In this document: piece by piece, positions 1 through 64,000 of the stretch
Layout: every line of letters starts with the position of its first letter
Position numbering within the stretch: the first letter of the stretch is position 1
Source of the DNA: Pseudomonadota bacterium
Lineage (GTDB): Bacteria > Desulfobacterota > Desulfobulbia > Desulfobulbales > CALZHT01
Length of the DNA stretch: 64,000 bases
Assembly (NCBI GenBank): GCA_018823135.1
Contig: JAHJJF010000051.1
Coordinates: 7,674 to 71,673 of the forward strand
Direction: 5' to 3'
The notes under the pieces: generated by a model
What the model was told of the DNA's origin: nothing
Database searches by the model: none
Seen by the model: the letters and a program-made list of their open reading frames with translations, nothing else
Made by a program: the position numbers and the translations under genes

Positions 1-100
1 CGGGGATCCGGCATCTGCGGAGTAGCGATTAAAAACCTGTTTTTAAGAGATTCCATTGGTATCAAATAATTAATGTGCTGGATAAACGTTCTGATCCTAA

Positions 101-130
101 AACCAGGTTGATCCTGGTTTCAGTTTTCTT
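101..130 (+). terminator. Possible rho-independent terminator of an upstream + strand gene
   Basis: AACCAGG-TTGAT-CCTGGTT hairpin (7 bp) followed by T-rich TCAGTTTTCTT. Confidence 0.4.
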
Positions 131-367
131 GATAACTTATATTATATCAGGCACAGGTACTTGGCAATACCGTGTTCACCATATCACAACAGCATAGCGC
201 AAAGAACCAGATAATCGCCTTATCAATCGGCATATTCTTTACCCCTGTTTAGAAAAATTTGACAGGTAATAAAAAAATAGCATTTACTTTTTTTCTTGTG
301 ATAGACTACTTTCAATTCCGTTAAACAGTTTTATTTATATTTAGCAATCCTTATGAAGGAGAAATGA

Positions 368-2563
368 GTGTCCACTATCGTTGAGAAAGAACTTGAAAGA
401 ATAATTAAATCCGACCAGCATGACCCCTTTCAGGTTCTCGGACTCCATATAATTAATCAATCGCCGCCGGAAGCTATTATCAGGACCTTCCAGCCCCACG
501 CATCATCCGTCAGAGTGCTCGCCAACGACCAGTCCCTTGACATGTATAAAATGCGCAGTGAGGGCCTCTTCGAACTGATCATTACCGGATATACCGAACC
601 CTTCGATTATTTTCTGGAGATCACAAGCTTCGATAACTCCCGAAAGACCTTCAAGGATCCATACCGGTACCTCCCCCAGCTTTCCGAATTTGACAGGCAT
701 CTATTCAATGCCGGCAATCATTACCAGATATTCGAAAAACTCGGAGCACACACCACCACCATCGACGGGGTTGACGGTACGATATTCAGAGTCTGGGCCC
801 CTTCTGCACGACGGGTCAGTGTTATCGGCGACTTCAACTGGTGGGACGGGCGCGTTCACCAGATGCGCTCCCTGGGCGGCTCAGGAATCTGGGAGCTTTT
901 CATCCCGGGAATCAAACATGGCGAAGCATATAAGTATGAAATCCGCGCTCAGGACATGAGCCTCCATGAAAAAGCCGATCCGTACCAGTTTTTTTCAGAA
1001 CTGCGCCCCAAGACCGCTTCCATTGTCTGGGACCTCAACACCTATTCCTGGCAGGACGAAGAATGGATCAATAACCGCGACAGGTCAACCCTCTATAAAA
1101 AACCTTTCTCAATCTATGAAATGCATCTCGGCTCCTGGCAGCGAGACCCCGGTAATGCGGAACGGTTTCTTACATACAGGGAGTTGGCCAAGTCGCTTAT
1201 CCCATATATAAAGGAAATGGGATTCACCCATATCGAGCTCATGCCCATCATGGAGCATCCCTATGATGAATCATGGGGCTACCAGACAACCGGCTATTTT
1301 TCTGTAACCAGCAGGCACGGTACCCCGCAGGATTTCATGTATTTTGTCGATTGCTGCCATCAAAACGGCATTGGCGTCCTGCTTGACTGGGCGCCGGCCC
1401 ACTTTCCCACCGACGGTCACGCCCTGGGAAGATTCGACGGTTCACATTTATACGAACATCAGCATCCACAGGAAGGAATGCATCCCGAATGGGGCACCCT
1501 GATCTTTAATTACGGCCGGAACGAAGTAAGAAACTTTCTCATCGCCAACGCTTTATTCTGGCTGGACAAATTCCATATCGACGGACTCCGGGTGGATGCT
1601 GTGGCCTCCATGCTCTATAAAGACTACGGCAGAAAGGATAAGGAGTGGATTCCAAACCCATATGGCGGCAAGGAAAACATCGAAGCGATAGAATTCCTCC
1701 GCCATTTGAACAGCGTTCTCTACGAGCGGTTTCCGGGCGCAATGACAATTGCCGAAGAATCCACAAGTTTCTACGGGGTCTCAAGGCCTGCAGACCAGGG
1801 AGGGCTTGGCTTCGGTTTCAAATGGAATATGGGCTGGATGAACGATATGCTTACTTTTTTCAGCAAGGATCCCATCTACCGGAAGCACCACCATAATTCT
1901 CTGACATTTTCACTGCTTTACGCCTTTACGGAAAGCTTTATCCTGCCTCTTTCACATGATGAGGTAGTACACGGCAAACGGTCGCTGCTTGCCAAAATGC
2001 CGGGCGACCCGTGGCAGCAGTTTGCCAATCTCCGATTGCTTTTCTTTTTCATGTGGACTCATCCGGGTAAAAAGCTGCTGTTCATGGGCGGCGAATTCGG
2101 ACAGTATTCGGAATGGTATTGCAAGGTAAGCCTGGACTGGCATCTCATGGAGCATGAAGGAAATCACCGGCGCCTGCATGAATTTGTCAAAACACTTAAC
2201 CACTTTTATCGAAATGAACCGGCGCTCTGGGAAGACGATTTTTCCTTTGAAGGATTCAAGTGGATGGATTTCAAGGATGTTGATAACAGCATCATCGCAT
2301 TTGCCAGGTTCGCAAACAATAAAAATGATCACCTGGTCTGCGTGCTGAACTTCACGCCACAGGCACACCACGGCTATAAATTAGGTGTCCCCTCTGACAG
2401 GAAATACAGAGAGGTATTTTGCTCTGACCTGACCTCTTTTGGCGGCACCGATGTCAAGAACCCGACCCTCAAAGATCCCATCCATGAGGCCTACGGTGAA
2501 GCACCGTATCATGTTCTTGTTTCAATACCACCGTTAGGCGGAATAATCCTTAAACCCGAGTAA
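368..2563 (+). CDS. glgB: 1,4-alpha-glucan branching enzyme
   Basis: 731-aa ORF with a GTG start 6 nt after GAAGGAG. GH13 branching-enzyme signatures are present: DWAPAHF, GLRVDAVASM, AEESTS, LSHDEVVHGK. Confidence 0.95.
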   Translation: MSTIVEKELERIIKSDQHDPFQVLGLHIINQSPPEAIIRTFQPHASSVRVLANDQSLDMYKMRSEGLFELIITGYTEPFDYFLEITSFDNSRKTFKDPYRYLPQLSEFDRHLFNAGNHYQIFEKLGAHTTTIDGVDGTIFRVWAPSARRVSVIGDFNWWDGRVHQMRSLGGSGIWELFIPGIKHGEAYKYEIRAQDMSLHEKADPYQFFSELRPKTASIVWDLNTYSWQDEEWINNRDRSTLYKKPFSIYEMHLGSWQRDPGNAERFLTYRELAKSLIPYIKEMGFTHIELMPIMEHPYDESWGYQTTGYFSVTSRHGTPQDFMYFVDCCHQNGIGVLLDWAPAHFPTDGHALGRFDGSHLYEHQHPQEGMHPEWGTLIFNYGRNEVRNFLIANALFWLDKFHIDGLRVDAVASMLYKDYGRKDKEWIPNPYGGKENIEAIEFLRHLNSVLYERFPGAMTIAEESTSFYGVSRPADQGGLGFGFKWNMGWMNDMLTFFSKDPIYRKHHHNSLTFSLLYAFTESFILPLSHDEVVHGKRSLLAKMPGDPWQQFANLRLLFFFMWTHPGKKLLFMGGEFGQYSEWYCKVSLDWHLMEHEGNHRRLHEFVKTLNHFYRNEPALWEDDFSFEGFKWMDFKDVDNSIIAFARFANNKNDHLVCVLNFTPQAHHGYKLGVPSDRKYREVFCSDLTSFGGTDVKNPTLKDPIHEAYGEAPYHVLVSIPPLGGIILKPE

Positions 2564-2584
2564 ACTTCATAGCATAGAGAAATT

Positions 2585-2788
2585 ATGGGAAACGTCGACA
2601 TACAACCTGAGGGAGATAGAATCAGAAAAGCGGTGAAATGGATTTGCGACACCCTGGCCATGTATCCCGAAAAAACCAGAGATGCAGTAATCAAAGATGC
2701 TGGAATCCGCTTTGACCTCACTCCCAAGGAATGCAGCTTTCTGGACCGGAAGCTGATGGACCAGGCTAAAGACGGCTCCGGGTGTTAG
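2585..2788 (+). CDS. Small hypothetical protein (67 aa)
   Basis: ORF directly downstream of glgB with protein-like composition. No family recognised and the RBS is weak. Confidence 0.4.
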   Translation: MGNVDIQPEGDRIRKAVKWICDTLAMYPEKTRDAVIKDAGIRFDLTPKECSFLDRKLMDQAKDGSGC

Positions 2789-2875
2789 CCCGCTTTTGTC
2801 AAGGGCACTTCACCTGTTTCGCGGATCTTTCACCGTTCCGGTTTGTAAAAAAAGGCTTTGAGCATATCCTGGCAG

Positions 2876-3322
2876 TCAATTCAGCTTGTCGTCCTTTTCT
2901 CTTGGCAGGGGAATTTTAAGGACCTCTATTCCTTCCTTTTCAAGACACTCCTCTTCTTCAGCGGTTGCCACTCCACGGATGTTCCGCATCGTTTCGACTC
3001 CGTAATGCATCTTGAGTGCTTTCTCTGCCAATTGGGCCCCAACATCCTCATAATTTTTTTCAACATACTTCTGCAACAGGATCAGGACCTTCTTGGCTGC
3101 AGCCTCCTGACTTGATTCGTCTTCCTCAATCTTCGGGTGGGAAATCCGCAGGTCTTTTCCGGTGTGAACTGCTACCGGGGATAAAATCTTGCGAATAGAC
3201 ACATCGCCGCATTGCGGGCAGGTCAGAATCCCTGACTCCAGCTGTTTTTCAAAATCATCACGGTCATTAAACCAACCTTCATACTGAAAACCGCAGATAC
3301 AGGCTAAATCAAAAATAATCAT
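2876..3322 (-). CDS. DUF1178 family zinc-ribbon protein
   Basis: N-terminus MIIFDLACICGFQYEGWF...LTCPQCG matches the DUF1178 pattern. I chose the ATG at 3322; the ORF track extends to a GTG at 3334. Confidence 0.75.
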   Translation of the reverse strand: MIIFDLACICGFQYEGWFNDRDDFEKQLESGILTCPQCGDVSIRKILSPVAVHTGKDLRISHPKIEEDESSQEAAAKKVLILLQKYVEKNYEDVGAQLAEKALKMHYGVETMRNIRGVATAEEEECLEKEGIEVLKIPLPREKDDKLN

Positions 3323-3379
3323 CGTTTTGCACACTTATAATTAATTTCTCATCAAACAAAACAAAAATCTGCTCAGACA

Positions 3380-4534
3380 CTAAAAATGTAACCATTCTCT
3401 ATATTGATCCGCAAGACAGTTCCACGAAAAACGCTCTGTAAGTTCATGGGCATTGTCCTTTGACAATCTCCCCTTTGCAAGGGTCGAAATAAGCGCCTCC
3501 TGAAAATCTTCATCAGCGTCATAAAGAAATTCAGCCGGAAACAACTCAGGATATGAAAGCCTCCCGGGCAAAAGCGGCCTGCAGCCGGCACGGACTGCTT
3601 CGATAACCGCGATTCCAAAAAATTCATGATTGGCAGTGGAAACTACGATATCCGAGTGCCTGAGAAGTTCGACATATTCTTTTCTTGACCGGGCATGGCC
3701 GAAATGGAGAATTCTCTTTGCGAGTAGATTTTCGGCCTGTTTAAAAACCGCCGGGGATTGCTTAAACGATTCGCCGGCGACAATCAACTTAAAATCAAAA
3801 CCTTTCTGATCCAGAGAATAAAGGGCTTCAAAAAATATCTCCGGCTGTTTATCGTGCTCCCAACGGTGATTCCATAAAATAACCGGATCATTGCCGTTGC
3901 GCAATCCTTCCTGCCGGTCAATGTCTTCAAAATCCTGGCCAGGAAACAGCACCCTGGATTTATTGCAAATCAGATGTTCGACCCCTTTGAACTTCATATC
4001 AGGCGTTTTCTTGAGGAAGTCCTTTAATCCAATGAGAAAGGTGGACAGATTGTGTTGAGAATTAAATGCAATGAGATCGGAAGCCAAGGCGGTTGTAAAA
4101 TTGGTCACGGCAAAATGATAGTCCCTTTCATCATCAACCTGCACTGGATAGGCGAATTGATTCTCATGAAAATAGGTGACAAGGGGGAGTGGTTTGGCCC
4201 AATCCGGGGCCAGGGAGCGGAAAGCCGCCACATCGACAAAGGTTGAGCAGAGGATGCAGGCATTCCCGGGCTGTTCATCCCGATGTCCCTGTTTATGAAG
4301 TTTGTCTGCGAAATACGGCGCCGCCAGACGCATGCGCCATTTCCATTTGCGGGCAGGGAGTGTATGAAATTCAAAATCAAGGTCGAGATGTTTCTCAAGA
4401 CCCCTTAAAAAAGCCTTATGGGAGCCGCCGAAATATGGCTCCAGCACGATAATTTTTTCCCGCGTTGAAGAGAGTACGGCGCCAGTCACATCAAACCTTA
4501 TTTCGGGCCGTATCCATAGCCCGGCGGAAAGCAT
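3380..4534 (-). CDS. DUF3524-type glycosyltransferase (GTDC1/QTMAN-like, tRNA-queuosine mannosyltransferase homologue)
   Basis: 384-aa ORF. The N-terminal IIVLEPYFGGSHKAF block is typical of DUF3524, and the C-terminal half is GT1/GT4-like. An in-frame GTG at 4488 would remove the 44-nt overlap with the upstream aminotransferase. Confidence 0.75.
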   Translation of the reverse strand: MLSAGLWIRPEIRFDVTGAVLSSTREKIIVLEPYFGGSHKAFLRGLEKHLDLDFEFHTLPARKWKWRMRLAAPYFADKLHKQGHRDEQPGNACILCSTFVDVAAFRSLAPDWAKPLPLVTYFHENQFAYPVQVDDERDYHFAVTNFTTALASDLIAFNSQHNLSTFLIGLKDFLKKTPDMKFKGVEHLICNKSRVLFPGQDFEDIDRQEGLRNGNDPVILWNHRWEHDKQPEIFFEALYSLDQKGFDFKLIVAGESFKQSPAVFKQAENLLAKRILHFGHARSRKEYVELLRHSDIVVSTANHEFFGIAVIEAVRAGCRPLLPGRLSYPELFPAEFLYDADEDFQEALISTLAKGRLSKDNAHELTERFSWNCLADQYREWLHF

Positions 4535-5681
4535 CTGAAGATCTTTGTATCACCGAGTTTTCAACGCAAAAGGCAAGCCGAAAATATCCGGGAGTACCGA
4601 AACCGGTGCCGGGGACGGCAAGTATTTTGTTTTGCTGAAGGATGTCAACAAATTCCACATCACTTTCAAGGGGAGATTTGGGGAAGACATAAAAAGCGCC
4701 CTTGGGTGCAACGAACTCGTAGCCACACTGTGAGAGAATATCGCAGAACATTTGACGGCGTACGGCATAGACACCGGCATCAATGGACGCCGGCGCCATC
4801 TCACCCACAACCCTTTGCATCAAGGCAGGGGCGTTGACAAACCCCAATATGCGGTTCGCCAGGATCATGACTTCAAGGAGTTGCAGACGGTCCTGAACCT
4901 CCGGGTGGACCGCGATAAAACCGATTCTCTCACCGGGGATGGATAAATCCTTGGAAAAGGAGGTCACCACCAGACTATTGGCGTAGGCGTTAAAAATACT
5001 GGGAACTTCCAGACCGTCGTAGACGATCTTCCGGTATGGTTCGTCTGAAACGATATACACCGGCGCGCCGAATTTTTTTTCTGCCTGCTTAAGCGCTTCG
5101 GCAAGTTGGGCAAGGGATTTTTCAGAATATATCTGCCCTGAAGGATTATTCGGACTATTGACGATAATTGCCTTGGTTTTTGGAGTAAGGGCTCGTGAAA
5201 TCGCCGATATATCCAGGCTGAAATCCTCGGCAGTGGCTACTATCACCGGGACCCCTCCATGGTTATCAATATAGAAAACATACTCGACAAAATAAGGCGC
5301 AAGAATTATCACTTCATCGCCGGGATTCAGCAGGGATTTCATGATCACGTTCAAACCGCCGGCAGCCCCGCAGGTCATGATGATATTTTCAAAACCAACT
5401 TCCACCCCCTGTTCGCCTGAAACTTTTTGAGCAACGCTTTGGCGAACCTTAGGATAACCGGCATTAGGCATATAAGCGTGTTGCCCGGCATTTTTTTCTG
5501 CGGCAAGACGCAACAGAGTCGCAGACAATTCTGCCGGCGGCGGAATATCCGGATTGCCAAGGCTGAAATCAAAAATATTCTCCGCACCAAACTCCGCCTT
5601 GAGCTTGGCGCCTTTTTCAAACATCAGACGGATCCAGGAGGATTTCTTTGAAAAGCCGATCATTTTATTTGAAATTGTCAT
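4491..5681 (-). CDS. Pyridoxal-phosphate-dependent aminotransferase, class I/II (Asp/Ala aminotransferase-like)
   Basis: 396-aa ORF with a GAGGAG RBS. It has the SFSK PLP-lysine motif, NPSG, and an LGNPD N-terminal motif. Confidence 0.9.
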   Translation of the reverse strand: MTISNKMIGFSKKSSWIRLMFEKGAKLKAEFGAENIFDFSLGNPDIPPPAELSATLLRLAAEKNAGQHAYMPNAGYPKVRQSVAQKVSGEQGVEVGFENIIMTCGAAGGLNVIMKSLLNPGDEVIILAPYFVEYVFYIDNHGGVPVIVATAEDFSLDISAISRALTPKTKAIIVNSPNNPSGQIYSEKSLAQLAEALKQAEKKFGAPVYIVSDEPYRKIVYDGLEVPSIFNAYANSLVVTSFSKDLSIPGERIGFIAVHPEVQDRLQLLEVMILANRILGFVNAPALMQRVVGEMAPASIDAGVYAVRRQMFCDILSQCGYEFVAPKGAFYVFPKSPLESDVEFVDILQQNKILAVPGTGFGTPGYFRLAFCVENSVIQRSSDAFRRAMDTARNKV

Positions 5682-5849
5682 GGATGACTCCTCACATATT
5701 CATATTTCTACGCCATTCCAGCAAGCATTCGAGTTGAGACCGCAAAGGCCCCTCGAGCAGCGACGAGACAGTATTCAGTACGGCGCGAAGCCGCAAAGCG
5801 CTGCCGACGACAAAGGTGTCGGTTTGAAGGCGCGAACTGCAAATTATCA

Positions 5850-6677
5850 TCATGCCTTGGCAAGACGCTGGTAAGCCTCATTAAGAAGCTTCATCTTCTC
5901 TTCGGCAACCTGCTTGAATTCTTCACCGAGATGATTCACCTTATCCGGATGATATTTCATACTGAGCGCGCGATAGGCTTTTTTGATTTCTGCCGGGGTT
6001 GCACCCGGCTCCAAGCCGAGAATCTCATAATATCTCGCATTATCCCCCACCCGCCTCTCACCGCTGCTCATATATTTTGCTCGTATGGACTGGTGGTCGT
6101 ATGATGAAATCCCCAGATAGTCAGCAATTTTCTGGGCCAGATCCATCTCGCGGACGTCAGGGGTCAAATCAGCATAAATAACCTGATATATGAGTTCAAG
6201 CAGGATCAATCGGGGCTCGTAGGCAAAACGCTGCTTGAAATCGGCCAGCAAAGAATCAAGAGTTACAGTTGACTCAGCAGCGTCTTTGATCAGATCGCGA
6301 ACCCAGTACATCTGGCTTTGTGAGTACTTGAGATGGTGGCGGAAAAAATCATTGATGGTGTTGATTTCTTCCTTGGATACCCGGTCATCGACCTGGGCTA
6401 TTTTAATGAGAATATTAACCAGCAGAAAAACAAAGGTATTATGAGTTTCGGTCTGGGATTTTTCATAAGTACTGACCTTTTTCCTGATGTAATAGGTAAA
6501 CCCCACAAAGGCCGCAATCCCCATAAGTATGAAAAATATTACGCCGAAAAACAGAATGCCGAGAAAATTAAACAGAGCCGGAGCGCCGCCGGTCATTAAA
6601 AGAATCAAGGCAATGACCAAAAGACACCCGCCGCAACCGGGTTGATCATGTCTGCGGTAATGTATTGAGCCGTTCAT
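5850..6677 (-). CDS. djlA: DjlA-like co-chaperone (N-terminal TM, TerB-like domain, C-terminal J domain)
   Basis: 275 aa. Hydrophobic N-terminus and a C-terminal YYEILGL...[16 protein letters not shown]-domain with HPD. Confidence 0.8.
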
Positions 6678-6734
6678 CTGGTTTAAACCATCCTGGAGAA
6701 ATAAATATCAAAAGCTAAAAACATCTGGTGTGAC

Positions 6735-7826
6735 TTATTCCGAAAAAAGCGCATCCACAAACTCACTGGCATCAAAATCCCGCAAATCATCCATCTGTTC
6801 ACCAATGCCGATAAACCGGATCGGGATGTTGAACTCACGACAGATATTGACGACGATGCCGCCCTTTGCCGTGCCGTCAAGCTTGGTCAGGGTAAGCCCG
6901 GTGAGGCCACAGACCTCATTAAAAAGGCGCGCCTGGGAAATGCCGTTCTGACCGGTGGTGGCATCAATGACCAGCATCACTTCATGGGGCGCACCAGGGA
7001 TTTTTTTGGAAATGACCCTTTTTATCTTCCGAAGCTCTTCCATGAGATTCACTTTGGTATGCATGCGACCGGCTGTATCGATGAGAACCACATCATATTT
7101 TTTTGCCTTGGCGTGATCCAATGCATCGTAGACCACGGATGAAGGATCTGAACCGGTTTTCTGAGAGACCACCTCGACGCCTACCCTTTCTCCCCATATC
7201 TTGAGCTGGTCAACCGCAGCGGCTCTGAAGGTATCACCGGCAACCAGCAGCACACTGCGGCCGGCCTGTTTGAATTTATGAGCGATCTTGCCGATGCTGG
7301 TGGTTTTACCAACACCATTGACTCCGGTGACCATTATAACAAATGGCTCATTCTCCGGCATGGACATCTCTCGGGACAAATCGTTGCTCGACAAAAATTC
7401 AAGCATTTTCACCTTAAGCGCCTGCCGCAAGGTCTGGGGGTTGTCAAGCTCCTTCCGGCTCAAGCGTTCCCGTGCATCTTCAAGGAGATCCATGACGGTG
7501 TCCACACCAAGATCAGCGCTGATAAGAACTTCTTCCAGATCATCAAGGAGCTCCCGGTCGATCACCTTCTTGCCGAGAAACAATTCATCAACCCGGGTGA
7601 CGAAAGAATCCCTGGTTTTTGCAAGCTGCTCCTTGAGCCTCCCCAAAAGACCAGGTTTAGAGAATGATTCTTCAGTTCCCTTGACTACCGGCGGTTGAGA
7701 CTGAGCTGGCACGGATTCCACAGCATGTTCATCTGCCGTGACAACTTGCGGGGACGCAACTGCTGCTTTCTCGGATTCTGCATCCTTGTGTTTTGTTATT
7801 AATTTTCTTTTAAACCAACCAAGCAT
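6735..7826 (-). CDS. ftsY: Signal recognition particle receptor FtsY
   Basis: 363 aa with SRP-GTPase motifs [18 protein letters not shown] and an acidic N-terminal region. Confidence 0.95.
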
Positions 7827-7847
7827 TAATTTCTCCTTGCTTTCAAA

Positions 7848-9572
7848 TCAGACGGCGAACCATACTGAAAAGGCAATAATGAAAACCGTTGTTTCCACGG
7901 CAAATTCAAGTCGGAACCCTTCGCGGAACCTGCCTTTATCGTAAAAATAAACAAGCGCCCCCTGATAGATTATTCCAGGGCCGAGCCAGTAGGCCGCAAC
8001 CGGAAGCAATCCCATCAAGGGTGCGGACAAGACAATTATTATCAGAAGTGCATTGATGACATGCAGAATAAGCAGCGTTCTTTTTTCACCGATCCAGACC
8101 GGCAGGGTCTCCTTGCCCACCAGCCTGTCACCCAGAATATCAAACACATCAAAAAGCGCGCTTCGCAGGTATGCAAGGAGGAAGACAATAATTGTCCCAC
8201 CCAGTATATAAGGCGTCACCCCCGTTGAACTTTCAAATGCCGGTACCACTACAATCACAAAAGCCCAGGCCATGGCAACAAATATCGACTTTGAGCCCGG
8301 TATTTCCTTGAGTCCTCGAACACGTGTAACAGTGGATAAGGATTTCGGAATGAACCGGACGCTGTATAAAACCCCCAATATGCTCATCCCCAGAAGCAGC
8401 AGGAAGGATTGACTTCCCATACCGAATGCCAGGGTCAGCGAACCGGTAAGGGCTATTGCCGAGGCAATCAGAAAAGTCCATCGGTAGCGGCGATAAAACA
8501 ACGCCCGGATGGGGTCATTGATTTTCTTGGAGCGCTGGTCGGTAAAACGGTTAATATTATGCATGGCAAACAGATAGCCAAATGCCAGAAAAAAATTAGC
8601 GCCGCTCTGTTCGCCGCTCAACAGCTTTCCAAAGGCATAGGCCATAAGCCCTCCACCCAGGCTTATGTAAAAATTTGTTGCAAGCAGAAGCCACAGGAAC
8701 CTATTGATTACCGGGCGGATAAGGCCGTCACTTTTCCCGGGAACCGCTTCCAGGGCCCGCACTACCCACTTTATCATCCAGGAAGGTGTTGAAGCGCCGG
8801 CAGTTACCCCGACACAATCAAATGCAGACAGTGCTTTGATGTCGAGATCTTCCTGGTTTTCGATCATGAACACCGGGCATCCCATTCCCTGGGCAATCTT
8901 GCCGAGTCTTTGGGTATTAGCGCTCGCCTTGCCTCCCACCACAACCATAGCCTGAACTTTCTCACATAATTTCCGAACTTCTTCCTGACGTTTATGGGTG
9001 GAATCGCAGATGGTGTTAAACACTTCGCCGCCGGGGAAATATTCAAGAATCTTCTGACTGATGTTCTCAAAGGATATTTCATCCTGAGTGGTCTGACTGA
9101 CAATAATATAAGGGGCGGCCACCTTCAGCTTTTCAAGGTCTTGTTCGGAACTCACTACATGGCAATTTTCTCCTGCATAACCCATGAGTCCTTCAACCTC
9201 GGCATGGTTTCTGTCACCGATGATAACCGTTGAGTACCCCTTGTTGCGATATTTCTTGATGATAACCTGAACCTTGACAACTCTCGGGCAGGTGGCATCC
9301 TGGACCCTGGCGCCGGAAGCGATCAGCTGCTGTTTCAGGGCCGGCGGAATACCATGGGCCCGGATAATAATTGTTCCCTCGCCCTTTTCAGGAACGTGAT
9401 CCAGAACCCGGACGCCTCGTTCATTGAGGAGATCCAGAACCTGTGGATTATGAATGAGCGGCCCGAACGTGGCAATGCCCTCATCCTCCTTCCGGACAAT
9501 TTCAATGGTGGTTTCCACTGCTCGTCGAACGCCCATGCAGAATCCGGCATGGGCTGCAAGAATAACTTCCAT
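7848..9572 (-). CDS. ispH: 4-hydroxy-3-methylbut-2-enyl diphosphate reductase (IspH/LytB) fused to a C-terminal UbiA-like polytopic membrane domain
   Basis: 574 aa. Residues 1 to about 277 are a full IspH with three cluster Cys (FCMG, ATCP, ICDS). Residues from about 285 to 574 are multi-TM, with DVFDILGDRLVGKETLP (UbiA second Asp-rich motif) and NRFTDQRSKKINDP at the first-motif position. Confidence 0.85.
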   Translation of the reverse strand: MEVILAAHAGFCMGVRRAVETTIEIVRKEDEGIATFGPLIHNPQVLDLLNERGVRVLDHVPEKGEGTIIIRAHGIPPALKQQLIASGARVQDATCPRVVKVQVIIKKYRNKGYSTVIIGDRNHAEVEGLMGYAGENCHVVSSEQDLEKLKVAAPYIIVSQTTQDEISFENISQKILEYFPGGEVFNTICDSTHKRQEEVRKLCEKVQAMVVVGGKASANTQRLGKIAQGMGCPVFMIENQEDLDIKALSAFDCVGVTAGASTPSWMIKWVVRALEAVPGKSDGLIRPVINRFLWLLLATNFYISLGGGLMAYAFGKLLSGEQSGANFFLAFGYLFAMHNINRFTDQRSKKINDPIRALFYRRYRWTFLIASAIALTGSLTLAFGMGSQSFLLLLGMSILGVLYSVRFIPKSLSTVTRVRGLKEIPGSKSIFVAMAWAFVIVVVPAFESSTGVTPYILGGTIIVFLLAYLRSALFDVFDILGDRLVGKETLPVWIGEKRTLLILHVINALLIIIVLSAPLMGLLPVAAYWLGPGIIYQGALVYFYDKGRFREGFRLEFAVETTVFIIAFSVWFAV

Positions 9573-9630
9573 ATTACTTTGGCTTACGATTTATAGATTA
9601 TAAAGTATGTGTATTTGCAGTTTTAAAAAT

Positions 9631-9844
9631 TGTCGGACTCGCAAAAAGCACTCGTCGGACGCGTATTTCTCCTGCAACTTATTAAAATTACAGGTGGCGA
9701 TAATTCAGAATCCGGATTTTTGCGAACCCAGCAATTTTGTCGGACTCGCAAAAAGCACTCGTCGGACGCGTATTTCTCCTGCAACTTATTAAAATTACAG
9801 GTGGCGATAATTCAGAATCCGGCTTTTTGCGAACCCAGCAATTT
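9631..9844 (-). repeat. Tandem duplication of a 107-bp structured intergenic element (2 full copies, 1 mismatch) in the ispH 5' region
   Basis: 9631-9737 and 9738-9844 are identical except A9716 versus C9823. Partial related sequence flanks both ends. The strand is assigned from G.U-only pairings (see findings). Confidence 0.9.
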
Positions 9845-10083
9845 TGCGAAGACTTTAAACATAAACACTTGCTATTGCAAGTGGCATATATGACGCTCTT
9901 TACCCGATGAGATTTAAGTTTTTTCAGCCCGCCCAAAATGTTTTTTAAAATAGAAGATTTACAATCCTTCCTTTAAGTGCATATAGTTATAATAACAAAC
10001 AATGTTTAACAGGATCCGGTTATCAACTTGATTCACCGGAATTATCTCAAAATACAGCATTTACAGTGATAAGGAGGTGCGGC

Positions 10084-10332
10084 ATGTTTACAAAAGAAGA
10101 GTTATGCAAAAAAATTGCGACAGTATTTCCTGATATCGGCCAATGCGGTATTGATGTTAAAGTTGACTTTGAGGGAATAAACAACGCATGGGTCGTTGAT
10201 CTTACCAAAGACAAACACAACCTCAAGACCTATCTGGAGGAAAATGAAGCCAACGACTGCATGAATGGGAAGCAATGCGTTTCCCTGGGATTGCAGATCG
10301 CCCAACTTCGAAAAAATATTGAGATGACCTGA
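10084..10332 (+). CDS. Small hypothetical protein (82 aa)
   Basis: AAGGAGG RBS 6 nt upstream of the ATG at 10084. Protein-like composition; family not recognised. Confidence 0.55.
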   Translation: MFTKEELCKKIATVFPDIGQCGIDVKVDFEGINNAWVVDLTKDKHNLKTYLEENEANDCMNGKQCVSLGLQIAQLRKNIEMT

Positions 10333-10467
10333 ATACTCGGTAATTAGCGTTTCTAGATCATTACCCTGCACGCTTTAAGAACTGTTCAGGTTATAATATA
10401 TCGCGGACACGGACAGAAAAAATAATTACCCCATACTGGGGTAGAATTACATACACCAAAAAATGAA

Positions 10468-10509
10468 AGGTCGACGCATGAAGAGTTCCATCGTGAGTCG
10501 ACCATTTTT
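10468..10509 (+). terminator. Terminator-like hairpin directly upstream of the DUF2156 start codon
   Basis: GGTCGAC...(21-nt loop)...GTCGACC followed by ATTTTTAT. The long loop makes this weak. Confidence 0.35.
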
Positions 10510-10514
10510 ATACC

Positions 10515-11450
10515 ATGAAATCTTTGAAACCCATATCCCTGGACACCCTGCCGATCTTTTCATCCTATCTTGAAAAGTATCCTCCGGAAATTTCAGAACA
10601 GACATTTACCAATCTCTTTGTCTGGCGAAAATCGAGACCGGTCTGGTTTACTGAAATTTGCGGATCAATGATTATCCTGATTTCCTCAGCCGGATATGAA
10701 AAAGAAGAAAAAATAATTCTCGGCCCTCCCATCGGTCCGGCAAGCCTTACCGAAGTTATCGAATGCATACAATTTCCGTTGAAAGGGGCAATTCGAATCC
10801 CTGCAAAACATTTTCCCTCTCATGAGAATAACCAGTTACAACCCCGACAGGACCGTGACAACTGGGATTATGTTTACAAGACATCAGACCTTGCCGGTCT
10901 TGCCGGTCGTCAATTTTCTAAAAAACGTAACCACATCAAGCAATGTCTACAAAATTATGACTGTGAGTATGAATCCATTTCCCGCACCAACCTTGATGAA
11001 TGCATCCAAATGCAGAAAACGTGGTGCCATTCGAGAAAATGCGGCCAAAATCCGGGATTATGTACCGAATACATTGCCATCAATGAAGCACTCAGACATT
11101 TCGACACCCTTACGATGACAGGAGGGGCGATCAGGGTGGATGGTGCGATACAGGCATACACCCTTGGCGAAAGATTGAACCCGGAAACCGCGGTGTGCCA
11201 TTTTGAAAAAGCGCTTCCCGGTGTGAACGGCCTCTGGCAGCTCATAAACCAATGGTTTGCACAATACGCCCTGGGCGAATTCAAATATATAAATCGTGAA
11301 CAGGATCTGGGGATACCCGGGTTACGGCAGGCTAAAGAAAGTTATTATCCCGATCATTTCGTCGAAAAATTCGATCTTATCCTTTCAGGTTCCGAGATTA
11401 TACCTCTCCAAAAACCAGTGACCTGCATGGATGACGATACCGTTGATTAA
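10515..11450 (+). CDS. DUF2156 domain protein (MprF C-terminal / aminoacyl-lipid synthase-like fold)
   Basis: 311 aa. SEQTFTNLFVWRK near the N-terminus and GRQFSKKRNHIKQCLQNY...TWC in the middle match the DUF2156 pattern as I remember it. Confidence 0.65.
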   Translation: MKSLKPISLDTLPIFSSYLEKYPPEISEQTFTNLFVWRKSRPVWFTEICGSMIILISSAGYEKEEKIILGPPIGPASLTEVIECIQFPLKGAIRIPAKHFPSHENNQLQPRQDRDNWDYVYKTSDLAGLAGRQFSKKRNHIKQCLQNYDCEYESISRTNLDECIQMQKTWCHSRKCGQNPGLCTEYIAINEALRHFDTLTMTGGAIRVDGAIQAYTLGERLNPETAVCHFEKALPGVNGLWQLINQWFAQYALGEFKYINREQDLGIPGLRQAKESYYPDHFVEKFDLILSGSEIIPLQKPVTCMDDDTVD

Positions 11451-11544
11451 ATAATTGAAGTTCCACCTGCCCGCTGATCGGCGGAACAACTGATCAGAGA
11501 GCCCATCTTCAGAATTTCTGCTCCTGAGTCCCGGCATTGCAATG

Positions 11545-13950
11545 CTATTTCTTTTTTGATCTTTGTTTAATCAGCGCCAGATCGAATGCAGTCTGTATGT
11601 CATGAACAAAATGGAATTGTATGCCCTTTTTTACTTTATCGGGCATTTCCACTACATCTTTTTCATTTAAGCTTGGAAGAATCACTTCTTTGATTCCGGA
11701 ACGTATTGCGGCAAGGACTTTTTCCTTTATTCCCCCAACCGGCAGGACATCACCACGCAGGGTTATCTCACCAGTCATCGCTATATTTTTCCGCACCGGA
11801 CGCCCCGTCAACAATGATGCCAGAGCAACAACAATCGATACCCCGGCCGAAGGCCCGTCCTTGGGAATGGCTCCCTCGGGAACATGAATATGCAGATCGT
11901 TTTCAGCAAAGAGCTTATCGTTTATTTCAAGTTCCGCAGTATGAGAACGGATGTAGGTCAATGCCGCGGCAGCCGATTCCTTCATGACATCACCGAGCTT
12001 GCCGGTAAGAGACAATCCGCCTCTGCCGGTCATTTTGGCAGCTTCTATAAAAAGCAGCACGCCACCCACCGGTGTCCAGGCCAGACCCGTTGCCAGACCC
12101 GGCCCCCAGGACCGGGCTTTGGTCTCGGGAAAAAACTGTTGCAGCCCAAGAAAATTTGCCACTTCTTCCGGCGTAATAGTGACAAGTTTTTTCTTGCCGG
12201 AAACAATATCCTTTGCCACTCCCCGACACACCCCGGCAAGCTTTCTCTCGATGCCCCTTACTCCGGCCTCGCGGGTGTAGTATCTGATAATGTGGCGAAT
12301 GGCACTATCGGTAAATCGCAGATTATCGCGGGTCAGCGCATGCGCCTCAAGCTGTTTGGGAACCAGGTGCCGTTTGGCAATCATAACTTTTTCATGTTCG
12401 GTGTAGCCGGAAAGCTCGATTATTTCCATGCGGTCGCGAAGCGGCCCGGGAATATTATCAATAAAATTGGCCGTGGTAATGAACATGACCTTGGACAGAT
12501 CAAAAGGGATTTCCAGGTAATGGTCGGCAAAGGTGAAATTCTGCTCCGGATCGAGAACCTCAAGAAGCGCCGAAGATGGATCGCCCCGAAAATCCATACC
12601 AAGCTTGTCAATTTCATCAAGCATGAAAAGAGGATTATTCGAGCCGGTTTTTCTGAGACTCTGAATGATTCGTCCCGGCAATGCTCCGATATAAGTCCGG
12701 CGATGGCCGCGGATCTCAGCCTCGTCACGCACACCACCCAGGGAAATTCGCACGAACTTTCTGTTCATAGTCCTGGCGATGGACTGGCCCAGGGAAGTTT
12801 TCCCTACACCTGGCGGACCGCTGAAACAGAGAATCGGCCCATGCATGTCATTCTTCAATTTACGGACGGCAAGGAATTCGATAATTCTTTTTTTGATTAC
12901 CTCAAGACCATAATGGTCCTGATCAAGGGTTTTCTGCGCGTTATTAATATCCAGGGTATCCTTGGTGGATACTTTCCAGGGCAGCTCCAAGAGCCAGTCC
13001 AGATACGTTCTTGAAACAGTATATTCAGGAGAAGAAGGAGAAATTCTTTCCAGCCGGGCAAGCTCCTTTACCGCTGTTTTTTGAGCTTCCTCATCCAGAT
13101 CAGCTTCTTTCAGTTTTGTTTTCAGTTCTGCCAGATCAGGATTTTCCTGGTCCTCGCCAAGTTCTTTACGAATGGCCTTCAATTGTTGTCGGAGATAGAA
13201 TTCCTTCTGCTTCCCGTCCATGTCGTCCTTCACGTTTTTCTGAATCGCATTGCTCATTTCAACGGTTTCCAGTCGTCTGGAAAGCTCGCGTGATGTTGCT
13301 TGAAGGAGTTCCTTGAGGTTAACGAACTCAAGCAATCGCTGTTCTTCATCAATGGGCAGATTCAATTGAGAAATTATAAAATAGGCAACATGAGACGGTT
13401 CCTTGATTGAAGAAATGGTCATTTGTAGCTCAGAGGGCAGATTAGACAGATCAGTTAATTTCCTGAACTGGTTCTGCAAATTAAGGACAAAGGCGTCAAC
13501 TTCCTGATCAATATCTCCCTGCATGGGGTATTCTGTTACTTTTGCCTTATAAAATGGTTTTTTTTGAATGAAATCAGTCACCCGGATCCTTTTTACAGCA
13601 CTGACAAGCACTTGATAAAACCCTTCCTGGGCCTTGACCATTTTATGAATATAGCCCATTATCCCCACTGAATGAAGCTCGCCTGGAATAGTTTTTTTAT
13701 CGGCGTTTTCAGTCTGTTGCTGTGAAACAATTGCTACAAGCTTATCCCCCAGAAGCGCTTGATCGATCATCTGCTTGGATTGTGGATTCGTCACCTGCAG
13801 GGGAAATCCCATACCCGGAAAAAAAACAAATCCATAGATGGGTAATACCGACAACACTTCGGGAACCGGCAGTTGAACAGGATTCACCCCGCTGGAGGAC
13901 TTTTTTACGAAATCCGGAGTTTTTTTCATTTTATCAGGTTTATCAGTCAT
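11545..13950 (-). CDS. lon: ATP-dependent Lon protease
   Basis: 801 aa with a LON N-domain, Walker A GPPGVGKTS, and the protease motif DGPSAGV with catalytic Ser and Lys (KEKVLAA). Confidence 0.96.
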   Translation of the reverse strand: MTDKPDKMKKTPDFVKKSSSGVNPVQLPVPEVLSVLPIYGFVFFPGMGFPLQVTNPQSKQMIDQALLGDKLVAIVSQQQTENADKKTIPGELHSVGIMGYIHKMVKAQEGFYQVLVSAVKRIRVTDFIQKKPFYKAKVTEYPMQGDIDQEVDAFVLNLQNQFRKLTDLSNLPSELQMTISSIKEPSHVAYFIISQLNLPIDEEQRLLEFVNLKELLQATSRELSRRLETVEMSNAIQKNVKDDMDGKQKEFYLRQQLKAIRKELGEDQENPDLAELKTKLKEADLDEEAQKTAVKELARLERISPSSPEYTVSRTYLDWLLELPWKVSTKDTLDINNAQKTLDQDHYGLEVIKKRIIEFLAVRKLKNDMHGPILCFSGPPGVGKTSLGQSIARTMNRKFVRISLGGVRDEAEIRGHRRTYIGALPGRIIQSLRKTGSNNPLFMLDEIDKLGMDFRGDPSSALLEVLDPEQNFTFADHYLEIPFDLSKVMFITTANFIDNIPGPLRDRMEIIELSGYTEHEKVMIAKRHLVPKQLEAHALTRDNLRFTDSAIRHIIRYYTREAGVRGIERKLAGVCRGVAKDIVSGKKKLVTITPEEVANFLGLQQFFPETKARSWGPGLATGLAWTPVGGVLLFIEAAKMTGRGGLSLTGKLGDVMKESAAAALTYIRSHTAELEINDKLFAENDLHIHVPEGAIPKDGPSAGVSIVVALASLLTGRPVRKNIAMTGEITLRGDVLPVGGIKEKVLAAIRSGIKEVILPSLNEKDVVEMPDKVKKGIQFHFVHDIQTAFDLALIKQRSKKK

Positions 13951-13981
13951 CGAACCGTCTCTTTGAGTGTGTTGGGAGAAA

Positions 13982-14419
13982 TCATTTCACCTTAATCTTG
14001 ATTGCGCATGACTCTTTCTTCTGTTTCGGGAGCCGTATTAACAGATAGCCGTTCTTACAGATTGAAGTTGATCCTGCAGGATCGATAAGTTGAGGAAGTG
14101 GAATAGTTCGCTCAAAATGTCCGCGCTCAATTTCAAGTTGGTGGATGCAACCGATACTGTCGTTTACCGGAAATACCCGCTCTCCGGAAACCGTTACACC
14201 CTCCTCTTCAACAACTACTGAAAGATCACCCGGTTCCATTCCCATGACATCCATGCACAGAATCAATTCCTTTTCCGTTTCATAGACATCTGTTGCCAGA
14301 AGCCAGGAGCCTGACTGTAAAGGGGTCATTCTCGGCAGAGAAACGTTTCGCATCATTCGGCCCATGTGCCGTTCCATATCCTCAAACTCCTTGAGGATTC
14401 GTTTTTTGAATCGATCCAT
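13982..14419 (-). CDS. Hsp20/alpha-crystallin small heat-shock protein
   Basis: 145 aa with an alpha-crystallin domain (DVYETEKELILCMDVMGM...GYLLIRLPK) and a GAGGTAAG RBS. It lies 31 nt upstream of lon on the same strand. Confidence 0.9.
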   Translation of the reverse strand: MDRFKKRILKEFEDMERHMGRMMRNVSLPRMTPLQSGSWLLATDVYETEKELILCMDVMGMEPGDLSVVVEEEGVTVSGERVFPVNDSIGCIHQLEIERGHFERTIPLPQLIDPAGSTSICKNGYLLIRLPKQKKESCAIKIKVK

Positions 14420-14566
14420 CTCTTACCTCATATAAAAAAATAGAAACCGGGGTTATTGTTGACCGCGGGCCCTTTCCGGTTGAGCTCGGCAAGGCTTGGC
14501 CGCCTTATGAAAATACAACCAGTTTCTATCTCTGATTGTTAATGAAAAACTAAAAATACAGTGATG

Positions 14567-15025
14567 TTATTTATTGAATACGTTTTTCACCTTGTCCATC
14601 AAATTCTGAAATCCACCTCTCCTTGTCCCGGTTTCTCCGAAAAAAACTCCCATCAACGTCTCTATGAGTTTGCTATCGGTACCATGAACGAACTCCAGAC
14701 CCATCTGGAACAGATGAGCATTCCGGTCATCATTTCGATTGAACCAGATCGGTTTAACATGAATTATCTGCTTTTCCACCGATTCGTCCGGAAGCGAAAA
14801 TTCAAGAAACAGACTCAACAGATCACTGTCAAATACCGCATAAAAAAAATGATTATTCTCAAAGAGAACCTGGTCAAGACAGACACCGACCCCCAAAGGG
14901 GTTACATCTTTTAAATCGGCATTCAAAGGCCCTGCAACTTTTTCGTTGGTCACAGCGTCACATATGGTCAATGATACGGTGAGAGCCCCGGGAATTCTTG
15001 ATATTCGTCGTTTATCTTCTTCCAT
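14567..15025 (-). CDS. PilZ domain protein
   Basis: 152 aa with N-terminal RRISR (RxxxR) and DVTPLGVGV (D/NxSxxG-like) motifs. Confidence 0.65.
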   Translation of the reverse strand: MEEDKRRISRIPGALTVSLTICDAVTNEKVAGPLNADLKDVTPLGVGVCLDQVLFENNHFFYAVFDSDLLSLFLEFSLPDESVEKQIIHVKPIWFNRNDDRNAHLFQMGLEFVHGTDSKLIETLMGVFFGETGTRRGGFQNLMDKVKNVFNK

Positions 15026-15418
15026 TAAACCCTGCTTGAAATAAAGTATAAAAATTCTGGAACAGTCTGCGGAAGAAAATCTCCGTCAGGAAGGTAAAAA
15101 CCAAACCTTCAAATACCCCTTGCGGTCAGCTAATTTATATCCATATTACTCAGGGTTACAATTCATGTCAAAACATTGAAGCCGTAACGCTTTTTTTTCT
15201 TCATTATTATCAATAAAATCATAAAATCTTTGTGGTTTTAAAATTACCCATAAACGCATCATCTCAAAAATATAAGAACAAACTTCTCATTTCCTTGTCT
15301 ATAACTTGCAGTTGTGTTAATTTTTCTGAGCATAAACTTCATAATGAGGAACAAAACCAATCCCTTTTTCCCACATCAACAATAATTCTAAACAATAATA
15401 TTCAAGGAGATACTTTCA

Positions 15419-16420
15419 ATGTTTAAACCACTGTCAAAAACTCTGGCTGCTCTTTATATCTTTCTATTCGCCTTCACCCTGACAAACTCAGTGCGCGCCG
15501 AAGAAAAAAAAGCCGCAGAGGATAACGTCGCTGTAGTTAATGGTGCGGTTATTTCAAAACAATATTTCCAAAGGGTGGTCTCTGCGGCTCAATCGCAACA
15601 CCTGGCCCGGACCGGCGCAGAACTGGAAGGAGAGGCGCTGACAAAAGCAAAAGAAGAAATCCTAGAAAATCTCATTGGCGGCGAACTGCTTTTTCAGGAA
15701 AGCACCAAGGCTGATGTCAAAGTTGAAGAAACCATGATCAATGAACAACTTGCCAATCTTAAAAGCAGATTTCCCGATGAAGACGGTTTCAAAGGCTGGC
15801 TCGCACAAATGAATTTTACCGAAGATGAGATTAAAAAAGATATTCGAAAGGGTCTTGCTGTCGATCAATTAATCAAAAATAGTTTTGTTTCTAAAATCGA
15901 GGTCCCTGACCAGGAGATTAAGGCTTATTTTGACAATAATCCGCAGTTTTTCCAAAAACCCGACACAATCCGGGCCAGCCATATACTCATCAAAGTCGAC
16001 CAGAACGCCTCTGCTGAAGACAAGGAAAAAGCCAAGAACAAATTGATTGAGGCCCAAAAGAAATTAAAGGAAGGCCAGGATTTTGCCGCCCTTGCAAAAG
16101 AGTATTCACAATGCCCCAGCAGTGCTGAAGGTGGTGACCTGAATTACTTTGAAAAAGGGCGGATGGTTCCAGCATTTGATCAAACTGCGTTTGCATTAAA
16201 AATAGACGAAGTAAGCGATATCGTTGAGACCAGATTTGGGTACCATCTCATAAAAGTGACCGACATAAAAGCCGGTCAAACCATTACCTACGACGACATT
16301 CAAGGCCAGATCAAACAGTTCCTGGTGCAAGAAAAAGTCCAGAAACAAGTAATGCGACATGTTGAAGAACTGAAAAGCAATGCCAAGATCGAACGGTTAT
16401 TTGATGAGAAGAAATCGTAA
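15419..16420 (+). CDS. Periplasmic PpiC-type peptidyl-prolyl isomerase (SurA/PrsA-like)
   Basis: 333 aa with a signal peptide and a parvulin domain (RASHILIKV...GGDLNYFEKGRMVPAFD...GYHLIKV). AAGGAG RBS. Confidence 0.88.
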   Translation: MFKPLSKTLAALYIFLFAFTLTNSVRAEEKKAAEDNVAVVNGAVISKQYFQRVVSAAQSQHLARTGAELEGEALTKAKEEILENLIGGELLFQESTKADVKVEETMINEQLANLKSRFPDEDGFKGWLAQMNFTEDEIKKDIRKGLAVDQLIKNSFVSKIEVPDQEIKAYFDNNPQFFQKPDTIRASHILIKVDQNASAEDKEKAKNKLIEAQKKLKEGQDFAALAKEYSQCPSSAEGGDLNYFEKGRMVPAFDQTAFALKIDEVSDIVETRFGYHLIKVTDIKAGQTITYDDIQGQIKQFLVQEKVQKQVMRHVEELKSNAKIERLFDEKKS

Positions 16421-16462
16421 CTCAGTTTAAGGTGGTTGTATTTTTTTGAATCAGACTCTGTC

Positions 16463-16516
16463 ATTAAAACATGATTTTCGTTCAGTAGTAATGAAAATCA
16501 TGTTTTAATTTTTTTA
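16463..16516 (+). terminator. Rho-independent terminator after the PPIase gene
   Basis: Perfect 17-bp stem ATTAAAACATGATTTTC / GAAAATCATGTTTTAAT followed by a T7 run. Confidence 0.85.
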
Positions 16517-16576
16517 TAGAGTATGAACGAATCACGATTCAACTGCCCACAGGGCAACATCAAAAAGAGGCTTGTT

Positions 16577-16906
16577 ATGCGTGTGTATCAGATACTCTTG
16601 ATTCTTTTGTTAGTTTTTGCTGTCCCCATGGTTCAGGCGGAAATCAATCCCGGCCCCGAAACCATTAATTTGAAAGAAAAATATAGTATCCAGGGAAAAA
16701 AGAAACCTGTTATTTTTGACCATAAAGCCCATCAACAAAAGCTTGAATGCATAAAATGCCATACTGATGAAAAGGGCAGCAAACTTCTTTTTGAAATCAA
16801 CAAAATCGATACCATTTCAAATGATTTTCACCGGGCGGTCTGCTGGCAATGTCATAAAACAATGAAAGTTGCAATCGGCAAGGACTGCAACGCCTGCCAC
16901 AAATAA
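16577..16906 (+). CDS. Trihaem cytochrome c (c3/c7 family), secreted
   Basis: Three CxxCH sites (CIKCH, CWQCH, CNACH) and signal peptide MRVYQILLILLLVFAVPMVQA. AAGAGG RBS before the ATG at 16577; the ORF track starts at 16523. Confidence 0.85.
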   Translation: MRVYQILLILLLVFAVPMVQAEINPGPETINLKEKYSIQGKKKPVIFDHKAHQQKLECIKCHTDEKGSKLLFEINKIDTISNDFHRAVCWQCHKTMKVAIGKDCNACHK

Positions 16907-16972
16907 TGACTTACGGAAATTCATCATTCATCCACATACTTCAAAAAATCCAATATCTTGAGGAAGAGTAAA

Positions 16973-17593
16973 ATGGCAGAACAGAATGACAGCAAGGATT
17001 ATGTAAAAAAAGAATTAATGTATGCTGTCGCTTTTATTACACTGGTTGTGGGCTTCCTGGGTGGAGTCGTATTCAGTTCTTTTAAAGGAGGCGCGACTTC
17101 CTCCCCCGTCACCTTTTCACAACCGAATCAACAAGCGTCATCCTCCCCGGGTCAACCTCAGGGTTTGACGCCGGAGCAGGCGAATACAATCCTGAGCCTT
17201 GAATCCGAGGTCGCTAAAAACCCGGATAATGTCGAAGCATGGACCAACCTCGGGCATATTTATTTTGACACCCATAAATACGCCAAAGCCATTCGCGCTT
17301 ATGAAAAATCCCTTGAACTTCACCCGGACCGGCCTGATGTTATTACTGATCTTGCGGTAATGTACCGACGCTCGAAAAATCCTGCAAAAGCCATTGAGCT
17401 GTTTGACAAGGCCATGAAAATCGACCCGAAACATGAGCAATCACGTTTCAATAAAGGCATTGTCCTGATGTATGACATGAATGACAAACAGGGGGCCATT
17501 TCTGCATGGGAGGGTCTCCTCGCAGTCAATCCTTTTGCAAGCGGACCGGGAGGACAATCCATCCGTGAGATGGTGGACAATCTCAAAGAATAA
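16973..17593 (+). CDS. Membrane-anchored TPR-repeat protein (NrfG/CcmI-like TPR region)
   Basis: One N-terminal TM followed by three or more TPR repeats (AWTNLGHIYFDTHKYAKAIRAYEKSLEL...). GAGGAAG RBS before the ATG at 16973. Confidence 0.8.
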   Translation: MAEQNDSKDYVKKELMYAVAFITLVVGFLGGVVFSSFKGGATSSPVTFSQPNQQASSSPGQPQGLTPEQANTILSLESEVAKNPDNVEAWTNLGHIYFDTHKYAKAIRAYEKSLELHPDRPDVITDLAVMYRRSKNPAKAIELFDKAMKIDPKHEQSRFNKGIVLMYDMNDKQGAISAWEGLLAVNPFASGPGGQSIREMVDNLKE

Positions 17594-17628
17594 TAGAAAC
17601 AATCCAGCCTGCCGCGTTTCAAAAGGCA

Positions 17629-17667
17629 TAAAAAAAGCCCGCACAAAATTTGTGCAGGCTTTTTTTA
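17629..17667. terminator. Bidirectional rho-independent terminator between convergent genes
   Basis: A7-AGCCCGCACAAA / TTTGTGCAGGCT-T8. About 11-bp stem with one mismatch, and an A-run and T-run on either side. Confidence 0.8.
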
Positions 17668-17686
17668 TGCAATCTACTTTGCAGAT

Positions 17687-18967
17687 CTACGAATCGTCCT
17701 TTTCCCGGTGGCAGAAGAAACAACCGTTAGTATCACTAGGACCGGTTGTGTGTGACATCATGCCTGAATAATCCCAGCGGAGCATGTCGGCATAGGGACT
17801 GCCATGCGACCTGTGACAGGAAACACACATGACCGTATCATTTTCAAGAACTGTTCCCGGGCTGCCCCCCACAAGAATTTTTCCCACCGGCACCAGTGGA
17901 TCATAACTTTTACCAATAACTCCGTTTGCTCCGCCATATTCACTCCCAGCGATATTCCGGATTCTAGCATCAGCAGGATGACGTATCCAGGGGCTATCAT
18001 TCTCACCTGAACCGCTGTAAGGTTCCCAGTCCCCCCAGTAATCTCCAGGAGCATGAAAATCCTGATGGCAACCAGCGCAAAAACGGCCCAATGTAGAAGG
18101 GATGATATAGGGGTCTTCAAAATCCCCGGCATAATAGATATTATGATTGCTGCCGCCAACAATGGCATCCCGTTCCCAGAGCGAATCCTCAACTCCGGTT
18201 ACCGGCTCAACATCTCCCGGTGACACCGAAGTATGCGTCTGCGGTTTCAAAAATCTATACCAACCGCTGCCGGCATCTTCCTGTGGCCCCGGAGAGGGAT
18301 CAGCGCCGTGGTGATCGGGGGTGTGGCAGGCCCTGCAGCCGTTTTCCCTCTCGGGTCCACCAATCTCCTTTTTATGGGCCAGACTTTCATGGCAGTCATT
18401 GGCATTTCCACAACCAATGGGATTACCTGGATTTGCAGTAAGTACCGAATCAATACCGGAAATGCCGTAAACATTATGGCCCCTGCCATCCTTATCAGCC
18501 TGAGAACCGGAGCCGTAAACCATCCAATAGAAATTGCCCCCGGCAAGCTGATTAGTCCCTCCAGGGAGGGGCGTTTTACTTGGTTCCTGCTGATTAAAAA
18601 CGATGGGGACGTTTGTGCCGCCAAGTGAGATTATGGTTTGATTGCCTGAGCTGCTGTGACATCCGACACAGTCACTGATAAGAAGCGTCGACTGCGGCGT
18701 GTGAGTAACGCCGCCTTGAATTCGTCCACCATCCCACCGGGCATACGTTCCGAATGTGCCGATGGCAACCATGGTGCTGGCGTTCTGGCTGTTGTGCATG
18801 CTATGGCAATTGGAGCATTGGCCGGTTACTTTTGCATAAACGGTTGACACGGTCCCTGCCAAAAAAATCAGGCACAAAAAAAGACATCGCCTGAATAACC
18901 CGTTCCACAGGATTCCAGGAATTGTCAGTGATATTTTTTTTCTATATTCCATTTTTAAAGCCCACAC
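17687..18967 (-). CDS. Multihaem cytochrome c (at least 6 haems), secreted or membrane-anchored
   Basis: Six CxxCH sites (CSNCH, CVGCH, CRACH, CAGCH, CVSCH, CFFCH) plus an atypical CGNANDCH. Hydrophobic N-terminus. The start may be the ATG at 18952 rather than the GTG at 18967. Confidence 0.88.
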   Translation of the reverse strand: MWALKMEYRKKISLTIPGILWNGLFRRCLFLCLIFLAGTVSTVYAKVTGQCSNCHSMHNSQNASTMVAIGTFGTYARWDGGRIQGGVTHTPQSTLLISDCVGCHSSSGNQTIISLGGTNVPIVFNQQEPSKTPLPGGTNQLAGGNFYWMVYGSGSQADKDGRGHNVYGISGIDSVLTANPGNPIGCGNANDCHESLAHKKEIGGPERENGCRACHTPDHHGADPSPGPQEDAGSGWYRFLKPQTHTSVSPGDVEPVTGVEDSLWERDAIVGGSNHNIYYAGDFEDPYIIPSTLGRFCAGCHQDFHAPGDYWGDWEPYSGSGENDSPWIRHPADARIRNIAGSEYGGANGVIGKSYDPLVPVGKILVGGSPGTVLENDTVMCVSCHRSHGSPYADMLRWDYSGMMSHTTGPSDTNGCFFCHREKDDS

Positions 18968-19120
18968 TCAACTTCCTGATTAAGTGAAGGCACCATTTTT
19001 CCCAGGAGATTTCAGAAATTAAACATATTTCAAATATTTAAAAATTTTACCAAATATCTCAAATTTATTCAAGAAAGTTTAACCTGTTTGACAGGAAACT
19101 CCAATATCACAACTACAAGA

Positions 19121-19163
19121 TCTTAAAACAAAAAAGTCCCTTGCGAAAAAAAACCAAGGAACT
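19121..19163 (-). terminator. Rho-independent terminator after leuD
   Basis: The minus-strand RNA reads AGUUCCUUG-loop-CAAGGGACU (9 bp including one U.G) followed by UUUUUGUUUU. Confidence 0.65.
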
Positions 19164-19192
19164 TTCTTGAAATATGCATAACAAATGAAAAA

Positions 19193-19714
19193 TCAGTAGT
19201 TTTTATCGGCGTATTGCAACCAGCCGCCGGCACGGACCAATTCACGATCAAACGAATTCAGTACAAAGGGTATTTGCTCTTCTTTGCCACCGCCCTTTGC
19301 AATTACAATGGATTTTTCCATGTCCACGGCAATTTCCGTACCACTGCCTAATTGAAATAACCGATCAATATCTTCTTTACCAAGCGCAATTGCCAACATG
19401 CCGCAATTGAACATATTCTGTCGGAATATCCTGGCAAAACTCTCACCGATTACAACATTTATGTCATTTACTTCAAAAACCCAGACCGCATGTTCACGGG
19501 ACGATCCGCAACCGAAATTCGCTCTTGTAACAAGGGCCCCGGCGTTTTTAAGTTCCGAGGAACTCGGCTCAAATCCAGTCAGCTTCAAATCTTCTAAAAT
19601 ATAGGGTTTCAAGGCCATTTTTGAATTTTCCGTCAGATATTTGGCCGGGATTATCTCATCGGTATTGATATCACTCCTGTCCAGAAAAACTGCAGAACCA
19701 CCAAACTGCTTCAT
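19193..19714 (-). CDS. leuD: 3-isopropylmalate dehydratase small subunit
   Basis: 173 aa with GxNFGCGSSREHA, immediately downstream of leuC. Confidence 0.92.
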   Translation of the reverse strand: MKQFGGSAVFLDRSDINTDEIIPAKYLTENSKMALKPYILEDLKLTGFEPSSSELKNAGALVTRANFGCGSSREHAVWVFEVNDINVVIGESFARIFRQNMFNCGMLAIALGKEDIDRLFQLGSGTEIAVDMEKSIVIAKGGGKEEQIPFVLNSFDRELVRAGGWLQYADKNY

Positions 19715-19754
19715 CTTTATCTCCTTATCTCAAGCAGGTTACAAGCTTGAATTC

Positions 19755-21038
19755 TTACAGTAATATCCGAGGATCTGTTATGTGCCCGGCAACAGCGGCA
19801 GCAGCAGCAGTCAACGGACTCATCAGATGTACCATGCCGCCCTTGCCCATTCTGCCGTTAAAATTTCTGTTGGTAGTCGATGCGCAGACCTCGCCTGCGG
19901 CCAGCACGCCGTTGCTCATGCCGAGACAAGCCCCACAGGTGGGATTGGTGACACAGAAACCAGCATCCATGAATATTTTAATAATTCCCTCATCCATGGC
20001 TTTTGAATAAACTGCAGGAGTTGCCGGCGCCAGAATACCGCGAACATGTGCCGCGATCTTCTTTCCTTTGAGAATTCGGGCCGCCTGACGCAAATCCTCA
20101 ATTCTGCCGTTAGTACACGACCCCACATAGACCTGATCAATTACCGTTCCTTCCATATCCGAAACATCCCTGACCTCATCAGGTTTAAATCCATAAGTAA
20201 CCTGGGGCGGCAAAGAGGAAACATCAACAATTGTTTCCTTGGCATATTCAGCATCGGCATCGGAGTGCCATTTTGCAAAATCAGTAACCGCCTGCTCAAT
20301 GGAATCATAGTCTTTTTCAATGAAAGGCCAGAGGTATTCAGCGGTAACCCTATCAGGATAACAGATTCCGCAGGTGCCACCGGCTTCAATCGCCATATTG
20401 CACAATGTCATCCTTGATTCCATGGACATGCGGTCAACAACCGGACCAACGAATTCCATAACCATGTCAGTGGCACCGTTTACGGTCAGTTGCTTGATAA
20501 TATTCAGGATGACATCCTTGGCGTAAACACCGTCCTGTAATGTCCCCTGAATATTTACCCGCATGGTCTGCGGCGTCCTGAACGAACAAACACCCTTCAG
20601 AATGCCCACTTCAAGGTCGGTTGTGCCGATGCCGGCGGCAAAAGCGCCAAAGGCACCATGCGTACAGGTATGCGAGTCACCCATAATTATTGTATAGCCG
20701 GGGCGGATGAAACCTTTTTCCGGAAACAGAGCATGACAGACTCCGTTGCTGCCGATATCAAAAAAATCCCTGATTTGATGCCGGCGGGCCCAGTCTCTGA
20801 GAATTTTCGCCTGGGTTGCAGTCTTGGTATCCTTGGAAGGAGTGACATGGTCGACAACCGCCTTGATTTTTGAAGAATCGAATACCCTGTCCATACCGCG
20901 CGCCACAAGATCGTTAATTGCGATGGGCGTGGTGATTTCATGACACATAACCACATCGAGGTCCAGCACGACATTTTCCGGAGAAGGATTATCCCTTAAG
21001 TGCGCATCAAATATTTTCTGTGTGATGGTTTTACCCAT
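19755..21038 (-). CDS. leuC: 3-isopropylmalate dehydratase large subunit (short archaeal-type form)
   Basis: 427 aa aconitase-family protein with GDSHTCTHGA, VGSCTNGR and NRNFNGRMG motifs. Confidence 0.93.
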   Translation of the reverse strand: MGKTITQKIFDAHLRDNPSPENVVLDLDVVMCHEITTPIAINDLVARGMDRVFDSSKIKAVVDHVTPSKDTKTATQAKILRDWARRHQIRDFFDIGSNGVCHALFPEKGFIRPGYTIIMGDSHTCTHGAFGAFAAGIGTTDLEVGILKGVCSFRTPQTMRVNIQGTLQDGVYAKDVILNIIKQLTVNGATDMVMEFVGPVVDRMSMESRMTLCNMAIEAGGTCGICYPDRVTAEYLWPFIEKDYDSIEQAVTDFAKWHSDADAEYAKETIVDVSSLPPQVTYGFKPDEVRDVSDMEGTVIDQVYVGSCTNGRIEDLRQAARILKGKKIAAHVRGILAPATPAVYSKAMDEGIIKIFMDAGFCVTNPTCGACLGMSNGVLAAGEVCASTTNRNFNGRMGKGGMVHLMSPLTAAAAAVAGHITDPRILL

Positions 21039-21310
21039 TTAACTGAAACCTCCATATTACTAAACTTACTTTTGATTTAATAACTCAAGCCTATAAGCCA
21101 TAACTCACTATAATTATATTTTTAAACTGTATTTATAGCGGGTTAACGATTTTATAAAATATATGTAAGTATTGCCACAAATCAGGAAAGAATACTCGTG
21201 CATAAATTTTCCGTCAATAGTTAGCAATAAAAACACAAAAAACAGATTCCGCATGATGTTTTTTTCACTCGGAATTATACTGATTTCTCGGATTTATTAC
21301 TCGCCAAGTC

Positions 21311-21410
21311 TGTCGGCATCGTAATAAGCACGATCCCGACGTCTATCCCGCTTATAAATTAATGTAATTACCGGGGGCGATAATTCAGCATCTGACATAT
21401 CTCGGGGTCA
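21311..21410 (-). repeat. Copy of the ~100-bp structured intergenic element family, about 270 nt upstream of leuC
   Basis: TGTCGGCATCGTAATAAGCACGATCCCGACGTCTATCCCGC...GGGGCGATAATTCAGCATCTGAC aligns block-for-block with 9631-9737. Confidence 0.75.
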
Positions 21411-21444
21411 GTAAGTTTTGATATTGATTGATTATTCTTTAAGA

Positions 21445-21473
21445 TTGTATCAAATTAAACAATGCACTATAAT
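21445..21473 (+). promoter_or_regulatory. Putative sigma70-type promoter for the HD-GAF gene
   Basis: TTGTAT-N17-TATAAT about 60 nt upstream of the ATG at 21532. Confidence 0.45.
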
Positions 21474-21531
21474 GTTTTAAATTTTTATAAATCCTAACTT
21501 TTACAAAGAATATTTTTCCGGAGGATGCACA

Positions 21532-23190
21532 ATGATCCCAATAGGGTCGCCTGGAGGGAACTTTCAAGAAAGCAACGAAAACAAAATTGATCTTATTTAT
21601 GAAATAATCAAACATGAATACGGATCAATCCCCAAACTCATATCCACCCTGATTAGCGATGTAATTGATCTTTACGAAGGTCGCTGGCCGACTCATGAAG
21701 CCTGCATGGTCAGGTACCATACCCTTGACCATGCCGTTGATGTCGCTTTGCTCACGGCGAGGATGGCTTCCGGCTGGAACAGGCAGAAAGACCTGCCGAC
21801 CTTTTCCGAAGAAACCTTTCTCTGTGGACTTGCCGCCGCGATGTTTCACGACACCGGCTATATCAAGGACAAAGGCGACAAAAAAGGAACCGGTGGAAAA
21901 TATACCTTTACTCACGAACAGCGGAGCATGAAGCTTGCCGCAAAATACCTGGCAAAACACAAATGGTCTGCCTATGCGGTTGATACCGTGCCCCGCATCA
22001 TCAGCATTACTGAATACCATAATGAACCTGATCCGAAAGCCATTTTCGAAACAGATCCGGAAGAAAATATGGCTAAAATTGTTGCCACTTCCGATCTGGT
22101 CGCCCAGATGGCAGATATTAATTATATTCAACGGATCAATGACCTGTATGCTGAAATCAATGAAGCCTATGAGTTTGATTCCACCGAGATCCTGGCGAAA
22201 CGAGGCATTCATATCTTTAGTTCCGCCCAGGAAATGATTGACGAAACCATTGGTTTTTATGACACTTTCGTGTTGCCGCGCCTGCAACAGTTTGGCCGGA
22301 TGGACCAGTACCTTGTCGGTTTTTTCGGCGGCGGCCGGAACCCCTACCTTGAAAGCATTGCGGCAAATCTCTCCGGTCATCTGATGGATAAACGCATCCA
22401 ATGGCGGCGCCTGGGAGAAATACTTGAAGAACTCGGGGTGGTTAATTCCAGGCAAATAAAAAAAGCACTGGAAAAACAAAAGCGCATTAAGGACAAAGAA
22501 GCGCAAAGAAAAACCTCCGCCTTTTCCTTACAGGGCAAGCTTCATGACTGGATGGACAGCGCTTCACATTCCGGTAAATGCCTTGGTGATATTCTGATGG
22601 AGATGGGTGTCATCGATCCGACCATTCTCCGCAAAGGCATACTCGACCAGATCATGCCCCCTGCATTGATAAATAATCTCTCCTGCAAGGAATTGATTTT
22701 TATACTCAGGATATCAATACTCCTCCAGAATATCAGCAAAGGCCCCTGGGTCTTTGATCAGATCCTGGAAATGACCAATATTCTTCTTGATTGCGAGGCA
22801 AGTTCAATTCTTCTGGCAAACGATGATGCGTCGGAAATGACCGTCCTGATCCCCACCGGTCCCAAAAGAGACTATCTGCTGAAAAAGAAAATCCCAACGG
22901 ACAAGGGCCTTGCCGGCTGGGTGTTCCGGCATGGTCAACCGGCAGTAGTTACAAATGTTGAAATCGACAAACGTTTCGATGATGAAGTGGACAGACATAT
23001 CGGCTTCATCACCCGCTCCGTTCTTGCGGTGCCCCTCCACACCAACGGTGAGATGATCGGTGTCATGGAAGTGGTCAATAAAAGAAATGCCAATTTTAAT
23101 GTGCACGACATGGACATCCTGACCATGCTTGCCAATGTTATTGCCATATCCCTTGGCGGGCTTGTCAAAATGCACGAAGATATATCCTGA
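21532..23190 (+). CDS. HD domain / GspE_N (MshEN-like) repeats / GAF domain signalling protein
   Basis: 552 aa. HD motifs (HTLDHAVDV, FHDTGY); two RLGxxLxxxGhhxxxxLxxxLxxQ-type repeats (RLGEILEELGVVNSRQIKKALEKQ and CLGDILMEMGVIDPTILRKGILDQ); C-terminal GAF (GLAGWVFRHGQPAVV...SVLAVPL). Confidence 0.82.
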   Translation: MIPIGSPGGNFQESNENKIDLIYEIIKHEYGSIPKLISTLISDVIDLYEGRWPTHEACMVRYHTLDHAVDVALLTARMASGWNRQKDLPTFSEETFLCGLAAAMFHDTGYIKDKGDKKGTGGKYTFTHEQRSMKLAAKYLAKHKWSAYAVDTVPRIISITEYHNEPDPKAIFETDPEENMAKIVATSDLVAQMADINYIQRINDLYAEINEAYEFDSTEILAKRGIHIFSSAQEMIDETIGFYDTFVLPRLQQFGRMDQYLVGFFGGGRNPYLESIAANLSGHLMDKRIQWRRLGEILEELGVVNSRQIKKALEKQKRIKDKEAQRKTSAFSLQGKLHDWMDSASHSGKCLGDILMEMGVIDPTILRKGILDQIMPPALINNLSCKELIFILRISILLQNISKGPWVFDQILEMTNILLDCEASSILLANDDASEMTVLIPTGPKRDYLLKKKIPTDKGLAGWVFRHGQPAVVTNVEIDKRFDDEVDRHIGFITRSVLAVPLHTNGEMIGVMEVVNKRNANFNVHDMDILTMLANVIAISLGGLVKMHEDIS

Positions 23191-23261
23191 CTTTTCTCGA
23201 GAATTTCCTCTTACAGATAGCAGACTTTCACGATTTCTTGCTTATCATTACGGAGTTATCA

Positions 23262-25055
23262 ATGCGATTATCCTGTGGACTATTCAGCACAACGCTGGCC
23301 CTTCTCTCTGTATTTTTCTTTTCAAATCCGGCAATTGCGGCGCATGGAATCAGTATTGACGGCAACCTGAAATATCCTGCGGATTTTAAAAAATTCGACT
23401 ATGCGTCAGAATCGGCTAAAAAAGGCGGTCATCTAGTATTGCACGGCCTTGGCAGTTTCGACAAGATGAACCCTTTTACCGTCAAAGGAACCGAACCGGA
23501 CGGGATTAACGAGCTTGTTTTTGAAACACTGGCAATTCCAAGCCTTGACGAACCTTTTGCCGAATACGGTCTGGTTGCAAAAGATATTGCAGTTGCTGAA
23601 GACAAACGCTCTGTCACTTTTACCATTGATGAACGCGCCAGGTTTTCCGACGGTACTCCCATCACCCCTGAAGATATCAAGTTTTCCCTGGAAACCCTCA
23701 AAAGCGATAAAGCGCTTCCCAACTATCAGCTTTATTTTCAAGACATTACCCGGGCTGAAATTATCAAACCCGACAAGATAACCTTCTATTTTTCACAGAA
23801 GAACAGAGAGCTGCACATGATTGCCGCGCAGCTGCCGGTTCTGTCAAAAAAATTCTACACCGCGCATCCTTTCGGGGCCCCATCGCTCATTCCTCCCCTT
23901 GCATCCGGTCCGTATATCGTCTCAGATTTCAAGCCGGACAAGCACATCACCTACACGCGGAATGAAAATTATTGGGCAAAAGACCATCCCGTCCGCAAGG
24001 GAATATTTAATTTTGACAAAATCACCTATAAATATTTCAAAGATCAACTGGTTTCCCTTGAAGCGTTCAAAGCCCACGAATTCGACTTCATGTACATCAA
24101 TATCGCCAAACAATGGGCTCGCGATCTCGACGGCGAAAAATACGACAAAAAAATACTTGTTAAAGAATTGCTGCAGCATAAAAACAACCAGGGCATGCAG
24201 GGGTTTGTCTTTAACACCCGAAAAACAATTTTTACCGACCGCAAGGTCCGTAATGCCATCGGCCTGGCCTTTGATTTTGAATGGACAAATACATCCCTCT
24301 TTTTTGACCAGTACACGGCAAGCAACAGTTATTTCAGCAACTCAGAACTTGCAGCAAGCGGACTGCCGGGTAAAAAAGAACTTGAACTCCTCAAACCCTT
24401 TAAGGACAAACTCCCTCCGGAAGTCTTCACCACACCCCTCACCCCGGTTTCCACCGCCCCACCCCAAAGCCTGCGCGCAAACCTCCGGGAAGCAAAAAAT
24501 CTCCTCGCTCTTGCCGGATGGACCATTCAGGACGGCCAATTGAAGAATCAATCAGGTGAACCGTTTCAATTTGAGATACTGCTCTATTCACCTTCTTTTG
24601 CCCGGGTCATGGAACCCTTCACCAATAATTTGAAAAAACTCGGCATTGATGCGAATTATCGCCAGATCGACATCGCCCTCTATATTCAAAGAATGCAGAA
24701 ACATGATTTCGACATGATGGTTTACACCTATGGGCAATCCCAATCTCCTGGAAACGAACAACGCAATTTCTGGCATTCGGTTTCCCTTGATATGGAGGGA
24801 TCCCTTAACCTGGCCGGGATTAATGATCCGGCTATCGACTATCTGGTTGATAAATTAATCTATGCCGAAACCAGGGAAGAGCTGGAAACCGCCTGCAAAG
24901 GACTCGACCGTCTGCTCTGGTACGGATATTACCTGGTGCCGAACTGGTATATCGCCAACCACCGGATCACCTACAGAAATATCTTTAACCGCCCCGAGCA
25001 ATTGCCGCTTTATTACAGCCCGTTTCAAGCGCTTATGACCTGGTGGATGAAGTAG
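23262..25055 (+). CDS. yejA: ABC transporter substrate-binding protein, family 5 (YejA-like peptide/microcin C type)
   Basis: Signal peptide and a large SBP_bac_5-type protein, first gene of a yejABEF-like operon. ACGGAG RBS before the ATG at 23262; the ORF track starts at 23238. Confidence 0.85.
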   Translation: MRLSCGLFSTTLALLSVFFFSNPAIAAHGISIDGNLKYPADFKKFDYASESAKKGGHLVLHGLGSFDKMNPFTVKGTEPDGINELVFETLAIPSLDEPFAEYGLVAKDIAVAEDKRSVTFTIDERARFSDGTPITPEDIKFSLETLKSDKALPNYQLYFQDITRAEIIKPDKITFYFSQKNRELHMIAAQLPVLSKKFYTAHPFGAPSLIPPLASGPYIVSDFKPDKHITYTRNENYWAKDHPVRKGIFNFDKITYKYFKDQLVSLEAFKAHEFDFMYINIAKQWARDLDGEKYDKKILVKELLQHKNNQGMQGFVFNTRKTIFTDRKVRNAIGLAFDFEWTNTSLFFDQYTASNSYFSNSELAASGLPGKKELELLKPFKDKLPPEVFTTPLTPVSTAPPQSLRANLREAKNLLALAGWTIQDGQLKNQSGEPFQFEILLYSPSFARVMEPFTNNLKKLGIDANYRQIDIALYIQRMQKHDFDMMVYTYGQSQSPGNEQRNFWHSVSLDMEGSLNLAGINDPAIDYLVDKLIYAETREELETACKGLDRLLWYGYYLVPNWYIANHRITYRNIFNRPEQLPLYYSPFQALMTWWMK

Positions 25056-25058
25056 CCG

Positions 25059-26120
25059 ATGCTCACCTATCTTCTCAAGCGAACCCTGCTGATGATTCCC
25101 ACCCTTTTCGGGATCATGCTGATTACGTTCACGGTGACGCAATTCGTTCCCGGCGGCCCGGTTGAACGAAAAATCGCCGAACTTCAGGGTCAGGGAGGCG
25201 GGCCAAGCGAAATCAGGATCGCCGGCAAAGGCGATCTCTATCACGGCAGCAAAGGGCTTGATCAGGAAAAAATTGAACAACTCCGAAAAATGTACGGCTT
25301 TGACAAACCTCCGGTGAGCCGTTTTTTTTCGATGATCAAGAATTACCTGTTATTTGATTTCGGTGAAAGTTATTACCATCACCGGAAAGTAACCGAGCTG
25401 GTCATCTCAAAATTGCCGGTGTCAATGTCCCTTGGCTTATGGTCATTTTTCATCGTTTATTCCGTCTGCATTCCTCTGGGCATTTCCAAGGCCATGCGCG
25501 ACGGCTCGAAATTCGATGTCATCACCAGCTCCGTAATCCTTGTGGGCTATGCAATACCCGGCTTTGTTCTTGCAGTTTTTCTTATCGTGCTTTTCGGCGG
25601 CGGATCATTCTGGGACATTTTCCCGTTACGGAACCTGACCTCAGATAATTTTTCCGAACTGAGCCTGATCGGCAAAATCCTTGATTATCTCTGGCACATG
25701 GTCCTGCCCATCATCTCAAGCGCCATCGGCAGTCTTGCAGTAATGACCCTGCTCACCAAAAACAGTTTTTTAGAGGAAATCAGAAAACAGTATGTACTTA
25801 CCGCCAGGGCCAAAGGCTTGAGCGAAAAACGGGTTCTGTATAAACATGTGTTCAGAAACGCCATTATCCCGATTATCACTGGTTTTCCAGGATCATTTAT
25901 CACCGCTTTTTTTACCGGCAGCTTACTCATCGAAACCGTTTTCTCGCTGGATGGCATGGGGCTGCTCGGCTACAACTCGGTGATGAACCGCGATTATCCG
26001 GTTGTGCTGGGACTGCTCTATTTCTTCACGATAATCGGTCTGGTTTCCCGGCTGCTCACCGATATCAGCTATGTCATGGTTGACCCGAGAATCACCTTTG
26101 AAAGCTCGGAAAGTTCTTAA
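25059..26120 (+). CDS. yejB: ABC transporter permease (YejB-like)
   Basis: 353 aa polytopic protein with a BPD_transp_1-type EAA loop region (YVLTARAKGLSEKRVLYKHVFRNA). Confidence 0.9.
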   Translation: MLTYLLKRTLLMIPTLFGIMLITFTVTQFVPGGPVERKIAELQGQGGGPSEIRIAGKGDLYHGSKGLDQEKIEQLRKMYGFDKPPVSRFFSMIKNYLLFDFGESYYHHRKVTELVISKLPVSMSLGLWSFFIVYSVCIPLGISKAMRDGSKFDVITSSVILVGYAIPGFVLAVFLIVLFGGGSFWDIFPLRNLTSDNFSELSLIGKILDYLWHMVLPIISSAIGSLAVMTLLTKNSFLEEIRKQYVLTARAKGLSEKRVLYKHVFRNAIIPIITGFPGSFITAFFTGSLLIETVFSLDGMGLLGYNSVMNRDYPVVLGLLYFFTIIGLVSRLLTDISYVMVDPRITFESSESS

Positions 26121-26125
26121 CCTTT

Positions 26126-27151
26126 ATGACTCGAAAAAACAGCCTGCTCAGGCGCCGATGGGACAGATTCAAAAAGAACAGAAGAGGATATTACAGCCTG
26201 GTAATATTTTCTATTCTCTTTGTGATCTGTCTTTTTGCCGAGATGATCAGCAATGATAAACCACTGATCATTCATTATAACGACGGCTACTCGTTTCCGG
26301 TGTTCAAACAATATCCGGAAACTGCCTATGGCGGTGATTTTGAGACGGAAGCCGATTACAAAGATCCCTATATCCTGGAAAAAATCACAAAAGGCAACAA
26401 CTGGACGCTGTTTCCGCCAAATCCACACAGCTATAATTCAATCAACCTCCATATCGACCAACCAGTACCATCCCCTCCCACCAAGGTTAATTATCTGGGC
26501 ACCGATGACCGGGGAAGAGACGTCCTGGCGCGCTTGATCTACGGATTCAGACTTTCTGTTATTTTCGGGTTTTCATTAACCTTTGTCGGCACCCTGCTCG
26601 GCATGTTTTTCGGCGCGGTTCAGGGATATTTCGGCGGCAAAACCGATCTTATATTTCAGCGGTTTATCGAGATCTGGAGTTCCATGCCCGAGCTGTATCT
26701 GCTGATCATTTTTGCATCGATCTTCAAACCGAGCTTTCTCCTGCTCCTGATCCTGCTGTCGCTTTTCGGCTGGATGGGCCTGTCGGACTATGTCAGGGCG
26801 GAATTTCTCAAAGGCAGAAACATGGAATACGTCAAGGCCGCCAAAGCCCTTGGCGTGAATAACGCAACCATAATGTACAGACATCTGATGCCCAACAGCA
26901 TGACGCCGGTGATCACCTTTCTGCCGTTCCGGTTGTCAGGTGCTATCCTTGCCCTTACCAGTCTTGATTTCCTCGGCCTGGGACTTCCACCTCCCGCCCC
27001 GAGTCTCGGCGAACTGCTCGCCCAGGGAAAAGGCAATATTGATGCATGGTGGCTGTCGATCAGCACCTTTGTCGTTTTAGTAGGTATGCTGATTCTGCTC
27101 ATCTTTGTCGGCGAAGCGCTGCGCGAGGCATTTGATCCAAGAAAGACATGA
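26126..27151 (+). CDS. yejE: ABC transporter permease (YejE-like)
   Basis: 341 aa polytopic protein with EYVKAAKALGVNNATIMYRHLMPN, typical of DppC/YejE permeases. Confidence 0.9.
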   Translation: MTRKNSLLRRRWDRFKKNRRGYYSLVIFSILFVICLFAEMISNDKPLIIHYNDGYSFPVFKQYPETAYGGDFETEADYKDPYILEKITKGNNWTLFPPNPHSYNSINLHIDQPVPSPPTKVNYLGTDDRGRDVLARLIYGFRLSVIFGFSLTFVGTLLGMFFGAVQGYFGGKTDLIFQRFIEIWSSMPELYLLIIFASIFKPSFLLLLILLSLFGWMGLSDYVRAEFLKGRNMEYVKAAKALGVNNATIMYRHLMPNSMTPVITFLPFRLSGAILALTSLDFLGLGLPPPAPSLGELLAQGKGNIDAWWLSISTFVVLVGMLILLIFVGEALREAFDPRKT

Positions 27152-28764
27152 CAATGACAGAAAACAACCTTTTGCAGATTAAGAATCTCTCCATGGGATT
27201 CCATACGGAATCCGGCTTCTCGCCGGTGCTCGATGAGGTCTGCCTTGAAATCGCCAGGGGCGAAACCGTGGCCCTTGTTGGAGAATCCGGTTCCGGTAAA
27301 TCGGTCACCGCCCTGTCTATCCTGCAATTATTGGAGCGCCAGACCGTGCAGTCCAGCGGCGAGATCATCTTTGAAACCAAGGATATGCTCAAACTCCCGG
27401 AAGCGCAGTTACGGAAAATCCGCGGCAACAGAATCGCCATGATTTTCCAGGAACCCATGACCTCGCTCAATCCGGTCTATTCCATCGGCAACCAGCTCAT
27501 TGAACCGCTGATGCTTCATCAGGGGCTTGATAAAGATACAGCCCGATCACGCGCCATTGAACTTCTTAAAACAACAGGAATTTCAAATCCGGAAGACCGT
27601 ATCAATAATTACCCGCACCAGTTATCAGGCGGCCAGCGACAGCGGGTGATGATCGCCATTGCCCTGGCCTGCCATCCGGTTCTGCTCATTGCCGACGAAC
27701 CCACCACTGCATTGGATGTAACTATTCAGGCCCAGATCCTTGCGCTGATCCGTGACATCCAGCAGGAAATGAACATGGCAGTGCTGCTGATCACCCATGA
27801 TTTGAATATGGTGAAAAAATTCGCCCGGCGCCTCTACATCATGCATCAGGGAAAAATCGTTGAACACGGCATGACCAAAGATATTTTTTCATCGCCCAAA
27901 GCCCCCTATACCATTCATCTTCTTAACAGTGTGCCATCCGGAGAACCAGCCCCTAAACCGGCATCAGCACCGATCCTGACGATCAACAACCTGCAATGCT
28001 CCTTTTCCCTGAAAGCCGGTTTTTTCAAACGCCAGGTGGGTGAAATCCGGGCCGTTGACCAGGTAAGCATCACCATCCGCCAGGGCACTACTTACGGCAT
28101 CGTCGGCGAATCCGGTTCCGGCAAGAGCACCCTGGGGATGTGCATTCTACGGCTCACCGGCTGCAACGGTGAAATCCTTTACAACGATGAGAACCTTCTT
28201 TCCCTGACCAACAGACAAATGCGGCCTTTACGAAAAGAATTCCAGGTGGTGTTTCAGGACCCCTTTGCCTCCCTTTCGCCACGGCTCACCGTGGAACAGA
28301 TAATCGCCGAAGGCCTCCAGGTCCATAAGCCGGAATTATCAAAAGAACAAAGACGCAAATCCGTTGAGGCGGCGCTTACCGAAGTCGGCCTGGAACAGGA
28401 TATGGCCCAGCGGTATCCCCACGAATTTTCCGGCGGGCAGCGGCAGCGCATCGCCATTGCCCGGGCGATGATCCTTAAACCGAAGTTTCTCATCCTGGAC
28501 GAACCAACCAGCGCCCTGGACATGACCATTCAAGCCCAGATCATCGATCTTCTGCGGGATTTCCAGAAAAAATACGGCATGACCTATCTGTTCATTTCCC
28601 ATGATCTTCGGGTAATCCGTGCCATGGCCGATGATATCGCTGTGATGCAAAACGGCAGAATCGTTGAATCCGGTCAGGCAGCTGAAATATTCCGCAACCC
28701 GCAACATCCCTACACCAGGCAACTTTTTTCAGCCGCATTCAATCTTGACATCATCACCCCGTAA
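27148..28764 (+). CDS. yejF: ABC transporter ATP-binding protein with duplicated ATPase domains (YejF-like)
   Basis: 538 aa with two Walker A sites (GESGSGKS twice), two LSGGQRQR signatures, and an ATGA overlap with yejE. Confidence 0.93.
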
Positions 28765-28912
28765 TCATTATTCAAAACTGTTAACCGGGAAATGCTTATT
28801 TAATGACGTTAACCTCTTCTTGTCCGGTTAGTGAGGCAATATAGTTCCCCCAAAAGGGATAAAAAATCCCCCCCTCCAGAACCATATCATGCAAATACCG
28901 CTGAACTGAATA

Positions 28913-30217
28913 TCAATGAGTTGCACAGGTTAGACACGGGTCAAACATCCGGATACATCTGCCAATCTGCTTTTCCCCCTGCGGTGAAATACTATTTCCA
29001 GAGATATGACCTTGCGCCAGATCCCTTAAAACCATATTGATATAGGCATTATTAAATTGCGTTGCAACCAGAAGTCGTAACCGCTCGATCTTTCCCCTAT
29101 TCACCAGATAACTATGAACCAGCACTCCACGTGGCGCTTCAACAATTCCGATGCCACGGCCGCTCACATCAAAATCAATCTCCGGTGTGGCAAGGTCCTG
29201 CAATTTTATTTTCTTGAGTAGCGCAAGGATCTGTTTTGCTGAAAGAAATATCTCAAGCAGGCGGGCAGTATCAAAGCTGTCCAAATATGTTGTCACATTC
29301 TGCTTGAGGTGTTTGGTGATTCCAAGGTCTTTGAGGTCTTCGTCCTGAAGTACGCCATTATCCTGATAGACTCGTGACAACGGTCCGACAAGAAGAATTC
29401 CCCCAGGAAATCCCATATGGGTGAGATAGGGGAATTTTGCAAATGACCAATCAACCCGAAGCTCGGAGATATGGTCTTCAAGGGAATCGCCGGAAAATTC
29501 CTGACAAACCTTGCCCTGGTCGTCAAAAACCCTGAATTTTTCCCGGCCTGGACGTCCATCATATGTAAGGAAATTAACCCGTTGCCCGGCAGGATAAGGA
29601 ATGCTGTTATGCCCGTAATGATCTTTATCAAGAGTGGAAATCAGGTGGTAGGTGGTTGCTTTAATCTCGGCCGCAATCCGTTTAATTTCATTCAGTTCCT
29701 CTTCAGTGGGCAGAATATTAAACCGGCCGACGGCCATGGACACGGGATGCACAGCGCGTTTGCCGACGATTTCGATGATGCGGTTCCCTGCTTTTCTCAG
29801 GAAAAATGCATCCTCGGCAACTTTAGGATACATCTTTTTCAGATCAAAAAGCCCCTTTGATGAACCAATCAGATCGGGATAAGTCAGAAAAAAATAACTC
29901 AAGGCGTGGCTGCTGATTCTCTCTCCCAGAAGGGCAACCTGCCGAAGCATGTCAACCGAGGGTTCCACCTCGAGGCCCAGGGCATTTTCAACCGCCCTGA
30001 AACCAGCAACCTGATGCGCTGTACTGCATAATCCGCAGATTCTGGAAATGATATGCGGCGCCAGCTCGATACGTTTGCCAATCATGATTTTTTCAAATGC
30101 TCTGAAATCCTGGACCATGAAACGCGCCGCCTTAAGCTCGCCATCTTCCACCTCAATATGGATGTCAGCATTCCCTTCAATCCGCGTTGCTTTTTGAAGA
30201 ACTATTTCCCTGCTCAC
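28913..30217 (-). CDS. [NiFe]-hydrogenase large subunit (group-3-like), no C-terminal extension
   Basis: 434 aa with N-terminal RICGLCSTAH and C-terminal DPCLTCATH followed directly by the stop codon. The GTG start overlaps the small-subunit stop (GTGA). Confidence 0.9.
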   Translation of the reverse strand: MSREIVLQKATRIEGNADIHIEVEDGELKAARFMVQDFRAFEKIMIGKRIELAPHIISRICGLCSTAHQVAGFRAVENALGLEVEPSVDMLRQVALLGERISSHALSYFFLTYPDLIGSSKGLFDLKKMYPKVAEDAFFLRKAGNRIIEIVGKRAVHPVSMAVGRFNILPTEEELNEIKRIAAEIKATTYHLISTLDKDHYGHNSIPYPAGQRVNFLTYDGRPGREKFRVFDDQGKVCQEFSGDSLEDHISELRVDWSFAKFPYLTHMGFPGGILLVGPLSRVYQDNGVLQDEDLKDLGITKHLKQNVTTYLDSFDTARLLEIFLSAKQILALLKKIKLQDLATPEIDFDVSGRGIGIVEAPRGVLVHSYLVNRGKIERLRLLVATQFNNAYINMVLRDLAQGHISGNSISPQGEKQIGRCIRMFDPCLTCATH

Positions 30218-32073
30218 CTGACCCTCATTTTATTAATTTCATTGGAGACCATATCCTGTCTGAGGCTGAATAAGCCGTATTCCTGTTGCTGCAGTTTTTT
30301 TGCAATCTTACGGACATCCTTACGCTCCAGATTGCATCTCTTGGTCAATGAGTCGATGACCACTTCACCATAAGATGATCCATCATATAATTTTTTAAAA
30401 ACCATGTCAGATGGACCTCTGCATCCCCAACAGGACAAACCGTTTTTAGTACAGACGCCGCCGCAACCGCCGCGGGTGAGAAATCCCAGGCAGATCATGC
30501 CATTGGAAACGAAACAGATATTGCTGTCGTCGCTTGCAGAAAACGACTGCAGAGAATTTGAATTATTCCTGGTCACCTTCCGACCGCATTCAGCGCAAAC
30601 CACAGGTGCCACCTTTGGAAATTTTTCGCCATTCATTTCGGAGATGAGATCCATCAAAAGTCGAGGCTGGGGCGGGCAGCCGGCTAAAAAAAAGTCGACC
30701 CTGACATAATTTTCAAGATTCCTGGCTCGCCTGAGGAGGCTGACCCCTCTTTCCTGGTAGGTTGTTTGCAGATCTATGCCGCCCTTGCCTGAAAGATAAT
30801 AAGAAAAAGCATCATGGGCCATGCCATAGGTCTCCTCAATCAGCTCCTCAAGTTCAAAGCGATTGGCCATAGCCGGGACTCCTCCGGTTGCGGCGCAGGT
30901 TCCCCAGGCAATGAGAATTCGAGACTTGTTTCTAGCTTCTTCCAGAATATTCACATCATCTTTAAGACGGACCGCGCCTTCCACCAAGGCAATGTCAACT
31001 TCGGGTATTTCGTCCTGATCCAGAAGCATCGGGCAGTAAACGATTTCCACATTACTCTTAAGCAGTTCATCAAACACCGGGTCATCAATAAGCACTGCAG
31101 AGCACCCCGAGCAGGAAGACAGAGATATCATCGCGATTTTTATGGTTTGCTTTTTGCTGACTAGCGCGCCCCAATTCTGCGGGATAAGGGTGGAGGCCAT
31201 ATACGGGTTGGCGAGCAGAGCATTCTGCCTTCTTAATCGTAAAATCAGAGACTGGAGAATATGAAGGGCGAGTTCGGGTTTTTTTCGAATCTTTTCAAAA
31301 AATTCATCCTGGCTCAACGATACCAACAAAGTCTTTGAGGTAGCCAGAGCAGTGGCTGTTCTCTTGCAACCGCTGATAGTTGCCATCTCTCCAAAAAAAC
31401 CACCGGGGCCAAGAGTGGTGAGCACACATTTTTCTTTTCCGGATTGAATACTTACCTCGATAGAACCTTGTGCAACAAAAAACATAGACTTGGCAGACTC
31501 CCCTTCTTCAAAAATAACCTGGCCCTGCTCCACCCACTCCTCATTGCCTTCAGCATTCCAGATTTTCGAAATGTCTTTAACGGAAATGTCATTCCAGAGA
31601 ATTCCCTGGAAATCCTTTGTCCCGGTGCTGACCATTTTTGAAATGAGGGCACCGGGGCTTAACTCCTGGCTCATACCGAGAGCCAGACGCAGTGTTTCAT
31701 TTTCCACTGCCACTTCCCTGACTTTCTGACTGGATTGGTGTATACGCAGAATAATGCCGCGAAGCAGATGCAGAGAAACACCTGAGTCCTGCCGCATCTT
31801 TTCAAGAAGTGCTTCCCTGGTAAAACAAAGAAGTCGAGTTCGCTCGATTGCTTTGACGGTTGTAAGACGAAGATGGTCGGGAAGCAAGGCAACTTCACCA
31901 AAAAATTCCCCCTTTTCAAGAATGCAGAGGGAGACATTCTCCTCACCTCTCTTGTGGGAAACTTCAACCGCGCCGGATTGGATGATATACAATGAATCGC
32001 CAGAATCATCCTGCTTATATATCACTTTACCTTTTTCATATACGGCACCAAAAAGGTCTTCACCCGCGTTCAT
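30214..32073 (-). CDS. Fusion protein: two cyclic-nucleotide-binding domains plus [NiFe]-hydrogenase small subunit
   Basis: 619 aa. Residues about 1-290 hold two cNMP-binding domains (FGEVALLPDHLRLTTVKA and FFGEMATISGCKRTATALA). From about residue 308 there is a small subunit with SSCSGC, GTCAATGG and AGCPP cysteines, plus distal-cluster cysteines CAEC, GGCGGVC and CWGCRGP. Confidence 0.85.
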   Translation of the reverse strand: MNAGEDLFGAVYEKGKVIYKQDDSGDSLYIIQSGAVEVSHKRGEENVSLCILEKGEFFGEVALLPDHLRLTTVKAIERTRLLCFTREALLEKMRQDSGVSLHLLRGIILRIHQSSQKVREVAVENETLRLALGMSQELSPGALISKMVSTGTKDFQGILWNDISVKDISKIWNAEGNEEWVEQGQVIFEEGESAKSMFFVAQGSIEVSIQSGKEKCVLTTLGPGGFFGEMATISGCKRTATALATSKTLLVSLSQDEFFEKIRKKPELALHILQSLILRLRRQNALLANPYMASTLIPQNWGALVSKKQTIKIAMISLSSCSGCSAVLIDDPVFDELLKSNVEIVYCPMLLDQDEIPEVDIALVEGAVRLKDDVNILEEARNKSRILIAWGTCAATGGVPAMANRFELEELIEETYGMAHDAFSYYLSGKGGIDLQTTYQERGVSLLRRARNLENYVRVDFFLAGCPPQPRLLMDLISEMNGEKFPKVAPVVCAECGRKVTRNNSNSLQSFSASDDSNICFVSNGMICLGFLTRGGCGGVCTKNGLSCWGCRGPSDMVFKKLYDGSSYGEVVIDSLTKRCNLERKDVRKIAKKLQQQEYGLFSLRQDMVSNEINKMRVR

Positions 32074-32322
32074 TTTAACATACCCTTACTGATTTTTTCC
32101 GTTTGTGGCCATGGTTAGAAATAATGTGAAAATCCCAAAAGAAGATCATCAATACCCTTTCAGCTACTTTCAGTCAACCAAAGAATATGGATTTTTTCAC
32201 AGAGCGCCGTCCCTCTGAATTCCTTTCAAAACTTCAGAACAAAACTTGTAATCTTCGTAAAAATCCATAAACGGTACAAATTTAAATGAAGGTAATTTGA
32301 TCACTGGTGTCGACATGCCTTA

Positions 32323-32351
32323 TTGATCTAAAAATCAAATAATGCTACAAT
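32323..32351 (+). promoter_or_regulatory. Putative sigma70-type promoter for the CHASE2 kinase / PP2C operon
   Basis: TTGATC-N17-TACAAT about 120 nt upstream of the ATG at 32470. Confidence 0.5.
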
Positions 32352-32469
32352 GTTATTAATTTTCCTGTGGAGTTTTGATGGTTCCAATCCCAATACGTTT
32401 ATCTGTATAAAAAAACGAAAGATTCGGAAGATAAAAATACACTCACGCCTGAGACCATAAAACGACAAA

Positions 32470-35031
32470 ATGAACAGTATTAAACCGCATCATCTCTCTA
32501 AATGGATAATCTGTTCATTTCTTACCATCCTGATTATTATCGCCTCACTCTTTGATTTCTATCCCCTGCAGTTCCTGGAAAACAAGGTCTACGACCAGAT
32601 GTCACGCCTCCGGCCGCAAGACCCCGCGGAAAATATTGCGGTAATCGCCATTGATGACAATAGCATTAAAGAAATCGGCCCCTGGCCCTGGCCCCGATCA
32701 AAAATTGCCGAGATGGTCCAGTATCTTGCCGGTCATGGAGTTGATGCCATCGGCATTGATCTTTTATTTTCAACTCCGGAAACCAATGACGGGTTGGATG
32801 CAATCAATAACCTCCGGGCATGGCTGAAACAAAACGCCTCAAGGCTTGATGCAAATTCAAGCACACTCTTTGAAAAAAGGCTCAATCAGGCTTCCATTGA
32901 TATTGATAACGACACAAGACTGTTCTCAGCATTGATGCCGGCCAAAAATGTCGTTCTCCCTTTTTATTTCAACTATGACGGAAAATCGAAAAACAACGAG
33001 CAGGTCAACCTGGAAGATGCCGGGCTTCTCAAACATTCCATCCCGGATTCTGAACCCAAAGCCGATTTCAAAACCCTGCTGCTCAGCCTGCATAACCCGG
33101 TCATGGCTCTCAAGAATCATCAAGCCGCACCAGATGAAATTCTCACTACCCACAAAACACTTGCTAAGGCAGCCGGCGCCCACGGACACATAAACATCTC
33201 CCCTGACCCGGACGGTGTAGTGCGCCATGAAGCGCTCTTTTTCGAAAACCAGGGACGACTTTTCCCTTCTTTAGCCGTGCAGCTTGCTCTTGCCTATAAA
33301 GGAATCAAGCTCAAAGACCTGGAAACGACAAAAAAAGAAAAAAACTTTACCGGTATCCGGATTGGCGATCTTAAGGTCCCCACAGAAGCCGGCTACCAGA
33401 TGTTCATCAATTACAATGTAAACCGTGATAAACTGGTTTATTCTTTTACCGATGTACTGAACGGCAAGGTGCCGGATGAGACATTCAAGAATAAAGCGGT
33501 AATGATCGGGCTTACCGCTCATCCACCCGCAGCACTTCATTCCTCCCCGGTCCACAAGAAAATTTCCGATGTCGAAATCAAGGCCCAGGCTTTTGAAAAC
33601 ATTTTCTCTGAAAACCCGATCAAACGCCCCTACTGGGCATGGGCTCTTGAAACCGCTGTTCTGTTGTATTTCGGCTTTTTTATTCTTTTTGTGATTTCGC
33701 GGGTCAGCATCCGGCTCGGCGCCCTGATCCTCGGAAGCTTTCTTGCGGTCTGGTACGTCATTGTCTTGGCCATGTTCTACAGCGCCGACATCTGGTTTAA
33801 AGCCGCAACCCCGACCATTCTTGCAATCGGCGGATATTTATCGATTATCGCGGTGCGGAAATTTTCCGTTGCCTACAAACAGGATGAACACTCGGAAACC
33901 AATAAGATGCTGGGTATCTCCTTTCAGGGCCAGGGACTTCTCGACATGGCTCTCGAGTACTTCATGAAATGCCCGCTGCGGGATCCATCAGTCAAAGAAA
34001 AGCTCTATAACCTCGGCCTGGATTTTGAACGCAAAAGGATGTTCAACAAAGCTGTTTTCGTGTATGAGCATATCTCGAATGCCGGCGATTTCAAGGATAT
34101 CAAAGAAAAAATAATCCGCCTCAAATCAGCGGAGCAGCAGATCCATATGGGTTCCACCGGAAACATGCGGAATGAGGCGACCATGCGCCTGGACAGTGCT
34201 GACACCCTGCCCACCCTGGGACGTTATGAAATCATGCGGATTCTTGGTCAGGGTGCAATCGGCACGATCTATCTCGGCAAAGACCCGAAGATAAACCGTG
34301 AAGTGGCGATCAAGACCCTTCGTTACGAAGAAACCAACGAAAAGGAATTCAAAGATGTTAAAGACCGTTTCCTGCATGAAGCCGAAGCTGCCGGACGCCT
34401 GAACCATCCCAATATCGTAACCATCTATGATGCAGGGGAAGACATGGACGTTATTTACATGGCCATGGAACTCCTTACCGGTAAAGATCTCACCGCGTAC
34501 ACCAAGGAAGGCTCCCTGCTGCCGGCAAAAGAGGTCATCAGGATAATCATCAAAGTTGCAGAGGCCTTGAATTATGCCCATGATAACGCCGTGGTTCATC
34601 GTGATATAAAACCGGCAAATATCATGCTGCTTGATAAAGGGCAGGTAAAGGTTACTGACTTCGGTATTGCCAGGCTGATGAATGCCTCCCAGACCCAGAC
34701 CGGTGTTGTTATCGGCACTCCGAATTATATGTCGCCGGAGCAGGTGCTCGGCAAACGGGTTGACGGACGATCGGACCTGTTCTCCCTGGGCTCGGTGTTT
34801 TATGAGCTTCTTACCGGCTTAAAGCCCTTCAAGCATGATAATATCGGGCCGCTGATGCATAATATCGCCAGCTGCAATTTCAAACCTTTGATCGATGTCG
34901 CCCCTCTGCTGCCCGAATGCTGCGGGGCAATTATCAACAAATTGCTGGTCAAAGATCCCAACAAGAGATTCCAGAACGCCGACACAGTTGCCAGAAAACT
35001 ACAAGAATGCCTTAAAGAAATAGAAGGGTAA
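32470..35031 (+). CDS. CHASE2 sensor domain Ser/Thr protein kinase
   Basis: 853 aa. N-terminal TM; an extracytoplasmic CHASE2-like region (IAVIAIDDNSIKEIGPWPWPR); three TM helices; a TPR-like linker; a Hanks kinase domain (GQGAIGTIY, VAIK, HRDIKPANIML, DFG, GTPNYMSPE). Confidence 0.9.
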   Translation: MNSIKPHHLSKWIICSFLTILIIIASLFDFYPLQFLENKVYDQMSRLRPQDPAENIAVIAIDDNSIKEIGPWPWPRSKIAEMVQYLAGHGVDAIGIDLLFSTPETNDGLDAINNLRAWLKQNASRLDANSSTLFEKRLNQASIDIDNDTRLFSALMPAKNVVLPFYFNYDGKSKNNEQVNLEDAGLLKHSIPDSEPKADFKTLLLSLHNPVMALKNHQAAPDEILTTHKTLAKAAGAHGHINISPDPDGVVRHEALFFENQGRLFPSLAVQLALAYKGIKLKDLETTKKEKNFTGIRIGDLKVPTEAGYQMFINYNVNRDKLVYSFTDVLNGKVPDETFKNKAVMIGLTAHPPAALHSSPVHKKISDVEIKAQAFENIFSENPIKRPYWAWALETAVLLYFGFFILFVISRVSIRLGALILGSFLAVWYVIVLAMFYSADIWFKAATPTILAIGGYLSIIAVRKFSVAYKQDEHSETNKMLGISFQGQGLLDMALEYFMKCPLRDPSVKEKLYNLGLDFERKRMFNKAVFVYEHISNAGDFKDIKEKIIRLKSAEQQIHMGSTGNMRNEATMRLDSADTLPTLGRYEIMRILGQGAIGTIYLGKDPKINREVAIKTLRYEETNEKEFKDVKDRFLHEAEAAGRLNHPNIVTIYDAGEDMDVIYMAMELLTGKDLTAYTKEGSLLPAKEVIRIIIKVAEALNYAHDNAVVHRDIKPANIMLLDKGQVKVTDFGIARLMNASQTQTGVVIGTPNYMSPEQVLGKRVDGRSDLFSLGSVFYELLTGLKPFKHDNIGPLMHNIASCNFKPLIDVAPLLPECCGAIINKLLVKDPNKRFQNADTVARKLQECLKEIEG

Positions 35032-35043
35032 TTCAGGTCAATC

Positions 35044-35814
35044 GTGAAAATTCTTACCGCAGGCCTGACCCATAAAGGGCTTGTAAGAAAAACCAATCAG
35101 GACTGCTTTCTAGTCTGTGACCAGTCGCCATCACTTTATATCGTCGCCGACGGCATTGGCGGCAACCTCGCGGGTGAAGTAGCCAGCCGCATGGCAGTTG
35201 ATATCATAAAGGACCATATCAGCAGCGTAAGGTCCGGTGATCAGCCCTATATGAACGGCTTTGACAGATCCCTCTCCGAGTCCCGAAACCGCCTGACTTC
35301 AGCAATACAACTTGCCAACCACATCATCTATCTTGCTTCCAAGGAAAAAACCGAATGGAAAGGAATGGGCACCACCGTTGCGGCAGCCTGGCTTTCCAAA
35401 AGAAATGAACCAAATCTTACCATCGGCCATGTGGGCGACAGCCGCATCTTTCTCATTCGTAATAATACGATCAGGCAGCTCACCAAAGACCATTCGATAC
35501 GCGTTGAACGACGCCAGAACGATTTTCTGCAGGTCTCAACCCATGCATTGGGTCCGCAAATAAAAAATTATCTTTCCCGTGCCGTTGGCACTGATAAAAA
35601 TGTCTGCGTCGACACCCGGGAAATTAAAATTCTCCCGCAGGATAGGTTTCTTCTGGCAAGCGACGGCTTGACCAATATGATAAGCGATGAGGTTATTTTG
35701 AAAATTCTCTGCTCAGAGAACAATCCTGAAAGCGCCTCACAACATTTGATTGACGCAGCAAAAAAGAACGGCGGCCGGGATAATATTACGGTTATTGTGA
35801 TTCATTCGAAATGA
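35044..35814 (+). CDS. PP2C-family Ser/Thr phosphatase
   Basis: 256 aa with ADGIGG, GMGTT, VGDSR, LASDGL and GGRDNITV motifs. GTG start 12 nt after the kinase stop. Confidence 0.9.
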   Translation: MKILTAGLTHKGLVRKTNQDCFLVCDQSPSLYIVADGIGGNLAGEVASRMAVDIIKDHISSVRSGDQPYMNGFDRSLSESRNRLTSAIQLANHIIYLASKEKTEWKGMGTTVAAAWLSKRNEPNLTIGHVGDSRIFLIRNNTIRQLTKDHSIRVERRQNDFLQVSTHALGPQIKNYLSRAVGTDKNVCVDTREIKILPQDRFLLASDGLTNMISDEVILKILCSENNPESASQHLIDAAKKNGGRDNITVIVIHSK

Positions 35815-35842
35815 AGGACTATCGACTGAAGTCGATAGTGTG

Positions 35843-35980
35843 AGGCACAGAGGCAGAAGGCACAAAGTGGGGGGAAAAAAACACCACCCAGACCAACCGT
35901 CATTGAGTACCGTTATTTCTTCGTATTGTATTTCTTTATTCTCTTTTACTCTGTGCCTTCTGCCTTCTGCCTCTGTGCCT
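35843..35980. repeat. Long inverted repeat (about 25-nt GGCAGAA/GGCACAG-rich arms) flanking an ~80-bp core between convergent genes
   Basis: The left arm AGGCACAGAGGCAGAAGGCACAAAG (35843-35867) is complementary to 35949-35980, apart from a 7-nt GAAGGCA duplication and one mismatch. Confidence 0.8.
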
Positions 35981-36074
35981 GTAATTCATAGATTATGCTG
36001 ATCGTTTTGAAGACGGTGGGTTTAAACTGAACTTGAGACTAATACATTTCGAGGTTTCCTGGCTTGCACCTTCA

Positions 36075-37568
36075 TCAGGATTTATTCAACCGCGTGATAT
36101 GTTCGAGTCCAAGGCTTGCATGGCGGGCAAAGTTTTCGAAATTCTCAAAGCTCATCTGGTCCATGTCGCGGCCGCTGGGGATGCGGTCACAATAAAACAG
36201 GCCAATGGTTTTGCCGCTGACGATTATCGGCGACACAAAAAATTCATCGCCGCCGACGAGCTCCTTGATTTCATCGGACACGAGGTCCGCCACTGAAGAT
36301 TGCGGCTGGCCGATCCAGACGCTCAGATTGTTGTCAAGGACGGTCTTAAAAAGATTCCTTCTCCCGGAAGCGATAAAAATTTTAAACCGTTCAAGCATCT
36401 TTGTCCTTTCAAATCCCAGGACGAATCGCGCATTGAGGTATTGATGGTCCGGGGATACAAGGGCAAACAATGTCCGGTCCATGCCGACTCCCCGGTAAAT
36501 GCCTTCAAGGGTCATTTCAAGAAGCACGTTGAAATTCGGCTTTTCAAAAAGCAAGGCGGTCATCTCGCGAAGAATATCCAGTTGCAGAAGCGGATTATAT
36601 TGCGGGATCTCAGAAGTTTTCGGTTCAAACTCCTCCACCGTGTCGATCATGGACCCATCAGTTTGCTTCGAAACACGACGATCATCTTTGCCCGGCTTGT
36701 AAGGTATTGGAATAATATTTGCCACCTTGCTGACTCCATAGGTCCTGCTCACCCTGGCGGCTTCAAGAGCATTGCCCTGAATCATCTCCTGTATCTCATC
36801 ACGGCCAAAACCCGATATCCGGCTATATTCCCTGACGGTATCAGCCACCTCCTCACTCTGCCAGCCTTTTTCAGCCGCAGCTGCTAGGTCATAACTGATA
36901 TTGATCAGTTGTCCTCTCTTGCCAACTTTCTTCTTGGGGTCCAAGGCTTCTTCGAGCAGAGAATTCAGGTGCCAGTCCTGGACCAGTCGCTGGGTCAATT
37001 TGCGCAACGGAAATCCCAACACCTTCTGCTCCGCCTCTTCCCGAGGAACGCCTTTCTTTATCTCGGCCTTCAAGGCCTCCCCTTCCTGCTTGGCAAAACA
37101 CCAGAAAGCAAGCTCACCGATATTATGCAGCAGGGTTGCGACAAAGATTTCTTCAGAAGATTTGTCTCCCATTTTTTCCGCCATGGACCTCGCCTGGGTG
37201 GCGGCGTGCAGAGATCTGGCAAGTTCGGCCATGAGCAGATCGCGGTTTGCTGAGCGGACAATGGATTCCACCAGAGCAACGGTCAGAGTGATTGCCCGCA
37301 CCTTGTCAAAACCCATGAGCATGATCGCCCGGCTTATGGTACTGATGCTTTTATTTGAAGGATTATAAAAGGCGGTATTGGCAAGTTTTAACACCTTGGC
37401 AGTCATAGCCGTGTCCTGCAATACCACCCTGGTCAATTCCGAAACGGAACTGTCGCTGTTTTCCGCAACACTTACGATTTCCTGAACAGTGCGGCCGAAA
37501 ATCGGCATATCTTCCTGGTTAAGTCGCTGGAGCCAGGCATCAAAATTATTCTCAGGTTTTTTGGACAT
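36075..37568 (-). CDS. HDOD domain / GAF domain signalling protein
   Basis: 497 aa with an N-terminal HDOD region (LKLANTAFYNP...LLHNIGELAFW) and a C-terminal GAF-like domain. Confidence 0.82.
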   Translation of the reverse strand: MSKKPENNFDAWLQRLNQEDMPIFGRTVQEIVSVAENSDSSVSELTRVVLQDTAMTAKVLKLANTAFYNPSNKSISTISRAIMLMGFDKVRAITLTVALVESIVRSANRDLLMAELARSLHAATQARSMAEKMGDKSSEEIFVATLLHNIGELAFWCFAKQEGEALKAEIKKGVPREEAEQKVLGFPLRKLTQRLVQDWHLNSLLEEALDPKKKVGKRGQLINISYDLAAAAEKGWQSEEVADTVREYSRISGFGRDEIQEMIQGNALEAARVSRTYGVSKVANIIPIPYKPGKDDRRVSKQTDGSMIDTVEEFEPKTSEIPQYNPLLQLDILREMTALLFEKPNFNVLLEMTLEGIYRGVGMDRTLFALVSPDHQYLNARFVLGFERTKMLERFKIFIASGRRNLFKTVLDNNLSVWIGQPQSSVADLVSDEIKELVGGDEFFVSPIIVSGKTIGLFYCDRIPSGRDMDQMSFENFENFARHASLGLEHITRLNKS

Positions 37569-37690
37569 TAAATATTCCCGATTAAAGGTATTGATTTCAG
37601 ATTAATCCTGAATGTAATATACAGTACTTCATTGTAAAATTGATTGTCTTCTAAAAAATCTTATTCAGCACCGAGATGGGCTAAGTCAAT

Positions 37691-37790
37691 AAGTTCGAGT
37701 TAGAAGGCGGAGCGTTTTGGCCAGGGACGAGACTATACATGAGGTATGTCGAGTGTCTGGCCAAAAACTACAAAGCAGTAGATCGAACTT
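37691..37790. repeat. 100-bp nested hairpin element upstream of the methyltransferase gene
   Basis: Outer arms AAGTTCGA (37691-37698) / TCGAACTT (37783-37790). Inner arms TTTTGGCCAG (37715-37724) / CTGGCCAAAA (37757-37766). Confidence 0.8.
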
Positions 37791-37836
37791 TTTACGACGC
37801 CATCAAAACTTATTTCCCTTTTTCACCTCAGTTAAA

Positions 37837-38466
37837 ATGAAAACAGACAACCCTTATGAACTCCATGCCGATTCATACGAAGCATGGTTTGATAAATATT
37901 CGTATGCCTATCAATCCGAGCTTGCCGCGGTAAGGATGCAACTCCCCAAAGGCTCAGGGATTGAGATCGGCGTCGGTACCGGACGGTTTGCCGGCCCGCT
38001 GGGGATTCCATTTGGCGTTGAGCCTTGTCTGGCAATGGCGGATTATGCCGGTGCCAGTGGTGTTCAAATTATCCGCGCAGTTTCGGAGTCCCTTCCCATA
38101 AAAAGCCGGACCTTTGATTTTGTCCTCTTTGTGACAGTGCTCTGTTTTGTACAAGACATTCCAAAAACCCTTGCGGAGGCAAATCGTATCCTCAAGCCGC
38201 GAGGCTCGCTTGTTATTGCCTTCATTAACCGGTCAAGCACACTGGGAACAAATTATGACGCCCATAAAAAACAAAGTGTTTTTTATACAAACGCAAACTT
38301 TTATACCGCCGAAGAAATCAATAGATTCATGATCGACACCGGCTGTTCGAACCTCAAACATGTTCAGACGATTTTTAATGATCCGCTCCGGATGGATAAA
38401 CAAGACGATACTTTACCGGGGTCCGACAAAGGGGCTTTTATCGTTGCCAGGGGTATAAAATTTTAA
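37837..38466 (+). CDS. Class I SAM-dependent methyltransferase
   Basis: The EIGVGTGRF motif I and the LKPRGSLVIAF post-motif region are present. I chose the ATG at 37837, because the ORF-track extension to 37717 runs through the hairpin element. Confidence 0.8.
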   Translation: MKTDNPYELHADSYEAWFDKYSYAYQSELAAVRMQLPKGSGIEIGVGTGRFAGPLGIPFGVEPCLAMADYAGASGVQIIRAVSESLPIKSRTFDFVLFVTVLCFVQDIPKTLAEANRILKPRGSLVIAFINRSSTLGTNYDAHKKQSVFYTNANFYTAEEINRFMIDTGCSNLKHVQTIFNDPLRMDKQDDTLPGSDKGAFIVARGIKF

Positions 38467-38473
38467 TAAGCTT

Positions 38474-39334
38474 ATGAATATGAAAACAACAACTTCAGCG
38501 ATAAAAACTTATTCCATGCTCATTTCTTTTCTTGTCCTTGCCCCCTGCCAGATTCTGGCTGCAACCCAGGATCTGGCACGCGAATTTTTCATACAATCCG
38601 GCCTGCAAAATGAAATCGGGCAACTACCCAACCATATCAAAACCTCCTTTGCAGAAGGCAGAAAAGGGCCGATCCGGATGTCGGATGATGACTTCAGAGG
38701 ACTTGAAAGAATAATCGACACAGCCTTTGCCCCGGAAAAAATTCAGTCCGCAGTGGTTCGCAGGATTACTGCCGTGGACGAAGTTACCCTGAATAATGCC
38801 CTCAACTGGCTCAACACGCCACTGGGAAAAAAAATCGTCGAAATCGAAATGGCTGCCTCGACTCCTGAAGCATATAAAGAACAGGATATCCTTGCGGAAC
38901 AGCAGATAAACTCACTGGGCACAAAAGAACGGCTCAATCTGCTGCTCAAACTCGACGAGGCAGCCCAATCAACCGATTTCGCCGTTGACATGCAGCTCAA
39001 CATGCAGATCGCCATGGTCTCGGCGCTTTACTCATCCATGCCGGACACCCCGGAGGTTTCAATCGATCAGATTGCCGAGGAGGCAAGAGCCAGCCGTTTC
39101 AAACTCAAGGCGATCATGAGTCAACGGGTCATTGCCGGATCTTTTTACACCTATAAAACCCTTACAGACCTGGAAATCCAACAATACATTAATTTCCTGA
39201 ACCAGAATTCCATCCAGCAATTCTACACCATTGTGATGACCGCATTAAACGACGCCTTTGTTGTTTCCAGCAAGGAGATGGCCGAAGCGATTTTCTCCCG
39301 CACCAAGGAGCAGCAGGAAAAGTTCGGAAACTAA
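38474..39334 (+). CDS. Secreted hypothetical protein
   Basis: 286 aa with a signal peptide (…LVLAPCQILAATQ). Helical, protein-like composition; family not recognised. Confidence 0.7.
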   Translation: MNMKTTTSAIKTYSMLISFLVLAPCQILAATQDLAREFFIQSGLQNEIGQLPNHIKTSFAEGRKGPIRMSDDDFRGLERIIDTAFAPEKIQSAVVRRITAVDEVTLNNALNWLNTPLGKKIVEIEMAASTPEAYKEQDILAEQQINSLGTKERLNLLLKLDEAAQSTDFAVDMQLNMQIAMVSALYSSMPDTPEVSIDQIAEEARASRFKLKAIMSQRVIAGSFYTYKTLTDLEIQQYINFLNQNSIQQFYTIVMTALNDAFVVSSKEMAEAIFSRTKEQQEKFGN

Positions 39335-39354
39335 GCTGTCCGTTTTTCATAACT

Positions 39355-39497
39355 AGTGTCTGTCCATAAACGAGGATTTTTCTTGAAGTTCAAGGAGCGC
39401 GAAAAAAATAAGCACAGACATATAGTTGATATTTCGAGCATTATTTTTTGAGCATGACGCGGAAATTCCGGCAAAAGACCATTTATGGACAGGCACT
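39355..39497 (+). repeat. 143-bp inverted-repeat element (16-nt arms) between two + strand genes
   Basis: AGTGTCTGTCCATAAA (39355-39370) pairs with TTTATGGACAGGCACT (39482-39497). The single non-Watson-Crick position is U.G on the + strand. Confidence 0.8.
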
Positions 39498-39523
39498 AAC
39501 TAACCTCTCACACTACACATTCA

Positions 39524-40921
39524 ATGTCCATCATCCGATTTGTCTATACGGCATTAAGCCTGCTGCTTTGCCTCCTTTTTCTACCGCTGGCTGTAGCCCC
39601 ACCGTTATCTGCCGGGGAGGATATCGAAAAAATACAGCAATTCATCAGCGAGCCGATATTTAACGGCCAGGTTTATTATTATGAATCCGGGCTTGAAAAT
39701 TCCGAGATCCTGGTTCTGCTGCACGGGGTGGGCGACGAGGCATCAACTATCTGGGAGCCGCTCCTGCCGGAACTTGTGGGAAAATATCATGTACTCGCCC
39801 TTGACCTTCCCGGTTTCGGGAAATCCACCCAGGCAAACCTGTTGTATTCGCCTGAAAACTACAGCGCCTTCCTTTACTGGTTCATCGGCAAACACGCGAA
39901 AGGCCCGGTCCATCTAATGGGACATTCACTGGGTGGCGCCCTTGCCCTCCGATTTGCCGCAGACCATCCGGACAAAGTCAAGCGCTTGATCCTTGTGGAC
40001 TCAATCGGCATCCTGCATCGGATCGCCTTTTCCAAAAAAATCATGGAATTCGATCTGCCCCTTGATAATTGGCCGGAGATCATTGCCGCGCCACTCCAGG
40101 AAGCCATTGATTCGATCAATGATTTTACCGGCTCCACCGCTGAAAAAATGACCAAGCAGGGCTCTGCCGAAGATATCAGTAAGATTCTCTCAACGCCTGT
40201 GGCCCGCAGGATATTTCTGCGCGGCAAATCAAACGCCATTGCCGCGCTGGCCGTGACAAACCATGATTTCTCCAATCTGCTTGATATGGTAACATGTGAA
40301 ACCCTTCTCATCTGGGGTGAAAACGACAATATTTCCCCGGTTCGGACCGGGAAGGTATTAGATGCTCTCCTTCCCCACGCAAGCCTGGTGATAATTCCAC
40401 GGGCCGGGCATGTGCCAATGAACGACCGCAGGGATGACTTTCTTACCGCCCTGTTTGCCGAATCCCTTCCGAAAAAAACACAGCGCCCGGTCTCATATTC
40501 CAAAACAGGTCGCGTCGGAAGCTGCTTCAATCAATCCGGCATGAAGTTTTCCGGGGTATACGACCGCATTGAACTAGATCAATGCAAGGATGTGCGGATC
40601 AGCAATGTTTCCACGGAATACATTGCCGCCAAAGACTCGGAAATCAAAATCGAAAACAGCACGATTACAGGAAAAGCAATCGGCCTTGATCTTAATAATT
40701 CCAAACTCACCGGCACCGCGCTGACCATCACCGGCGATATCGCAATCCATGCGGATAAAAGCCGACTTGATCTTGCCGGGGTTACGCTTATCGGCAAAAA
40801 GTATGCGGTTACCTCAGATGACCAGGCAATTCTGCTTTTTTCTGTCTCCAGAATCACCAGCCTCCTCTCTGATGATTATATCCATGGTGTTCGCAAAGTA
40901 TCCCCGGATTCCCCTCTTTAA
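39524..40921 (+). CDS. Secreted alpha/beta hydrolase with C-terminal beta-helix-like repeat region
   Basis: 465 aa with a signal peptide, HGVGDE, the GHSLGG nucleophile elbow, and RAGHVPM. The C-terminal ~130 aa are repeat-like. Confidence 0.85.
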   Translation: MSIIRFVYTALSLLLCLLFLPLAVAPPLSAGEDIEKIQQFISEPIFNGQVYYYESGLENSEILVLLHGVGDEASTIWEPLLPELVGKYHVLALDLPGFGKSTQANLLYSPENYSAFLYWFIGKHAKGPVHLMGHSLGGALALRFAADHPDKVKRLILVDSIGILHRIAFSKKIMEFDLPLDNWPEIIAAPLQEAIDSINDFTGSTAEKMTKQGSAEDISKILSTPVARRIFLRGKSNAIAALAVTNHDFSNLLDMVTCETLLIWGENDNISPVRTGKVLDALLPHASLVIIPRAGHVPMNDRRDDFLTALFAESLPKKTQRPVSYSKTGRVGSCFNQSGMKFSGVYDRIELDQCKDVRISNVSTEYIAAKDSEIKIENSTITGKAIGLDLNNSKLTGTALTITGDIAIHADKSRLDLAGVTLIGKKYAVTSDDQAILLFSVSRITSLLSDDYIHGVRKVSPDSPL

Positions 40922-41193
40922 AAAAACGCCGGCAATTATTCTTTTTAACACTCAAAAAAACATGCTTTCTCGACTGAGAACTTATTTTTTGCTTTTTTTA
41001 TCATTAATATTTATCCCGGAATTACCTGACATTCATCATTATTTGGCCGATCCAACAATTTCCCCTGATGCCTATTCTCGGTGCTATCAGATATCACTGG
41101 ATATTAAGTCATAGATTGTCTTTATTTGTATTAAATGATTCAGGAGGTAAAATTCATGAAAGATTATTTCAAAAGAATAATGAGTTTCTCGCT

Positions 41194-41670
41194 ATGGATG
41201 AACTGATCCTCCTCACCGATGCAAGTGTTAATACTCAGTCGCATATAGGCTATGGTGCATATCTTGTTGTGGCTGACCGCGAACTTTCGTTGGATTCGTT
41301 GAGGTCGCGGGTAAAGGTAAAACGATTTGAGAATACCTCTTCAACCAAACTGGAATTGCAGACCTTGTTATGGGCCCTGGACGATATCCAGGCAGCAGGG
41401 AATAAAGTGACAGTCTATACGGATTCTCAAAACATTCTGGGCTTGCAGGGAAGACGAGAGCGACTGGAGCAAAACCAATACCGTTCAAAAAAAAATAATC
41501 GACTCAATAATTATGAACTGTATCAGGCGTTTTATGCCGTAATCGATCAGTTGAATTGCGAATTCATTAAAGTGCTTGGCCACAAGGTTTCGAATCAAAA
41601 AGATGATATTGACCGGCTTTTCACCCTGGTGGACCGAGCTTCACGGAATGCGCTGCGAGAAAATGGGTGA
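41194..41670 (+). CDS. RNase H-like (type 1) domain protein
   Basis: 158 aa with DEDD-type positions (LLTDAS, TKLELQ, YTDSQN, GHK...DRLFTLVD). The start at 41194 is overlapped by a 16-codon upstream ORF that has a strong RBS. Confidence 0.7.
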   Translation: MDELILLTDASVNTQSHIGYGAYLVVADRELSLDSLRSRVKVKRFENTSSTKLELQTLLWALDDIQAAGNKVTVYTDSQNILGLQGRRERLEQNQYRSKKNNRLNNYELYQAFYAVIDQLNCEFIKVLGHKVSNQKDDIDRLFTLVDRASRNALRENG

Positions 41671-41773
41671 AATGGTTCACGGCTTCAACAGGCTAACTAA
41701 AACGGCTCAGAAAAAACTTGAGCAATAGATGCAAAAAACATATAACAAGCAGTAAAAGGACAAAACCCAACTC

Positions 41774-42019
41774 ATGAGTGAACAACAATCCAATGACCCG
41801 TTGCACGGAGTTACTCTGGAGGAAATGGTTAACAGCCTGGTTGCCTATTTTGGCTGGGAGGGGCTGGGAAAACGCATCAATATCAAGTGTTTCAACAGCG
41901 ACCCATCAGTGAATTCAAGTCTCAAGTTCCTTCGAAAGACGCCCTGGGCAAGAAAGAAAGTCGAAAGTTTATACCTCGCCTTCTTGAAATATGACCGGAA
42001 GAAAAGCCGGAAGAATTAA
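41774..42019 (+). CDS. VF530/DUF2132 family putative DNA-binding protein
   Basis: 81 aa. [33 protein letters not shown]...[13 protein letters not shown] matches the DUF2132 pattern. Confidence 0.75.
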
Positions 42020-42152
42020 TTTTTTCACACTTGACCGCAAGGGCTTGTCGTCCTGAATAGCGACTGATTTCAACAACGCCACATACACTTTATCAACTTT
42101 ACGATGGGAAATGATCGCTGTGGTTAAGATCAATCATCAAAGGAGAAAAAAG

Positions 42153-42593
42153 ATGAAACTGCCGGAGTATATAACTGCTGCTGAAGTAAAAAGAGTCTGC
42201 AACGAAATTGGCTTGCGTGACTGGTCCGAAATCACCGATCCATCTGTTTCTGGAGATGAAGCTTCCACTATTCTCAAAATCGTCAATACCAAAGGCATGG
42301 ACATTCCCCTTGAGGCGTTCCGGAAAGGTCTGGACGTTGAGCTCGAACATGGCACGCGATTCGACGATGCAAATGTTACAAATAACCACCCGATCCTGAC
42401 CGGCAAAATCGTTATCGCGCATCTCAAAGAGACTATGGATTATTATGAAAGAATCGACGTTGCTGAGATAGAAGGCGATTTGTTGAAAGCTGTTCTGTCG
42501 AGAAATATCGAGAAAATAGCAGCAAAGTATAAAAACCTCATCGATGCTCAACAAATACTGAATCAAGCAGTTGCGAAACAATTGAAATTCTGA
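42153..42593 (+). CDS. Hypothetical protein (DUF5661-like, GLDVELEHG motif)
   Basis: AAAGGAG RBS before the ATG at 42153. Charged, helical 146-aa product. The equal-length antisense ORF is judged spurious. Confidence 0.6.
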   Translation: MKLPEYITAAEVKRVCNEIGLRDWSEITDPSVSGDEASTILKIVNTKGMDIPLEAFRKGLDVELEHGTRFDDANVTNNHPILTGKIVIAHLKETMDYYERIDVAEIEGDLLKAVLSRNIEKIAAKYKNLIDAQQILNQAVAKQLKF

Positions 42594-42688
42594 TCAACAC
42601 TCGATTTCAGCCGCCGGAGCGTTTCTTCTTCAGCGCCAGGAATCCAGGTATTTAATAAAGAGATGAATCAGGAGTATAATCAAAAATA

Positions 42689-42722
42689 CCAGGGGAAAAT
42701 CGTTCCCTTGTTTTTTCTTTTT
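42689..42722 (+). terminator. Probable rho-independent terminator
   Basis: AGGGGAA-AATCG-TTCCCTT hairpin followed by GTTTTTTCTTTTTT. Confidence 0.5.
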
Positions 42723-42739
42723 TCCTGATAATAAATTAA

Positions 42740-42769
42740 TTTGACACGGCTATTGTATCAGTGATATCA
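42740..42769 (+). promoter_or_regulatory. Putative promoter of the OmpA-like gene
   Basis: TTGACA-N18-TATCAG with a TG extended -10, about 125 nt upstream of the ATG at 42893. Confidence 0.4.
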
Positions 42770-42892
42770 GATATTCTGAATAGAACCATTGATTGAATCA
42801 TTCCTGCATGGATCCTGTTGTTGCCCAGGGAATCAAGATCTGTAAATATCCTGAACGATAATTTTTAAAAAAAATCATAACTGAGGTTTGAA

Positions 42893-43807
42893 ATGCTTAA
42901 AAAAATTCTGCTATTGAGTGTTATCCTGCTGCTTTCAATTTCCGCTCCCGGCTGTGTTATGAAAAAAACTTTTGACCTGAAAGATGAAGAGGCAAAATTA
43001 CTGGACAACAATCTCCAGGAACTGCAAAGCAACTATGACACTCTGACCACAAACAGTCAGGCGCAAGCAAATCAGATAGAAACGCTGAATACCACCGTCA
43101 AAGAACTTACTCAGGACAAGGAAAATCTCATTGCTGACAATCAACAGCTGGATTCTATCCTGAAAGCAAAATCAGACAGCCTTTCCCAGACCATCGCTGA
43201 ATTGCGCCAGAAAATGGCCGATCAAAAAAATACCTATGATGACAAAGTTGAAAATCTTAAAAAACAGATATCCAGCCTTGAAGATGAAAATACCCAGTTC
43301 CGTAATGAAGTCACGGCAGAGCTTCTGAGGAAGGAAAATGAAGTCAAGGCAATGAGCGGCACCTATAACGAGTTGATTGCCAAAATGGAAAATGAAATTA
43401 ACACCAATCAGGTAACCATTTCCGAACTCAAAGGGAAACTGACGGTCAATATGGTCGATGCCATCCTGTTTGATTCCGGCAAAGCAGAGATCAAATCCGA
43501 AGGACTTGCAGTACTCCAGAAAGTTGTGGATATCCTGAAAAACATGACAGACAAAGAAATCCGTGTTGAAGGACACACCGATAATGTCCCGATTACCGGT
43601 TCCCTTACAAAAAAATATCCCACCAACTGGGAACTGTCTGCTGCCCGCTCAATCAATGTTACCAGGTTCCTTCATGATCAGGGCCTTGATCCCGGGGCTC
43701 TCTCTTCAGTTGCTTATGGCGAGTATAAACCCGTGACAGACAACAATACTGAAGAGGGCAAGGCACAAAATCGGCGGATCGAAATCGTCCTTGCCGCCAA
43801 AGAGTGA
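42893..43807 (+). CDS. OmpA/MotB-domain lipoprotein with long coiled-coil
   Basis: 304 aa with signal peptide and Cys (SAPGC), about 150 aa of Q/E/N-rich coiled coil, and a C-terminal OmpA_C domain (GHTDNVPI...NWELSAARS...NRRIEI). Confidence 0.88.
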   Translation: MLKKILLLSVILLLSISAPGCVMKKTFDLKDEEAKLLDNNLQELQSNYDTLTTNSQAQANQIETLNTTVKELTQDKENLIADNQQLDSILKAKSDSLSQTIAELRQKMADQKNTYDDKVENLKKQISSLEDENTQFRNEVTAELLRKENEVKAMSGTYNELIAKMENEINTNQVTISELKGKLTVNMVDAILFDSGKAEIKSEGLAVLQKVVDILKNMTDKEIRVEGHTDNVPITGSLTKKYPTNWELSAARSINVTRFLHDQGLDPGALSSVAYGEYKPVTDNNTEEGKAQNRRIEIVLAAKE

Positions 43808-44293
43808 TCAGAAGAATATTCTCGACGGCACCCGGCCTGCTGTTTTGTTTGTAATGAATATCCCGGCATATGCCCCGATTGGCGGTCTAACTGCAAAAAT
43901 CATTCTGTTGCCGACTTTATTTCCGGCCACATTATGAGCGTCATGATTTTTGATTATTCAGGGCCTCAGCTGCAACTCGAGGCCCTTCCCTTTACTTTCA
44001 AGTCTGGTTGTTATAAACCGACTCGCTTATATTCAAATTCATCGGGCTTGAACCCCTGGCCACTGACCTTGATGCAAATTGCAATCTTGTTGTCCGGCAC
44101 TTCAGCGGAGATATCGATTATTCTCTCTCCTTCGAAAATATCTCTGCCCGACATTAAACATCACCAACCCAACAATCCGGACCCACAAAGAGAATATCTC
44201 AATCAGTCGTTCTACAAAAAAATGGTCTCCAATCATCAGGTTCAATAATTCAGGTTGGAAAAACATGTAATTTTTTAAAAAGAGGGCCTTTTC

Positions 44294-46255
44294 ATGGGTG
44301 TTGCAGCAGATATTGTGATTATTATGGTTGCAGCCTTGTTTGGCGCGCTCATTGCGCAAAAATTCAAACAACCGCTGATTTTAGGATATATCTTTGCCGG
44401 AATTATTGTCGGCCCATACACCGGCGGGGTGACCATCGGTGATATCCATGAGATAGAACTGCTGGCTGAAATCGGCGTCGCCCTTCTTCTTTTTGCCCTT
44501 GGATTGGAATTTTCCATCAGCAAGTTACGACCGGTTCGCAACATTGCTCTTTTTGGTACACCGGTTCAAATTATTCTTACCATCGGAATTGGTTTCATCA
44601 TCGGCAAATTCTTGGGCTGGTCCTCTGCCAACGCATTATGGTTTGGCGCCCTGATCTCTCTTTCCAGTACCATGGTTACCTTAAAGACCCTTATGAGCAG
44701 AGGGCTTGTGGGTACCCTTTCCAGCCGGGTAATGATCGGCATGTTGATTGTTCAGGATCTGGCAGTCATTCCGATGATGATTATCCTGCCGCAATTGAGT
44801 AATCCCAAGGCCGGACTGCCTCTTCTGGCAATCGCCATAGCCAAGTCTGTAGTTTTCCTCGTGCTGATGCTTTATATGGGCAGAAAGCTTCTCCCATGGT
44901 TGTTGGCGCATGTGGCTCAGTGGAACTCCAGAGAGCTTTTTATTTTATCGATAACCGCCATTGGCCTTGGTATTGGATATGCCACGTATCTCTTCGGACT
45001 CTCTTTTGCTTTCGGGGCGTTTGTCGCGGGGATGGTTCTCAGTGAGTCTGATTATGGCCATCAGGCTCTAAGCGATATTATTCCATTAAGAGACATCTTT
45101 GGACTTTTGTTTTTTACATCTGTGGGCATGCTCCTTGATCCGGCCTTCCTGTTTGATAATTGGAGAATAATTATCACCTTGGTCCTATTGGTCGGAGTTT
45201 TCAAAGGTACGCTGTTCTACGTGCTGGCCAAGCTGTTCAGATATATAAATATTATTCCTATTGCCGTGGGTCTCGGTCTGTTTCAGGTAGGGGAATTTGC
45301 CTTTGTTCTTGCCAGGGTCGGACTTGAAACAAAAGCCATTGACCAGAATATGTATTCCCTTGTTCTCGCCATTTCCGTCCTGAGCATGGTGCTTACTCCG
45401 TTTGTTTCAGCACTTGCGACGCCTCTCTATAAATTTAAAAAGAGCCACTTCAAATATGAACCGTTGCAGACGGCAAACATCCCGCCTTCCGGTTTTAAAG
45501 ATCATGTGGTGATCGCCGGAGGTGGTCGCGTTGGACAACACATTGCCCAGGTTATGACCAGCCTCAATCTGCCTTTTGTAATTATTGAACTGAATCATCA
45601 GCGAATGCTTGAATGCAAGGCTGCAAAATTTCCGGTGATCTTTGGTGATATGACCCAGCCAACAGCTCTTGAAGTATCAAACGTTGACGCGGCAAAACTT
45701 TTGCTTATTACCACGCCCTCAGTGATTACAACTCAATCAATTGTAAAACAGGCACATCGCCTTAGCCCCCAATTACATATAATTGTGCGGGCCGATGGTG
45801 CTGAACAAGCCCGGGCATTGTATGATAGCGGGGTGTATATGGCCGTTTTGCCGGAGATGGAGGCCGGGCTGGAAATTGCCCGACAGGCACTCCTTCATCT
45901 GGAAATACCCGTGGCGCTTATTCAACAATATACTGACGCTGTACGACAACAACTCTATGCGCCGATTTATCAATCCACCCATAACCCCACTTTGCTCACC
46001 AAGTTTGATAACATAAAAAACATGCTGGAAATTTCCTGGGTCACTCTCATGCCCGGAAGCCCCCTTGTCAATAAAAGCATCAAAGACGCGGCAGTTCGGA
46101 CCACAACAGGAGCATCAATTGTGGGGATTATCCACGAGAAAGTATTTCATCATAATCCTAAAGCGGATTATTCTTTTCAGGAAGGTGATCTGGTGGCGGT
46201 TGTCGGCAATCAGCAGGAAAGGAATGGATTCAAAAAAATGGCTGGAATTTATTAA
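44294..46255 (+). CDS. CPA2 family cation:proton antiporter with RCK (TrkA-N/TrkA-C) domains
   Basis: 653 aa with about 12 TM helices (Na_H exchanger type), then a GGGRVG Rossmann motif and a C-terminal TrkA-C-like domain. Confidence 0.9.
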
Positions 46256-46380
46256 AACAATTTTATGAGAAAGTGAATCTGAAGTGGCCTGCATTACCAC
46301 AGATGACAATGGTTAATAGAATACTTCATCAACACCGTGATCGCCCCCATTTCAAATGCAAGCTGAGCCAGGACAAGTAA

Positions 46381-48282
46381 CTATGAACCTATATCGAAAA
46401 GAGAAAGACCACCCGAGACCTTTACGAGTTTTAATTTCTCTTCAAAAATCTCTTTAAGAACAATAAATTGCTCAGAAGAAAGATCGTTGTTCGCTTCACG
46501 AAAATAAAAATCCAGACTGATTAAAAGGTGCGTCCACCCCCGGTCTTGAAGTGCTTGAATAAAACTGCCGGCATCAGGCGAATTTTTCAAAAGGCTGCTA
46601 AATGTATGGGCTTCAAAAACAGCATCGGAGAAATAATCTCGTTTAAGATAAAAACCGTGATTCCCGGTCATTACCAGAAACAGATGTGCTGATTCCGGCA
46701 GATTCTTATTAATGTACTGATACATTTCATAATATCCCAGGTTGGTTGCCAGATATGCCTCCTTGCGTTTCTCCTCTGTAAAGCAATAAGGATAATCCCC
46801 TTTAATAAAGGCAGATACCGTCGAATAAATATTTAACAAAATTCCGCCGGCAACGAGGCCAACAAAACCAAAGGCAATCATTTGTCGGGGTATTGTTTTT
46901 TTCCTTCTCGCAGCTGTTCCATCTTTCTTGAGGTAAAAAAACTGCATCAGCCTGCAAATCATAACACTCATTATCGGCAGCAAGACGAGAAGAAAGCGAG
47001 CCTGCTGGGAACTGAATGTCCAATACAATAAATAAATCACTGACAACCCTGCCAGATATCGAATCTCTTTGCTGCGCCAGCTTAAAAACAAAAAGGGAAA
47101 AGTTAGAAGATAAAACAGCCCGAGTTGTCCGTCATACAGAACAGGATTGCCTTCTTCACCTGCCCAGAAAACTTTAAACGGCGCCAGCAGATAGGACATA
47201 ATCGTCTTTTCCGCATCTCCATAAAAATCAACAAACAGATGAAACAGCAAGGCTCTCTGACTGTCCCAACCATTGCTCTGACTTGGAAAGAGTTCCCAGA
47301 AAAAAGGAAATAACGGATTCCCGGCAAGATACAGATTTCTTGCCCACCAGGGTAAGACTGCAAGCAGAGCCACACTTAGAAAGAAAAAAATCGTTGCGGC
47401 AATTTCTTTTACCGGTTGTCTAGTTCTTTCTCGGAAAGCAACAAGAATTGCAAGCAATACGGCAGGGAGAAGAATTATATTCGTATACTTACAGCATAAA
47501 GCAGCGCCAACTGCAAATCCCAACAAAAACACATCTCTTTTTTGTCTTTGCATACGCCAACGAAAAAAACAGACAACTGCCGTTGTCCAGTAAAAACTGC
47601 TGGCAAGATCAACATAGGCCCAGGTCATCTCCTGCCAGAATAAAGGTGTTGCCAGTAGCGCCAGCACAGGAATAAAAATATATTCCTCCCTAATGCCTAT
47701 AATCTTGCCGAGCCTTATCGTTGAAAGTAAAACCAGAATACCGTAACCAAAATGAATTAATGCCGGATAGTCACCACCCAAGCCCATGACAATTGTATAT
47801 GCGGCTTCAACCATTCCAGGAAAATAACTGTAAATGTTTTGTGGCACTTCATACCACAAATGCTGTTGAAGATAGAGTTTCGGGAGCGCAAGATGATACA
47901 CCAGGCTGTCGCGGGCAATCTGAGGAAGAAGGACATTATTGACTGCTAGCAGCAACAACACCGTTATAAAGAACAATAAAATCAAGGAGAGCCACAGAGG
48001 CGTACATGCGTTTCTCAGGCCCTGAAAGCATGGACCAACTCCAGCAAACACGGTTTTCTTTCTCTGCAAGGCAAGGATTACTCCCGGCAGCAAAACCATG
48101 GCGATCCACACGGGGTAAAGCAATCCGAGCAATCCCAGAAAAAAAACAGCATGACAGACAATCCAGGTGCCAGGCACAATAACCAGAAGCAATTCATCCC
48201 TGAGCTTTGATGGCACAACTATTCGTCCATATCCCAGGGAACTTACAAAAAATAATATGGTGGCAACAATACTAATCAGCAT
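46381..48282 (-). CDS. Large polytopic membrane protein, probable GT-C fold (ArnT/PMT-like) glycosyltransferase
   Basis: 633 aa with more than 10 TM helices in the N-terminal two-thirds and a soluble C-terminal domain. AGGAGA RBS. The function call is by architecture only. Confidence 0.6.
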   Translation of the reverse strand: MLISIVATILFFVSSLGYGRIVVPSKLRDELLLVIVPGTWIVCHAVFFLGLLGLLYPVWIAMVLLPGVILALQRKKTVFAGVGPCFQGLRNACTPLWLSLILLFFITVLLLLAVNNVLLPQIARDSLVYHLALPKLYLQQHLWYEVPQNIYSYFPGMVEAAYTIVMGLGGDYPALIHFGYGILVLLSTIRLGKIIGIREEYIFIPVLALLATPLFWQEMTWAYVDLASSFYWTTAVVCFFRWRMQRQKRDVFLLGFAVGAALCCKYTNIILLPAVLLAILVAFRERTRQPVKEIAATIFFFLSVALLAVLPWWARNLYLAGNPLFPFFWELFPSQSNGWDSQRALLFHLFVDFYGDAEKTIMSYLLAPFKVFWAGEEGNPVLYDGQLGLFYLLTFPFLFLSWRSKEIRYLAGLSVIYLLYWTFSSQQARFLLVLLPIMSVMICRLMQFFYLKKDGTAARRKKTIPRQMIAFGFVGLVAGGILLNIYSTVSAFIKGDYPYCFTEEKRKEAYLATNLGYYEMYQYINKNLPESAHLFLVMTGNHGFYLKRDYFSDAVFEAHTFSSLLKNSPDAGSFIQALQDRGWTHLLISLDFYFREANNDLSSEQFIVLKEIFEEKLKLVKVSGGLSLFDIGS

Positions 48283-48643
48283 TCATTCTCCTGAATCCCT
48301 GACGGAATTTCTCATAAAGAGGTATAAGATACCCTGTTTTCAGTGAAGACAAAATAGACAAGTTTCAAATTCACTGTTCACCGATGAGAAGCAAGGAACC
48401 ACAATTTCCTGTGAGTTTAAGCCTGAACTTATTACCCTATGATTTCCAGAAATCACTCCTCTCTGTAGCCTTCCTTTCCGAAAAATACCGCGGCAAATTG
48501 TCGCAGGCTGCTTTAGCCGTTGAGTAGCGTTAAAAAAGCTGTGCAGGATAGACATAGTCGGTTGTGTTTAATAACATCGCAACAATACATTTCTGAGTCA
48601 TGGAAGGCTGTTGTTGCATAAATTCCAAAATGGAGAACGGACC

Positions 48644-49213
48644 ATGAAAAAATTCATTACGCTACAGATTATTCTTTTGCTGATGACCGGCATTGCATCA
48701 ACAGCTATTGCCGAAAGCGTTTTCATGTACAAGAAACCCAAAGTACAACATCCAGGCAAAGAGGCAATGCCCCTCGAGGCATATGAGCTGATCAAAAAAA
48801 ATCCTGTTGAAATGATCATCGTCGATGTTCGCACCCAAGGGGAATATCAGTTTGTCGGACACCCGGAAGGTGCGTATCTCGTGCCTTTTCAGATTTTAGG
48901 CACAGTATTTAACGGCAAGGAATACGAAATGATCGAAAATAAAAATTTTACCAGGGATCTCATGACAAAATTCAAGCCAAACCAGCACACCCTGTTTTTT
49001 CTCTGCAGAAGCGGTTCAAGAGCTGCCGAGGCATTAAACGCCGCTGTAGCGGCAGGATGGCCCGCAGACCGTGCTTATGTGATCCTCGGCGGGTTTGAAG
49101 GCGACAAACTCAAAGACAACAACAGTGCTTATAATGGATTAAGAATTGGCGGGGGCTGGCGCAACGAAGGTCTACCATGGACTTACTCCATGGATTCAAA
49201 ACTTGTATATTGA
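48644..49213 (+). CDS. Periplasmic rhodanese-domain sulfurtransferase
   Basis: Signal peptide and active-site loop CRSGSRAAEA. GGAGA RBS before the ATG at 48644. Confidence 0.85.
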   Translation: MKKFITLQIILLLMTGIASTAIAESVFMYKKPKVQHPGKEAMPLEAYELIKKNPVEMIIVDVRTQGEYQFVGHPEGAYLVPFQILGTVFNGKEYEMIENKNFTRDLMTKFKPNQHTLFFLCRSGSRAAEALNAAVAAGWPADRAYVILGGFEGDKLKDNNSAYNGLRIGGGWRNEGLPWTYSMDSKLVY

Positions 49214-49265
49214 TCTATTTGATGTTTATGATGAAGATTATTAACAAATAGATCAGGAAACAATC

Positions 49266-49787
49266 ATGAACAAACCCGAACCTCCTCAATGGTCGCCATA
49301 TCTTGCTGGCGCACTTGTCGGCGTCCTTATTGTTATTTCCGCCTGGACCACTGAAAATTTTTTCGGCGCATCCACCTCGTTTGTCCGGACCGCAGGAATG
49401 CTTGAGCGAATCATCATGCCTGAGCGCATCGCTGCAAATCCATACTTCCGTTGGATAACTCCCACAATAGACTGGCAATTGATGTTCGTGATTGGAATAT
49501 TTTTCGGATCGCTTGTTTCGGCACTTACCTCAAAAACCTTCCGTTGGCAGGCTATTCCGGACATGTGGAAAGAGAGGTTCGGGACCAATACAATCAATCG
49601 CGGCGTCATTGCTTTTGCCGGTGGCGCCATTGCAATGTTTGGAGCCCGGCTTGCCGGTGGCTGCCCCAGCGGACACGGACTGAGCGGCACGCTGCAGCTC
49701 GGCATCAGCGGTTTTATCACTCTGGCCGGTTTTTTTATCGGCGGCATTATCATGGCACGTATTATTTACAGCGGAGGGAAAAAATAA
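49266..49787 (+). CDS. YeeE/YedE family sulfur-compound transporter half-protein
   Basis: 173 aa with 4 TM helices and conserved GGCPSGHG. Confidence 0.85.
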   Translation: MNKPEPPQWSPYLAGALVGVLIVISAWTTENFFGASTSFVRTAGMLERIIMPERIAANPYFRWITPTIDWQLMFVIGIFFGSLVSALTSKTFRWQAIPDMWKERFGTNTINRGVIAFAGGAIAMFGARLAGGCPSGHGLSGTLQLGISGFITLAGFFIGGIIMARIIYSGGKK

Positions 49788-50314
49788 TGACCACGCTTCT
49801 TTCCGGACTGATCATCGGCATGGGCTTCGGTTTTCTCCTGCAGAAAGGCAGCGTTATCCGCTACGATCGACAGATGGGGGCGCTGCGCCTCATTGACATG
49901 ACCATAATCAAATTCATGTTTTCCGCGGTGCTCACCGGTATGGTCGGGGTCTATGTTCTCAAGGATCTTGGCATTATCAACCTGAGGGTCCTGCCCACGA
50001 TACTTGGCGGCAATATTTTCGGAGGAATTCTTTTCGGACTCGGCTGGGGGCTTCTCGGCTATTGCCCGGGAACCGCCATGGGAGCTCTGGGTGAAGGCCG
50101 GTATGATGCCGCCTGGGGAATTCTCGGAATGATATTTGGCGCCGGTATTTATGCCGAGGCCTACCCCGCTCTATCCAGAAATATTCTTACCTGGGGCAGA
50201 CTGAAGATTTATACGATCCCCCAGGCCCTCGGCATAAATCACTGGATTATCATTTTTTTGTTCGTGATAGGTGGAATTTTCATGTTCAGATGGTTTGAAA
50301 AAAAAGGTTTGTGA
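49787..50314 (+). CDS. YeeE/YedE family sulfur-compound transporter half-protein
   Basis: The ATG overlaps the upstream stop (TAATG). MTTLLSGLIIGMGFGFLLQKG..., GYCPGTA motif. The ORF-track start at 49451 is an out-of-gene extension. Confidence 0.85.
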   Translation: MTTLLSGLIIGMGFGFLLQKGSVIRYDRQMGALRLIDMTIIKFMFSAVLTGMVGVYVLKDLGIINLRVLPTILGGNIFGGILFGLGWGLLGYCPGTAMGALGEGRYDAAWGILGMIFGAGIYAEAYPALSRNILTWGRLKIYTIPQALGINHWIIIFLFVIGGIFMFRWFEKKGL

Positions 50315-50505
50315 AAATCCCGACCCAGAGGACCAGGTTTCCGGCAATGAAACAAACTTTGTCGGACCAACCAGCAAGTATCATCCAAACTCAGTAACTT
50401 CGTTCTTTAGACAGCCAACGTCAAAGCATCACGGCAATTAATCAACATCGCGCTCAATCAGGAATGATGTCTTTCCTTCGCATACCTTGACCTAATTTTT
50501 TCTTT

Positions 50506-51537
50506 ATGGGAAAAAGAAAAATGGCAGCAAGAAAAATCATCATGATTCTGATAGTTTTTTCCCTCATACTAACATCTATGACCGCATCAAATATTGTCAC
50601 AAATATGCCAGGGAAGTCCTTTAGCGGGCCGTTTGAGCCTCTTTCAGCAGAGGAGCAGGCAATCCAGGCCCGACTTGAACGTCATATAGATAAACTTGCC
50701 GGAGAAATCGGCGAACGGAATCTATTGTTTCCGGAAAATCTTTCATTGGCAGCAGCCTATATTGAAAACGAAATCAGCAGAATTAAGCTCAAGCCGATTT
50801 CAGAGGATTATTCAGTTAACAACATGCCTGCCAAAAATATCATCGCCGAAATTATTGGCGCTGAATTGCCTCAGGAATACATTGTGGTGGGCGCTCATTA
50901 TGATACCGTTGCCGGGAGTCCCGGAGCCAATGACAACGGCTCGGGTGTCGCCGCCCTTCTTGAAATCGCCGGCTATTTTAACGAACGAAAACCCCGACGC
51001 ACCATACGTTTTATTGCCTTTACCAATGAGGAACCCCCATATTTTTTAAGCGAAAATATGGGAAGCAGGGTTCATGCAAAACAATGCCGGCGGCGCAATG
51101 AAAACATTGTTGCCATGATATCCCTTGAAACTATCGGATGTTATAATTATGGGCCAGGCAGCCAGAATTATCCTTTCCCTTTGAGTTATTTCTATCCTGA
51201 TCAAGGTAATTTTGTGGCCTTTGTAAGCAATATGTCTTCCCGCAAGCTTGTCAGAACGGCCATTAACTCTTTTAGAAAACAAACAAAATTCCCTTCCGAG
51301 GGAGTGGCCGCCCCTTCCTGGATTCCCGGTATCGCCTGGTCCGACCAATGGTCCTTCTGGAAAGAAGGCTACCCTGCCATTATGGTCACAGACACTGCTC
51401 TTTTCAGATACGCGCATTATCACGCCTCAAGCGATACTCCCAACAAACTCAGCTACCCAGAAATGGCACGAGTTGTCAAAGGCCTCTGCCAGGTTATTGA
51501 CGATCTTGCCTCCACTGAAACATCAATGAGTAGATGA
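50506..51537 (+). CDS. M28 family metallopeptidase (aminopeptidase)
   Basis: 343 aa with an N-terminal anchor/signal, GAHYDTV, GANDNGSGVAALLE and FTNEEP motifs. Confidence 0.87.
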   Translation: MGKRKMAARKIIMILIVFSLILTSMTASNIVTNMPGKSFSGPFEPLSAEEQAIQARLERHIDKLAGEIGERNLLFPENLSLAAAYIENEISRIKLKPISEDYSVNNMPAKNIIAEIIGAELPQEYIVVGAHYDTVAGSPGANDNGSGVAALLEIAGYFNERKPRRTIRFIAFTNEEPPYFLSENMGSRVHAKQCRRRNENIVAMISLETIGCYNYGPGSQNYPFPLSYFYPDQGNFVAFVSNMSSRKLVRTAINSFRKQTKFPSEGVAAPSWIPGIAWSDQWSFWKEGYPAIMVTDTALFRYAHYHASSDTPNKLSYPEMARVVKGLCQVIDDLASTETSMSR

Positions 51538-51728
51538 GCTGCTGTATTACATATTGCCCCTCATATGATTATGCGTTAAAATGACACTTCTCAGAGACTT
51601 TTCAATCGCTCTTTTATATAATTCAGGTCAGGTTCTTGAATGTTGCCCCAAGTACATCCTTTTTCTAAATGCACAATCAATCCTGAAACCGAGCCAACAA
51701 TAATCATCACAGAAAGGAAGGACAGACA

Positions 51729-52124
51729 ATGGGAGAAAATCAACCACTTGAAAAAATGACGGTTAAAGATCTGCGGGAAATGGCAAAAGATATTCCCGGA
51801 CTTGCCGGAATCCACGCCATGAAGAAAGATGAGCTCCTCGAAGCAATCAGGGGCGCTCAAGGCGATACAGGCAAGGCTCCTGCAACAGCTGATAAACCGG
51901 TAAAAGTCGCAGATCCTGCTCCTAAGAAATCCCCGAAAGCAAAGAAAAAAGCTGTCTCAGTAAAAGACCTTACCCAAATCCAGATAAAAAAATTAATCGT
52001 CGAACTGCGCCAGGAAAAAGCAGCTGCAAAAGAGGCAAAAGATAATAAACTTGCAAAAATTATCAGACGACGGATTCATCTATTAAAGAAAAAAACAAAG
52101 AACAAGCCAGCTGCCGCAGTTTAG
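51729..52124 (+). CDS. Rho_N (Rho termination factor N-terminal) domain protein, lysine-rich
   Basis: 131 aa. MTVKDLREMAKDIPGLAGIHAMKKDELLEAI matches the Rho_N/SAP-like motif. AGGAAGGA RBS. Confidence 0.7.
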   Translation: MGENQPLEKMTVKDLREMAKDIPGLAGIHAMKKDELLEAIRGAQGDTGKAPATADKPVKVADPAPKKSPKAKKKAVSVKDLTQIQIKKLIVELRQEKAAAKEAKDNKLAKIIRRRIHLLKKKTKNKPAAAV

Positions 52125-52147
52125 CAGAAAACTACTCTAATACAGAT

Positions 52148-52192
52148 AAACGGACGCTCAATTCCATGCTGGATGAGCGTCCGTTTTTTTTG
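52148..52192 (+). terminator. Rho-independent terminator
   Basis: AAACGGACGCTCA / TGAGCGTCCGTTT, a 13-bp perfect stem, followed by T8. Confidence 0.9.
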
Positions 52193-52292
52193 TAAATGCT
52201 TATGAACAGGAATAAAGAACCTTATCAATGGAGCTCAAAGCCTTAACCTGCTTTTCTTCCAGGATGGGCTTCAATTATTCAGGTATTGATGT

Positions 52293-54545
52293 TCAAGCAG
52301 GCATATCAATCGGCATATCGTCCCTGACCAGCCTGACAAAATTCACCCGCATCCCTCTATTCCCGGAAATTTTATCCCTGGATGATCTGCTGATTAAAAA
52401 GTTGTCGGATACACCCCGATTAAACCCTTGCTTTTGTGCCGGCGACATCCCGCCGAAACCATGGGCCATGAAAACACATTCTTTGTGAATGCCTGGAGTG
52501 GTTTTTATTCTGATCGGCCGAGGAGAACAAACACCATCCTGATTTTCCAGATACAGTTGTTCCCCGTCGACAAGTCCCATTCCCTTCGCGGAAACATCAT
52601 TGACCCACAGCTCATTGTCGCTGATTTCCCGATTAAGCCAAGTATTGTTCTGGGTAGAGGACAGGGTATGAACCGGCATCCTGCCGTAAAGCAATCTTGC
52701 AAAGCCTTCAGGCGGAGGCTCGGGTGCCTCAAAAACCGGCAGGGGATGAAAACCCTGGTCCTGAAGCGATTTGGAATACAGCTCAATCCTGCCCACCTGC
52801 GGCACAAGAGGATTCTCAACTATATCCTCAGAAAAAGTTTCTTTCCTTAAGGAAGTCCCAACCATTTCCTGGCGAATCGGAGCATTATTGACTTGCCCGG
52901 AATCATCCCTTGGCAGACGGATTGTCCCGCCGTTTTTTAATAATCTATCGTATGAAGTTCCATAGACCTTTAATTCATCGTCAATACGCTGCTTGATATC
53001 GCCAAATCGAAAACCCGTGCCGCGGCCAAGGCGGATGCTCAACTGCTTGACAATCCAGTACGGGTCTTTGGCTTCATGAAGAGGTGCAACCAGGGGAAAA
53101 CGTATGCCTTTGGTCACGGTATTCCCTGAAATCCAGGACTCAATTATATCCGTCCGTTCCATAAACGTTGCTTCAGGAAGAATTATGTCGGAATATAAAG
53201 TGATCTCCGAGGGCAGGATATCGCAGGAAAAAATGAAGTCGGCCTTATTCAGCGCCGAAACTGTTCTGTGGAGATGCGGATAGCCGTGAACAGGGTTCTG
53301 TCCCCAGAACCCGAGGCCTTTGATCCGGTCCGACAACACACCTTTTATGATTTCCGAGGCAGGCTGATTCTTCCTTTTTCCGGGATGCGCCTTATCCTCT
53401 GCTGCGCTCCAGGGCATAAAATCTTGAGTATCCGCCGATAAACCATTGCGGTGGTTCTTCCAGGCCCCAAGCAGACCGGTGAGAATCGCGCGGGCCCGCA
53501 GCCGCTGCACGTCACTTCCATACCAGGTGCTGTGCTTGCCGGGATGGATATACGAATCCCGAGAAGATTGTGCCAGGAGTGTTGCTGTCTCCTTGATTAT
53601 TTCAACAGGAAGGCCGGTTATGCGGGAAACTCTCTGTACAGTAAAACCGCTTACATGCTCGCGGAGGGCTGAAAATCCTGCAACATTAGCCGACACATGT
53701 CCTATATCATATAGTCCGGTTTCGACAATATGATTGATCCACCCGAAAATAAGCGCCGTATCGGTTCCGGGTTTGATCATCAGGTGATAATCCGCCTTTG
53801 AGGCGATGGAAGAAAAACGCGGATCAATAACTATGAGTTTCATTCCCTTTGCCAGGGCGTCAATCACCAGATTGAGTTCGGGGACATTGACATTTTCACC
53901 AAGATGCGAACCGAAAAGCACCATACACCTGATATTGTCAAGACCGGTAATTTCAAGGGGGAGAGGCGTATTTCCAAATGTCAGCCCGTAGGCCAGATCA
54001 CGATTGGAAGTACAGAATTCATCCACGGAATTGTTAATGTTCGGCACTTCCAGGGTGTTAAACAATTCACGCATATAAGTAGATGAGGGGCCGTTGGCGA
54101 AAAGGGCCAGTGATTCAGGGCCGTGACGGTTGATAGTCTGCTCGAGTTTGAAGGAAATGGTGTCGATTGCTTCGCCCCAGCTTATTCTGGTCCATTTCCC
54201 CTCGCCACGTCTGCCCTCCCGCCGCAAGGGGTATTTCAGCCGATCAGGATCATACAGCAGCTGCGGGGCGGCATGCCCACGGGCGCAGATTTTGTCCCGG
54301 TTATAGTCTCCCTTGCCATTTCCCCTGACGTGGATCAGCTTTCCGTCCCAGATAACTCCGGCAATCCGGCAATTCACCTGACACATGGCACAGATGGAAG
54401 GGATTTCGCGGGTCTTTGCACCAGCACTTGCTGCGGTTTTAGCCTCAGCAAAATCCCTTTGCCCTGCATATGCTGAAAATGGATAGGAAGCAGCAGCAAG
54501 GCCGGTGCTCTTTAATAAACTTCTCCGTGTAGTTTTCCAGTCCAT
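52293..54545 (-). CDS. Tat-exported molybdopterin oxidoreductase (DMSO reductase superfamily catalytic subunit)
   Basis: 750 aa with a twin-arginine signal (TRRSLLKSTGLAAA), an N-terminal CAMCQVNC...C 4Fe-4S motif, and molybdopterin and C-terminal dinucleotide-binding regions. Confidence 0.9.
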   Translation of the reverse strand: MDWKTTRRSLLKSTGLAAASYPFSAYAGQRDFAEAKTAASAGAKTREIPSICAMCQVNCRIAGVIWDGKLIHVRGNGKGDYNRDKICARGHAAPQLLYDPDRLKYPLRREGRRGEGKWTRISWGEAIDTISFKLEQTINRHGPESLALFANGPSSTYMRELFNTLEVPNINNSVDEFCTSNRDLAYGLTFGNTPLPLEITGLDNIRCMVLFGSHLGENVNVPELNLVIDALAKGMKLIVIDPRFSSIASKADYHLMIKPGTDTALIFGWINHIVETGLYDIGHVSANVAGFSALREHVSGFTVQRVSRITGLPVEIIKETATLLAQSSRDSYIHPGKHSTWYGSDVQRLRARAILTGLLGAWKNHRNGLSADTQDFMPWSAAEDKAHPGKRKNQPASEIIKGVLSDRIKGLGFWGQNPVHGYPHLHRTVSALNKADFIFSCDILPSEITLYSDIILPEATFMERTDIIESWISGNTVTKGIRFPLVAPLHEAKDPYWIVKQLSIRLGRGTGFRFGDIKQRIDDELKVYGTSYDRLLKNGGTIRLPRDDSGQVNNAPIRQEMVGTSLRKETFSEDIVENPLVPQVGRIELYSKSLQDQGFHPLPVFEAPEPPPEGFARLLYGRMPVHTLSSTQNNTWLNREISDNELWVNDVSAKGMGLVDGEQLYLENQDGVCSPRPIRIKTTPGIHKECVFMAHGFGGMSPAQKQGFNRGVSDNFLISRSSRDKISGNRGMRVNFVRLVRDDMPIDMPA

Positions 54546-54599
54546 GGCAAATTGATCGTATAATTTATTTAGTACTTCTTAACTATAAAGCCGCTCAGC

Positions 54600-55124
54600 T
54601 CAACCTCGCATGAACCGTTCCCGAAGTTTTTCACAGACGTGATCAGGCACCAGCCCGCCGACATCACCGCCGTGACTCGCGGCTTCTTTGATGATGCTCG
54701 AACTGATATAAATCCACCTGAAACCGGTCATCAGAAAGACCGTCTCAACTTCACGCTCAAGACGCCGATTCATCAATGCCAGCTGGAATTCGTAATCAAA
54801 ATCCGAAACAGCCCGCAGGCCGCGGATAATCGCGCGAGCGCCTTTGGTATAAGCATAATCAACAAGCAGGCCGGAGACGGTATCCACCGTAATCCGGTTT
54901 TCAGAGGCAGGAAAACATTCGCGGATCATTTCAAGACGTTCTTCAAGTGAGAAGAGCGGTTTTTTCGTAGCATTAATCGCGATGGTAATAATTACTTTGT
55001 CAAAAAGATGCAGGGTGCGGTTGATTATATCAATATGGCCCATGGTGATCGGGTCGAAGGTCCCAGGATAGACAGCGATGGTCTCGGTGGTTTCGGGTTG
55101 AACAAATGGTTCATATGTTGTCAT
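54600..55124 (-). CDS. coaD: Phosphopantetheine adenylyltransferase
   Basis: 174 aa with YPGTFDPITMGHIDI and related motifs. ATGA overlap with rsmD. Confidence 0.94.
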   Translation of the reverse strand: MTTYEPFVQPETTETIAVYPGTFDPITMGHIDIINRTLHLFDKVIITIAINATKKPLFSLEERLEMIRECFPASENRITVDTVSGLLVDYAYTKGARAIIRGLRAVSDFDYEFQLALMNRRLEREVETVFLMTGFRWIYISSSIIKEAASHGGDVGGLVPDHVCEKLRERFMRG

Positions 55125-55699
55125 GGATTGTTGCCTCCTCTCCTATAAAGCCAGAAACCTGTATCACCGTAACGCCGTTTGTCTGACAAATCAAATTTTC
55201 CCGGCGAATCAGGCAATGCCGCTGAAGAATCATCTTCAACAATAATCAAAACATTATCGTTCAAAATATCAAGCCCGGAAATCTGCTCAATAACTCCCTG
55301 CCATAGATTTGTTCTATAAGGAGGATCAATGAATACCAGAGTAAAACCTCCGGGAGGCGCGTACTGTTTCAAAAAAAAAAGGCTTTTCGATAAATCCCTG
55401 TTCAACAGAACGGACCTATCAGAAAAGCCACATTTTTGGATATTCCCATAAACCAGTTCAACGGCTGCTCGGTGCTGGTCAACGAAAACAGCACCGGCAG
55501 CCCCCCGGCTCAAGGCTTCAAGGCCGAAAGCGCCGGTTCCGGCAAAAAGATCGAGTACCTGCCCCTCTTTAATCTCTGTACCGATTACACTGAAAATCGC
55601 CTCGCGAGCCCGGTCGGCTGTGGGCCGGATCAATTGTCCCAGGGCTTTGGCGGGGCTGCTGAGCTTTCTACCCCGTGCTGTACCGGCAATAATTCTCAA
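55121..55699 (-). CDS. rsmD: 16S rRNA (guanine966-N2)-methyltransferase
   Basis: 192 aa with MRIIAGTARGRKL, DLFAGTGAFGLEALSRGA and DPPY motifs. Confidence 0.9.
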   Translation of the reverse strand: MRIIAGTARGRKLSSPAKALGQLIRPTADRAREAIFSVIGTEIKEGQVLDLFAGTGAFGLEALSRGAAGAVFVDQHRAAVELVYGNIQKCGFSDRSVLLNRDLSKSLFFLKQYAPPGGFTLVFIDPPYRTNLWQGVIEQISGLDILNDNVLIIVEDDSSAALPDSPGKFDLSDKRRYGDTGFWLYRRGGNNP

Positions 55700-55747
55700 A
55701 TCGCCTTGCCTCTTAATCCGCCGGATTTAGTATACAACATCTGTAGG

Positions 55748-56779
55748 CTACAGATATTTCCTGATGAGAATTTCTGCGATCTGTACCGCATTCAATGCCG
55801 CACCTTTCAAGATATTATCTGAAACGACCCACAGATTGATGCCGTTTTCTATTGATTCATCCTCGCGAATTCTCCCAACAAGTGTTTCAAATTTGCCAGC
55901 GCAATCAATGGCCAGCGGATAAAGAGACTTTTCCGGATCATCGACAAGCTTGACACCCTCTGCAACTGCCATGAGGGCTTTGACCTCGGCGGCGCTGATT
56001 TTTTTCCGGGTTTCAACATTAACCGATTCAGAATGTCCATATACCACCGGAACCCGCACCGTAGTGGCGGTAACCCCGATTTTTTGGTCTTCAAATATCT
56101 TACGGGTTTCGTTGACCATTTTCATTTCTTCCTTGGTGTAACCGTTGGCAAGGAAGGAATCGATCTGCGGCAGGCAGTTGAATGCTATCTGGTGTGGATA
56201 GACCGCATTCACCAGTGGCTTTCCGGCAACATGATCTTGAATCTGATTCTGCAACTCAACAATTGCCTTGGCGCCGGTGCCGGATACCGCCTGATAAGTG
56301 GAAACAACAATACGCTTGATACCCACTTTGTCATAAATGGGTTTGAGTGCCACAACCATCTGAATTGTCGAACAGTTGGGATTGGCAATAATCCCTCTGT
56401 TTGTATACTGGGCAATGGCGTGAGGATTTACTTCCGGCACCACCAGGGGGATTTCTTTATCCATCCGGTACGCGCTGGAGTTATCAACCACCACAGCTCC
56501 GGCTGCGGCAGCTGCAGGAGCAAACTCAAGGGAACGGGACGCCCCTGCGGAAAACAACGCCACATCAATTCCTTTAAAGGAATCCTTGCTCAAGACCTGA
56601 ACCGGTATGTCCTTGCCCTTATATTTCAAGGTTTTACCAACTGAACGTTCCGATGCAAGCAATCGCAATTCATTGATCGGGAAATCCCTTCTTGCAAGCA
56701 CATCAAGCATGGCACCGCCAACCGCTCCGGTTGCACCGGCTATCGCAACATTAAATTTTCTATCACCACTCATTTCCAC
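55748..56779 (-). CDS. asd: Aspartate-semialdehyde dehydrogenase
   Basis: 343 aa with GATGAVG and NPNCSTI (catalytic Cys). The ATG at 56773 is an alternative to the GTG at 56779. Confidence 0.94.
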   Translation of the reverse strand: MEMSGDRKFNVAIAGATGAVGGAMLDVLARRDFPINELRLLASERSVGKTLKYKGKDIPVQVLSKDSFKGIDVALFSAGASRSLEFAPAAAAAGAVVVDNSSAYRMDKEIPLVVPEVNPHAIAQYTNRGIIANPNCSTIQMVVALKPIYDKVGIKRIVVSTYQAVSGTGAKAIVELQNQIQDHVAGKPLVNAVYPHQIAFNCLPQIDSFLANGYTKEEMKMVNETRKIFEDQKIGVTATTVRVPVVYGHSESVNVETRKKISAAEVKALMAVAEGVKLVDDPEKSLYPLAIDCAGKFETLVGRIREDESIENGINLWVVSDNILKGAALNAVQIAEILIRKYL

Positions 56780-57003
56780 ATAACCTCATATAGTGTTTCC
56801 ATCCAAAAACGCTGCATCCTGGGTGATGGCAGCGTCAATCATTTGCATACGAGTTCCGAATTTAAATCAACCTTACAGTATTCGCCCGGAAGCTGGAAAT
56901 TTCCGGACGGACAGTATTTAAGCCGTTGTTCAAAAAAAACTGTCACATTGGAAGACTGTAAACGGCATAAGGCCATAAATGTAACGATTATTTCTTGACG
57001 CCC

Positions 57004-58062
57004 CTAGACTGCGGCGGCAACCAGATCGCCAACTTCCTTGGTGCCGTAACCCATTTTCCCGGCAGAAAGGCTTTTGAGCTTCTCAGACACCACAGAGCGA
57101 ATCGCTTTTTCGATTGCCGCTGCCGCCTCGGGCTCACCAAGATAATCCATCATCATCTGGGCGGCGCCAATGGCGGCAAGGGGATTTATAACATTCAGGC
57201 CGGTATATTTCGGCGCTGACCCGCCAATGGGCTCAAACATGCTCACGCCCTGCGGGTTGATATTTCCACCCGCGGCAATGCCCATGCCGCCCTGAATCAT
57301 CGCCCCCAGATCCGTTATGATATCGCCGAACATATTGTCGGTGACGATAACGTCGAACCACTCGGGATTTTTCACCATCCACATGCAGGTTGCATCCACA
57401 TGGGCGTAATCGGTTTTGACATCAGGGTATTCTCGGGCAACCTCGTAAAAAGCCCTTTCCCATAAATCAAAGGCAAAGGTAAGAACATTGGTTTTACCAC
57501 ACAGGGTTACCTTTTTTCTCTTGTTGCGCTTTCTGGCATATTCAAAAGCAAAACGGATGCAACGCTCAACGCCCTTTCTGGTATTGATGGATTCCTGGAT
57601 TGCCACCTCATCGGGGGTGCCTTTTTTAAGTACGCCGCCAGCGCCGGCATACAGGCCTTCGGTGTTTTCACGGACCACGACGAAATCGATATCTTCAGGA
57701 CCCTTGTTCCTCAGGGGTGTTTCAACATTTTCATACAGAATGACCGGCCGCAGATTCACATACTGATCCAGGGCAAAACGCAGATTCAGCAGAATTCCCT
57801 TCTCAAGAATACCGGGCTTGACATCCGGATGGCCGATTGCGCCAAGAAATATTGCATCATGTTTTGAAAGTTCTTCTACGGCATTTTCCGGAAGAACCAC
57901 ACCGGTCTTGAGATAACGATCGCCGCCGTAATCAAAATCAGTCAATTTCAGTTTAAAATCAAATTTCTTCGCTGCGGCCTTAAGGACTTTTATTCCTTCC
58001 GCAACTACTTCCGGCCCGGTTCCGTCACCTGGCATGACAGCAATTTTATGTGTCTTTCCCAT
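57004..58062 (-). CDS. leuB: 3-isopropylmalate dehydrogenase
   Basis: 352 aa with VRENTEGLY and NMFGDIITD motifs. Confidence 0.94.
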
Positions 58063-58290
58063 GAGTTCAGTTCCTTATAAAAAATTTTCATATCAATAAG
58101 CATTAAAAAAATCAGCCCGTGATATTAACCACAATCTGCTGATTATGCAATTTCCACATAATGTCCGGAGCAGGACTCGACAGAATTTTCTAAAAAACTC
58201 CGCCAAAAGACTTCGCCCCGATAATACCGCATCAGGTTCAACGAATAATCATCTTCAGTAAAGGCAATGAAACAGTCCGTCCTTTTCGGA

Positions 58291-59859
58291 TTAACCGGAT
58301 GCTTCACTCCTGAGATACATCAGACGGTTCAAACCGTTCAAATAGGCTTTGGCAGCTGCAGTAATGATATCCGGGTCAAGACCGTAACCGATGACAACCC
58401 TGCCGCCATCCTCCATGCGAACCAGAACATCACCCAAAGCATCGGTGCCGCCGGCAAAGGAACTCACCGAAAAAAAGAGCAGTTTACTTTTTGTGCCGGT
58501 GAGTTGCGCGATGGTGCGATATGAGGCATCAATGGGCCCGACACCGATTGACGCGCCCTCTTTCACTTCGCCATTAATCTTCATCCGCACTGCAGCAGTG
58601 GGCAGCTTCATACTGCCGCTCATCACCCCGAGGGAAACCAGTTCATAGACTTCCGGTATCCGGATTATCTCATCCATGATGATCGCTTCCAGGTCTTCGT
58701 CAAAGATTTCCTTGCGCACATCGGCAAGGCTCTTGAATCTGGTAAAAACCCGATCAAGTTTTTCACTGTCCAGCTCATAGCCCAATACTTCAATCCGATC
58801 TTTTAAGGCATGACGGCCGGAATGTTTACCCAGCACCAGATTCCCCTTGGTCAGGCCGATATCCGAGGGGTTCATAATCTCATAGGTTGTGCGTTCCTTC
58901 AGCATCCCGTCCTGATGAATACCGGACTCGTGGGCAAAGGCATTGGCGCCGACAATGGCCTTATTGGGCTGAACCGGCATGCCGGTTATGGTGCTCACCA
59001 TCCGGCTGGTGGTATGAATATGTTCCGCGGCAATATCGGTACGAATGGTGTTCAGCTTATCCGCCCTGGTGCGAATGGCCATGACAACCTCTTCCATTGC
59101 CGTGTTCCCGGCCCGTTCACCGATGCCGTTGATCGTGCACTCAACCTGTCTGGCGCCGGCGTTCACCGCTGCCAGGGAATTTGCCACTGCAAGCCCCAGA
59201 TCGTTATGACAATGGACACTGAGGATGGCTTTTTCAATACTGGGAATATTGTTGATCAGATATTCAATCTGCCGGCCGTATTCATCCGGCAGGGCATAGC
59301 CGGTCGTGTCCGGGTAATTCAGCGTGGTGGCCCCCGCTTGAATCACTGCCTCAAAAACCTTGCAGACGAAATCAAGATCACTTCGGGAAGCATCTTCTGC
59401 GGAAAACTCGATATTGGAGGTATATTTTGCAGCGTGTTGCACTGAAGCTACTGCCAGCTCAAGAACCTGATCACGGTTCATTCTCAGCTTATGCTTCATA
59501 TGTATCTCAGAGGTTGCGAGAAATGTATGTATCCGCGGATTTTCACCGTTTTTGAGGGCTTCCCATGCCCGGTCAATATCCTTGACATTGCAGCGGGCGA
59601 GACCTGCTACCTGGACATTTCTGATATTGTCGGCAATATGCTTCACACAATCAAAATCACCTTTTGAAGCAATAGGAAATCCTGCCTCAATGACATCAAC
59701 CCTTAATTTGACAAGCTGCTCAGCAAGGAGAAATTTTTCCTGCAGGTTCATACTGGCGCCGGGCGATTGCTCACCGTCACGCAGGGTCGTATCAAAAATG
59801 ACAATTTTATGCCGATTATCGACATCAGTATCAGACTGATTTATGCCCATAATAATCAC
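58291..59859 (-). CDS. leuA: 2-isopropylmalate synthase
   Basis: 522 aa with [10 protein letters not shown] and [13 protein letters not shown] and a C-terminal LeuA dimerisation/regulatory domain. The ATG at 59850 is an alternative to the GTG at 59859. Confidence 0.94.
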
Positions 59860-59932
59860 TCGTAAATTTTATGATTCCGAGGGTCACTCGCGAACCAATC
59901 ATTGATAGTTCAAAAAGGCTTATTTATGGGGA

Positions 59933-60709
59933 TTAGAGCGTTTTATGTTCTTCCTCGGTGGATTCATTGCCTTCCTTTACAAAAAGCTTGAATCCGTCAT
60001 GCACCGGTCCGGATAAAACATAAATCAGACCCAGAAAAAAAAGTGTTACCTGGGGTTCGGTGGCAAGTACCATTATCAATAACACCATAACCACAAGGGC
60101 ATGGAATGTTTTAGCCCTGGTGGTTTCAGGATGCTTGAAACTCTGGTAATGATGCGTACTCACCATAAGATATGAAAGGACATAAACAAGAGCCAGGAGT
60201 GCTTTATCCTGTATGGCAATTTCAAAATCAATGAATTCAAAAAACAGAACTGAGGTGGCGATCATGCCGGCTGCAGCCGGACAAGGCAAACCGGTGAAGG
60301 TATTCTGCGACGAACTGCAATCCTGCGTATTGAAACGTGCCAGCCGTAATGCCGTTGTTGCAACATAGAGGAAAGCCGCCAGCCAGCCGTATCTCCCATA
60401 AGGTTTAAGCACCCAGAGATAGGCAAGCACCGCGGGCGCCACACCAAAAGAAACAAGATCACAGAGGGAATCATATTCCATCCCAAAGCGGCTCGTGGTA
60501 CCGGTCATCCTTGCAACCCTGCCGTCTAGTCCGTCAAAAATCGCCGCGATAATAATTGCCACTGCAGCATTAAAATACATACCGTTCATCGCAGAGACAA
60601 TTGCATAAAAACCACTGAAAAGGCTTGCAGTAGTGAGCATGCTCGGTAAAAGATAAATTGAACCCTTTGGGGCTTCATCGCGTCTTGCTGAAAATTTCAT
60701 GCTTTTCAC
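59933..60709 (-). CDS. pssA: CDP-diacylglycerol--serine O-phosphatidyltransferase
   Basis: 258 aa polytopic protein with the CDP-alcohol phosphatidyltransferase motif DGLDGRVAR...GMEYDSLCD. AAGGAG RBS 8 nt before the GTG at 60709. Confidence 0.9.
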   Translation of the reverse strand: MKSMKFSARRDEAPKGSIYLLPSMLTTASLFSGFYAIVSAMNGMYFNAAVAIIIAAIFDGLDGRVARMTGTTSRFGMEYDSLCDLVSFGVAPAVLAYLWVLKPYGRYGWLAAFLYVATTALRLARFNTQDCSSSQNTFTGLPCPAAAGMIATSVLFFEFIDFEIAIQDKALLALVYVLSYLMVSTHHYQSFKHPETTRAKTFHALVVMVLLIMVLATEPQVTLFFLGLIYVLSGPVHDGFKLFVKEGNESTEEEHKTL

Positions 60710-60873
60710 GATATAATCTCCTTTATTCTATCTAATTCTCTCTTACCATTGAGGAATGTATTATATTACTAACAGCGTGGAAAACTGCAATAATTAATGA
60801 TCCTAACATTTCCTGATTTTTTTAAACATCTAAAACCAGGATCTGAAAATTTCGCAACACAAAACTACGCTAG

Positions 60874-61005
60874 GAGCCTGTCGGAGAATTAAGATCGTAA
60901 CGTAAAAGTGAGGAATCGAGAGCAGATTTTCGGAAATATGAGCCGATTTTAACGTTTTCGGAGTCTTCGCTGCCTGCAGTAAATTCGGAATTCTCCGACA
61001 GGCTC
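60874..61005. repeat. 132-bp element with perfect 17-nt terminal inverted repeats in the psd-pssA spacer
   Basis: GAGCCTGTCGGAGAATT (60874-60890) and AATTCTCCGACAGGCTC (60989-61005). The core carries repeated (A/G)TTTTCGGA(A/G) motifs. Confidence 0.85.
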
Positions 61006-61051
61006 ATAATAACACCATAGATTTTCTGCAGAGGAAAGCTATTAATCAGGG

Positions 61052-61696
61052 TTAAGAGAGATACCCGAGGATGGTCTCGCCGGCAACTACCTTCTGACCA
61101 ACGGTCACCTCCAGTTGAACCTGCAATGGAAGATATAAATCAACTCTTGAGCCGAACCGGATAAGACCGAACCTTTGTCCCTTGCCCAAACGGTCACCCT
61201 TGACAGCCCAGCAGACTATGCGGCGGGCGATGAGGCCTGCAACCTGGACAACAGCCATCTTGCGGCCTGATTCGGTGGTTATGATCAAGGCGTTACACTC
61301 GTTTTCAAGGGCACCGCGTTCCGAGTTTGCAGAAAAAAAATGTCCCTGGGAATAACGGATTTTTGTCACAAGTCCCGGAAATGGCATCCTGTTCACATGG
61401 ACATTGAATACATTCATGAAAATACTGAGCTTATACACATGCTCCTTGACATATTTATCGTCGAATATCCTTTCAATGGTAATAATTTTCCCGTCTGCCG
61501 GAGCAACCAGAACATCTTCTTCTTCAGGAGATATTCTTTCAGGGTCACGGAAAAAGTACAGGACAAAACAAGTGATCAACAATGATGTCAACGCGAGGAT
61601 ATCATATCTCAGCAAACCGAATACAATGGCCATCAAAGCAGCAAAGCCGATAAACGGGTAGCCTTCGAGGGCAACGGGAACTCGTGGTTCTTTCAT
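61052..61696 (-). CDS. psd: Phosphatidylserine decarboxylase proenzyme (short form)
   Basis: 214 aa with an N-terminal TM, and the FGSR self-cleavage site in GLIRFGSRVDLYLP. Confidence 0.9.
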   Translation of the reverse strand: MKEPRVPVALEGYPFIGFAALMAIVFGLLRYDILALTSLLITCFVLYFFRDPERISPEEEDVLVAPADGKIITIERIFDDKYVKEHVYKLSIFMNVFNVHVNRMPFPGLVTKIRYSQGHFFSANSERGALENECNALIITTESGRKMAVVQVAGLIARRIVCWAVKGDRLGKGQRFGLIRFGSRVDLYLPLQVQLEVTVGQKVVAGETILGYLS

Positions 61697-61724
61697 ATAA
61701 TCATCATCAGAAATAGTTTGTTGT

Positions 61725-61820
61725 TGTCGGCTTGTAAAAAAGGACGATGCCGACGAGTATTCCTCTAATAATTTATTGAAATTATTAGAGGCGACATTAC
61801 TGTGTCCGAATTTTTACATG
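61725..61820 (-). repeat. Copy of the ~100-bp structured intergenic element family in the psd leader
   Basis: TGTCGGCTTGTAAAAAAGGACGATGCCGACGAGTATTCCTCTAATAAT-TTATTGAA-ATTATTAGAGGCGACATTAC...TTTTTACA. It has a perfect 11-bp central stem and a closing TGTAAAAA/TTTTTACA stem. Confidence 0.8.
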
Positions 61821-61937
61821 GTCTCAATCGTTCAATGCTGTCAAAAAAACCACGTAAAACCAGATAACACTATGGCATAAAATAAGCAATAATGTAACTC
61901 CGGATTTGCTCAGCAGGACACTTTTTGTTGTATGCAA

Positions 61938-61976
61938 TAAATCAAAGGGCAGACCATCTTATGATGACCTGCCCCA
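61938..61976 (-). terminator. Probable rho-independent terminator after ilvN
   Basis: The minus-strand RNA reads GGGGCAGG-14 nt-UCUGCCCU (6 Watson-Crick pairs plus 2 G.U) followed by UUGAUUUAUU. Confidence 0.5.
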
Positions 61977-62072
61977 GGAATTGTAATATATGTTTTCCCG
62001 ATGTTAAATCCACGACAAGATATCAGGAATGATCTCTACTCTCCGGCTATCAGACAGAAATGCTCCAGAAAA

Positions 62073-62555
62073 TCAGTTTTTCCTGGCTCTTACCATTGCA
62101 ATGGTGCCGGTTCTGATGATTTCCTGAATACCAATTGGCCTGAATATATCAATAACCGCCTGAATCTTGCTGGCAGTCCCGGTAATTTCAACGGCATAGC
62201 TTTTAGGGCTCACATCAACAACTTTACCACGGAAAATATCGATGGTCCGCAAAACTTCGGCTCTGGTTTCCGAGTCGGCCTTGACCCTGATAAGAGCCAT
62301 CTCCCGTTCGACATTTTCAACTTCATTCATATCCGTAACTTTGATCACGTCAATAAGCTTATGAAGTTGTTTGGTTATCTGCTCGACAATATTATCATCA
62401 CCATCTGTTACCAAAGTGAGACAGGAAACATCATTATCCAGTGTGGGAGCGACGGCAAGACTTTCGATATTGAAGCCTCGGCCACTGAACAGTCCTGTTA
62501 CCCTTGAAAGAACTCCAGGTTTGTTCATCAATAATACAGAAATTGTGTGTTTCAT
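62073..62555 (-). CDS. ilvN: Acetolactate synthase small (regulatory) subunit
   Basis: 160 aa. MKHTISVLLMNKPGVLSRVTGLFSGRGFNIESL is a classic ACT-domain N-terminus. Confidence 0.94.
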   Translation of the reverse strand: MKHTISVLLMNKPGVLSRVTGLFSGRGFNIESLAVAPTLDNDVSCLTLVTDGDDNIVEQITKQLHKLIDVIKVTDMNEVENVEREMALIRVKADSETRAEVLRTIDIFRGKVVDVSPKSYAVEITGTASKIQAVIDIFRPIGIQEIIRTGTIAMVRARKN

Positions 62556-62604
62556 AGTTTTACCCTAATCAATTATGAATACATAAACAGTCAAAATTAG
62601 AAAT

Positions 62605-62706
62605 TATCGACATCGTCAAAAGCACGATGCGCAAGCGTATTCCGCCTTTCACTTTTTAAATAATTGAAGGCGATAATCCAACATCAGACTTTTCGGAGTT
62701 TCGCAT
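62605..62706 (-). repeat. Copy of the ~100-bp structured intergenic element family in the ilvB-ilvN spacer
   Basis: TATCGACATCGTCAAAAGCACGATGCGCAAGCGTATTCCGCCTTTCA...TGAAGGCGATAATCCAACATCAGAC aligns with the 9631, 21311 and 61725 copies. Confidence 0.8.
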
Positions 62707-62742
62707 CTATTATTTTCCTGCGAGACCATCGTTAATTTCCTG

Positions 62743-64000
62743 TTAGACCAACAGCATTTCCGTGGTAGCTTTTCCCGCCGGAACCATTGGATAAACACCC
62801 TCTTCCCTGGCAATAACAAAATCCATAATAACCGTATTATCAGTAGCGAGAGCTTCCCTGATTACCGGCTCAACCTCGCTGGGTTTCGTGGCTCGCAACC
62901 CGACTGCGCCGTAAGCCTGAGCAAGGGCGACAAAATCCGGGGCCGTTTCCAGTCCGGTATGGGCATATTTCTTATCGTAGAACAATTCCTGCCATTGTCG
63001 AACCATTCCCAGATAATTATTGTTGAGGATTGCAACTTTGACAGGCAACTTATATTGCCGGGCGGTTGCAAGCTCTTGAATATTCATTTGAATACTGCCA
63101 TCCCCGGCAATATCAATAACCGTCCTGTCCCGAGCCGCCATCTGGGCGCCGATCGCCGCAGGCAGACCATAGCCCATAACCCCAAGACCACCAGATGTAA
63201 GGAAAGTCCGGGGATGATTGAAATGGTAAAACTGCGCGGCCCACATCTGGTTCTGGCCGACCTCGGTTGAGATAATCGCATCACCATTGGTTAATTCATG
63301 CAGTTTCTGGACAACAAATTGTGGCTTGATGACATCCGGCACCTCTAAATATCCAAGGGGATGTTTGATCTTCCAGTCACTAATCTGCTCAAGCCAGGCT
63401 TCATGTTTTTCCGCAGATTCTTCCTTTTTAAATTCATCATTCCGGTCAAACCAGGTATTCATCGCGGTGAGCGCATGCTTGCAATCCGCAACAATAGGTA
63501 TATCAACCCTGACATTCTTACTGATTGATGATGGATCAATGTCAATATGAATGATTTTGGCGTGCGGCGCAAAAGCATCAATCCTGCCGGTTACCCGATC
63601 ATCAAATCTCGATCCCACGGCAATAAGCAGATCGCAGTTGGCTACCGCCATATTCGCATAATAGGTTCCGTGCATCCCAAGCATCCCCATAGACAGAGGA
63701 TCGGTTCCGGGAAACCCCCCCAATCCCATGAGTGTCATGGTGACCGGAACCGACAATTTCGTTGCCAGATCGGTTAATTCTTCATGTGACTTGGAAGCAA
63801 TAACGCCGCCGCCGGCATAAATAACCGGTTTCCTGGCTTTCATAATTGCTTTGCAGGCCTTTTCAATCTGACCCGGGTGCGGCTCATAGGTCGGCCGGTA
63901 TGTACGCATCTTAACCGGTTTCGGTTCGGGGAAATTAAACATTGCGCTAACAATATCTTTCGGCAGATCAACGAGAACCGGACCCGGTCGACCAGTCCGC
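62743..64000 (-). CDS. ilvB: Acetolactate synthase large subunit (5' end outside the window)
   Basis: The reading frame is open to the window edge (…GRPGPVLVDLPKDIV…). The TPP-binding motif GDGSIQMNIQEL is present, and the stop is at 62743. Confidence 0.94.
   Translation of the reverse strand, partial: RTGRPGPVLVDLPKDIVSAMFNFPEPKPVKMRTYRPTYEPHPGQIEKACKAIMKARKPVIYAGGGVIASKSHEELTDLATKLSVPVTMTLMGLGGFPGTDPLSMGMLGMHGTYYANMAVANCDLLIAVGSRFDDRVTGRIDAFAPHAKIIHIDIDPSSISKNVRVDIPIVADCKHALTAMNTWFDRNDEFKKEESAEKHEAWLEQISDWKIKHPLGYLEVPDVIKPQFVVQKLHELTNGDAIISTEVGQNQMWAAQFYHFNHPRTFLTSGGLGVMGYGLPAAIGAQMAARDRTVIDIAGDGSIQMNIQELATARQYKLPVKVAILNNNYLGMVRQWQELFYDKKYAHTGLETAPDFVALAQAYGAVGLRATKPSEVEPVIREALATDNTVIMDFVIAREEGVYPMVPAGKATTEMLLV

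Follow-up and report, generated by a model that had tools for sequence, protein, structure and literature searches.

A fused ispH-ubiA gene and its surroundings

The window, by which we mean the whole 64-kb stretch of DNA analyzed here, contains an open reading frame of 574 amino acids plus stop (7848..9572, minus strand) that begins with an ATG and has an exact or near-exact database match. The earlier note described this frame as a complete IspH followed by a UbiA-superfamily membrane domain, and profile searches, the predicted fold and the motifs all upheld that description. The IspH (LytB) domain occupies residues 1-278 (8739..9572, minus strand) and was delimited with PF02401, TIGR00216 and alignments to the structure 3dnf and to Escherichia coli IspH. 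A short linker, GKSDGL (residues 279-284; 8721..8738, minus strand), connects the last IspH helix to the helix that opens the membrane domain, as judged from the translation and the full-length model. The remainder, residues 285-574 (7851..8720, minus strand), is a UbiA-fold membrane domain, identified by PF01040, the structural model, Foldseek and a tally of positively charged loop residues.

A frame of this kind could arise if a sequencing or assembly error removed a stop codon and thereby joined adjacent ispH and ubiA-like genes. This is a general possibility, and one related locus (L064) does carry two in-frame stops. That locus is, however, the lone exception among the 66 related loci with both halves whose frame we checked; in the other 65, from independent assemblies, the halves are contiguous and in the same frame, with no stop between them. 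Moreover, PF02401 and PF01040 were both present in all of more than 120 close homologues of the same architecture and length, and of the best 150 UbiA-domain representatives, the 88 that reach fusion length (at least 540 aa), a diverse set, all contained an IspH domain. The linker of about six residues also leaves no space for a stop and restart. Homologue architecture and the in-frame loci thus refute an artefactual origin, to which we assign a vanishingly small chance, and we conclude that the fusion is real and old. Grouped at about 42% identity, the 86 of those 88 proteins that measure 555-660 aa, together with the query, fell into 49 groups. Between close pairs, dN/dS was 0.04-0.19 for the IspH half and 0.09-0.23 for the UbiA half, and purifying selection therefore acts on both.

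The gene for the SRP receptor, ftsY (6735..7826, minus strand; Pfam SRP54), begins 22 nt past the end of the fusion gene, in the same orientation. Every one of the 64 Desulfobulbales species-level genome loci that we recovered carried a fused ispH-ubiA, and ftsY followed it in most of them, wherever the downstream sequence was covered; this synteny was confined to the Desulfobulbales. The gene order in that group runs Lon, an LPG_synthase_C-like gene, ispH-ubiA, ftsY, TerB-DnaJ and an aminotransferase, and it was not retained in Thermosulfuriphilus, in Nitrospirota or in a MAG labelled 'Desulfovibrionales'. Given that the linkage is absent around these distant fusions, we rejected ftsY as a functional partner. 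None of the gene contexts examined held a linked acceptor-pathway or isoprenoid gene.

By name, homologues of the fusion belong to Desulfobulbaceae, Desulfobacterales, Thermodesulfobacteriota, Thermosulfuriphilus and Nitrospirota. A profile scan of genomes with our closer alignment (A2) recovered Desulfobulbales-type loci only, so this wider taxonomy rests on cluster names and on the description published in 2015 (PMC4746011). A further protein search, with the more diverse profile (A1), yielded short fragments for the most part and added no taxa.

The tandem repeat that the earlier note placed in the 5' region of the gene is real (9630-9846; period 107, 2.0 copies, 99% matches), but none of the related loci that we covered has it upstream of ispH, and a diverged copy of the 107-nt unit occurs elsewhere in the window. 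On both grounds we discarded it as a regulator of ispH-ubiA. A sigma-70-like promoter match, TTAAAA-18-TATAAT (9597..9626, minus strand), ends 25 nt before the start codon; it amounts to no more than a consensus match, and sites of this kind are as numerous in the region as shuffled sequence predicts. An Rfam search of the 5' region gave no match above the gathering cutoff.

The IspH half

IspH, or HMBPP reductase, completes the bacterial synthesis of isoprenoid precursors, yielding IPP and DMAPP; it is essential and a drug target. The N-terminal half of the fusion matched PF02401 (LYTB) over residues 3-274 and profile positions 1-266 of 267 (E 9.5e-88; 294.4 bits against a cutoff of 24.5), and with 266.9 bits it cleared the 187.85-bit cutoff of the NCBIfam model TIGR00216, ispH_lytB. 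The Aquifex aeolicus IspH structure 3dnf aligned with this half at E 1.6e-55. The best-scoring IspH model was that of another fusion, the bifunctional IspH/30S ribosomal protein S1 of Firmicutes and others (NF000907; profile positions 1-277). Both IspH-RPS1 and IspH-UbiA are C-terminal extensions of short-type IspH in anaerobes, and both appear in PMC4746011. They differ in that the partner in IspH-RPS1 is a set of soluble RNA-binding S1 repeats, and our query scored 304.7 bits against that family's cutoff of 624.

The 4Fe-4S cysteines had been counted as C12, C95 and C189, and the count is correct: these residues (codons 9537-9539, 9288-9290 and 9006-9008, respectively, minus strand) align with C12, C96 and C197, which hold the cluster in E. 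coli IspH. The substrate-binding and catalytic residues of the E. coli enzyme are H41, H74, H124, E126, T167, S225, N227 and S269, and their aligned equivalents in the fusion are H41, H73, H123, E125, T161, S217, N219 and S261.

It could be argued that the IspH half is nonetheless a diverged paralogue, serving as a sensor or as the supplier of a single pathway, while a stand-alone housekeeping IspH is encoded in the same genome. Rao et al. (PMC4746011) mentioned a sensor role for IspH in anaerobes as possible, and our finding of no second ispH covers the 64-kb window only. We regard this explanation as very unlikely, however, since the IspH half exceeds the trusted cutoff of TIGR00216, an equivalog model, and retains all three cluster cysteines along with the catalytic His, Glu, Thr, Ser and Asn set. 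In addition, its dN/dS is lower than that of the UbiA half, identity is 61-74% over the 64 Desulfobulbales species-level genomes, and the neighbours Lon and FtsY are housekeeping proteins.

The membrane half and its putative active site

The C-terminal half matched PF01040 (UbiA) at E 4e-13, with residues 307-546 covering positions 8-234 of the 250 in the profile. Its score of 49.7 bits exceeds the gathering cutoff (34.2), which confirmed the proposed UbiA-family similarity. The model of this half reached a pLDDT of 91.4 and a pTM of 0.90, with a pTM of 0.72 for the full-length protein, and its top Foldseek matches were all UbiA-family structures: AfUbiA (4tq3), MjDGGGPS (7bpu/6m31), ApUbiA (4od4) and UBIAD1 (8djk). 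The earlier note had called this half polytopic, and topology prediction agreed, with an N-terminal interfacial helix followed by nine transmembrane helices (TM1 to TM9: residues 301-319, 324-344, 364-385, 387-403, 427-445, 454-477, 496-516, 525-545 and 553-573). Predicted inner loops contain 19 Lys plus Arg residues and outer loops contain none. By this predicted topology, the cytoplasmic face carries the IspH domain and both UbiA motif loops.

AfUbiA of Archaeoglobus fulgidus (PDB 4tq3-4tq6; Huang et al. 2014, PMC4106721) was the best fold match (Foldseek E 7e-6, TM 0.63) and the only PDB sequence match of the fusion-family profile (E 0.047). At about 20% identity, this stand-alone enzyme differs in keeping D76, where our protein has K349, and no clearly conserved residue of the fusion family as a whole matches its R22, although a Lys or Arg at position 291 is conserved within the Desulfobulbales clade. 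Its N68, D72, Y139/S140, K146, D198 and D202 all have equivalents here. Among NCBIfam models, the best neighbours of the UbiA half, and of the archaeal stand-alone proteins described below, were the DGGGP synthases and the archaeal 'prenyltransferase' NF010117 (PRK13591). The second motif has the form typical of that group, D-x-x-D-x-x-G-D-x-x-x-G-x-x-T-[LI]-P, and MjDGGGPS (6m31/7bpu) was the second-best structural match; the group differs in its first motif, and archaeal-lipid genes are not nearby here. We rejected membership in NF010117 (26.5 bits against a cutoff of 238), in the DGGGP synthase families NF009512, NF009521 and NF009522 (23.2-24.2 bits against cutoffs of 278-353) and in the 4-hydroxybenzoate (UbiA proper; TIGR01474) and DHNA (MenA) polyprenyltransferases, whose models gave no match at E <= 1. 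The 'UbiA'-type names that homologues bear apply at the superfamily level only.

Both Asp-rich peptides quoted in the earlier note were found, and it had placed them correctly, including the replacement of the last Asp of the first motif, by K349. The first motif, NRFTDQRSKKINDPIR (residues 341-356; 8505-8552, minus strand), spans the end of TM2 and loop 2-3 and includes N341, D345, K349, N352, D353, P354 and R356; it is relaxed, reading N341-x-x-x-D345-x-x-x-K349 in place of the canonical N-x-x-x-D-x-x-x-D. The second, DVFDILGDRLVGKETLPVWIG (residues 475-495; 8088-8150, minus strand), spans the end of TM6 and loop 6-7 and includes D475, D478, D482, G486, E488, T489, P491 and G495. Two further elements emerged from the alignment: Y403 (8364..8366, minus strand), which ends TM4, precedes S404 and corresponds to AfUbiA Y139, and a family-specific motif in loop 4-5, L421-K422-E-I-P425-G-S427-K428 (8289..8312, minus strand).

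In AfUbiA, the Mg ligands are N68, D72, D198 and D202; D76 is too distant to bind, K146-x-x-P149 binds diphosphate, and no residue in the UbiA family is more conserved than Y139, which occurs in 97% of it (PMC4106721). We matched N341 and D345 to N68 and D72, and K349 to the position of D76, by aligning the protein with archaeal relatives whose first motif is canonical; a HMMER alignment paired D478 and D482 with D198 and D202, and K422-x-x-P aligned with K146-x-x-P149. Equivalents of all four Mg ligands are therefore kept in our protein, as are Y403 and K422. Among 47 Desulfobulbales-type sequences, N341 and D482 were invariant, position 345 was Asp in 44 and Glu in 2, position 478 was always acidic (Glu in 36, Asp in 11) and position 349 was Lys or Gln in 40.

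Across 87 diverse fusion clusters, the first motif was more variable. Here the third Asp was absent from 71; the NDx class accounted for 47 clusters, Nxx for 15, NxD for 5 and the full NxxxDxxxD (NDD) for 10. Position 345 thus lacked an acidic residue in 20 clusters that kept Asn341 (the Nxx and NxD classes) and in 4 more that lacked the Asn as well; the Asn was missing from 9 in total. Other positions varied less, with D482 being Asp in 87/87, Y403 Tyr in 86/87, and K428 and E488 Lys/Arg and Glu/Asp, respectively, in 87/87. Y403, K422, K428, D482, G486 and E488 were each kept in at least 71 of the clusters and, K422 excepted, in at least 84.

The closest stand-alone relatives of the UbiA half are archaeal proteins from methanogen lineages that have no IspH and whose genes neighbour FilR1-like regulators and unrelated genes. 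NxxxDxxxD was complete in 29/29 of them, and relaxation of the first motif thus coincides with fusion. The loop 4-5 motif (except S427) and the loop 6-7 motif are common to the fusions and these relatives; given that the latter have no IspH, the two motifs must be more than an IspH docking surface. Compared with the archaeal proteins, the site differs at positions 349 (D to K/Q), 353 (H/R to D), 488 (K/R to E) and 470 (N/A to R). These changes in charge offset one another, 349 with 353 and 488 with 470, which looks like remodelling and not decay, and the remodelled site suggests an altered substrate.

These results bear on the possibility, raised in the earlier note, that the UbiA fold is only a membrane anchor. 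Under such an explanation, the half would perform no prenyl transfer and would tether IspH to the inner membrane face, which may be near membrane-associated electron donors or near membrane enzymes that use diphosphates derived from IPP/DMAPP; it may also be a regulatory ligand-binding module. Several observations are consistent with this: the first motif is degenerate in most clusters, its relaxation coincides with fusion, the AfUbiA substitutions N68A and D72A each abolish GPP binding (PMC4106721), no linked acceptor pathway was found in the contexts examined, and Rao et al. also proposed membrane localization of IspH (PMC4746011). A plain anchor, however, would need neither nine helices nor invariant polar residues in cavity-facing loops, and the dN/dS of the UbiA half indicates strong constraint across the whole domain. 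The reciprocal charge changes resemble remodelling, and the anchor-only alternative finds little support in this lineage, where all four Mg-ligand equivalents are present under purifying selection and the missing Asp corresponds to D76, which makes no contact with Mg in AfUbiA (PMC4106721). We therefore consider an anchor or scaffold role doubtful, if worth keeping in view. For the wider fusion family, the relaxed first motif, taken together with the effects of N68A and D72A, implies that canonical Mg-dependent prenyl diphosphate binding is not a function that every fusion has kept, and leaves room for a non-canonical role.

Possible function and prior description

The reading that we consider best, with a probability of about 0.6, is that the protein combines an active, membrane-tethered IspH with a remodelled, probably active prenyltransferase. 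The IspH half would be an active HMBPP reductase, probably the housekeeping one, that is fixed to the membrane and produces IPP and DMAPP beside the mouth of the UbiA cavity. There, the UbiA half may bind a prenyl (or other) diphosphate via Mg2+ on N341/D345 and D478/D482, with K422 predicted to contact the diphosphate and Y403 to sit by the scissile C-O bond, and it would pass the prenyl group to a membrane acceptor. Since DGGGP synthases and uncharacterised archaeal prenyltransferases are the nearest named families, a lipid-like acceptor that undergoes O-prenylation is at least as likely as an aromatic, quinone-type one.

It is also conceivable, though unlikely, that the UbiA domain was neofunctionalised from an archaeal-type prenyltransferase and uses DMAPP from the attached IspH, or HMBPP, to make an undescribed prenylated membrane lipid or cofactor. 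Judging from the residues, its diphosphate site would then consist of one canonical Mg site plus new Lys, Arg and Glu residues, and the product would be characteristic of sulfate-reducing Desulfobacterota and of Nitrospirota.

The IspH-UbiA fusion is already known. Rao, O'Dowd, Li, Wang and Oldfield (2015, Chem Sci 6:6813; PMC4746011) described 47 such fusions in sulfate reducers, named Desulfobacula toluolica and Desulfobacterium autotrophicum among the carriers, and classed the UbiA part as CDD PT_UbiA_5. The earlier note saw in the fusion a Rosetta-stone link between isoprenoid-precursor synthesis and a membrane prenylation step, and this agrees with the hypothesis that they published, in which IspH at the membrane supplies precursors to the fused prenyltransferase. 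Our gene shares the N-terminal IspH, the C-terminal 9-TM UbiA-like domain, the length of about 575 aa and the Desulfobacterota host; nothing essential differs, and the gene is a member of that class. One point of difference concerns the motifs, for which the paper gives two DXXXD repeats whereas we found the first motif to be relaxed in most members. Expression of the full-length fusion failed in that study, which obtained only truncated protein, in modest amounts, comprising IspH with a UbiA fragment (PMC4746011). Our literature search found no functional work on IspH-UbiA fusions after 2015. The finding is thus real but already published, and the new material is modest and descriptive: we add motif statistics, a positive-inside topology, the archaeal relatives, the lineage-specific synteny, the uninformative gene context and members from Nitrospirota and Thermosulfuriphilus.

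In a large group of environmental importance, IspH fused to the membrane domain is the enzyme's standard form, and other Thermodesulfobacteriota and Nitrospirota have it too. If the UbiA half is only an anchor, a catalytic fold would have been reused as a tether. If it is active, an unknown prenylated membrane compound would be indicated for sulfate reducers, together with a direct coupling of their MEP pathway to the membrane.

An uninterrupted IspH-UbiA fusion

The ispH-ubiA gene (window positions 7848..9572, minus strand, ATG start) encodes a single protein of 574 aa, and its coordinates and length agree with the earlier note, which had read it as IspH joined to a UbiA-like membrane prenyltransferase. 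When we ran the Pfam searches proposed there, both domains were matched: LYTB (PF02401) at residues 3-274 (E 9.5e-88) and UbiA (PF01040) at residues 307-546 (E 4e-13; 49.7 bits, gathering cutoff 34.2). The N-terminal half also scored 266.9 against a trusted cutoff of 187.85 for the NCBIfam IspH equivalog TIGR00216, while the C-terminal half matched archaeal models for prenyltransferase and DGGGP synthase only weakly, with every score well under the model's cutoff. The cysteines had been counted correctly: C12, C95, and C189 align with the cluster ligands of E. coli IspH. The His/Glu/Thr/Ser/Asn set of the substrate site is kept in the same alignment, the roles of these residues in E. coli being established. 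The two peptides quoted from the membrane half lie at residues 341-356 and 475-495. P0001, a database representative listed at 100% identity, differs at residue 336, with Ser in place of the Ala encoded at window positions 8565-8567; the window sequence is therefore very close to that of this MAG without matching it exactly.

The earlier note had allowed that a stop or frameshift might separate the two halves. In 65 of 66 loci, drawn from a genome scan (64 species-level loci) and three added metagenome loci, we found them contiguous and in one frame with no intervening stop; that doubt therefore falls away. Both Pfam domains are also present in every one of the best 120 homologues in the database (563-619 aa, 57-66% identity). 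A search with the membrane half alone against 1.84 billion cluster representatives returned 1,241 matches at E <= 1e-3. Among the best 150 of these, an IspH domain is present in each of the 88 proteins as long as a fusion (>=540 aa), those of intermediate length are fusions truncated N-terminally, and the only true stand-alone relatives are proteins of about 290 aa. The IspH-UbiA fusion is real. The sole related locus with in-frame stops (two, at L064 1067-2779) is a pseudogene or else reflects misassembly of that MAG.

Fold and ligand residues of the membrane half

AlphaFold2 modeled the C-terminal 295 residues with a pLDDT of 91.4 and a pTM of 0.90 (88.0 and 0.72 for the full-length protein). 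The top Foldseek matches in the PDB were exclusively UbiA-family structures, including the Archaeoglobus fulgidus homologue AfUbiA (4tq3, E 7e-6, TM 0.63), MjDGGGPS (7bpu/6m31), ApUbiA (4od4/4od5), and UBIAD1 (8djk); by sequence, AfUbiA was the only PDB match to the family profile (E 0.047). In the model, a linker of about six residues leads from IspH to a short interfacial helix followed by nine transmembrane helices. This topology, for which the earlier note had wanted a prediction, puts 19 Lys+Arg on the predicted inward loops and 0 on the outward loops, a distribution that places the Fe-S domain and motif loops 2-3 and 6-7 on the cytoplasmic side, as substrate hand-over would require.

AfUbiA holds two Mg2+ through N68 and D72 of motif 1 and D198 and D202 of motif 2, with K146 and R22 touching the diphosphate and Y139 being the top-conserved residue across the entire UbiA family (PMC4106721). 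HMMER alignment equates D198 and D202 with D478 and D482 of the window protein, Y139-S140 with Y403-S404, and K146-x-x-P149 with K422-x-x-P425. For motif 1 we aligned archaeal relatives that keep the textbook N-R-K-T-D-x-x-E-D, which equates N68, D72, and D76 with N341, D345, and K349. The last Asp of the first motif is thus replaced, as the earlier note had observed, but D76 is too distant to bind Mg (PMC4106721), so the residue lost corresponds to a non-ligand. None of the 47 aligned Desulfobulbales-type sequences departs from N341 or D482; at position 345, 44 have D and 2 have E, and at position 478 every sequence has an acidic residue (36 E, 11 D).

The full NxxxDxxxD of motif 1 is present in 29/29 stand-alone archaeal relatives and in 10 of 87 diverse fusion clusters. 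The window protein's class, with Asn and the first Asp only, accounts for 47 of the 87; others keep Asn only (15) or Asn and the third Asp (5), and 9 are without the Asn. This family-wide relaxation among the fusions is real evidence for the main rival reading, in which the UbiA fold is now chiefly a tether or a ligand sensor. Throughout the same clusters, the second motif and that of loop 4-5 are conserved (D482 in 87/87, Y403 in 86/87, K/R at 428 and E/D at 488 in 87/87, G486 in 85/87). Compared with the archaeal clade, fusion proteins also show reciprocal charge changes (349 D to K/Q, 353 H/R to D, 488 K/R to E, 470 N/A to R), together with 427 hydrophobic to Ser and 338 Tyr to His. With these changes, the UbiA site of the fusions looks remodeled and not decaying.

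Distribution, selection, and neighborhood

Fusions occur in many Thermodesulfobacteriota, a Thermosulfuriphilus isolate (WP_456433625.1), a 'Desulfovibrionales' MAG, and Nitrospirota MAGs, and 86 representatives (555-660 aa) plus the query form 49 groups at about 42% identity; the fusion is old and widespread. A 6.8-kb contig labeled 'Promethearchaeota archaeon' (JAIWHJ010000085.1) carries a typical Desulfobulbales ispH-ubiA, with 66% and 50% identity to the window protein for the two halves, and is probably mis-binned. The closest named stand-alone relatives, from Methanoperedens, Methanomicrobiales, Methanospirillum, and Methanoregula, carry no annotation more specific than 'UbiA family prenyltransferase'. 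Their best NCBIfam neighbor is the uncharacterized archaeal NF010117 (75-95 bits against a cutoff of 238), which is also the best neighbor for the UbiA half of the window protein and of the distant fusions P0130 and P0145. Across Desulfobulbales loci, identity is 37-58% for the UbiA half and 61-74% for the IspH half, and Nei-Gojobori dN/dS in close pairs of genome loci is 0.09-0.23 and 0.04-0.19, respectively. The membrane half evolves faster, yet is clearly constrained.

In the window, ftsY lies 22 nt downstream of ispH-ubiA, followed by a TerB-DnaJ membrane protein and a class I/II aminotransferase; upstream are a conserved 88-aa ORF, a divergent LPG_synthase_C-like gene and, further out, Lon on the ispH-ubiA strand. 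Most Desulfobulbales loci with flanking sequence keep this order. We considered a functional cluster and ruled it out, since the order is absent around the fusion in Thermosulfuriphilus, Nitrospirota, and the 'Desulfovibrionales' MAG; the conserved order is lineage synteny. No isoprenoid, quinone, or lipid-ether genes were linked to the fusion in the contexts examined, which took in window ORFs of >=150 aa at 14.5-46 kb, and the 64-kb window contains no second IspH or UbiA homologue. Contexts of the archaeal stand-alone genes (L001, L002, L004/L005) were uninformative. In each of the three genomes examined, a FilR1-like (PF08350) transcriptional regulator lies nearby: it immediately follows the gene in L002 and L004/L005, whereas in L001 it precedes the gene by about 6 kb.

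The 88-aa ORF (10066-10332, plus strand), between the LPG_synthase_C-like gene and ispH-ubiA, has no Pfam match. In tblastn it recurs, 50-74% identical, in no fewer than 17 Desulfobulbales loci, on the upstream side of ispH-ubiA and the opposite strand, and it probably encodes a genuine small protein. Also upstream is a tandemly duplicated 107-nt unit (9630-9846, copies 99% identical). A further copy, with about 71% identity, lies between other genes of the window (21311-21392), and a relative is found away from ispH in a Desulfobacterales MAG (L048 13323-13395). The unit appears to be a small dispersed element, its conserved core being TGTCGGA.TCGCAAAAAGCAC ... GGCGATAATTCAG; its fold has modest stability on the minus strand (z = -2.4), and Rfam gave no match above gathering for the repeat region. 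Elsewhere in the window, a 619-aa protein (30214-32073, minus strand) has N-terminal cyclic-nucleotide-binding (CRP/FNR-like) regions at residues of about 13-283 and, at residues 310-560, a VhuG-like [NiFe]-hydrogenase small subunit. The gene for a VhuA/ShyA-like large subunit (28913-30217, minus strand) follows it immediately. The 619-aa protein would thus join cNMP-binding domains to the small subunit of a hydrogenase. A GT4 glycosyltransferase (3380-4534, minus strand) has the N-terminal domain of tRNA-queuosine alpha-mannosyltransferase (QTMAN_N, E 2.8e-56), and the closest relative, L006, has a gene with the same domains.

Earlier work and the role of the UbiA half

The earlier note's observation is correct, and both the fusion and the same interpretation were already published in 2015. 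Rao, O'Dowd, Li, Wang, and Oldfield (Chem Sci 2015; PMC4746011) described 47 IspH-UbiA fusions, chiefly from Desulfobacterales, named them 'Rosetta stone' proteins, modeled the Desulfobacula toluolica protein on ApUbiA, and assigned the UbiA part to CDD PT_UbiA_5, of unknown function. In their proposal, the UbiA half brings IspH to the membrane and consumes the isoprenoid diphosphates produced nearby; full-length expression was unsuccessful, and a separate MenA/UbiA homologue is present in these organisms (PMC4746011). Our full-text literature search found no functional work on IspH-UbiA after 2015, the only other paper with the term simply citing the 2015 study. Prior functional characterization, which the earlier note had counted against its own reading, therefore does not apply.

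The analysis establishes the architecture and topology of the fusion and purifying selection on both halves, and shows that this lineage keeps the IspH catalytic set and a ligand set equivalent to that of AfUbiA. We infer that the IspH half would act as an HMBPP reductase while tethered to the membrane, and that the UbiA half would still ionize a diphosphate substrate and pass the carbocation to a putative acceptor. Given the similarity of the UbiA half to DGGGPS-type enzymes, lipid O-prenylation would be at least as plausible for it as a quinone-type reaction.

Follow-up and report, generated by a model that had tools for sequence, protein, structure and literature searches.

A tandem repeat upstream of ispH in an uncultured Desulfobulbales-like bacterium as a probable, recently doubled member of a structured intergenic repeat family

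The tandem pair beside ispH

The window analyzed here, a stretch of 64,000 nucleotides, comes from an uncultured Desulfobulbales-like groundwater bacterium. The minus-strand gene ispH (7848..9572; ORF and Pfam) encodes a 574-aa IspH(LYTB)-UbiA fusion, in which the LYTB (IspH) domain is followed by a C-terminal UbiA-family prenyltransferase membrane domain. This two-domain architecture was found in all of the best 120 homologues listed, and those listed with source names came from Desulfobulbales, Desulfobacterales or Thermodesulfobacteriota. The tandem repeat studied here has ispH as its left neighbor; on its other side, the deposited annotation places a divergent gene for an 82-aa product to which no function is assigned (10084..10332, plus strand).

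Tandem Repeats Finder (TRF) described an array at 9630-9846 with a period of 107, 2.0 copies, 99% matches and no indels, starting 57 to 58 nt from the ispH ATG at 9572. The array consists of unit 1 (9630..9736; nhmmer E = 1e-33) and unit 2 (9737-9843), the latter followed by a TTG that is common to the unit start and the right flank (9737..9846 with the TTG; covariance model score 123.8 bits), and at the junction CAGCAATT is directly followed by TTGTCGGAC. The sole difference between the units is A9716 in unit 1 versus C9823 in unit 2 (1 in 107), and when this site is allowed, the run of identity is 110 nt, i.e., 107 nt plus the shared TTG. The near-perfect 107-bp tandem duplication described by the sequence-only reading was thus borne out by both TRF and the sequence itself. 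The partial, more diverged units which that reading saw on both sides of the array were rejected, given that in-register identity was at chance level on the left (7/25, p ~0.38) as well as on the right (0/9 beyond the shared TTG). The ORFs running through the array had been called artefacts, and this was upheld: the deposited annotation has no gene there, a protein search found no homologue, and a stop codon closes the frame in the diverged copy at 21310 (see below). That protein search, with a through-repeat ORF as query, was also aimed at spurious ORFs on other copies, and it gave no match.

The sequence is derived from a short-read metagenome-assembled genome (MAG), and the one-site difference between the units could be a population polymorphism, so it could be argued that the duplication is an assembly artefact, for instance if the A and C strain variants of one single-copy element had been joined in series. 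An independent assembly of the same organism, made with a different assembler from a different sequencing run, was provided by Logan (k = 31, run SRR2540949); the run is listed in a study of deep terrestrial subsurface biofilms (PMC5364579). Between the Logan contigs and the window there were 11 mismatches over 9.6 kb on one flank and 2 over 4.6 kb on the opposite one, and the contigs stopped short of crossing the array. The ispH-side contig ended at 9659 and the far-side contig began at 9817; relative to the boundaries of the repeated segment at 9630 and 9846, each of these points lies exactly 30 nt (k-1) inward. A de Bruijn graph breaks k-1 nt inside a repeat when the unit has two left and two right contexts; the unit must therefore occur in at least two contexts in SRR2540949 too. 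Furthermore, any assembler needs the unit-unit junction sequence in the reads to build such an array, and the diverged copies elsewhere were assembled through without breaks. Another 50-200-kb contig on record carries ilvN and mostly the same neighbor genes and is thus unbroken at the two diverged copies flanking ilvN. The sequence-only reading had itself raised assembly collapse or expansion as a concern; with a second assembly breaking at both repeat ends, we regard an artefact as extremely improbable.

The Logan contigs also bear on the number of units. In the window, 31-mers are unique from 9793 on, owing to C9823, and the break at 9817 despite these unique 31-mers indicates that a C-type unit also precedes another unit in SRR2540949, and consequently that the A/C difference is not fixed. 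By this reasoning, either both units carry C in that run or more than two units would be present. The copy number at the ispH locus is therefore at least two, and the short-read assemblies are compatible with more. This tandem array could potentially serve as a strain marker of the VNTR type.

Diverged copies at three other loci and their predicted folds

Rather than being specific to the region upstream of ispH, the unit turned out to be one of a dispersed family, whose other members adjoin a leuC-like gene, psd and ilvN. A repeat search found one diverged copy at 21310..21416 (64% identity to the unit, same orientation; nhmmer E = 4e-31, covariance model score 102 bits) and another at 61724..61830 (61% identity; also found with nhmmer and the covariance model), and a profile built from the copies then found a third, with a 1-nt deletion, at ~62604..62709 (nhmmer E = 1.7e-12, 95 bits). 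The family thus has five copies at four loci in ~80 kb, alignable over ~105 nt (nhmmer E 1e-12 to 1e-34), and the four independent copies score 95 to 124 bits with the covariance model. The ~80 kb refers to contig JAHIYX010000075.1 (MAG GCA_018814865.1), which comprises the window plus 16 kb, and no further copies were found in these 16 kb. Identity of the diverged copies to the unit is ~60-65%. Compared with the 36-39% difference between dispersed copies, the difference of 1 in 107 within the array supports the earlier view that the duplication is very recent, here relative to the age of the family. All these family-level results come from four independent copies only.

All five copies are intergenic and have one orientation. 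According to Pfam assignments, copy 21310 lies in a divergent spacer between an aconitase-family (leuC-like) gene (19755..21038, minus strand) and an HD-GAF gene (21532..23190, plus strand). Copy 61724 follows a strong terminator hairpin of ilvN (61975-61946) and comes within 27 nt of the psd start (61696). Relatives share the psd start codon, but here the 27 nt between it and the repeat copy (61697-61723) lack the Shine-Dalgarno sequence found in those relatives (AAGGAA or GGAG). Copy 62604 is located in the ilvB-ilvN intercistronic spacer, with ~50 nt between its end and the ilvN start (62555). Its right edge abuts an imperfect 22-nt tandem repeat (62704-62750; 2.1 copies, 80% matches) that extends over the ilvB stop and may be a local duplication from the arrival of the element. 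Overall, three downstream genes have their start codons 27-57 nt from an element edge; the corresponding distance is 272 nt for the leuC-like start, and at least 34 nt separate the element from the ilvB stop. The neighbor genes are functionally mixed (ispH, leuC-like, ilvN and psd by Pfam). GC skew is negative over the whole window, which therefore represents one replichore, and only two co-directional loci are informative on orientation relative to transcription; for these reasons, the uniform orientation can be assigned to neither replication nor transcription.

Searches for the family elsewhere gave no additional members. Rfam 15 produced no gathering-level matches in the window and nothing at E <= 1 on any of the copies; the only Rfam match on the array, to L25-leader, reached 22.5 bits, below its threshold of 34.1 bits. 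A degenerate pattern made from the conserved blocks (TCGCC-N24-32-RATAS-N9-13-GTSCTT...CGAYA, with zero mismatches allowed) matched 12 times in reference genomes (596 Gb), 16 times in metagenome contigs and once in viral contigs, counts that approximate the chance expectation, and nhmmer identified none of these as family members. The source MAG is evidently absent from the scanned genome and metagenome collections. No match was obtained with blastn against plasmid, phage and E. coli records.

When read on the minus strand, the copies share the blocks CUGAAUUAUCGCC, RAUAS, CGUCGG, AUCGUGCUU and GCCGACAA at fixed spacings of 28 nt (27 in copy 62604) and 11 nt. The most conserved block in the alignments, CTGAATTATCGCC (9696..9708, minus strand), recurs exactly at 9803-9815 and 21376-21388, and with two mismatches at 62669-62681. 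The conserved blocks sit in predicted unpaired regions, and the GC content of the elements is 37-44%. Two hairpins recur: a central, AT-rich hairpin that varies between copies (e.g., CCUGUAAUUU/AAGUUGCAGG versus CCUCUAAUAAUUU/AAAUUAUUAGAGG), and a GC-rich GUCGG...CCGAC hairpin with an inner AUCGU/ACGAU stem, with per-copy hairpin z-scores down to -8. In the MAFFT alignment, 80-83% of cells were paired, compared to 32-50% with the partners slid by 1 to 3 columns; changes on both sides were seen in 5-6 pairs, and sliding the partners gave 0-4 such pairs. For a set of four independent sequences, these figures are suggestive of hairpins being partly kept by compensatory changes.

The fold previously proposed for the unit, with the closing stem TCGCAAAAA/TTTTTGCGA and the internal stem CCTGCAA/TTACAGG, is present and correctly described for units 1 and 2. 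On the minus strand, both units folded better than shuffled controls (z -2.1 and -3.4), while on the plus strand they were no better than dinucleotide shuffles (z -0.1 and -1.8). C9823 adds a G-C pair to the closing stem of unit 2, with a fold energy of -36.7 versus -30.6 kcal/mol. Only units 1 and 2 have a strong closing stem (-22.5 kcal/mol, z -4.6); in copy 61724 this stem is of modest strength, and in copies 21310 and 62604 it does no better than shuffles. The GC-rich hairpin is weakest in units 1 and 2, and it shares nucleotides with the closing stem, so that the two are mutually exclusive. Copy 61724 folded better as a plus-strand RNA (z -4.6 versus -3.6), and copy 62604 folded equally on both strands. 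The argument that G.U pairs mark an RNA transcribed in the ispH direction therefore holds as a minus-strand preference within units 1 and 2, but it does not extend to the family, in which copy 61724 prefers the opposite strand.

Position relative to ispH and comparison with relatives

The strand preference in the array was part of the case for an ispH leader. In this proposal, the array is the transcribed minus-strand 5' leader of ispH and acts as an ispH-specific regulatory RNA, the dose of which was doubled by the duplication. In addition to minus-strand folds that beat shuffles and G.U pairs that favor this strand, the closeness of the array to ispH fits the proposal. However, a sigma-70-like sequence, TTAAAA-18-TATAAT (9597..9626, minus strand; 10/12 positions with a perfect -10, a consensus match only), falls between the array and the ispH start, so that the array, which had been placed within the ispH leader, may instead lie upstream of it. 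The 82-aa gene also has a promoter-like site by consensus match (9958-9987, plus strand). Four sigma-70-like matches were counted in the ispH-array region versus 2.2 expected, and at the other copies promoter-like sites were no commoner than in shuffles. If both promoter-like sites were used, a condition to which we give little weight, the array would sit in an untranscribed spacer between divergent promoters, outside the ispH leader. Judged from these matches, the array is most likely situated just upstream of the ispH promoter and would have little or no specific role in ispH control. Directly upstream of the array (9856-9883, minus strand), a terminator-like hairpin, CACTTGCAATAGCAAGTG, is followed by a T-rich tail, with no minus-strand gene feeding into it.

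Relatives were then considered. The nearest IspH-UbiA relatives are only 61-66% identical, and four of them were compared upstream of ispH. Relatives keep the order lon - LPG_synthase_C - (small gene) - ispH - ftsY, and long ispH upstream spacers, a point in favor of a leader, occur there as well. The full element was absent upstream of ispH in all four relatives (nhmmer, and the covariance model with filters off); three had no significant similarity at all in this region, and one keeps a 19-nt block. Similarly, ilvB and ilvN are 187 nt apart in the window, compared to spacers of 29 and 45 nt containing a plain RBS in relatives (IlvN 84% identical), and from ilvN to psd the distance is 376 nt here versus 107 and 177 nt. 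No element was detected in either of these spacers in the relatives, and the covariance model found none upstream of ilvB in the window. With empty sites at all three comparable loci, the element appears as a lineage-specific insertion there. The missing orthologues at ispH, the promoter-like sequence in between, the presence of the unit at three other unrelated loci and a strand asymmetry that fails across the family all count against the leader proposal, which we therefore hold to be very unlikely.

The 19-nt block is found in the relative with a 63% identical IspH (loci L032, L033 and L034), where CCGG-TTCTGGATTATCGC, oriented as in the family, precedes ispH by ~120 nt. It matches the most conserved block of the family at 18/19 positions; of 300 shuffles, none beat the L032 score and one beat that of L034. 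The pattern occurred nowhere else among the loci fetched from other organisms, and these three loci contain no full element. The block could represent an old, retained functional site. Within this region, an 18-nt segment, CCGGTTCTGGATTATCGC, is located at 9864-9883 in L032, is also present in L033 and is found at ~8069-8088 in L034. Approximately 60 nt past the block, a hairpin with a U-run (ACAGCGCG...CGUGACUGU UUUUUUU) precedes ispH in these loci, by its look a possible attenuator. Unit-like segments seen by eye upstream of ispH in other relatives (L031, L039 and L040; CGGATACAGTAAG, ATCGTGC and GTCGGTCGCAAAATGAC) were not significant when local alignments were compared with shuffles and were discarded.

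A structured repeat family and its likely nature

Since the copies are short, structured and dispersed, we compared them with known systems, beginning with miniature inverted-repeat elements (MITEs) and using the criteria from Delihas 2011 (PMC3184786). The same source gives reference sizes of ~104-157 bp for Correia/NEMIS (Neisseria), ~127 bp for ERIC/IRU (Enterobacteriaceae) and 107 bp for RUP (S. pneumoniae), and it also describes Chunjie (Geobacter). The elements here are likewise small (105-107 nt, where MITEs usually stay below 200 bp) and non-coding, with no conserved ORF (an in-frame stop in copy 21310), and they are dispersed in intergenic positions, with four loci in ~80 kb and filled/empty sites at 3 of 3 compared loci. 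They also resemble Correia, ERIC, RUP and Chunjie in being imperfect palindromes that would give RNA stem-loops, and in having some copies co-transcribed in operons. Other hallmarks were weak. A terminal inverted repeat was significant in only one of the four independent copies: it matched at 14/18 positions in units 1 and 2 (p<0.001), there was an 8-nt match in copy 61724 (p=0.056), and none was found in copies 21310 and 62604 (p ~0.3). The best flanking repeats, of 3-5 nt (with +/-4 nt slack), equaled those at 2000 random positions, so no target-site duplication beyond chance was detected; in this comparison, the ends could not be fixed from relatives that are too diverged. A TTN flanking repeat (TTG/TTG/TTG, TTA/TTA, TTG/TTC and CTG/TTT) was considered as a target-site duplication and dropped, being at chance in the formal test; TT is conserved at both alignment ends and is therefore probably part of the element. 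Unlike in known MITEs, conservation is in internal blocks rather than at the termini, no partner IS or transposase was identified, and there is no sequence similarity to E. coli, plasmid or phage records. By Pfam, no transposase, integrase, RAYT-like or HUH genes were identified among the genes examined in ~80 kb. Judged from its sequence, the element also lacked the core sites, spacing or T-runs expected of an integron attC site, a sigma-54 promoter, IS200/IS605 ends or an intrinsic terminator, and these identities were rejected.

It could also be hypothesized that the element acts at the DNA level. As a platform or a cruciform, it might bind a nucleoid-associated protein, gyrase or a regulator; alternatively, it might be the substrate of an HUH-type ssDNA transposase that reads its hairpins. 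Hairpins that are DNA palindromes folding about equally on either strand would fit this, as would an ispH array that is probably in an untranscribed spacer between divergent promoters; in addition, an ssDNA transposase would explain why 5 of 5 copies, in a window of one replichore, have a uniform orientation relative to replication. However, four loci in one replichore are insufficient for an orientation bias, the genes examined include no HUH or RAYT gene, and no conserved flanking tetranucleotide was seen. Moreover, IS200/IS605 ends share one hairpin type, and the two hairpins here are unlike each other. A DNA-level element thus appears quite improbable.

The mycobacterial MIRUs (units of 40-100 nt), which are the basis of VNTR typing, offer a second comparison. 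Like MIRUs, the elements occur in intercistronic operon spacers and are missing from the homologous spacers of a relative; here, copy 62604 is intercistronic (ilvB-ilvN), and copy 61724 is also between co-directional genes, but past a terminator. Internal GC-rich inverted repeats are a further likeness, and the head-to-tail tandem arrangement, with copy numbers that vary in MIRU, is a partial one. In contrast to MIRUs, whose small ORFs overlap the flanking stop and start codons, the elements here are clear of coding regions and their frame is not conserved, and a tandem arrangement is found at only one of four loci. REP/BIME sequences are similar in being extragenic and hairpin-forming, and they may cluster; REPs are often present in transcripts, affecting mRNA stability. 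A REP is, however, a GC-rich single hairpin of 20-40 nt with an associated RAYT gene, while the element here is ~105 nt, AT-rich and composed of two unlike hairpins plus conserved unpaired blocks.

Together, these comparisons suggest that the array is a recently doubled member of a new structured intergenic repeat family of the REP/ERIC/Correia/RUP/MITE/MIRU kind, a reading to which we assign a probability of roughly 0.6. The kind of element is well known; the family itself is previously undescribed. The family has spread into spacers by unrelated housekeeping genes (ispH, leuC-like, ilvN and psd), presumably via a trans-acting mobilization system or by recombination. Very recently, the ispH-side copy has been doubled in head-to-tail order. 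What was duplicated has the same ends as the element defined by the family alignments and is one whole element, with TTG microhomology at its bounds. The doubling could have come from recombination at the TTG, of the slipped-strand or the unequal type, or from insertion of another element next to the existing one, and these routes are indistinguishable; the doubling is probably young or still polymorphic. For a copy inside a transcript, which is certain only for ilvB-ilvN, the hairpins would probably be a passive determinant of mRNA processing or stability, as for ERIC, REP and Correia. The repeat-family reading is weakened by the mobile-element hallmarks described above (terminal inverted repeat, target-site duplication and the lack of an identified transposase). 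Old copies that keep discrete unpaired blocks and hairpins would also fit host-selected functional RNA or DNA motifs.

The latter alternative, the main rival, holds that the family is kept by selection in the host, either as a structured RNA acting in cis or as an RNA or DNA motif to which a protein binds, and that it controls the downstream minus-strand genes ispH, leuC-like, ilvN and psd. Mechanistically, single-stranded CUGAAUUAUCGCC next to a variable hairpin could recruit a factor, or the closing stem and the 3' hairpin could form a switch. The elements do share features with riboswitches and leader RNAs, i.e., conserved unpaired sequence beside covarying stems and two mutually exclusive helices, a short distance 5' of start codons. 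In line with this, the conserved blocks are in predicted loops while the stems vary with compensatory changes, the overlap of closing stem and 3' hairpin makes these helices exclusive, at three of four loci a start codon lies 27-57 nt from the element, two of four are at branched-chain amino-acid genes (ilvN and leuC-like), and the core block is present upstream of ispH, in the same orientation, in the relative with a 63% identical IspH. Against selection by the host, the element was missing at 3/3 orthologous sites examined in relatives, and of the two ilv copies one separates ilvB from ilvN and the other follows ilvN; neither precedes the operon, and there is none upstream of ilvB. No terminator or RBS-sequestering expression platform was found, there is no consistent folding strand preference, only two co-directional loci inform on orientation, and Rfam holds no relative. 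Compared to riboswitches and leader RNAs, the family thus lacks conservation at orthologous positions, a coherent regulon and an expression platform, and it occurs twice in one operon. On balance, host selection of the family seems rather unlikely.

A broader version of this idea holds that the elements are not selfish repeats but lineage-restricted functional RNA or ssDNA modules, exerting common post-transcriptional control over isoprenoid, branched-chain amino-acid and phospholipid genes. In such modules, unpaired CUGAAUUAUCGCC sits beside a variable hairpin, and the closing stem competes with the 3' GC-rich hairpin. We consider it distinctly unlikely that such common control exists. If it did hold, the 19-nt remnant in the relative would be an orthologous selected site and the ispH duplication a change in dosage.

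An array that would have been taken for a candidate riboswitch or leader of ispH is better accounted for by a repeat family, one member of which has just duplicated. The analysis adds an undescribed structured intergenic repeat family in an uncultured deep-subsurface Desulfobulbales-like lineage, and the family opens no long-standing question. It is relevant to MAG assembly because such repeats break contigs, and the ilvB-ilvN copy is a small natural test of how well a tight operon junction tolerates a ~105-nt hairpin insertion.

Three other features of the window were noted. A 22-bp hairpin at 17626-17670, which has a loop of 1 nt and is flanked on either side by A/T runs, has the appearance of a typical bidirectional terminator; its Thr_leader matches in Rfam, obtained for each strand, were weak and sub-threshold (38 bits, with the gathering score at 55 bits). 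A 23-nt inverted repeat that has no relation to the 107-nt family (35843-35980; 96% complementary, 92-nt spacer, arms containing 7-8-nt micro-repeats) is situated between convergent genes for a PP2C phosphatase (35044..35814, plus strand) and an HDOD protein (36075..37568, minus strand). Finally, at 28913-32073 on the minus strand, a 619-aa protein with two cyclic-nucleotide-binding domains and a NiFe-hydrogenase small-subunit-like domain (Oxidored_q6) adjoins a 434-aa NiFeSe-hydrogenase large-subunit-like protein, the two making up an unusual, sensory-looking hydrogenase pair.

Follow-up and report, generated by a model that had tools for sequence, protein, structure and literature searches.

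Why should the electron-relay subunit of a [NiFe]-hydrogenase carry two cyclic-nucleotide-binding (CNB) domains? The question is raised by two overlapping genes in the 64,000-nucleotide stretch of DNA analysed here (the window). A first, sequence-only reading of this locus had proposed either a hydrogenase gated by cNMP or a sensor of H2/redox state, and the evidence collected here leaves the same two options. It suggests that hydrogen metabolism is linked in this case to a second messenger, and we favor, with a probability of roughly one half, a cytoplasmic hydrogenase in which cAMP or cGMP would gate activity or access of the partner. The pair might then be a direct effector of cyclic-nucleotide signaling, in a distinct clade of group 3.

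The two ORFs appear in the ORF list with exactly the coordinates first reported (Table 1), and the GTGA overlap between the small-subunit stop and the GTG start could be read directly at the junction (...AAA ATG AGG GTC AGG TGA, overlapping GTG AGC AGG). The proposed HMM searches matched all three families, and the predicted two cNMP-binding domains and hydrogenase small subunit were recovered: PF00027 (cNMP_binding) twice in the fusion protein (E 9.4e-44, 147.7 bits for a cut-off of 27.5 bits), PF01058 (Oxidored_q6) at aa 321-479 (E 1.3e-24) and PF00374 in the large subunit (E 5e-25). From the ORF list, Pfam, NCBIfam and PDB matches, the order from N to C terminus is CNB-A, linker, CNB-B, linker and [NiFe]-hydrogenase small subunit.

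Table 1. Features of the hydrogenase locus and its surroundings, in window positions
Feature	Position	Strand	Details
Candidate cyclic-nucleotide phosphodiesterase, HD + GAF	21532..23190	+	552 aa; 5.7 kb beyond the large subunit
Large subunit	28913..30217	-	434 aa; GTG start; stop 28913-28915
L2 motif DPCLTCATH	28916-28942	-	large subunit aa 426-434
L1 motif RICGLCSTAH	30014-30043	-	large subunit aa 59-68
Fusion gene	30214..32073	-	619 aa; ATG start; stop codon 30214-30216
Small-subunit module	30217..31143	-	aa 311-619; PF01058
CNB-B-to-small-subunit linker, short, conserved	31144..31203	-	aa 291-310; alignment A1
CNB-B	31204..31563	-	aa about 171-290; PF00027
CNB-B phosphate-binding cassette FFGEMATISGCKRTAT	31351-31398	-	aa 226-241
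Inter-CNB linker, low-complexity, variable	31564..31698	-	aa 126-170; pLDDT 27-47
CNB-A	31699..32052	-	aa about 8-125; PF00027; AF2 pLDDT 80-90
CNB-A phosphate-binding cassette FFGEVALLPDHLRLTT	31858-31905	-	aa 57-72
Divergent intergenic region, hydrogenase operon and CHASE2-kinase operon	32074..32469	.	sequence read
CHASE2 sensor + Ser/Thr protein kinase, candidate signaling gene	32470..35031	+	853 aa; Pfam; divergent from hydrogenase operon
PP2C Ser/Thr phosphatase, candidate signaling gene	35044..35814	+	256 aa; shares operon with CHASE2-kinase

The CNB domains fold confidently in the AF2 model, and the nearest folds of the tandem are the CNB-A/B modules of PKG and PKA-R; nucleoside-binding, cAMP-independent PKA-R proteins are also among the matches. 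The phosphate-binding cassettes, for which degeneration had been raised as a concern, are not degenerate family-wide, their key residues being near-invariant in 118 homologues (CNB-A: G59, E60 and R69 each in 118/118, A71 in 109; CNB-B: G228 in 118/118, E229 in 113/118, R238 in 111/118). The CNB-A cassette of the window itself reads R-L-T-T, which is atypical compared with the R-[SPT]-A-T of the family. Judged by their sequences, both CNB domains are genuine and their ligand-binding motifs are intact. Between them lies a linker that differs in length and sequence among homologues (alignment A1). In the linker that follows CNB-B, the same alignment shows an invariant P290 and a near-invariant K307; this segment, which may have a coupling role, leads from the C-terminal helix of CNB-B into the small subunit's first strand with its Cys321 and Cys324 (AF2 secondary structure: H267-288, H290-295, E311-317). 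The AF2 model as a whole (pTM 0.46, FeS module with pLDDT <50) gives no usable inter-domain geometry; therefore, the route by which the CNB domains would be coupled to the hydrogenase is purely inferred.

The small-subunit module contains 12 invariant cysteines (321, 324, 393, 466; 493, 496, 520, 528; 537, 541, 548, 551), enough for three predicted [4Fe-4S] clusters, and a conserved C-terminal tail ending in R-I/V-R. MvhG (5odc_E) can be aligned to it across aa 311-559. The fusion protein has no Tat motif, because its N-terminus is CNB-A. All cysteine motifs originally quoted for the small subunit (SSCSGC, GTCAATGG, AGCPP, CAEC, GGCGGVC and CWGCRGP) are present in the translation, as are L1 and L2 in that of the large subunit. 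The latter also shows family signatures (RIEGN rather than RIEGH, S-RICGLC, HQ), and the Glu of RIEG and the Arg of EAPRG, both catalytic, are retained by family members. With L1/L2, these two residues, the 12 cluster cysteines and the C-terminal tail all kept, the enzyme looks catalytically complete. Its 3' end (...CCG TGT CTA ACC TGT GCA ACT CAT TGA) places the stop codon straight after the Ni-site residue His434, and there is therefore no C-terminal extension, as had been noticed; the same ending, DPCL[ST]CATH-stop, was found in 60/60 related loci whose large-subunit gene is complete at the 3' end. Elsewhere, such an absence typifies H2 sensors (HoxC/HupV) and Ech/Coo enzymes rather than group 3.

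The survey of genomes revealed at least 118 full-length fusion homologues with 40-49% identity, from uncultured bacteria and from many projects and assemblers; the fusion is present at every surveyed locus not ended by a contig edge. Two independent assemblies contain the 619-aa protein in identical form. An artefact of assembly or frameshift joining a CRP-like gene to a small-subunit gene, which a few seemingly split relatives might evoke (L157; a JGI contig with P0121 and P0122; L174, with two CNB genes and then a small-subunit gene), is refuted by this survey, and the split cases keep gene order and strand and either stem from a long-read assembly or differ little from intact genes. The CNB-fused protein is thus, as far as gene sequences can tell, part of a real two-gene [NiFe]-hydrogenase of many uncultured bacteria, and the CNB tandem is a family-wide, not sporadic, feature under clear purifying selection.

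The proposed group 3 affiliation agrees with the nearest relatives in NCBIfam and PDB, all of group 3: the small-subunit module comes closest to VhuG/MvhG, and the large subunit to HydL (7t2r), MvhA (5odc) and ShyA. Identity of the large subunit to solved group 3 enzymes is 26-33%, and 29-32% to MvhA/VhuA, whereas 3c, 3d and HydL references share 41-52% among themselves. NCBIfam scores lie far under the cut-offs (VhuA 171 versus 800; VhuG 176 versus 450), and JGI labels family members 'F420-non-reducing hydrogenase small subunit'. In the tree, the large subunits form a single long-branched clade, sister to groups 3c/3d. The sequence-only reading could not place this architecture in any hydrogenase class. 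This needs correction for the large subunit, whose clade is probably, by matching of descriptions, the divergent, partner-less 'group 3e' provisionally named in 2021 (West-Roberts et al., bioRxiv 10.1101/2021.08.23.457424; Zhao & Biddle, PMC9723726); neither of these two papers mentions cyclic-nucleotide domains or a fusion, a missing C-terminal extension or cNMP-gene neighbors.

In the window, no diaphorase, MvhD/Hdr, protease or hyp gene was found within +/-10 kb of the pair, in agreement with the first description, or in the other annotated parts, and neither a histidine kinase nor a response regulator adjoins it. At a distance of about 10 kb there is a multihaem-like ORF (17687-18967). An AAGGG Shine-Dalgarno-like sequence precedes the ATG of the fusion gene by about 10 nt; a promoter scan of the divergent intergenic region was not above shuffled expectation, and therefore no promoter was assigned there. 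The divergent CHASE2-kinase may be functionally associated with the pair, and CHASE2 proteins also flank it in L004, L119 and L174. The HD-GAF protein is a weak lead as a cyclic-nucleotide phosphodiesterase: its HD domain gives a class-I PDE match below cut-off (E 0.0018), and a member of the same 'Npun_R2479' family adjoins a CHASE2-cyclase in L174.

Across related loci, the neighborhood is rich in cNMP genes. When 93 flanking genes, taken from 56 non-redundant loci, were assigned to Pfam families, cNMP_binding was the most frequent (10), followed by GAF (5), Guanylate_cyc (4), PDEase_II (4) and Pkinase (4). Genes related to cNMP made up 20/153 of those within three positions of the pair and 2/141 of those at greater distance (one-sided Fisher p = 7.5e-5; odds ratio about 10), a result weakened by the inclusion of related loci and by cyclase and phosphodiesterase search profiles that were themselves derived from near genes. 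A cNMP gene lies no more than three genes away at only 13/49 loci with any flank, and at many Anaerolineae loci there is none; the matches are scattered over most sub-clades of the tree. They comprise class-II phosphodiesterases immediately 3' of the large subunit (L102, L110, L113, L114), cyclases (L004, L102, L110, L136 with three copies, L174) and CNB-GAF, CNB-kinase, SulP-STAS-CNB and MMPL-CNB proteins. Further signaling genes are a PP2C gene directly after the large subunit in the same operon (L121, L145), CNB-kinases (L104, L121, L145) and kinases (L102, L110). Such metabolic neighbors as occur are redox carriers: the pair directly follows an HdrA-like/FlpD/CCG/FlxA-like (Hdr/Flx-like) cluster in L006/L091, and OYE/Pyr_redox_2 (L094), ETF + ApbE (L011/L150) or PFOR + ferredoxin (L008) occur elsewhere. 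No electron partner is conserved across the surveyed loci, as would be expected equally of a sensor and of an enzyme that uses a generic partner; the window and nearly all surveyed loci lack MvhD/FlpD, and no endopeptidase gene was found among the flanks surveyed.

The architecture and its conservation, the intact ligand-binding, catalytic and cluster residues and the genomic association with cNMP genes are the observations from which the gated-hydrogenase reading starts; for the ligand, the direction of regulation, the coupling route and the electron partner, we infer the following. The Ni-Fe site of the large subunit, of normal type, would split or form H2, and electrons would travel via the three [4Fe-4S] clusters of the small subunit. 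The PKA-R/PKG-like tandem would bind cAMP or cGMP, with class III cyclases encoded nearby as its source and phosphodiesterases encoded nearby as its sink. Ligand binding might shift the C-terminal hinge/lid helix of CNB-B, which would be tied by the short conserved linker to the strand with the first proximal-cluster cysteines, and this movement might turn the enzyme on or off, be it by altering the relay or the subunit interface or by exposing the distal-cluster docking surface to a soluble partner (for example a ferredoxin, a flavoprotein or an Hdr/Flx-type complex). A second layer of control could come from Ser/Thr phosphorylation (kinase, PP2C, FHA). In Mt-Pat, Bd1971, PKG and HCN channels, the attached enzyme or channel is the regulated output. 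Likewise, all domains fused in this family (two CNB, and FHA in the variant P0128) are of input or adaptor type, as in other CNB-enzyme fusions. The redox carriers among the neighbors also speak for gating. The lack of a conserved electron partner, the missing C-terminal extension, the atypical CNB-A cassette of the window, the many loci with no cNMP gene close by and the weaknesses of the neighborhood statistics count against it.

A possible but less probable explanation is a regulatory hydrogenase which senses H2 or redox state and feeds cNMP and Ser/Thr-kinase signaling, on the model of HoxBC-HoxJ or of PAS-containing group C [FeFe]-hydrogenases. H2 turnover might set the redox state of the FeS relay; this state, combined with the cNMP loading of the CNB domains, could be relayed through protein-protein contact to Ser/Thr kinases, PP2C phosphatases or cNMP-turnover enzymes encoded alongside. 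The HoxC/HupV-like ending without nearby endopeptidase, the missing redox partner, the recurring kinase and PP2C genes in the window and related operons, the phospho-Thr-binding FHA domain of P0128 and the putative second-messenger-linked class 2c already listed in HydDB are all in line with it, as is P0223, a related small subunit fused to a Ser/Thr kinase domain, by which coupling of hydrogenase and kinase is shown to exist in group 3. However, the fusion protein has no output domain, redox enzymes adjoin the pair in several lineages and the affiliation is with group 3, not sensory group 2. P0223, moreover, sits in a classical catalytic Mvh-like operon (FlpD, large subunit with a 27-aa extension, protease), so that a signaling-domain fusion need not mean a sensor.

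It is doubtful that the CNB-like domains instead bind another ligand (NAD(P)H, nucleosides) or serve as a structural or oligomerisation module. HoxI, a CNB-like subunit of group 3d, is thought to mediate NADPH activation (PMC12319191, in a passage citing Burgdorf 2005), the annotation of an actinobacterial 3b cluster includes a CNB protein, and the cAMP-independent fold matches, with their kinetoplastid PKA-R precedent, and the R-L-T-T cassette point the same way. Yet the Gly-Glu...Arg-x-Ala cassette, which provides the cyclic phosphate/ribose contacts, is almost invariant in both domains, the neighbor enrichment is specific for cyclases and cAMP phosphodiesterases, and Pfam detects no flavin or NAD(P)-binding module for NAD(P)H as substrate. 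Near-invariant cassettes in a neighborhood rich in cyclases, phosphodiesterases and CNB proteins make real involvement of cyclic nucleotides much more likely. Still more improbable is an ordinary Mvh-type (group 3c) hydrogenase serving an Hdr/Flx-like bifurcating complex encoded elsewhere, with the CNB domains as a minor lineage-specific decoration. The MvhG/VhuG-like small-subunit module, the JGI label and the L006/L091 arrangement speak for it; against it stand the low large-subunit identity and NCBIfam scores, the separate long branch, the near-general absence of MvhD/FlpD, the lack of C-terminal extension and protease, and a CNB tandem kept family-wide.

Among known systems, group 3e is likewise a divergent large-subunit clade proximal to 3c/3d. 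It is known from Anaerolineae and, in PMC9723726, from sulfate-reducer MAGs as a large and a small subunit only, with no accessory or electron-transfer genes, that 'may interact with unknown partners'. This partner-less description matches our tree and context survey; one of the two papers calls the enzyme periplasmic, a misfit with a Tat-less small subunit that starts with CNB. In structure and in sequence, the small-subunit module is most closely related to Mvh/Vhu of group 3c (MvhAGD-HdrABC; PDB 5odc, 9sw2), with three [4Fe-4S] clusters common to both, and the large subunit also has some of its best relatives there. Pair and Mvh/Vhu are both cytoplasmic without Tat signal, and one relative of the pair adjoins an Hdr/Flx-like cluster with FlpD. 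In contrast, the fusion pair forms a separate clade at 29-32% large-subunit identity, without MvhD, C-terminal extension or protease, and its N-terminal CNB tandem is absent from Mvh. With HoxBC/HupUV (group 2b), it shares a large subunit without maturation peptide and a two-subunit core tied to signaling proteins. For both the pair and group 2c, a putative, diguanylate-cyclase-linked class (HydDB), a link from H2 to a nucleotide second messenger is proposed. Unlike these groups, the pair belongs to group 3 by sequence, and unlike HoxBC/HupUV it has no adjacent histidine kinase or response regulator, its link to signaling consisting of the fused ligand-binding CNB domains plus neighbors of the Ser/Thr kinase, PP2C or cyclase type.

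Group C 'sensory' [FeFe]-hydrogenases are PAS-fused and linked to kinases and phosphatases. They resemble the pair in signaling-domain fusion and in Ser/Thr phosphatase or kinase-type genes (PMC11216029), but belong to another hydrogenase superfamily, with a C-terminal PAS and no cyclic-nucleotide link. HoxI, the cNMP-binding-fold subunit of the soluble NAD-reducing hydrogenase of Ralstonia eutropha (group 3d, HoxHYFUI2), is by description also a CNB-fold module joined to a [NiFe]-hydrogenase of group 3 and proposed to bind a nucleotide in a regulatory role; it is, however, a separate, easily dissociating subunit on the HoxFU diaphorase and a proposed NADPH binder, whereas here two CNB domains with seemingly cNMP-competent cassettes are covalently fused to the small subunit of an enzyme with no diaphorase. 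PKA-R/PKG, Mt-Pat and Bd1971 (PKG I beta 4z07, PKA RI alpha) share with the fusion protein a tandem CNB-A/B with canonical cassettes, and their regulatory module likewise lies N-terminal to the regulated catalytic part, but here no inhibitor/dimerisation segment lies N-terminal to CNB-A. We found no precedent for a metallo-enzyme electron relay as the regulated partner. If the gating is true, such a relay would be what this CNB module controls.

Direct reading of the DNA confirmed the two ORFs proposed from the sequence alone, a fusion gene and a large-subunit gene (the pair; positions in the table), as well as the GTGA motif in which the stop of the former overlaps the start of the latter. 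The large-subunit gene ends ...CCG TGT CTA ACC TGT GCA ACT CAT TGA, with the stop right after the Ni-site residue His434, as claimed. Pfam agreed with the proposed domains: cNMP_binding (PF00027, the cyclic-nucleotide-binding domain, CNB) was found twice in the fusion protein (E 9.4e-44, 147.7 bits vs a cut-off of 27.5), Oxidored_q6 (PF01058) at aa 321-479 of the same protein, and NiFeSe_Hases (PF00374) in the 434-aa protein. The large subunit carries both Ni-Fe ligand motifs, L1 (RxCGxCxxxH) as RICGLCSTAH at aa 59-68 and L2 (DPCxxCxxH) as DPCLTCATH at aa 426-434. The group 3 affiliation suggested for the small-subunit module also held in NCBIfam and PDB comparisons, which placed it closest to VhuG/MvhG (alignment to 5odc_E spanning aa 311-559); the nearest relatives of the large subunit are all group 3 enzymes (HydL 7t2r_D, MvhA 5odc_F, HoxH 5xf9_D, sulfhydrogenase alpha/SHI). 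Every NCBIfam score of the pair lies far under its equivalog cut-off, the VhuA model giving 171.5 bits vs 800 on the large subunit and VhuG 176.5 vs 450 on the small one. The fusion protein begins with a CNB domain and has no Tat signal. The absence of adjacent partner and maturation genes stated in the sequence-only reading extends over +/-10 kb around the pair, a stretch that lacks any diaphorase, MvhD/Hdr, hyp or maturation-protease gene and any cofactor-reducing module (FrhB, HyhBG, MvhD/Hdr, HoxFU). Annotation of further parts of the window likewise revealed no hyp, protease or other hydrogenase gene; what was annotated there is housekeeping. A promoter/terminator scan of 28600-32600 gave counts not above the shuffled expectation, and no signals were assigned.

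The fusion is shared by a whole family of hydrogenases. Two independent assemblies contain the identical 619-aa protein, one an NCBI MAG (GCA_018814865.1, 'Proteobacteria bacterium') and the other from Logan. In a search of 5.8 billion proteins, full-length CNB-CNB-small-subunit fusions made up more than 120 clusters, with identities of 40-49%. These come mostly from Chloroflexota/Anaerolineae, deltaproteobacterial MAGs and JGI sediment, wetland and peat metagenomes, with the JGI label 'F420-non-reducing hydrogenase small subunit'; cultured hosts were sought among the cluster members, which are MAG or metagenome sequences only, with no isolate. When metagenomes were scanned with the hydrogenase module alone, 80 loci were obtained; in these and seven others, the N-terminal region is complete in every small subunit uncut by a contig end, and the two genes overlap nearly always. 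Where the contig includes the 3' end of the large-subunit gene, the protein stops after DPCL[ST]CATH without exception (60/60). Complete genomes, CP070818.1 among them, also carry the pair. With HMMER on 1.84 billion cluster representatives, the family forms a discrete block (about 20 representatives, 245-310 bits, match from residue ~300), followed by a gap and then by ordinary ~290-aa MvhG-like subunits at no more than 176 bits and 39% identity; when a genome collection was scanned with the full-length alignment, matches to the generic CNB motif dominated and the only true relative was the locus L011. Since the same fusion recurs across the family, the merging of two genes by an assembly error was not borne out, and an artefact is extremely improbable. 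Split versions of the fusion occur at two loci, L174 and L157, and may be long-read indel/frameshift errors or genuine fission. The homologous proteins P0136-P0138 were considered as 'unfused' members and rejected, the one examined being a split CNB + CNB + small subunit and not a CNB-less enzyme.

Within the family, large subunits are at least 43% identical to each other (median 54%); their identity to solved group 3 enzymes is only 26-33%, against 41-52% among the 3c, 3d and HydL references. The large subunit is 29-32% identical to group 3c, vs 52% within 3c. In a neighbour-joining tree with 3b as outgroup, the family and its FHA-fused variant occupy one long branch, sister to 3c + 3d + HydL, instead of falling inside one of these classes. 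The family has its own signatures (RIEGN and not RIEGH, S-RICGLC, H-Q) and conserves the proton-transfer Glu, the EAPRG Arg, all four Ni-Fe cysteines and twelve small-subunit cysteines. Among group 3 traits, the L1/L2 motifs, the closest matches of both subunits and the lack of a Tat signal are present; a co-encoded cofactor-reducing module and a C-terminal extension with a dedicated endopeptidase are missing. Such an extension is indeed normal in group 3, where the reference enzymes have 4-25 extra residues and the window's large subunit none. Absence of both extension and protease is a derived trait of the family, since the nearest other clade examined (L172) has both, with 27 residues past the His and a HybD/HycI-type protease encoded downstream (GVGNPLRGDDGVG).

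In an AlphaFold2 model of the fusion based on a 24-sequence alignment, the CNB domains were modelled confidently (pLDDT 80-90); the FeS module had pLDDT <50, with a pTM of 0.46. In structure the CNB domains match best the tandem CNB-A/B modules of PKG and of regulatory subunits of PKA. The phosphate-binding cassettes do not look degenerate: Gly-Glu ... Arg-x-Ala is found in both domains and is near-invariant among 118 full-length homologues. In domain 1, G59, E60 and R69 are each present in 118/118, A71 in 109 and T72 in 110; in domain 2, G228 is present in 118, E229 in 113 and R238 in 111, with Ser/Thr after the Arg in 87. The window's own cassettes have R-L-T-T in CNB-A and R-T-A-T in CNB-B, and specificity for cAMP vs cGMP cannot be read from these residues. 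In the family alignment, the linker between the CNB domains varies in length and sequence; that between CNB-B and the small subunit is short and conserved, and runs from the C-terminal helices of CNB-B into the strand with Cys321 and Cys324. The C-terminal helices of CNB domains are the normal site of allosteric output, and we infer a coupling role for this second linker.

A conserved redox partner was sought among the flanking genes of relatives, and none was found; a cofactor-reducing module is absent from most of them and present only in L006/L091. Where metabolic neighbours are present they are redox carriers: OYE/Pyr_redox_2 (L094), ETF/ApbE (L011/L150), PFOR/ferredoxin (L008) and, in L006/L091, an Hdr/Flx-like cluster with FlpD, possibly a lineage-specific electron partner. 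In a census of 93 flanking genes, two each side at 56 non-redundant loci, the commonest Pfam families were cNMP_binding (10), GAF (5), Guanylate_cyc, class-II cAMP phosphodiesterase and Pkinase (4 each). With local profiles, two of them seeded from near genes, and with loci that are related to each other, genes related to cyclic nucleotides (cNMP) amounted to 20/153 within three positions vs 2/141 farther away (odds ratio about 10, p = 7.5e-5). Such a gene is near the pair in only 13/49 loci with flanks. Such genes turn up in most of the tree's sub-clades and are of various types, which argues for an association that arose repeatedly and not as one inherited block.

The window's own flank is a divergent operon with a CHASE2-Ser/Thr kinase and PP2C. 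Farther away, the HD-GAF protein is possibly a cNMP phosphodiesterase, and a protein of the same family lies beside a CHASE2-cyclase in L174. The multihaem cytochrome ORF was considered as an electron partner and set aside as too distant and too unconserved in relatives. The LytB/IspH-UbiA protein is apparently the last MEP-pathway enzyme fused to a membrane prenyltransferase; the gene-position index held no record for its exact product.

Coordinates and loci of the features discussed (loci with an L number are related loci from genomes or metagenomes; P numbers are homologous small-subunit proteins)
Feature	Locus	Position (strand)	Description
Fusion gene	window	30214-32073 (-)	619 aa; CNB-CNB-small subunit
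Large-subunit gene	window	28913-30217 (-)	434 aa; GTG start
HDOD protein	window	36075-37568 (-)	497 aa; beside kinase/PP2C operon; HDOD is a signalling domain of unclear output
HD-GAF protein	window	21532-23190 (+)	552 aa; HD with weak sub-threshold class-I PDE match, GAF, weak 'Npun_R2479'; 5.7 kb from the pair
LytB/IspH-UbiA protein	window	7848-9572 (-)	574 aa; LytB/IspH (aa 3-274), UbiA-family prenyltransferase (aa 307-546)
Multihaem cytochrome ORF	window	17687-18967 (-)	426 aa; doubled CXXCH / MtrC-like multihaem cytochrome signature; about 10 kb from hydrogenase
Molybdopterin oxidoreductase	window	52293-54545 (-)	750 aa; Molybdop_Fe4S4, Molybdopterin, Molydop_binding
Rhodanese and sulfur-transport genes	window	about 48-50 kb	near molybdopterin oxidoreductase
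The pair directly after Hdr/Flx-like cluster	L006	567-9870	identical in L007; L091 small subunit at least 90% identical; 1475-aa HdrA/GltD-like fusion, FlpD, ferredoxin-like proteins, CCG (HdrB-like), FlxA-like FAD/NAD protein; downstream Aminotran_5/NifU/TusA genes
CNB-Ser/Thr kinase	L104	12248-13654	N-terminal CNB and kinase in one chain, PKA/PKG-like; adjoins the pair
CNB-Ser/Thr kinase	L121	4925-6193	as in L104; PP2C gene between kinase and large subunit
CNB-Ser/Thr kinase	L145	13130-14578	as in L121
P0128	L173	6205-8385	FHA-CNB-CNB-small subunit; FHA phospho-Thr-binding, N-terminal; then family-type 432-aa large subunit ending at His
Polyferredoxin-FlpD (MvhD-like)	L172	8336-9919	upstream of P0223
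P0223	L172	10001-11842	group 3c/3d-like small subunit, 34% identity; Ser/Thr kinase domain fused N-terminally
Large subunit of P0223 operon	L172	11839-13275	478 aa; 27-aa extension
HybD/HycI-like protease	L172	13276-13755	last gene of P0223 operon
Split fusion	L174	742-3806	CNB genes of 128 and 136 aa, then 313-aa small and 433-aa large subunit; one strand
Split fusion	L157	159-3367	156-aa CNB ORF ahead of truncated small subunit
Class-II PDE	L102, L110, L113, L114		convergent, directly after large subunit
Class III cyclases	L004, L174, L102, L110, L136		CHASE2-cyclase in L004 and L174; three copies in L136
CNB-GAF	L113, L114		
SulP-STAS-CNB	L125, L164		
MMPL-CNB	L011		
PP2C	L121, L145		in-operon after large subunit

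The fusion of signalling domains to group 3 small subunits is apparently a wider and undescribed theme, because P0128 carries an FHA domain, P0223 a kinase and P0241 (409 aa, group 3-type) an N-terminal EAD2 (effector-associated domain 2). EAD2 is otherwise known from systems of the conflict and STAND-NTPase kind. For P0223, no earlier account of a hydrogenase fused to a kinase was found. Domain order (input N-terminal, output C-terminal) was considered as an arbiter between enzyme and sensor and discarded, the kinase of P0223 being N-terminal on a catalytic-type small subunit.

The sequence-only reading had been unable to place this architecture in the classes known to it. That stands for the HydDB scheme, which has no cNMP-linked class and comes closest with 2c, 'diguanylate cyclase-linked (putative)'; it does not stand for the lineage, which has probably been noticed already as provisional group 3e, since the descriptions of 2021 fit the family. 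A Chloroflexi preprint proposes 'group 3e' (bioRxiv 10.1101/2021.08.23.457424) and a paper on sulfate-reducer MAGs names 'Group 3e' independently (PMC9723726). As in the family, group 3e is described as a divergent clade near 3c/3d whose large subunit is accompanied by a small subunit alone, with accessory/electron-transfer genes lacking, a match at the level of the papers' descriptions. The terms 'cyclic nucleotide', 'cNMP' and 'cAMP' are absent from both texts. Literature on hydrogenases and cyclic nucleotides turned up only two items: one protein of an actinobacterial 3b hydrogenase cluster carries a CNB annotation, and the soluble hydrogenase of Ralstonia has a separate subunit of CNB fold, HoxI, for which NADPH binding is proposed (PMC12319191); no description of a CNB-hydrogenase fusion was found in the literature searched. 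What appears to be new is the fusion to cyclic-nucleotide domains, the loss of the maturation peptide throughout the family and the neighbourhood of cNMP and Ser/Thr-kinase genes.

Judged from sequence, the most economical reading of the pair would be a CNB-regulated enzyme (probability about 0.5), because the fused domains are all input/adaptor modules, the residues for catalysis and electron relay are intact, and the genes travel with cNMP synthesis/hydrolysis genes and other CNB effectors. Its main rival is a sensor role: as a regulatory hydrogenase, the pair would detect H2 or redox state and signal to kinases, phosphatases or cNMP enzymes. Although the fusion protein has no output domain, such a sensor would agree with the signalling neighbours, with the fact that no partner is conserved and with a large subunit that has no C-terminal extension, as in H2-sensing hydrogenases of the HoxBC/HupUV type, and we hold it to be possible, if rather unlikely. 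The CNB domains might also bind another ligand, for which HoxI is the precedent; beside the near-invariant cassettes, we regard this as improbable. An ordinary Mvh-type hydrogenase with decoration, to which the VhuG/MvhG matches could point, is very doubtful: the pair departs from group 3c both in the equivalog scores of VhuA/VhuG and in the adjacent MvhD/FlpD and Hdr genes, which lie beside it in 1 of about 50 non-redundant contexts (L006/L091).

Hydrogenase regulation is known to occur through transcription and through redox or O2 inactivation. We know of no [NiFe]-hydrogenase that a second messenger controls directly by allostery, and none is described in the literature searched. We tentatively propose, at slightly less than even odds, that the family is the first hydrogenase directly under, or reporting to, a cNMP messenger. 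It would be one fused effector beside CNB-kinases, CNB-transporters and CNB-GAF in a compact cAMP/cGMP and Ser/Thr-phosphorylation module coupling the sensing of the environment by CHASE2 cyclases and kinases to H2 metabolism in anaerobic sediment bacteria, and the FHA, kinase and EAD2 fusions would form a wider, unrecognised signalling-coupled [NiFe] class. If cNMP gates the enzyme, or if the enzyme passes information on H2 or redox state to cNMP/Ser-Thr-kinase signalling, a widespread partner-less 'orphan' clade would gain a function. This clade is probably scored as group 3c or provisional 3e in surveys of sediment, wetland and peat metagenomes, and H2-flux inferences resting on it would then need revisiting. 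Moreover, the family would offer a natural ligand-switchable hydrogenase, and a group 3 enzyme maturing without an endopeptidase that is handy for heterologous expression.

Among known systems, the regulatory hydrogenases of group 2b (HoxBC/HupUV) likewise have a large subunit without a C-terminal extension. They differ in their group 2 sequence and in their neighbours, a histidine kinase and a response regulator (HoxJ/HoxA), whereas the best matches of the window's pair are in group 3; in the PDB search, group 1/2 chains match just the N-terminal ~115-185 aa, and no HisKA/HATPase gene lies next to the window's pair. HoxI is a separate subunit found with the HoxFU diaphorase; the window has no HoxFU-like gene with its pair, and its CNB domains are instead fused to the small subunit itself.

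Follow-up and report, generated by a model that had tools for sequence, protein, structure and literature searches.

The window, i.e., the whole stretch of 64,000 nucleotides analysed here, belongs to the MAG of an uncultured sulfur-cycle bacterium of the Desulfobulbales and carries a partly palindromic unit of ~105-107 bp, present in five copies at four loci (Table 1). The first locus is a tandem pair, of which copy 1 lies 58 nt upstream of an ispH-ubiA fusion gene (7848-9572, minus strand); its two units are 99% identical at a period of 107 nt, the product of one very recent tandem duplication. Copy 3 has leuC on one side (minus strand, 19755-21038) and an HD-GAF gene on the other (plus strand, 21532-23190), in the intergenic region from which these two genes diverge. 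Copy 4 follows the ilvN terminator and precedes the start codon of psd (61696) by 27 nt, while copy 5 sits in the 187-nt spacer between ilvB and ilvN, 32 nt past the ilvB stop codon and 48 nt ahead of the ilvN start codon. In NCBI, the ilvN product has a 100% match that bears the name acetolactate synthase small subunit. The intrinsic-terminator-like hairpin that follows this gene is a piece of context outside the repeat, which separates ilvN from the psd-proximal copy.

Table 1. Coordinates of the repeat copies and of neighbouring features in the window.
Feature	Position	Strand	Remarks
Copy 1 (c9630)	9630..9736	+	R1 96.2 bits; first unit of head-to-tail tandem pair
Copy 2	9737..9843	+	R1 96.6 bits; second tandem unit
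Copy 3 (c21310)	21310..21416	+	R1 89.1 bits
Copy 4 (c61724)	61724..61830	+	R1 86.1 bits
Copy 5 (c62604)	62604..62710	+	R1 79.9 bits; most decayed copy
Terminal inverted repeat, left arm, tandem locus	9626..9649		AAAATTGTCGGACTCGCAAAAAGC
Terminal inverted repeat, right arm, tandem locus	9822..9845		GCTTTTTGCGAACCCAGCAATTTT
ilvN (acetolactate synthase small subunit)	62073..62555	-	ACT and ALS_ss_C domains; bracketed by copies 4 and 5
Terminator-like hairpin and T-run after ilvN	61946..61975	-	13-bp stem, 7 GC pairs, tail TTGATTTATT

Copies, orientation and transcriptional context

The five copies had been pointed out in a sequence-only reading of the window, and pattern search, alignments, a repeat finder and the sequence-only model R1 place them at the same positions on the plus strand (R1: 80-97 bits; E 1e-24 to 1e-29), with four matches to a 31-nt degenerate pattern in the window versus 0.00 expected. 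The 5' blocks, the GGCGA(T/C)A block and the hairpin arms quoted in that reading are likewise present in the sequence, and every copy does lie upstream of or between minus-strand genes. When R1 is run with filters off over the window and both contig flanks, no further match exceeds 16 bits, and the count stands at five in ~79 kb of the MAG. The four distinct copies share 60-65% pairwise identity in a nearly gap-free alignment (one 1-nt indel), and R1 self-hits on the opposite strand indicate a weak palindromic symmetry of the whole unit. All five copies are confined to intergenic DNA and have no coding potential, the reading frames differing between the tandem units without any consistent ORF. 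A small peptide was considered and discarded, the 16-codon ORF of c62604 occurring in that copy only and not being conserved.

The transcriptional contexts of the copies differ: one is inside the ilvBN operon, one is downstream of a terminator, and those of the ispH and leuC loci are upstream of promoters predicted by consensus scans. Moreover, the downstream genes (ispH-ubiA, leuC, psd and ilvN) are functionally unrelated, and the distances to their start codons amount to 27, 48, 58 and about 270 nt. At face value, a link with branched-chain amino acids might be suspected, as three of the four loci adjoin ilv or leu genes, and so does a partial copy in a more distant relative (L013, see below). 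This apparent link is partly due to ascertainment, because L013 was fetched via ilvN and two of the window copies are only 0.8 kb apart, and a branched-chain amino-acid regulon found no support when tested with the leuC orthologous loci. As for the single orientation of the copies, to which the sequence-only reading gave weight, it is true but statistically uninformative, since there are only four loci (P about 0.06-0.13) and the whole window, with its uniformly negative GC skew, lies on one replichore.

Several known types of signal were looked for in the copies. A hairpin followed by a U-run is found on neither strand of any copy, which speaks against a terminator function and is consistent with the repeat being tolerated inside an operon. 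The L013 copy contains a good -24/-12 match to a sigma-54 promoter (TGGAGCGGTTTTTGC), while in the window copies CG, AT or other bases take the place of GG, and AC that of GC, and this candidate was rejected for the family. Outward sigma-70 -35 elements at the gene-proximal end (TTGCGA, TTACGA, TTTACA, TTGACG) are not followed by a suitably spaced -10 in the flanks, and were rejected as well. Finally, inspection did not reveal a consistent match to the IHF consensus WATCAANNNNTTR across copies.

These data bear on two of the alternative explanations. According to the first, the copies would be a multi-copy family of sRNA genes, read from the plus strand and antisense to the leaders of the minus-strand genes. 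Some such families do combine tandem and dispersed copies in one orientation, and the conserved GGCGATAAT includes a -10-like GATAAT, with a promoter-like match of 9/12 in c62604. However, the promoter-like site does not recur at the aligned position in the other copies, no copy has a plus-strand terminator, the family has no match in Rfam, and in two of the four copies shuffles fold as well as the plus strand, so that we regard an sRNA family as very improbable. The second alternative is a module acting at the DNA level, domesticated or spread for its binding site for a protein such as an IHF-type nucleoid protein or a global regulator, by analogy with RIB/RIP BIMEs and Correia elements. It would account for the fixed spacing over about 90 gap-free columns and for the AT-rich centre, which in L013 and in three of the distinct window copies lies between two GC-rich half-sites of a palindrome (TGTCGG...CCGAC), while predicted promoters adjoin the element at the ispH and leuC loci. 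Yet the half-sites are degraded in c62604 and imperfect in c9630, a convincing IHF consensus is, by inspection, missing from some copies, no sigma-70-type promoter is conserved at an aligned position, the invariant positions are unclustered, and no binding protein is known. Such a module is an unlikely explanation.

Hairpins, common fold and conservation

The copies differ in the hairpins that they can form, even though the central region of each of them contains some hairpin. In c61724, the central hairpin is a perfect 13-bp stem (61762-61774 with 61779-61791; z -6.5 against shuffles); the sequence-only reading had been right about its perfect pairing and wrong about its length, given as 11 bp. 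The 5' hairpin of the same copy measures 12 bp, and 61733-61740 forms an internal inverted repeat of 8 bp with 61811-61818. The 5' hairpin of c21310 (11 bp, at 21311-21341) has a z-score of -3.9. The central hairpin is marginal in c62604 (z -2.0) and no more stable than shuffles in c9630 (z 0.0) and c21310 (z +0.1), and its register varies, the best i+j sums being 107, 107, 108 and 110/111.

The outer stem described earlier, with the pair CGCAAAAA/TTTTTGCG replaced by TGTAAAAA/TTTTTACA, is real and present in two of the four distinct copies. At the four mismatched positions of this stem in c9630, the minus strand has three G-U wobbles and one unpaired position, versus one wobble and three unpaired positions on the plus strand. 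This possible strand-specific signature was dropped, as the 5' hairpin of c61724 is better on the plus strand and no strand is consistently favoured. At the tandem locus, i.e., in the best-preserved subfamily, the ends form a terminal inverted repeat of 24 nt with 20/24 matches (9626-9649 versus the reverse complement of 9822-9845). No terminal inverted repeat was found in c21310 and c62604, and c61724 only has its 8-bp internal one. None of the inverted-repeat pairs is flanked by a direct repeat, although the ends are too imprecise to exclude a duplication of 2-3 bp.

The stems had been presented as covarying, and as a statistical property this does not hold, since covariation is within the range of shuffled controls for both sets of stems, in a test that has low power with its four distinct sequences. 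For the outer stem and central hairpin, 73% of cells pair, versus 38-52% when the partner is slid, while 98/500 shuffles reach the covariation score and 170/500 have at least as many pairs with changes on both sides; for the 5' hairpin, the corresponding figures are 45/500 and 208/500. No common fold emerges either: the minimum-energy fold changes from copy to copy, and on neither strand are the thermodynamic z-scores consistent. Likewise, what had been described as conserved blocks cannot be distinguished from uniform divergence. Mean pairwise identity is 63-72% per 15-column bin up to column 90, invariant columns are unclustered (runs test P = 0.8), and 42/105 columns are invariant where about 36% would be expected, by our own calculation, from a neutral star tree with 62% pairwise identity. 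Finally, a search of the whole window against Rfam gave no match at gathering thresholds (permissive searches returned sub-threshold unrelated hits only).

From these results, we can weigh the possibility that the copies are structured cis-acting RNAs selected by the host, which would be read on the gene-sense (minus) strand as part of operon spacers or 5' UTRs and would act on how the downstream gene's message is processed, translated or kept stable, maybe in connection with branched-chain amino acids. The shared orientation relative to the downstream gene (L013 included), the vicinity of ilv and leu genes, the near gap-free alignment at such low identity, the recurrent central hairpin and the pairing excess of the proposed stems over slid controls all go in this direction, as do the gene-sense folds of three of the four copies (z -2.4 to -3.8). 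Against it stand the lack of a shared fold, a central hairpin in shifting register, covariation that shuffles match, conservation not concentrated in blocks, variable distances to functionally unrelated genes, the part of ascertainment in the amino-acid link and the position of two copies upstream of a likely promoter, and hence outside the UTR. Considering also that the orthologous sites of all relatives examined and the region upstream of the host's own ilvB are without the element (see below), we hold such an RNA to be unlikely. For the same reasons (no common fold, unfixed hairpin register, covariation no higher than in shuffles, differing contexts, and orthologous sites without the element in the relatives examined), the initial interpretation of the family as a selected RNA or DNA structure, in the sense of a new cis-regulator or sRNA class, is not supported.

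Orthologous sites in relatives

About 184 kb of DNA from relatives was compared, covering the orthologous ilvB-ilvN, ilvN-psd, ispH-upstream and leuC-upstream regions, and in all relatives examined the element was found at none of these four sites. The ilvB-ilvN spacer measures 29 and 35 nt in two of them (L015 and L016) versus 187 nt here, and the ilvN-psd spacers of relatives range from 35 to 177 nt versus 376 nt here. The two nearest relatives (66% and 63% identity) do not have the element in front of ispH, nor do three relatives with conserved synteny in front of leuC. In the host genome itself, it was not found upstream of ilvB. Because the spacers and upstream regions of relatives are without the element, the copies represent lineage-specific insertions; as far as sequence comparison goes, the repeat is thus shown to have inserted at its sites.

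One more distant relative has a partial copy upstream of ilvB (L013/L014, 8167-8226; E 8e-4), which is 80% identical to c9630 over 35 columns and has the same orientation relative to the downstream gene as the window copies; its mqnA-ilvB spacer is 370 nt long, versus 174-199 nt in L015 and L016. Searches of wider collections added no confirmed copy. A strict pattern built from the four copies, and verified on the window, had no match in JGI metagenomes and IMG/VR, a null result that bounds only near-identical relatives. A looser pattern of the 5' block retrieved four loci in IMG/VR, of which none was confirmed by R1, and blastn (word size 11) gave no match in plasmids and phages.

Likeness to known repeats and probable origin

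ERIC (or IRU) sequences are non-coding imperfect palindromes of about 127 bp, located in intergenic regions including operon spacers. Related species differ in whether an orthologous site carries a copy, how these sequences spread is unclear, and co-transcription puts their hairpins in mRNA. The repeat resembles them in being a quasi-palindromic 107-bp unit that occupies the ilvB-ilvN spacer and is missing from the orthologous sites of relatives. However, there is no sequence similarity between the two, ERIC are known from Enterobacteriaceae and Vibrionaceae rather than Desulfobulbales, only five copies are seen here (in ~79 kb), and, away from the tandem locus, the palindrome spanning the whole unit is weak.

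REP palindromes are sometimes paired in inverted doublets, which measure about 100 nt and fold into one long hairpin. The likeness to REP, REPIN and BIME lies in the palindromic, extragenic nature of the repeat and in a gene-sense 5' hairpin that begins with CGTCGG; unlike in the doublets, inverted similarity between the two halves of the unit extends over no more than about 20 nt. REP units proper are palindromes of 20-40 bp that carry GTAG or CGTC as an unpaired tag at one end, and those with CGTC have a stem of 8-9 bp, a loop of 4-5 nt and a CCA tail (PMC3733652). Here, CGTC lies in the stem, the loop has 7-9 nt and there is no CCA tail, so that an assignment to tagged REPs was rejected. 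Moreover, c9630 and c62604 do not have the hairpin at a significant level, and a gene for a RAYT, the Y1 transposase that mobilises such elements, was not seen in the ~79 kb.

MITEs are defined as non-coding elements of 50-800 bp that have terminal inverted repeats of at least 10-15 bp and target-site duplications of 2-10 bp, and that are mobilised in trans; some enterobacterial and Vibrio families have pairwise identities below 75% (PMC11602168). Like Correia and NEMIS in Neisseria, RUP in Streptococcus and Chunjie in Geobacter, the repeat is small (~100-150 bp for this group), non-coding, intergenic, organised in subfamilies and inserted in a lineage-specific manner. It is multi-copy (five copies of a 107-bp unit), absent from orthologous sites in all four regions of relatives, and has an inverted repeat at the ends of the tandem locus (24 nt, 20 matches). 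A target-site duplication of 2-10 bp, whether TA or other, was not found. It further differs from described MITEs in that two of the four copies lack the inverted repeat, in that no parent IS or transposase was found in the ~79 kb, and in a pairwise identity lower than in most described families.

PATEs derived from IS200/IS605 were also considered, given the subterminal hairpins, the uniform orientation on one replichore and the absence of target-site duplication. By inspection, the left junctions of the four loci share no tetra- or pentanucleotide target, and this assignment was rejected; unlike in PATEs, the two hairpins do not resemble each other in sequence, and one is variable between copies, while TnpA/TnpB are not nearby. 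For a structured cis-regulatory RNA, one would look for an Rfam match, a single structure supported by covariation (at low power with four distinct sequences) and a conserved gene association, and none of the three was found.

Altogether, the copies probably constitute a lineage-specific family of small, non-coding, quasi-palindromic dispersed repeats of the MITE/ERIC type, and the repeat looks like an ordinary miniature mobile-DNA family rather than a new regulatory RNA. A REP/BIME-like or small mobile palindromic element was among the options put forward from the sequence at the outset, and this part of the proposal fits the multi-copy, intergenic, lineage-specific insertions and the tandem duplication, as well as the terminal inverted repeat of one subfamily and the partial copy elsewhere in another lineage. 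The copies may have been spread by a transposase supplied in trans and acting on their inverted ends. The hairpins and the paired changes at the ends would then reflect constraints on transposing "master" lineages or subfamilies, not selection on resident copies, which would have decayed in a roughly neutral way after insertion. Where a copy is co-transcribed, as expected in the ilvB-ilvN spacer, its hairpins would end up in the mRNA and may incidentally alter processing or stability, as for ERIC, Correia and REP.

Some observations count against a mobile repeat: no target-site duplication was identified, a terminal inverted repeat is not recognisable in two of the four distinct copies, no transposase or RAYT gene was found in the ~79 kb, all copies have one orientation, four of the five loci (L013 included) are beside branched-chain amino-acid genes, and, as regards mobility, a Logan contig of the same species has identical copies at the same sites. 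Furthermore, copies of only 60-65% identity align with almost no gaps, which suggests that their length is constrained in a way not expected from pure neutral decay, and the perfect 13-bp hairpin of c61724 appears too good for such decay, its chance being about 0.62^13, or 0.002, by our estimate. Along with the common orientation and the outer stem's two paired changes, these features are the basis of one last reading, in which a Desulfobulbales lineage would have recruited a length-constrained, orientation-specific structured module, either as an operon-internal or leader RNA tuning ilv/leu and lipid-synthesis genes, or as a new palindromic element transposing as a single strand, with hairpins under selection and an orientation following replication. 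We see little probability in this reading.

If the miniature mobile repeat that we favour proves abundant genome-wide, it would be a Desulfobulbales addition to the catalogue of bacterial miniature repeats and could serve as a strain-typing marker. It opens no long-standing question and its main use is in annotation, where copies should be masked before searching these intergenic regions for riboswitches or sRNAs. The family also explains the unusually long spacers in the otherwise compact ilvB-ilvN-psd cluster of the MAG, and the breaks of short-read assemblies upstream of ispH in this species. In a Logan assembly of this species, the break falls within the repeat.

Copies of the repeat in the window

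A degenerate pattern for the ~100-bp repeat matched four times in the window, against 0.00 expected from shuffles, and the five copies were recovered independently with a repeat finder and MAFFT alignments and by R1, a sequence-only covariance model of the repeat, which scored them at 80–97 bits (E 1e-24 to 1e-29). Five copies in one orientation, as the sequence-only reading had it, are real. With filters off, R1 detected no further copies in the window and its contig flanks L001 and L018 (~79 kb in total); its next-best matches were the copies' own opposite strands (8–14 bits), which betrays a weak palindromic symmetry. Among the four distinct copies (c9630 standing for the tandem pair), pairwise identity is 60–65% in all pairs, i.e., star-like, and the alignment contains a single 1-nt indel. 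The JGI metagenomes and IMG/VR returned zero matches to a strict pattern built from the window copies, a strictness that leaves room for diverged relatives.

Repeat copies and other features of the window (z-scores of local hairpins)
Feature	Position	Strand	Central hairpin z	5' hairpin z	Remarks
Tandem copies 1 and 2 (c9630)	9630–9736, 9737–9843	+	0.0	-0.2	Head-to-tail, period 107 nt, 106/107 positions identical; divergent intergenic region, 58 nt upstream of ispH-ubiA fusion gene
Copy 3 (c21310)	21310–21416	+	+0.1	-3.9	~270 nt upstream of leuC, divergent region facing HD-GAF gene
Copy 4 (c61724)	61724–61830	+	-6.5	-5.3	27 nt upstream of psd, downstream of strong terminator-like hairpin after ilvN
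Copy 5 (c62604)	62604–62710	+	-2.0	-0.7	Within ilvB-ilvN spacer
ispH-ubiA fusion gene	7848–9572	-			IspH/LytB (residues 3–274), UbiA-family prenyltransferase domain (residues 307–546)
Terminator-like hairpin	9866–9883	-			CACTTGCAATAGCAAGTG then TTTATGTTTA; abuts distal end of tandem pair
Hydrogenase-like gene pair	28913–32073	-			
Terminator-like hairpin	61946–61975	-			13-bp stem and T-run

The shared orientation is real, but with only four independent loci its significance is limited (P about 0.06–0.13). Moreover, since GC skew is negative across the whole window, replication-linked and transcription-linked orientation biases are inseparable.

Orthologous sites in related genomes

By exact-protein look-up, the window falls on contig JAHIYX010000075.1 of MAG GCA_018814865.1, which is labelled "Proteobacteria bacterium". 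The closest protein relatives of the window are found in Desulfurivibrionaceae, Thiovibrio and other Desulfobulbales, and the lineage is isolated, inasmuch as its IspH-UbiA protein has no match above 66% identity in the protein collection. Syntenic loci of relatives (~184 kb in total) were obtained through exact-protein look-ups of homologues. The ilvB-ilvN spacer, which is 187 nt long in the window, measures 29 nt in L015, 35 nt in L016 and roughly 45 nt in L013 (as deduced from an extended ilvN gene call), and the repeat is absent from all three; likewise, the ilvN-psd spacer spans 376 nt in the window vs. 35, 107 and 177 nt in relatives, again devoid of the repeat. Upstream of ispH, the tandem pair has no counterpart in the nearest relatives (L020–L022), and the copy upstream of leuC has none in L027–L029, which share the divergent HD-GAF/leuC arrangement. 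It follows that all four window loci are lineage-specific insertions. For the same species, one Logan contig has copies at the ilvN sites that are identical to those of the window. Another, L019 (SRR2540949), terminates upstream of ispH within the repeat, of which it covers no more than the first 30 nt (contig positions 1–30), so that the tandem repeat is a break point of the short-read assembly.

The sole R1 match in relatives (L013/L014, 8167–8226; 15.6 bits, E 8e-4) is partial: in the first 35 columns its identity to c9630 is 80% (core 17/18), and thereafter 44%. This match, 74 nt upstream of ilvB, sits in a 370-nt spacer whose length is 174–199 nt in L015 and L016, and it faces the gene in the same way as the copies of the window. 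Another lineage thus carries the insertion of a related element, at a site other than those in the window. In gene sense, L013 8185–8200 (identical in L014) reads TGGAGCGGTTTTTGC, a well-spaced sigma-54 -24/-12-like motif (GG-N10-GC), of which the GG and GC are missing from the window copies. A link of the repeat to ilv/leu genes is weak, because two window copies are 0.8 kb apart, L013 was fetched for its ilvN, and relatives are without the repeat at all these genes. A variant of the pattern hit a locus in a SAR324 MAG (JANQGX010000077.1, L009 2119–2173, + strand; R1 16.2 bits), which resembles c62604 beyond the pattern-forced positions (TATCGACATC 10/10, TTTAACTTTTTAAAC 13/15). The resemblance may be due to chance, the DNA being AT-rich, or the locus may be a very remote relative.

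Selected structure or mobile element

The sequence-only reading favored a selected structure with covarying stems and conserved single-stranded blocks. Explicit pair counting finds 73% of cells paired in the proposed structures vs. 38–52% with partners slid, which shows palindromic symmetry. For the outer stem and central hairpin, the covariation score was equalled in 98 of 500 column shuffles and the pairs changed on both sides in 170/500; for the 5' and central hairpins, these figures were 45/500 and 208/500, so that the covariation measures do not rise above the shuffles. At four distinct sequences these tests have little power and leave the RNA reading unsupported rather than disproved. 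The outer-stem contrast (CGCAAAAA/TTTTTGCG vs. TGTAAAAA/TTTTTACA) is real; of the four distinct copies, only two have the stem. As for the central hairpin, its register relative to the gap-free flanks differs (best i+j sums 107, 107, 108 and 110/111), hence the changes are not compensatory at homologous pairs in all copies. Single-sequence folds vary from copy to copy on either strand (z -0.3 to -4.5, dinucleotide shuffles). Conservation is flat over columns 1–90 (63–72% per 15-column bin), invariant columns are unclustered (runs test P = 0.8) and their fraction (42/105) is near the 36% that a neutral star tree is calculated to give when pairwise identity is 62%; the blocks are therefore statistically no different from the rest of the repeat. 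Across the whole window, Rfam, a check named in that reading, gave zero matches at gathering thresholds, and permissive searches of 9500–9950 and 61600–62800 gave only unrelated sub-threshold matches. The reading as a structural RNA finds no support.

In the simplest account, the copies belong to a lineage-specific family of miniature quasi-palindromic repeats (MITE/ERIC/Correia type). Such a small mobile palindromic element, raised as an alternative in the sequence-only reading, is probably the best explanation. The family fits MITEs in part, these being defined by a terminal inverted repeat of at least 10–15 bp and a target-site duplication of 2–10 bp (PMC11602168). The tandem locus has a terminal inverted repeat of 24 nt with 20 matches (9626–9649 vs. 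9822–9845), of which c61724 retains only 8 bp and c21310 and c62604 none; no target-site duplication was found at the repeat loci, and the ~79 kb of window and flanks encode no transposase or RAYT. Neutral decay of resident copies leaves unexplained both the perfect 13-bp hairpin of c61724 and the near absence of indels, which would stem from constraints on transposing master lineages (subfamilies). Alternatively, the hairpin could result from template-switch "perfection" of a quasi-palindrome. The GTAG/CGTC REP family (PMC3733652) was rejected, as the repeat's tag is paired and its stem, loop and tail mismatch the definition.

Neighboring genes

The two-domain IspH-UbiA architecture occurs in all of the best 120 homologues, which come from Desulfobulbales/Desulfobacterales MAGs. 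No minus-strand gene ends near the terminator-like hairpin at the tandem pair. In a relative with an IspH 63% identical (L021/L022, 2429–9841), a HicAB and DUF6036 island lies between an mprF-like gene and ispH, and just past the mprF-like gene come genes for AbiEii and for an AAA_14/DUF4143 ATPase. Several lineages seem to have a hotspot for insertions in the stretch between the mprF-like gene and ispH. Considering the terminator-like hairpin and the long spacer after ilvN, compared with only 35 nt to psd in L016, the ilvBN-psd-pssA-leuA cluster seems split into separate transcription units in the window lineage. L013 lacks the pssA gene (CDP-alcohol phosphatidyltransferase) between psd and leuA, which are separated there by a 430-nt spacer (11280–11711); the window genome, L015 and L016 have the gene. 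Finally, a NiFe-hydrogenase large-subunit-like gene is paired with a gene for an unusual, sensory-looking fusion of two cyclic-nucleotide-binding domains and a hydrogenase small-subunit/NuoB-like (Oxidored_q6) domain.
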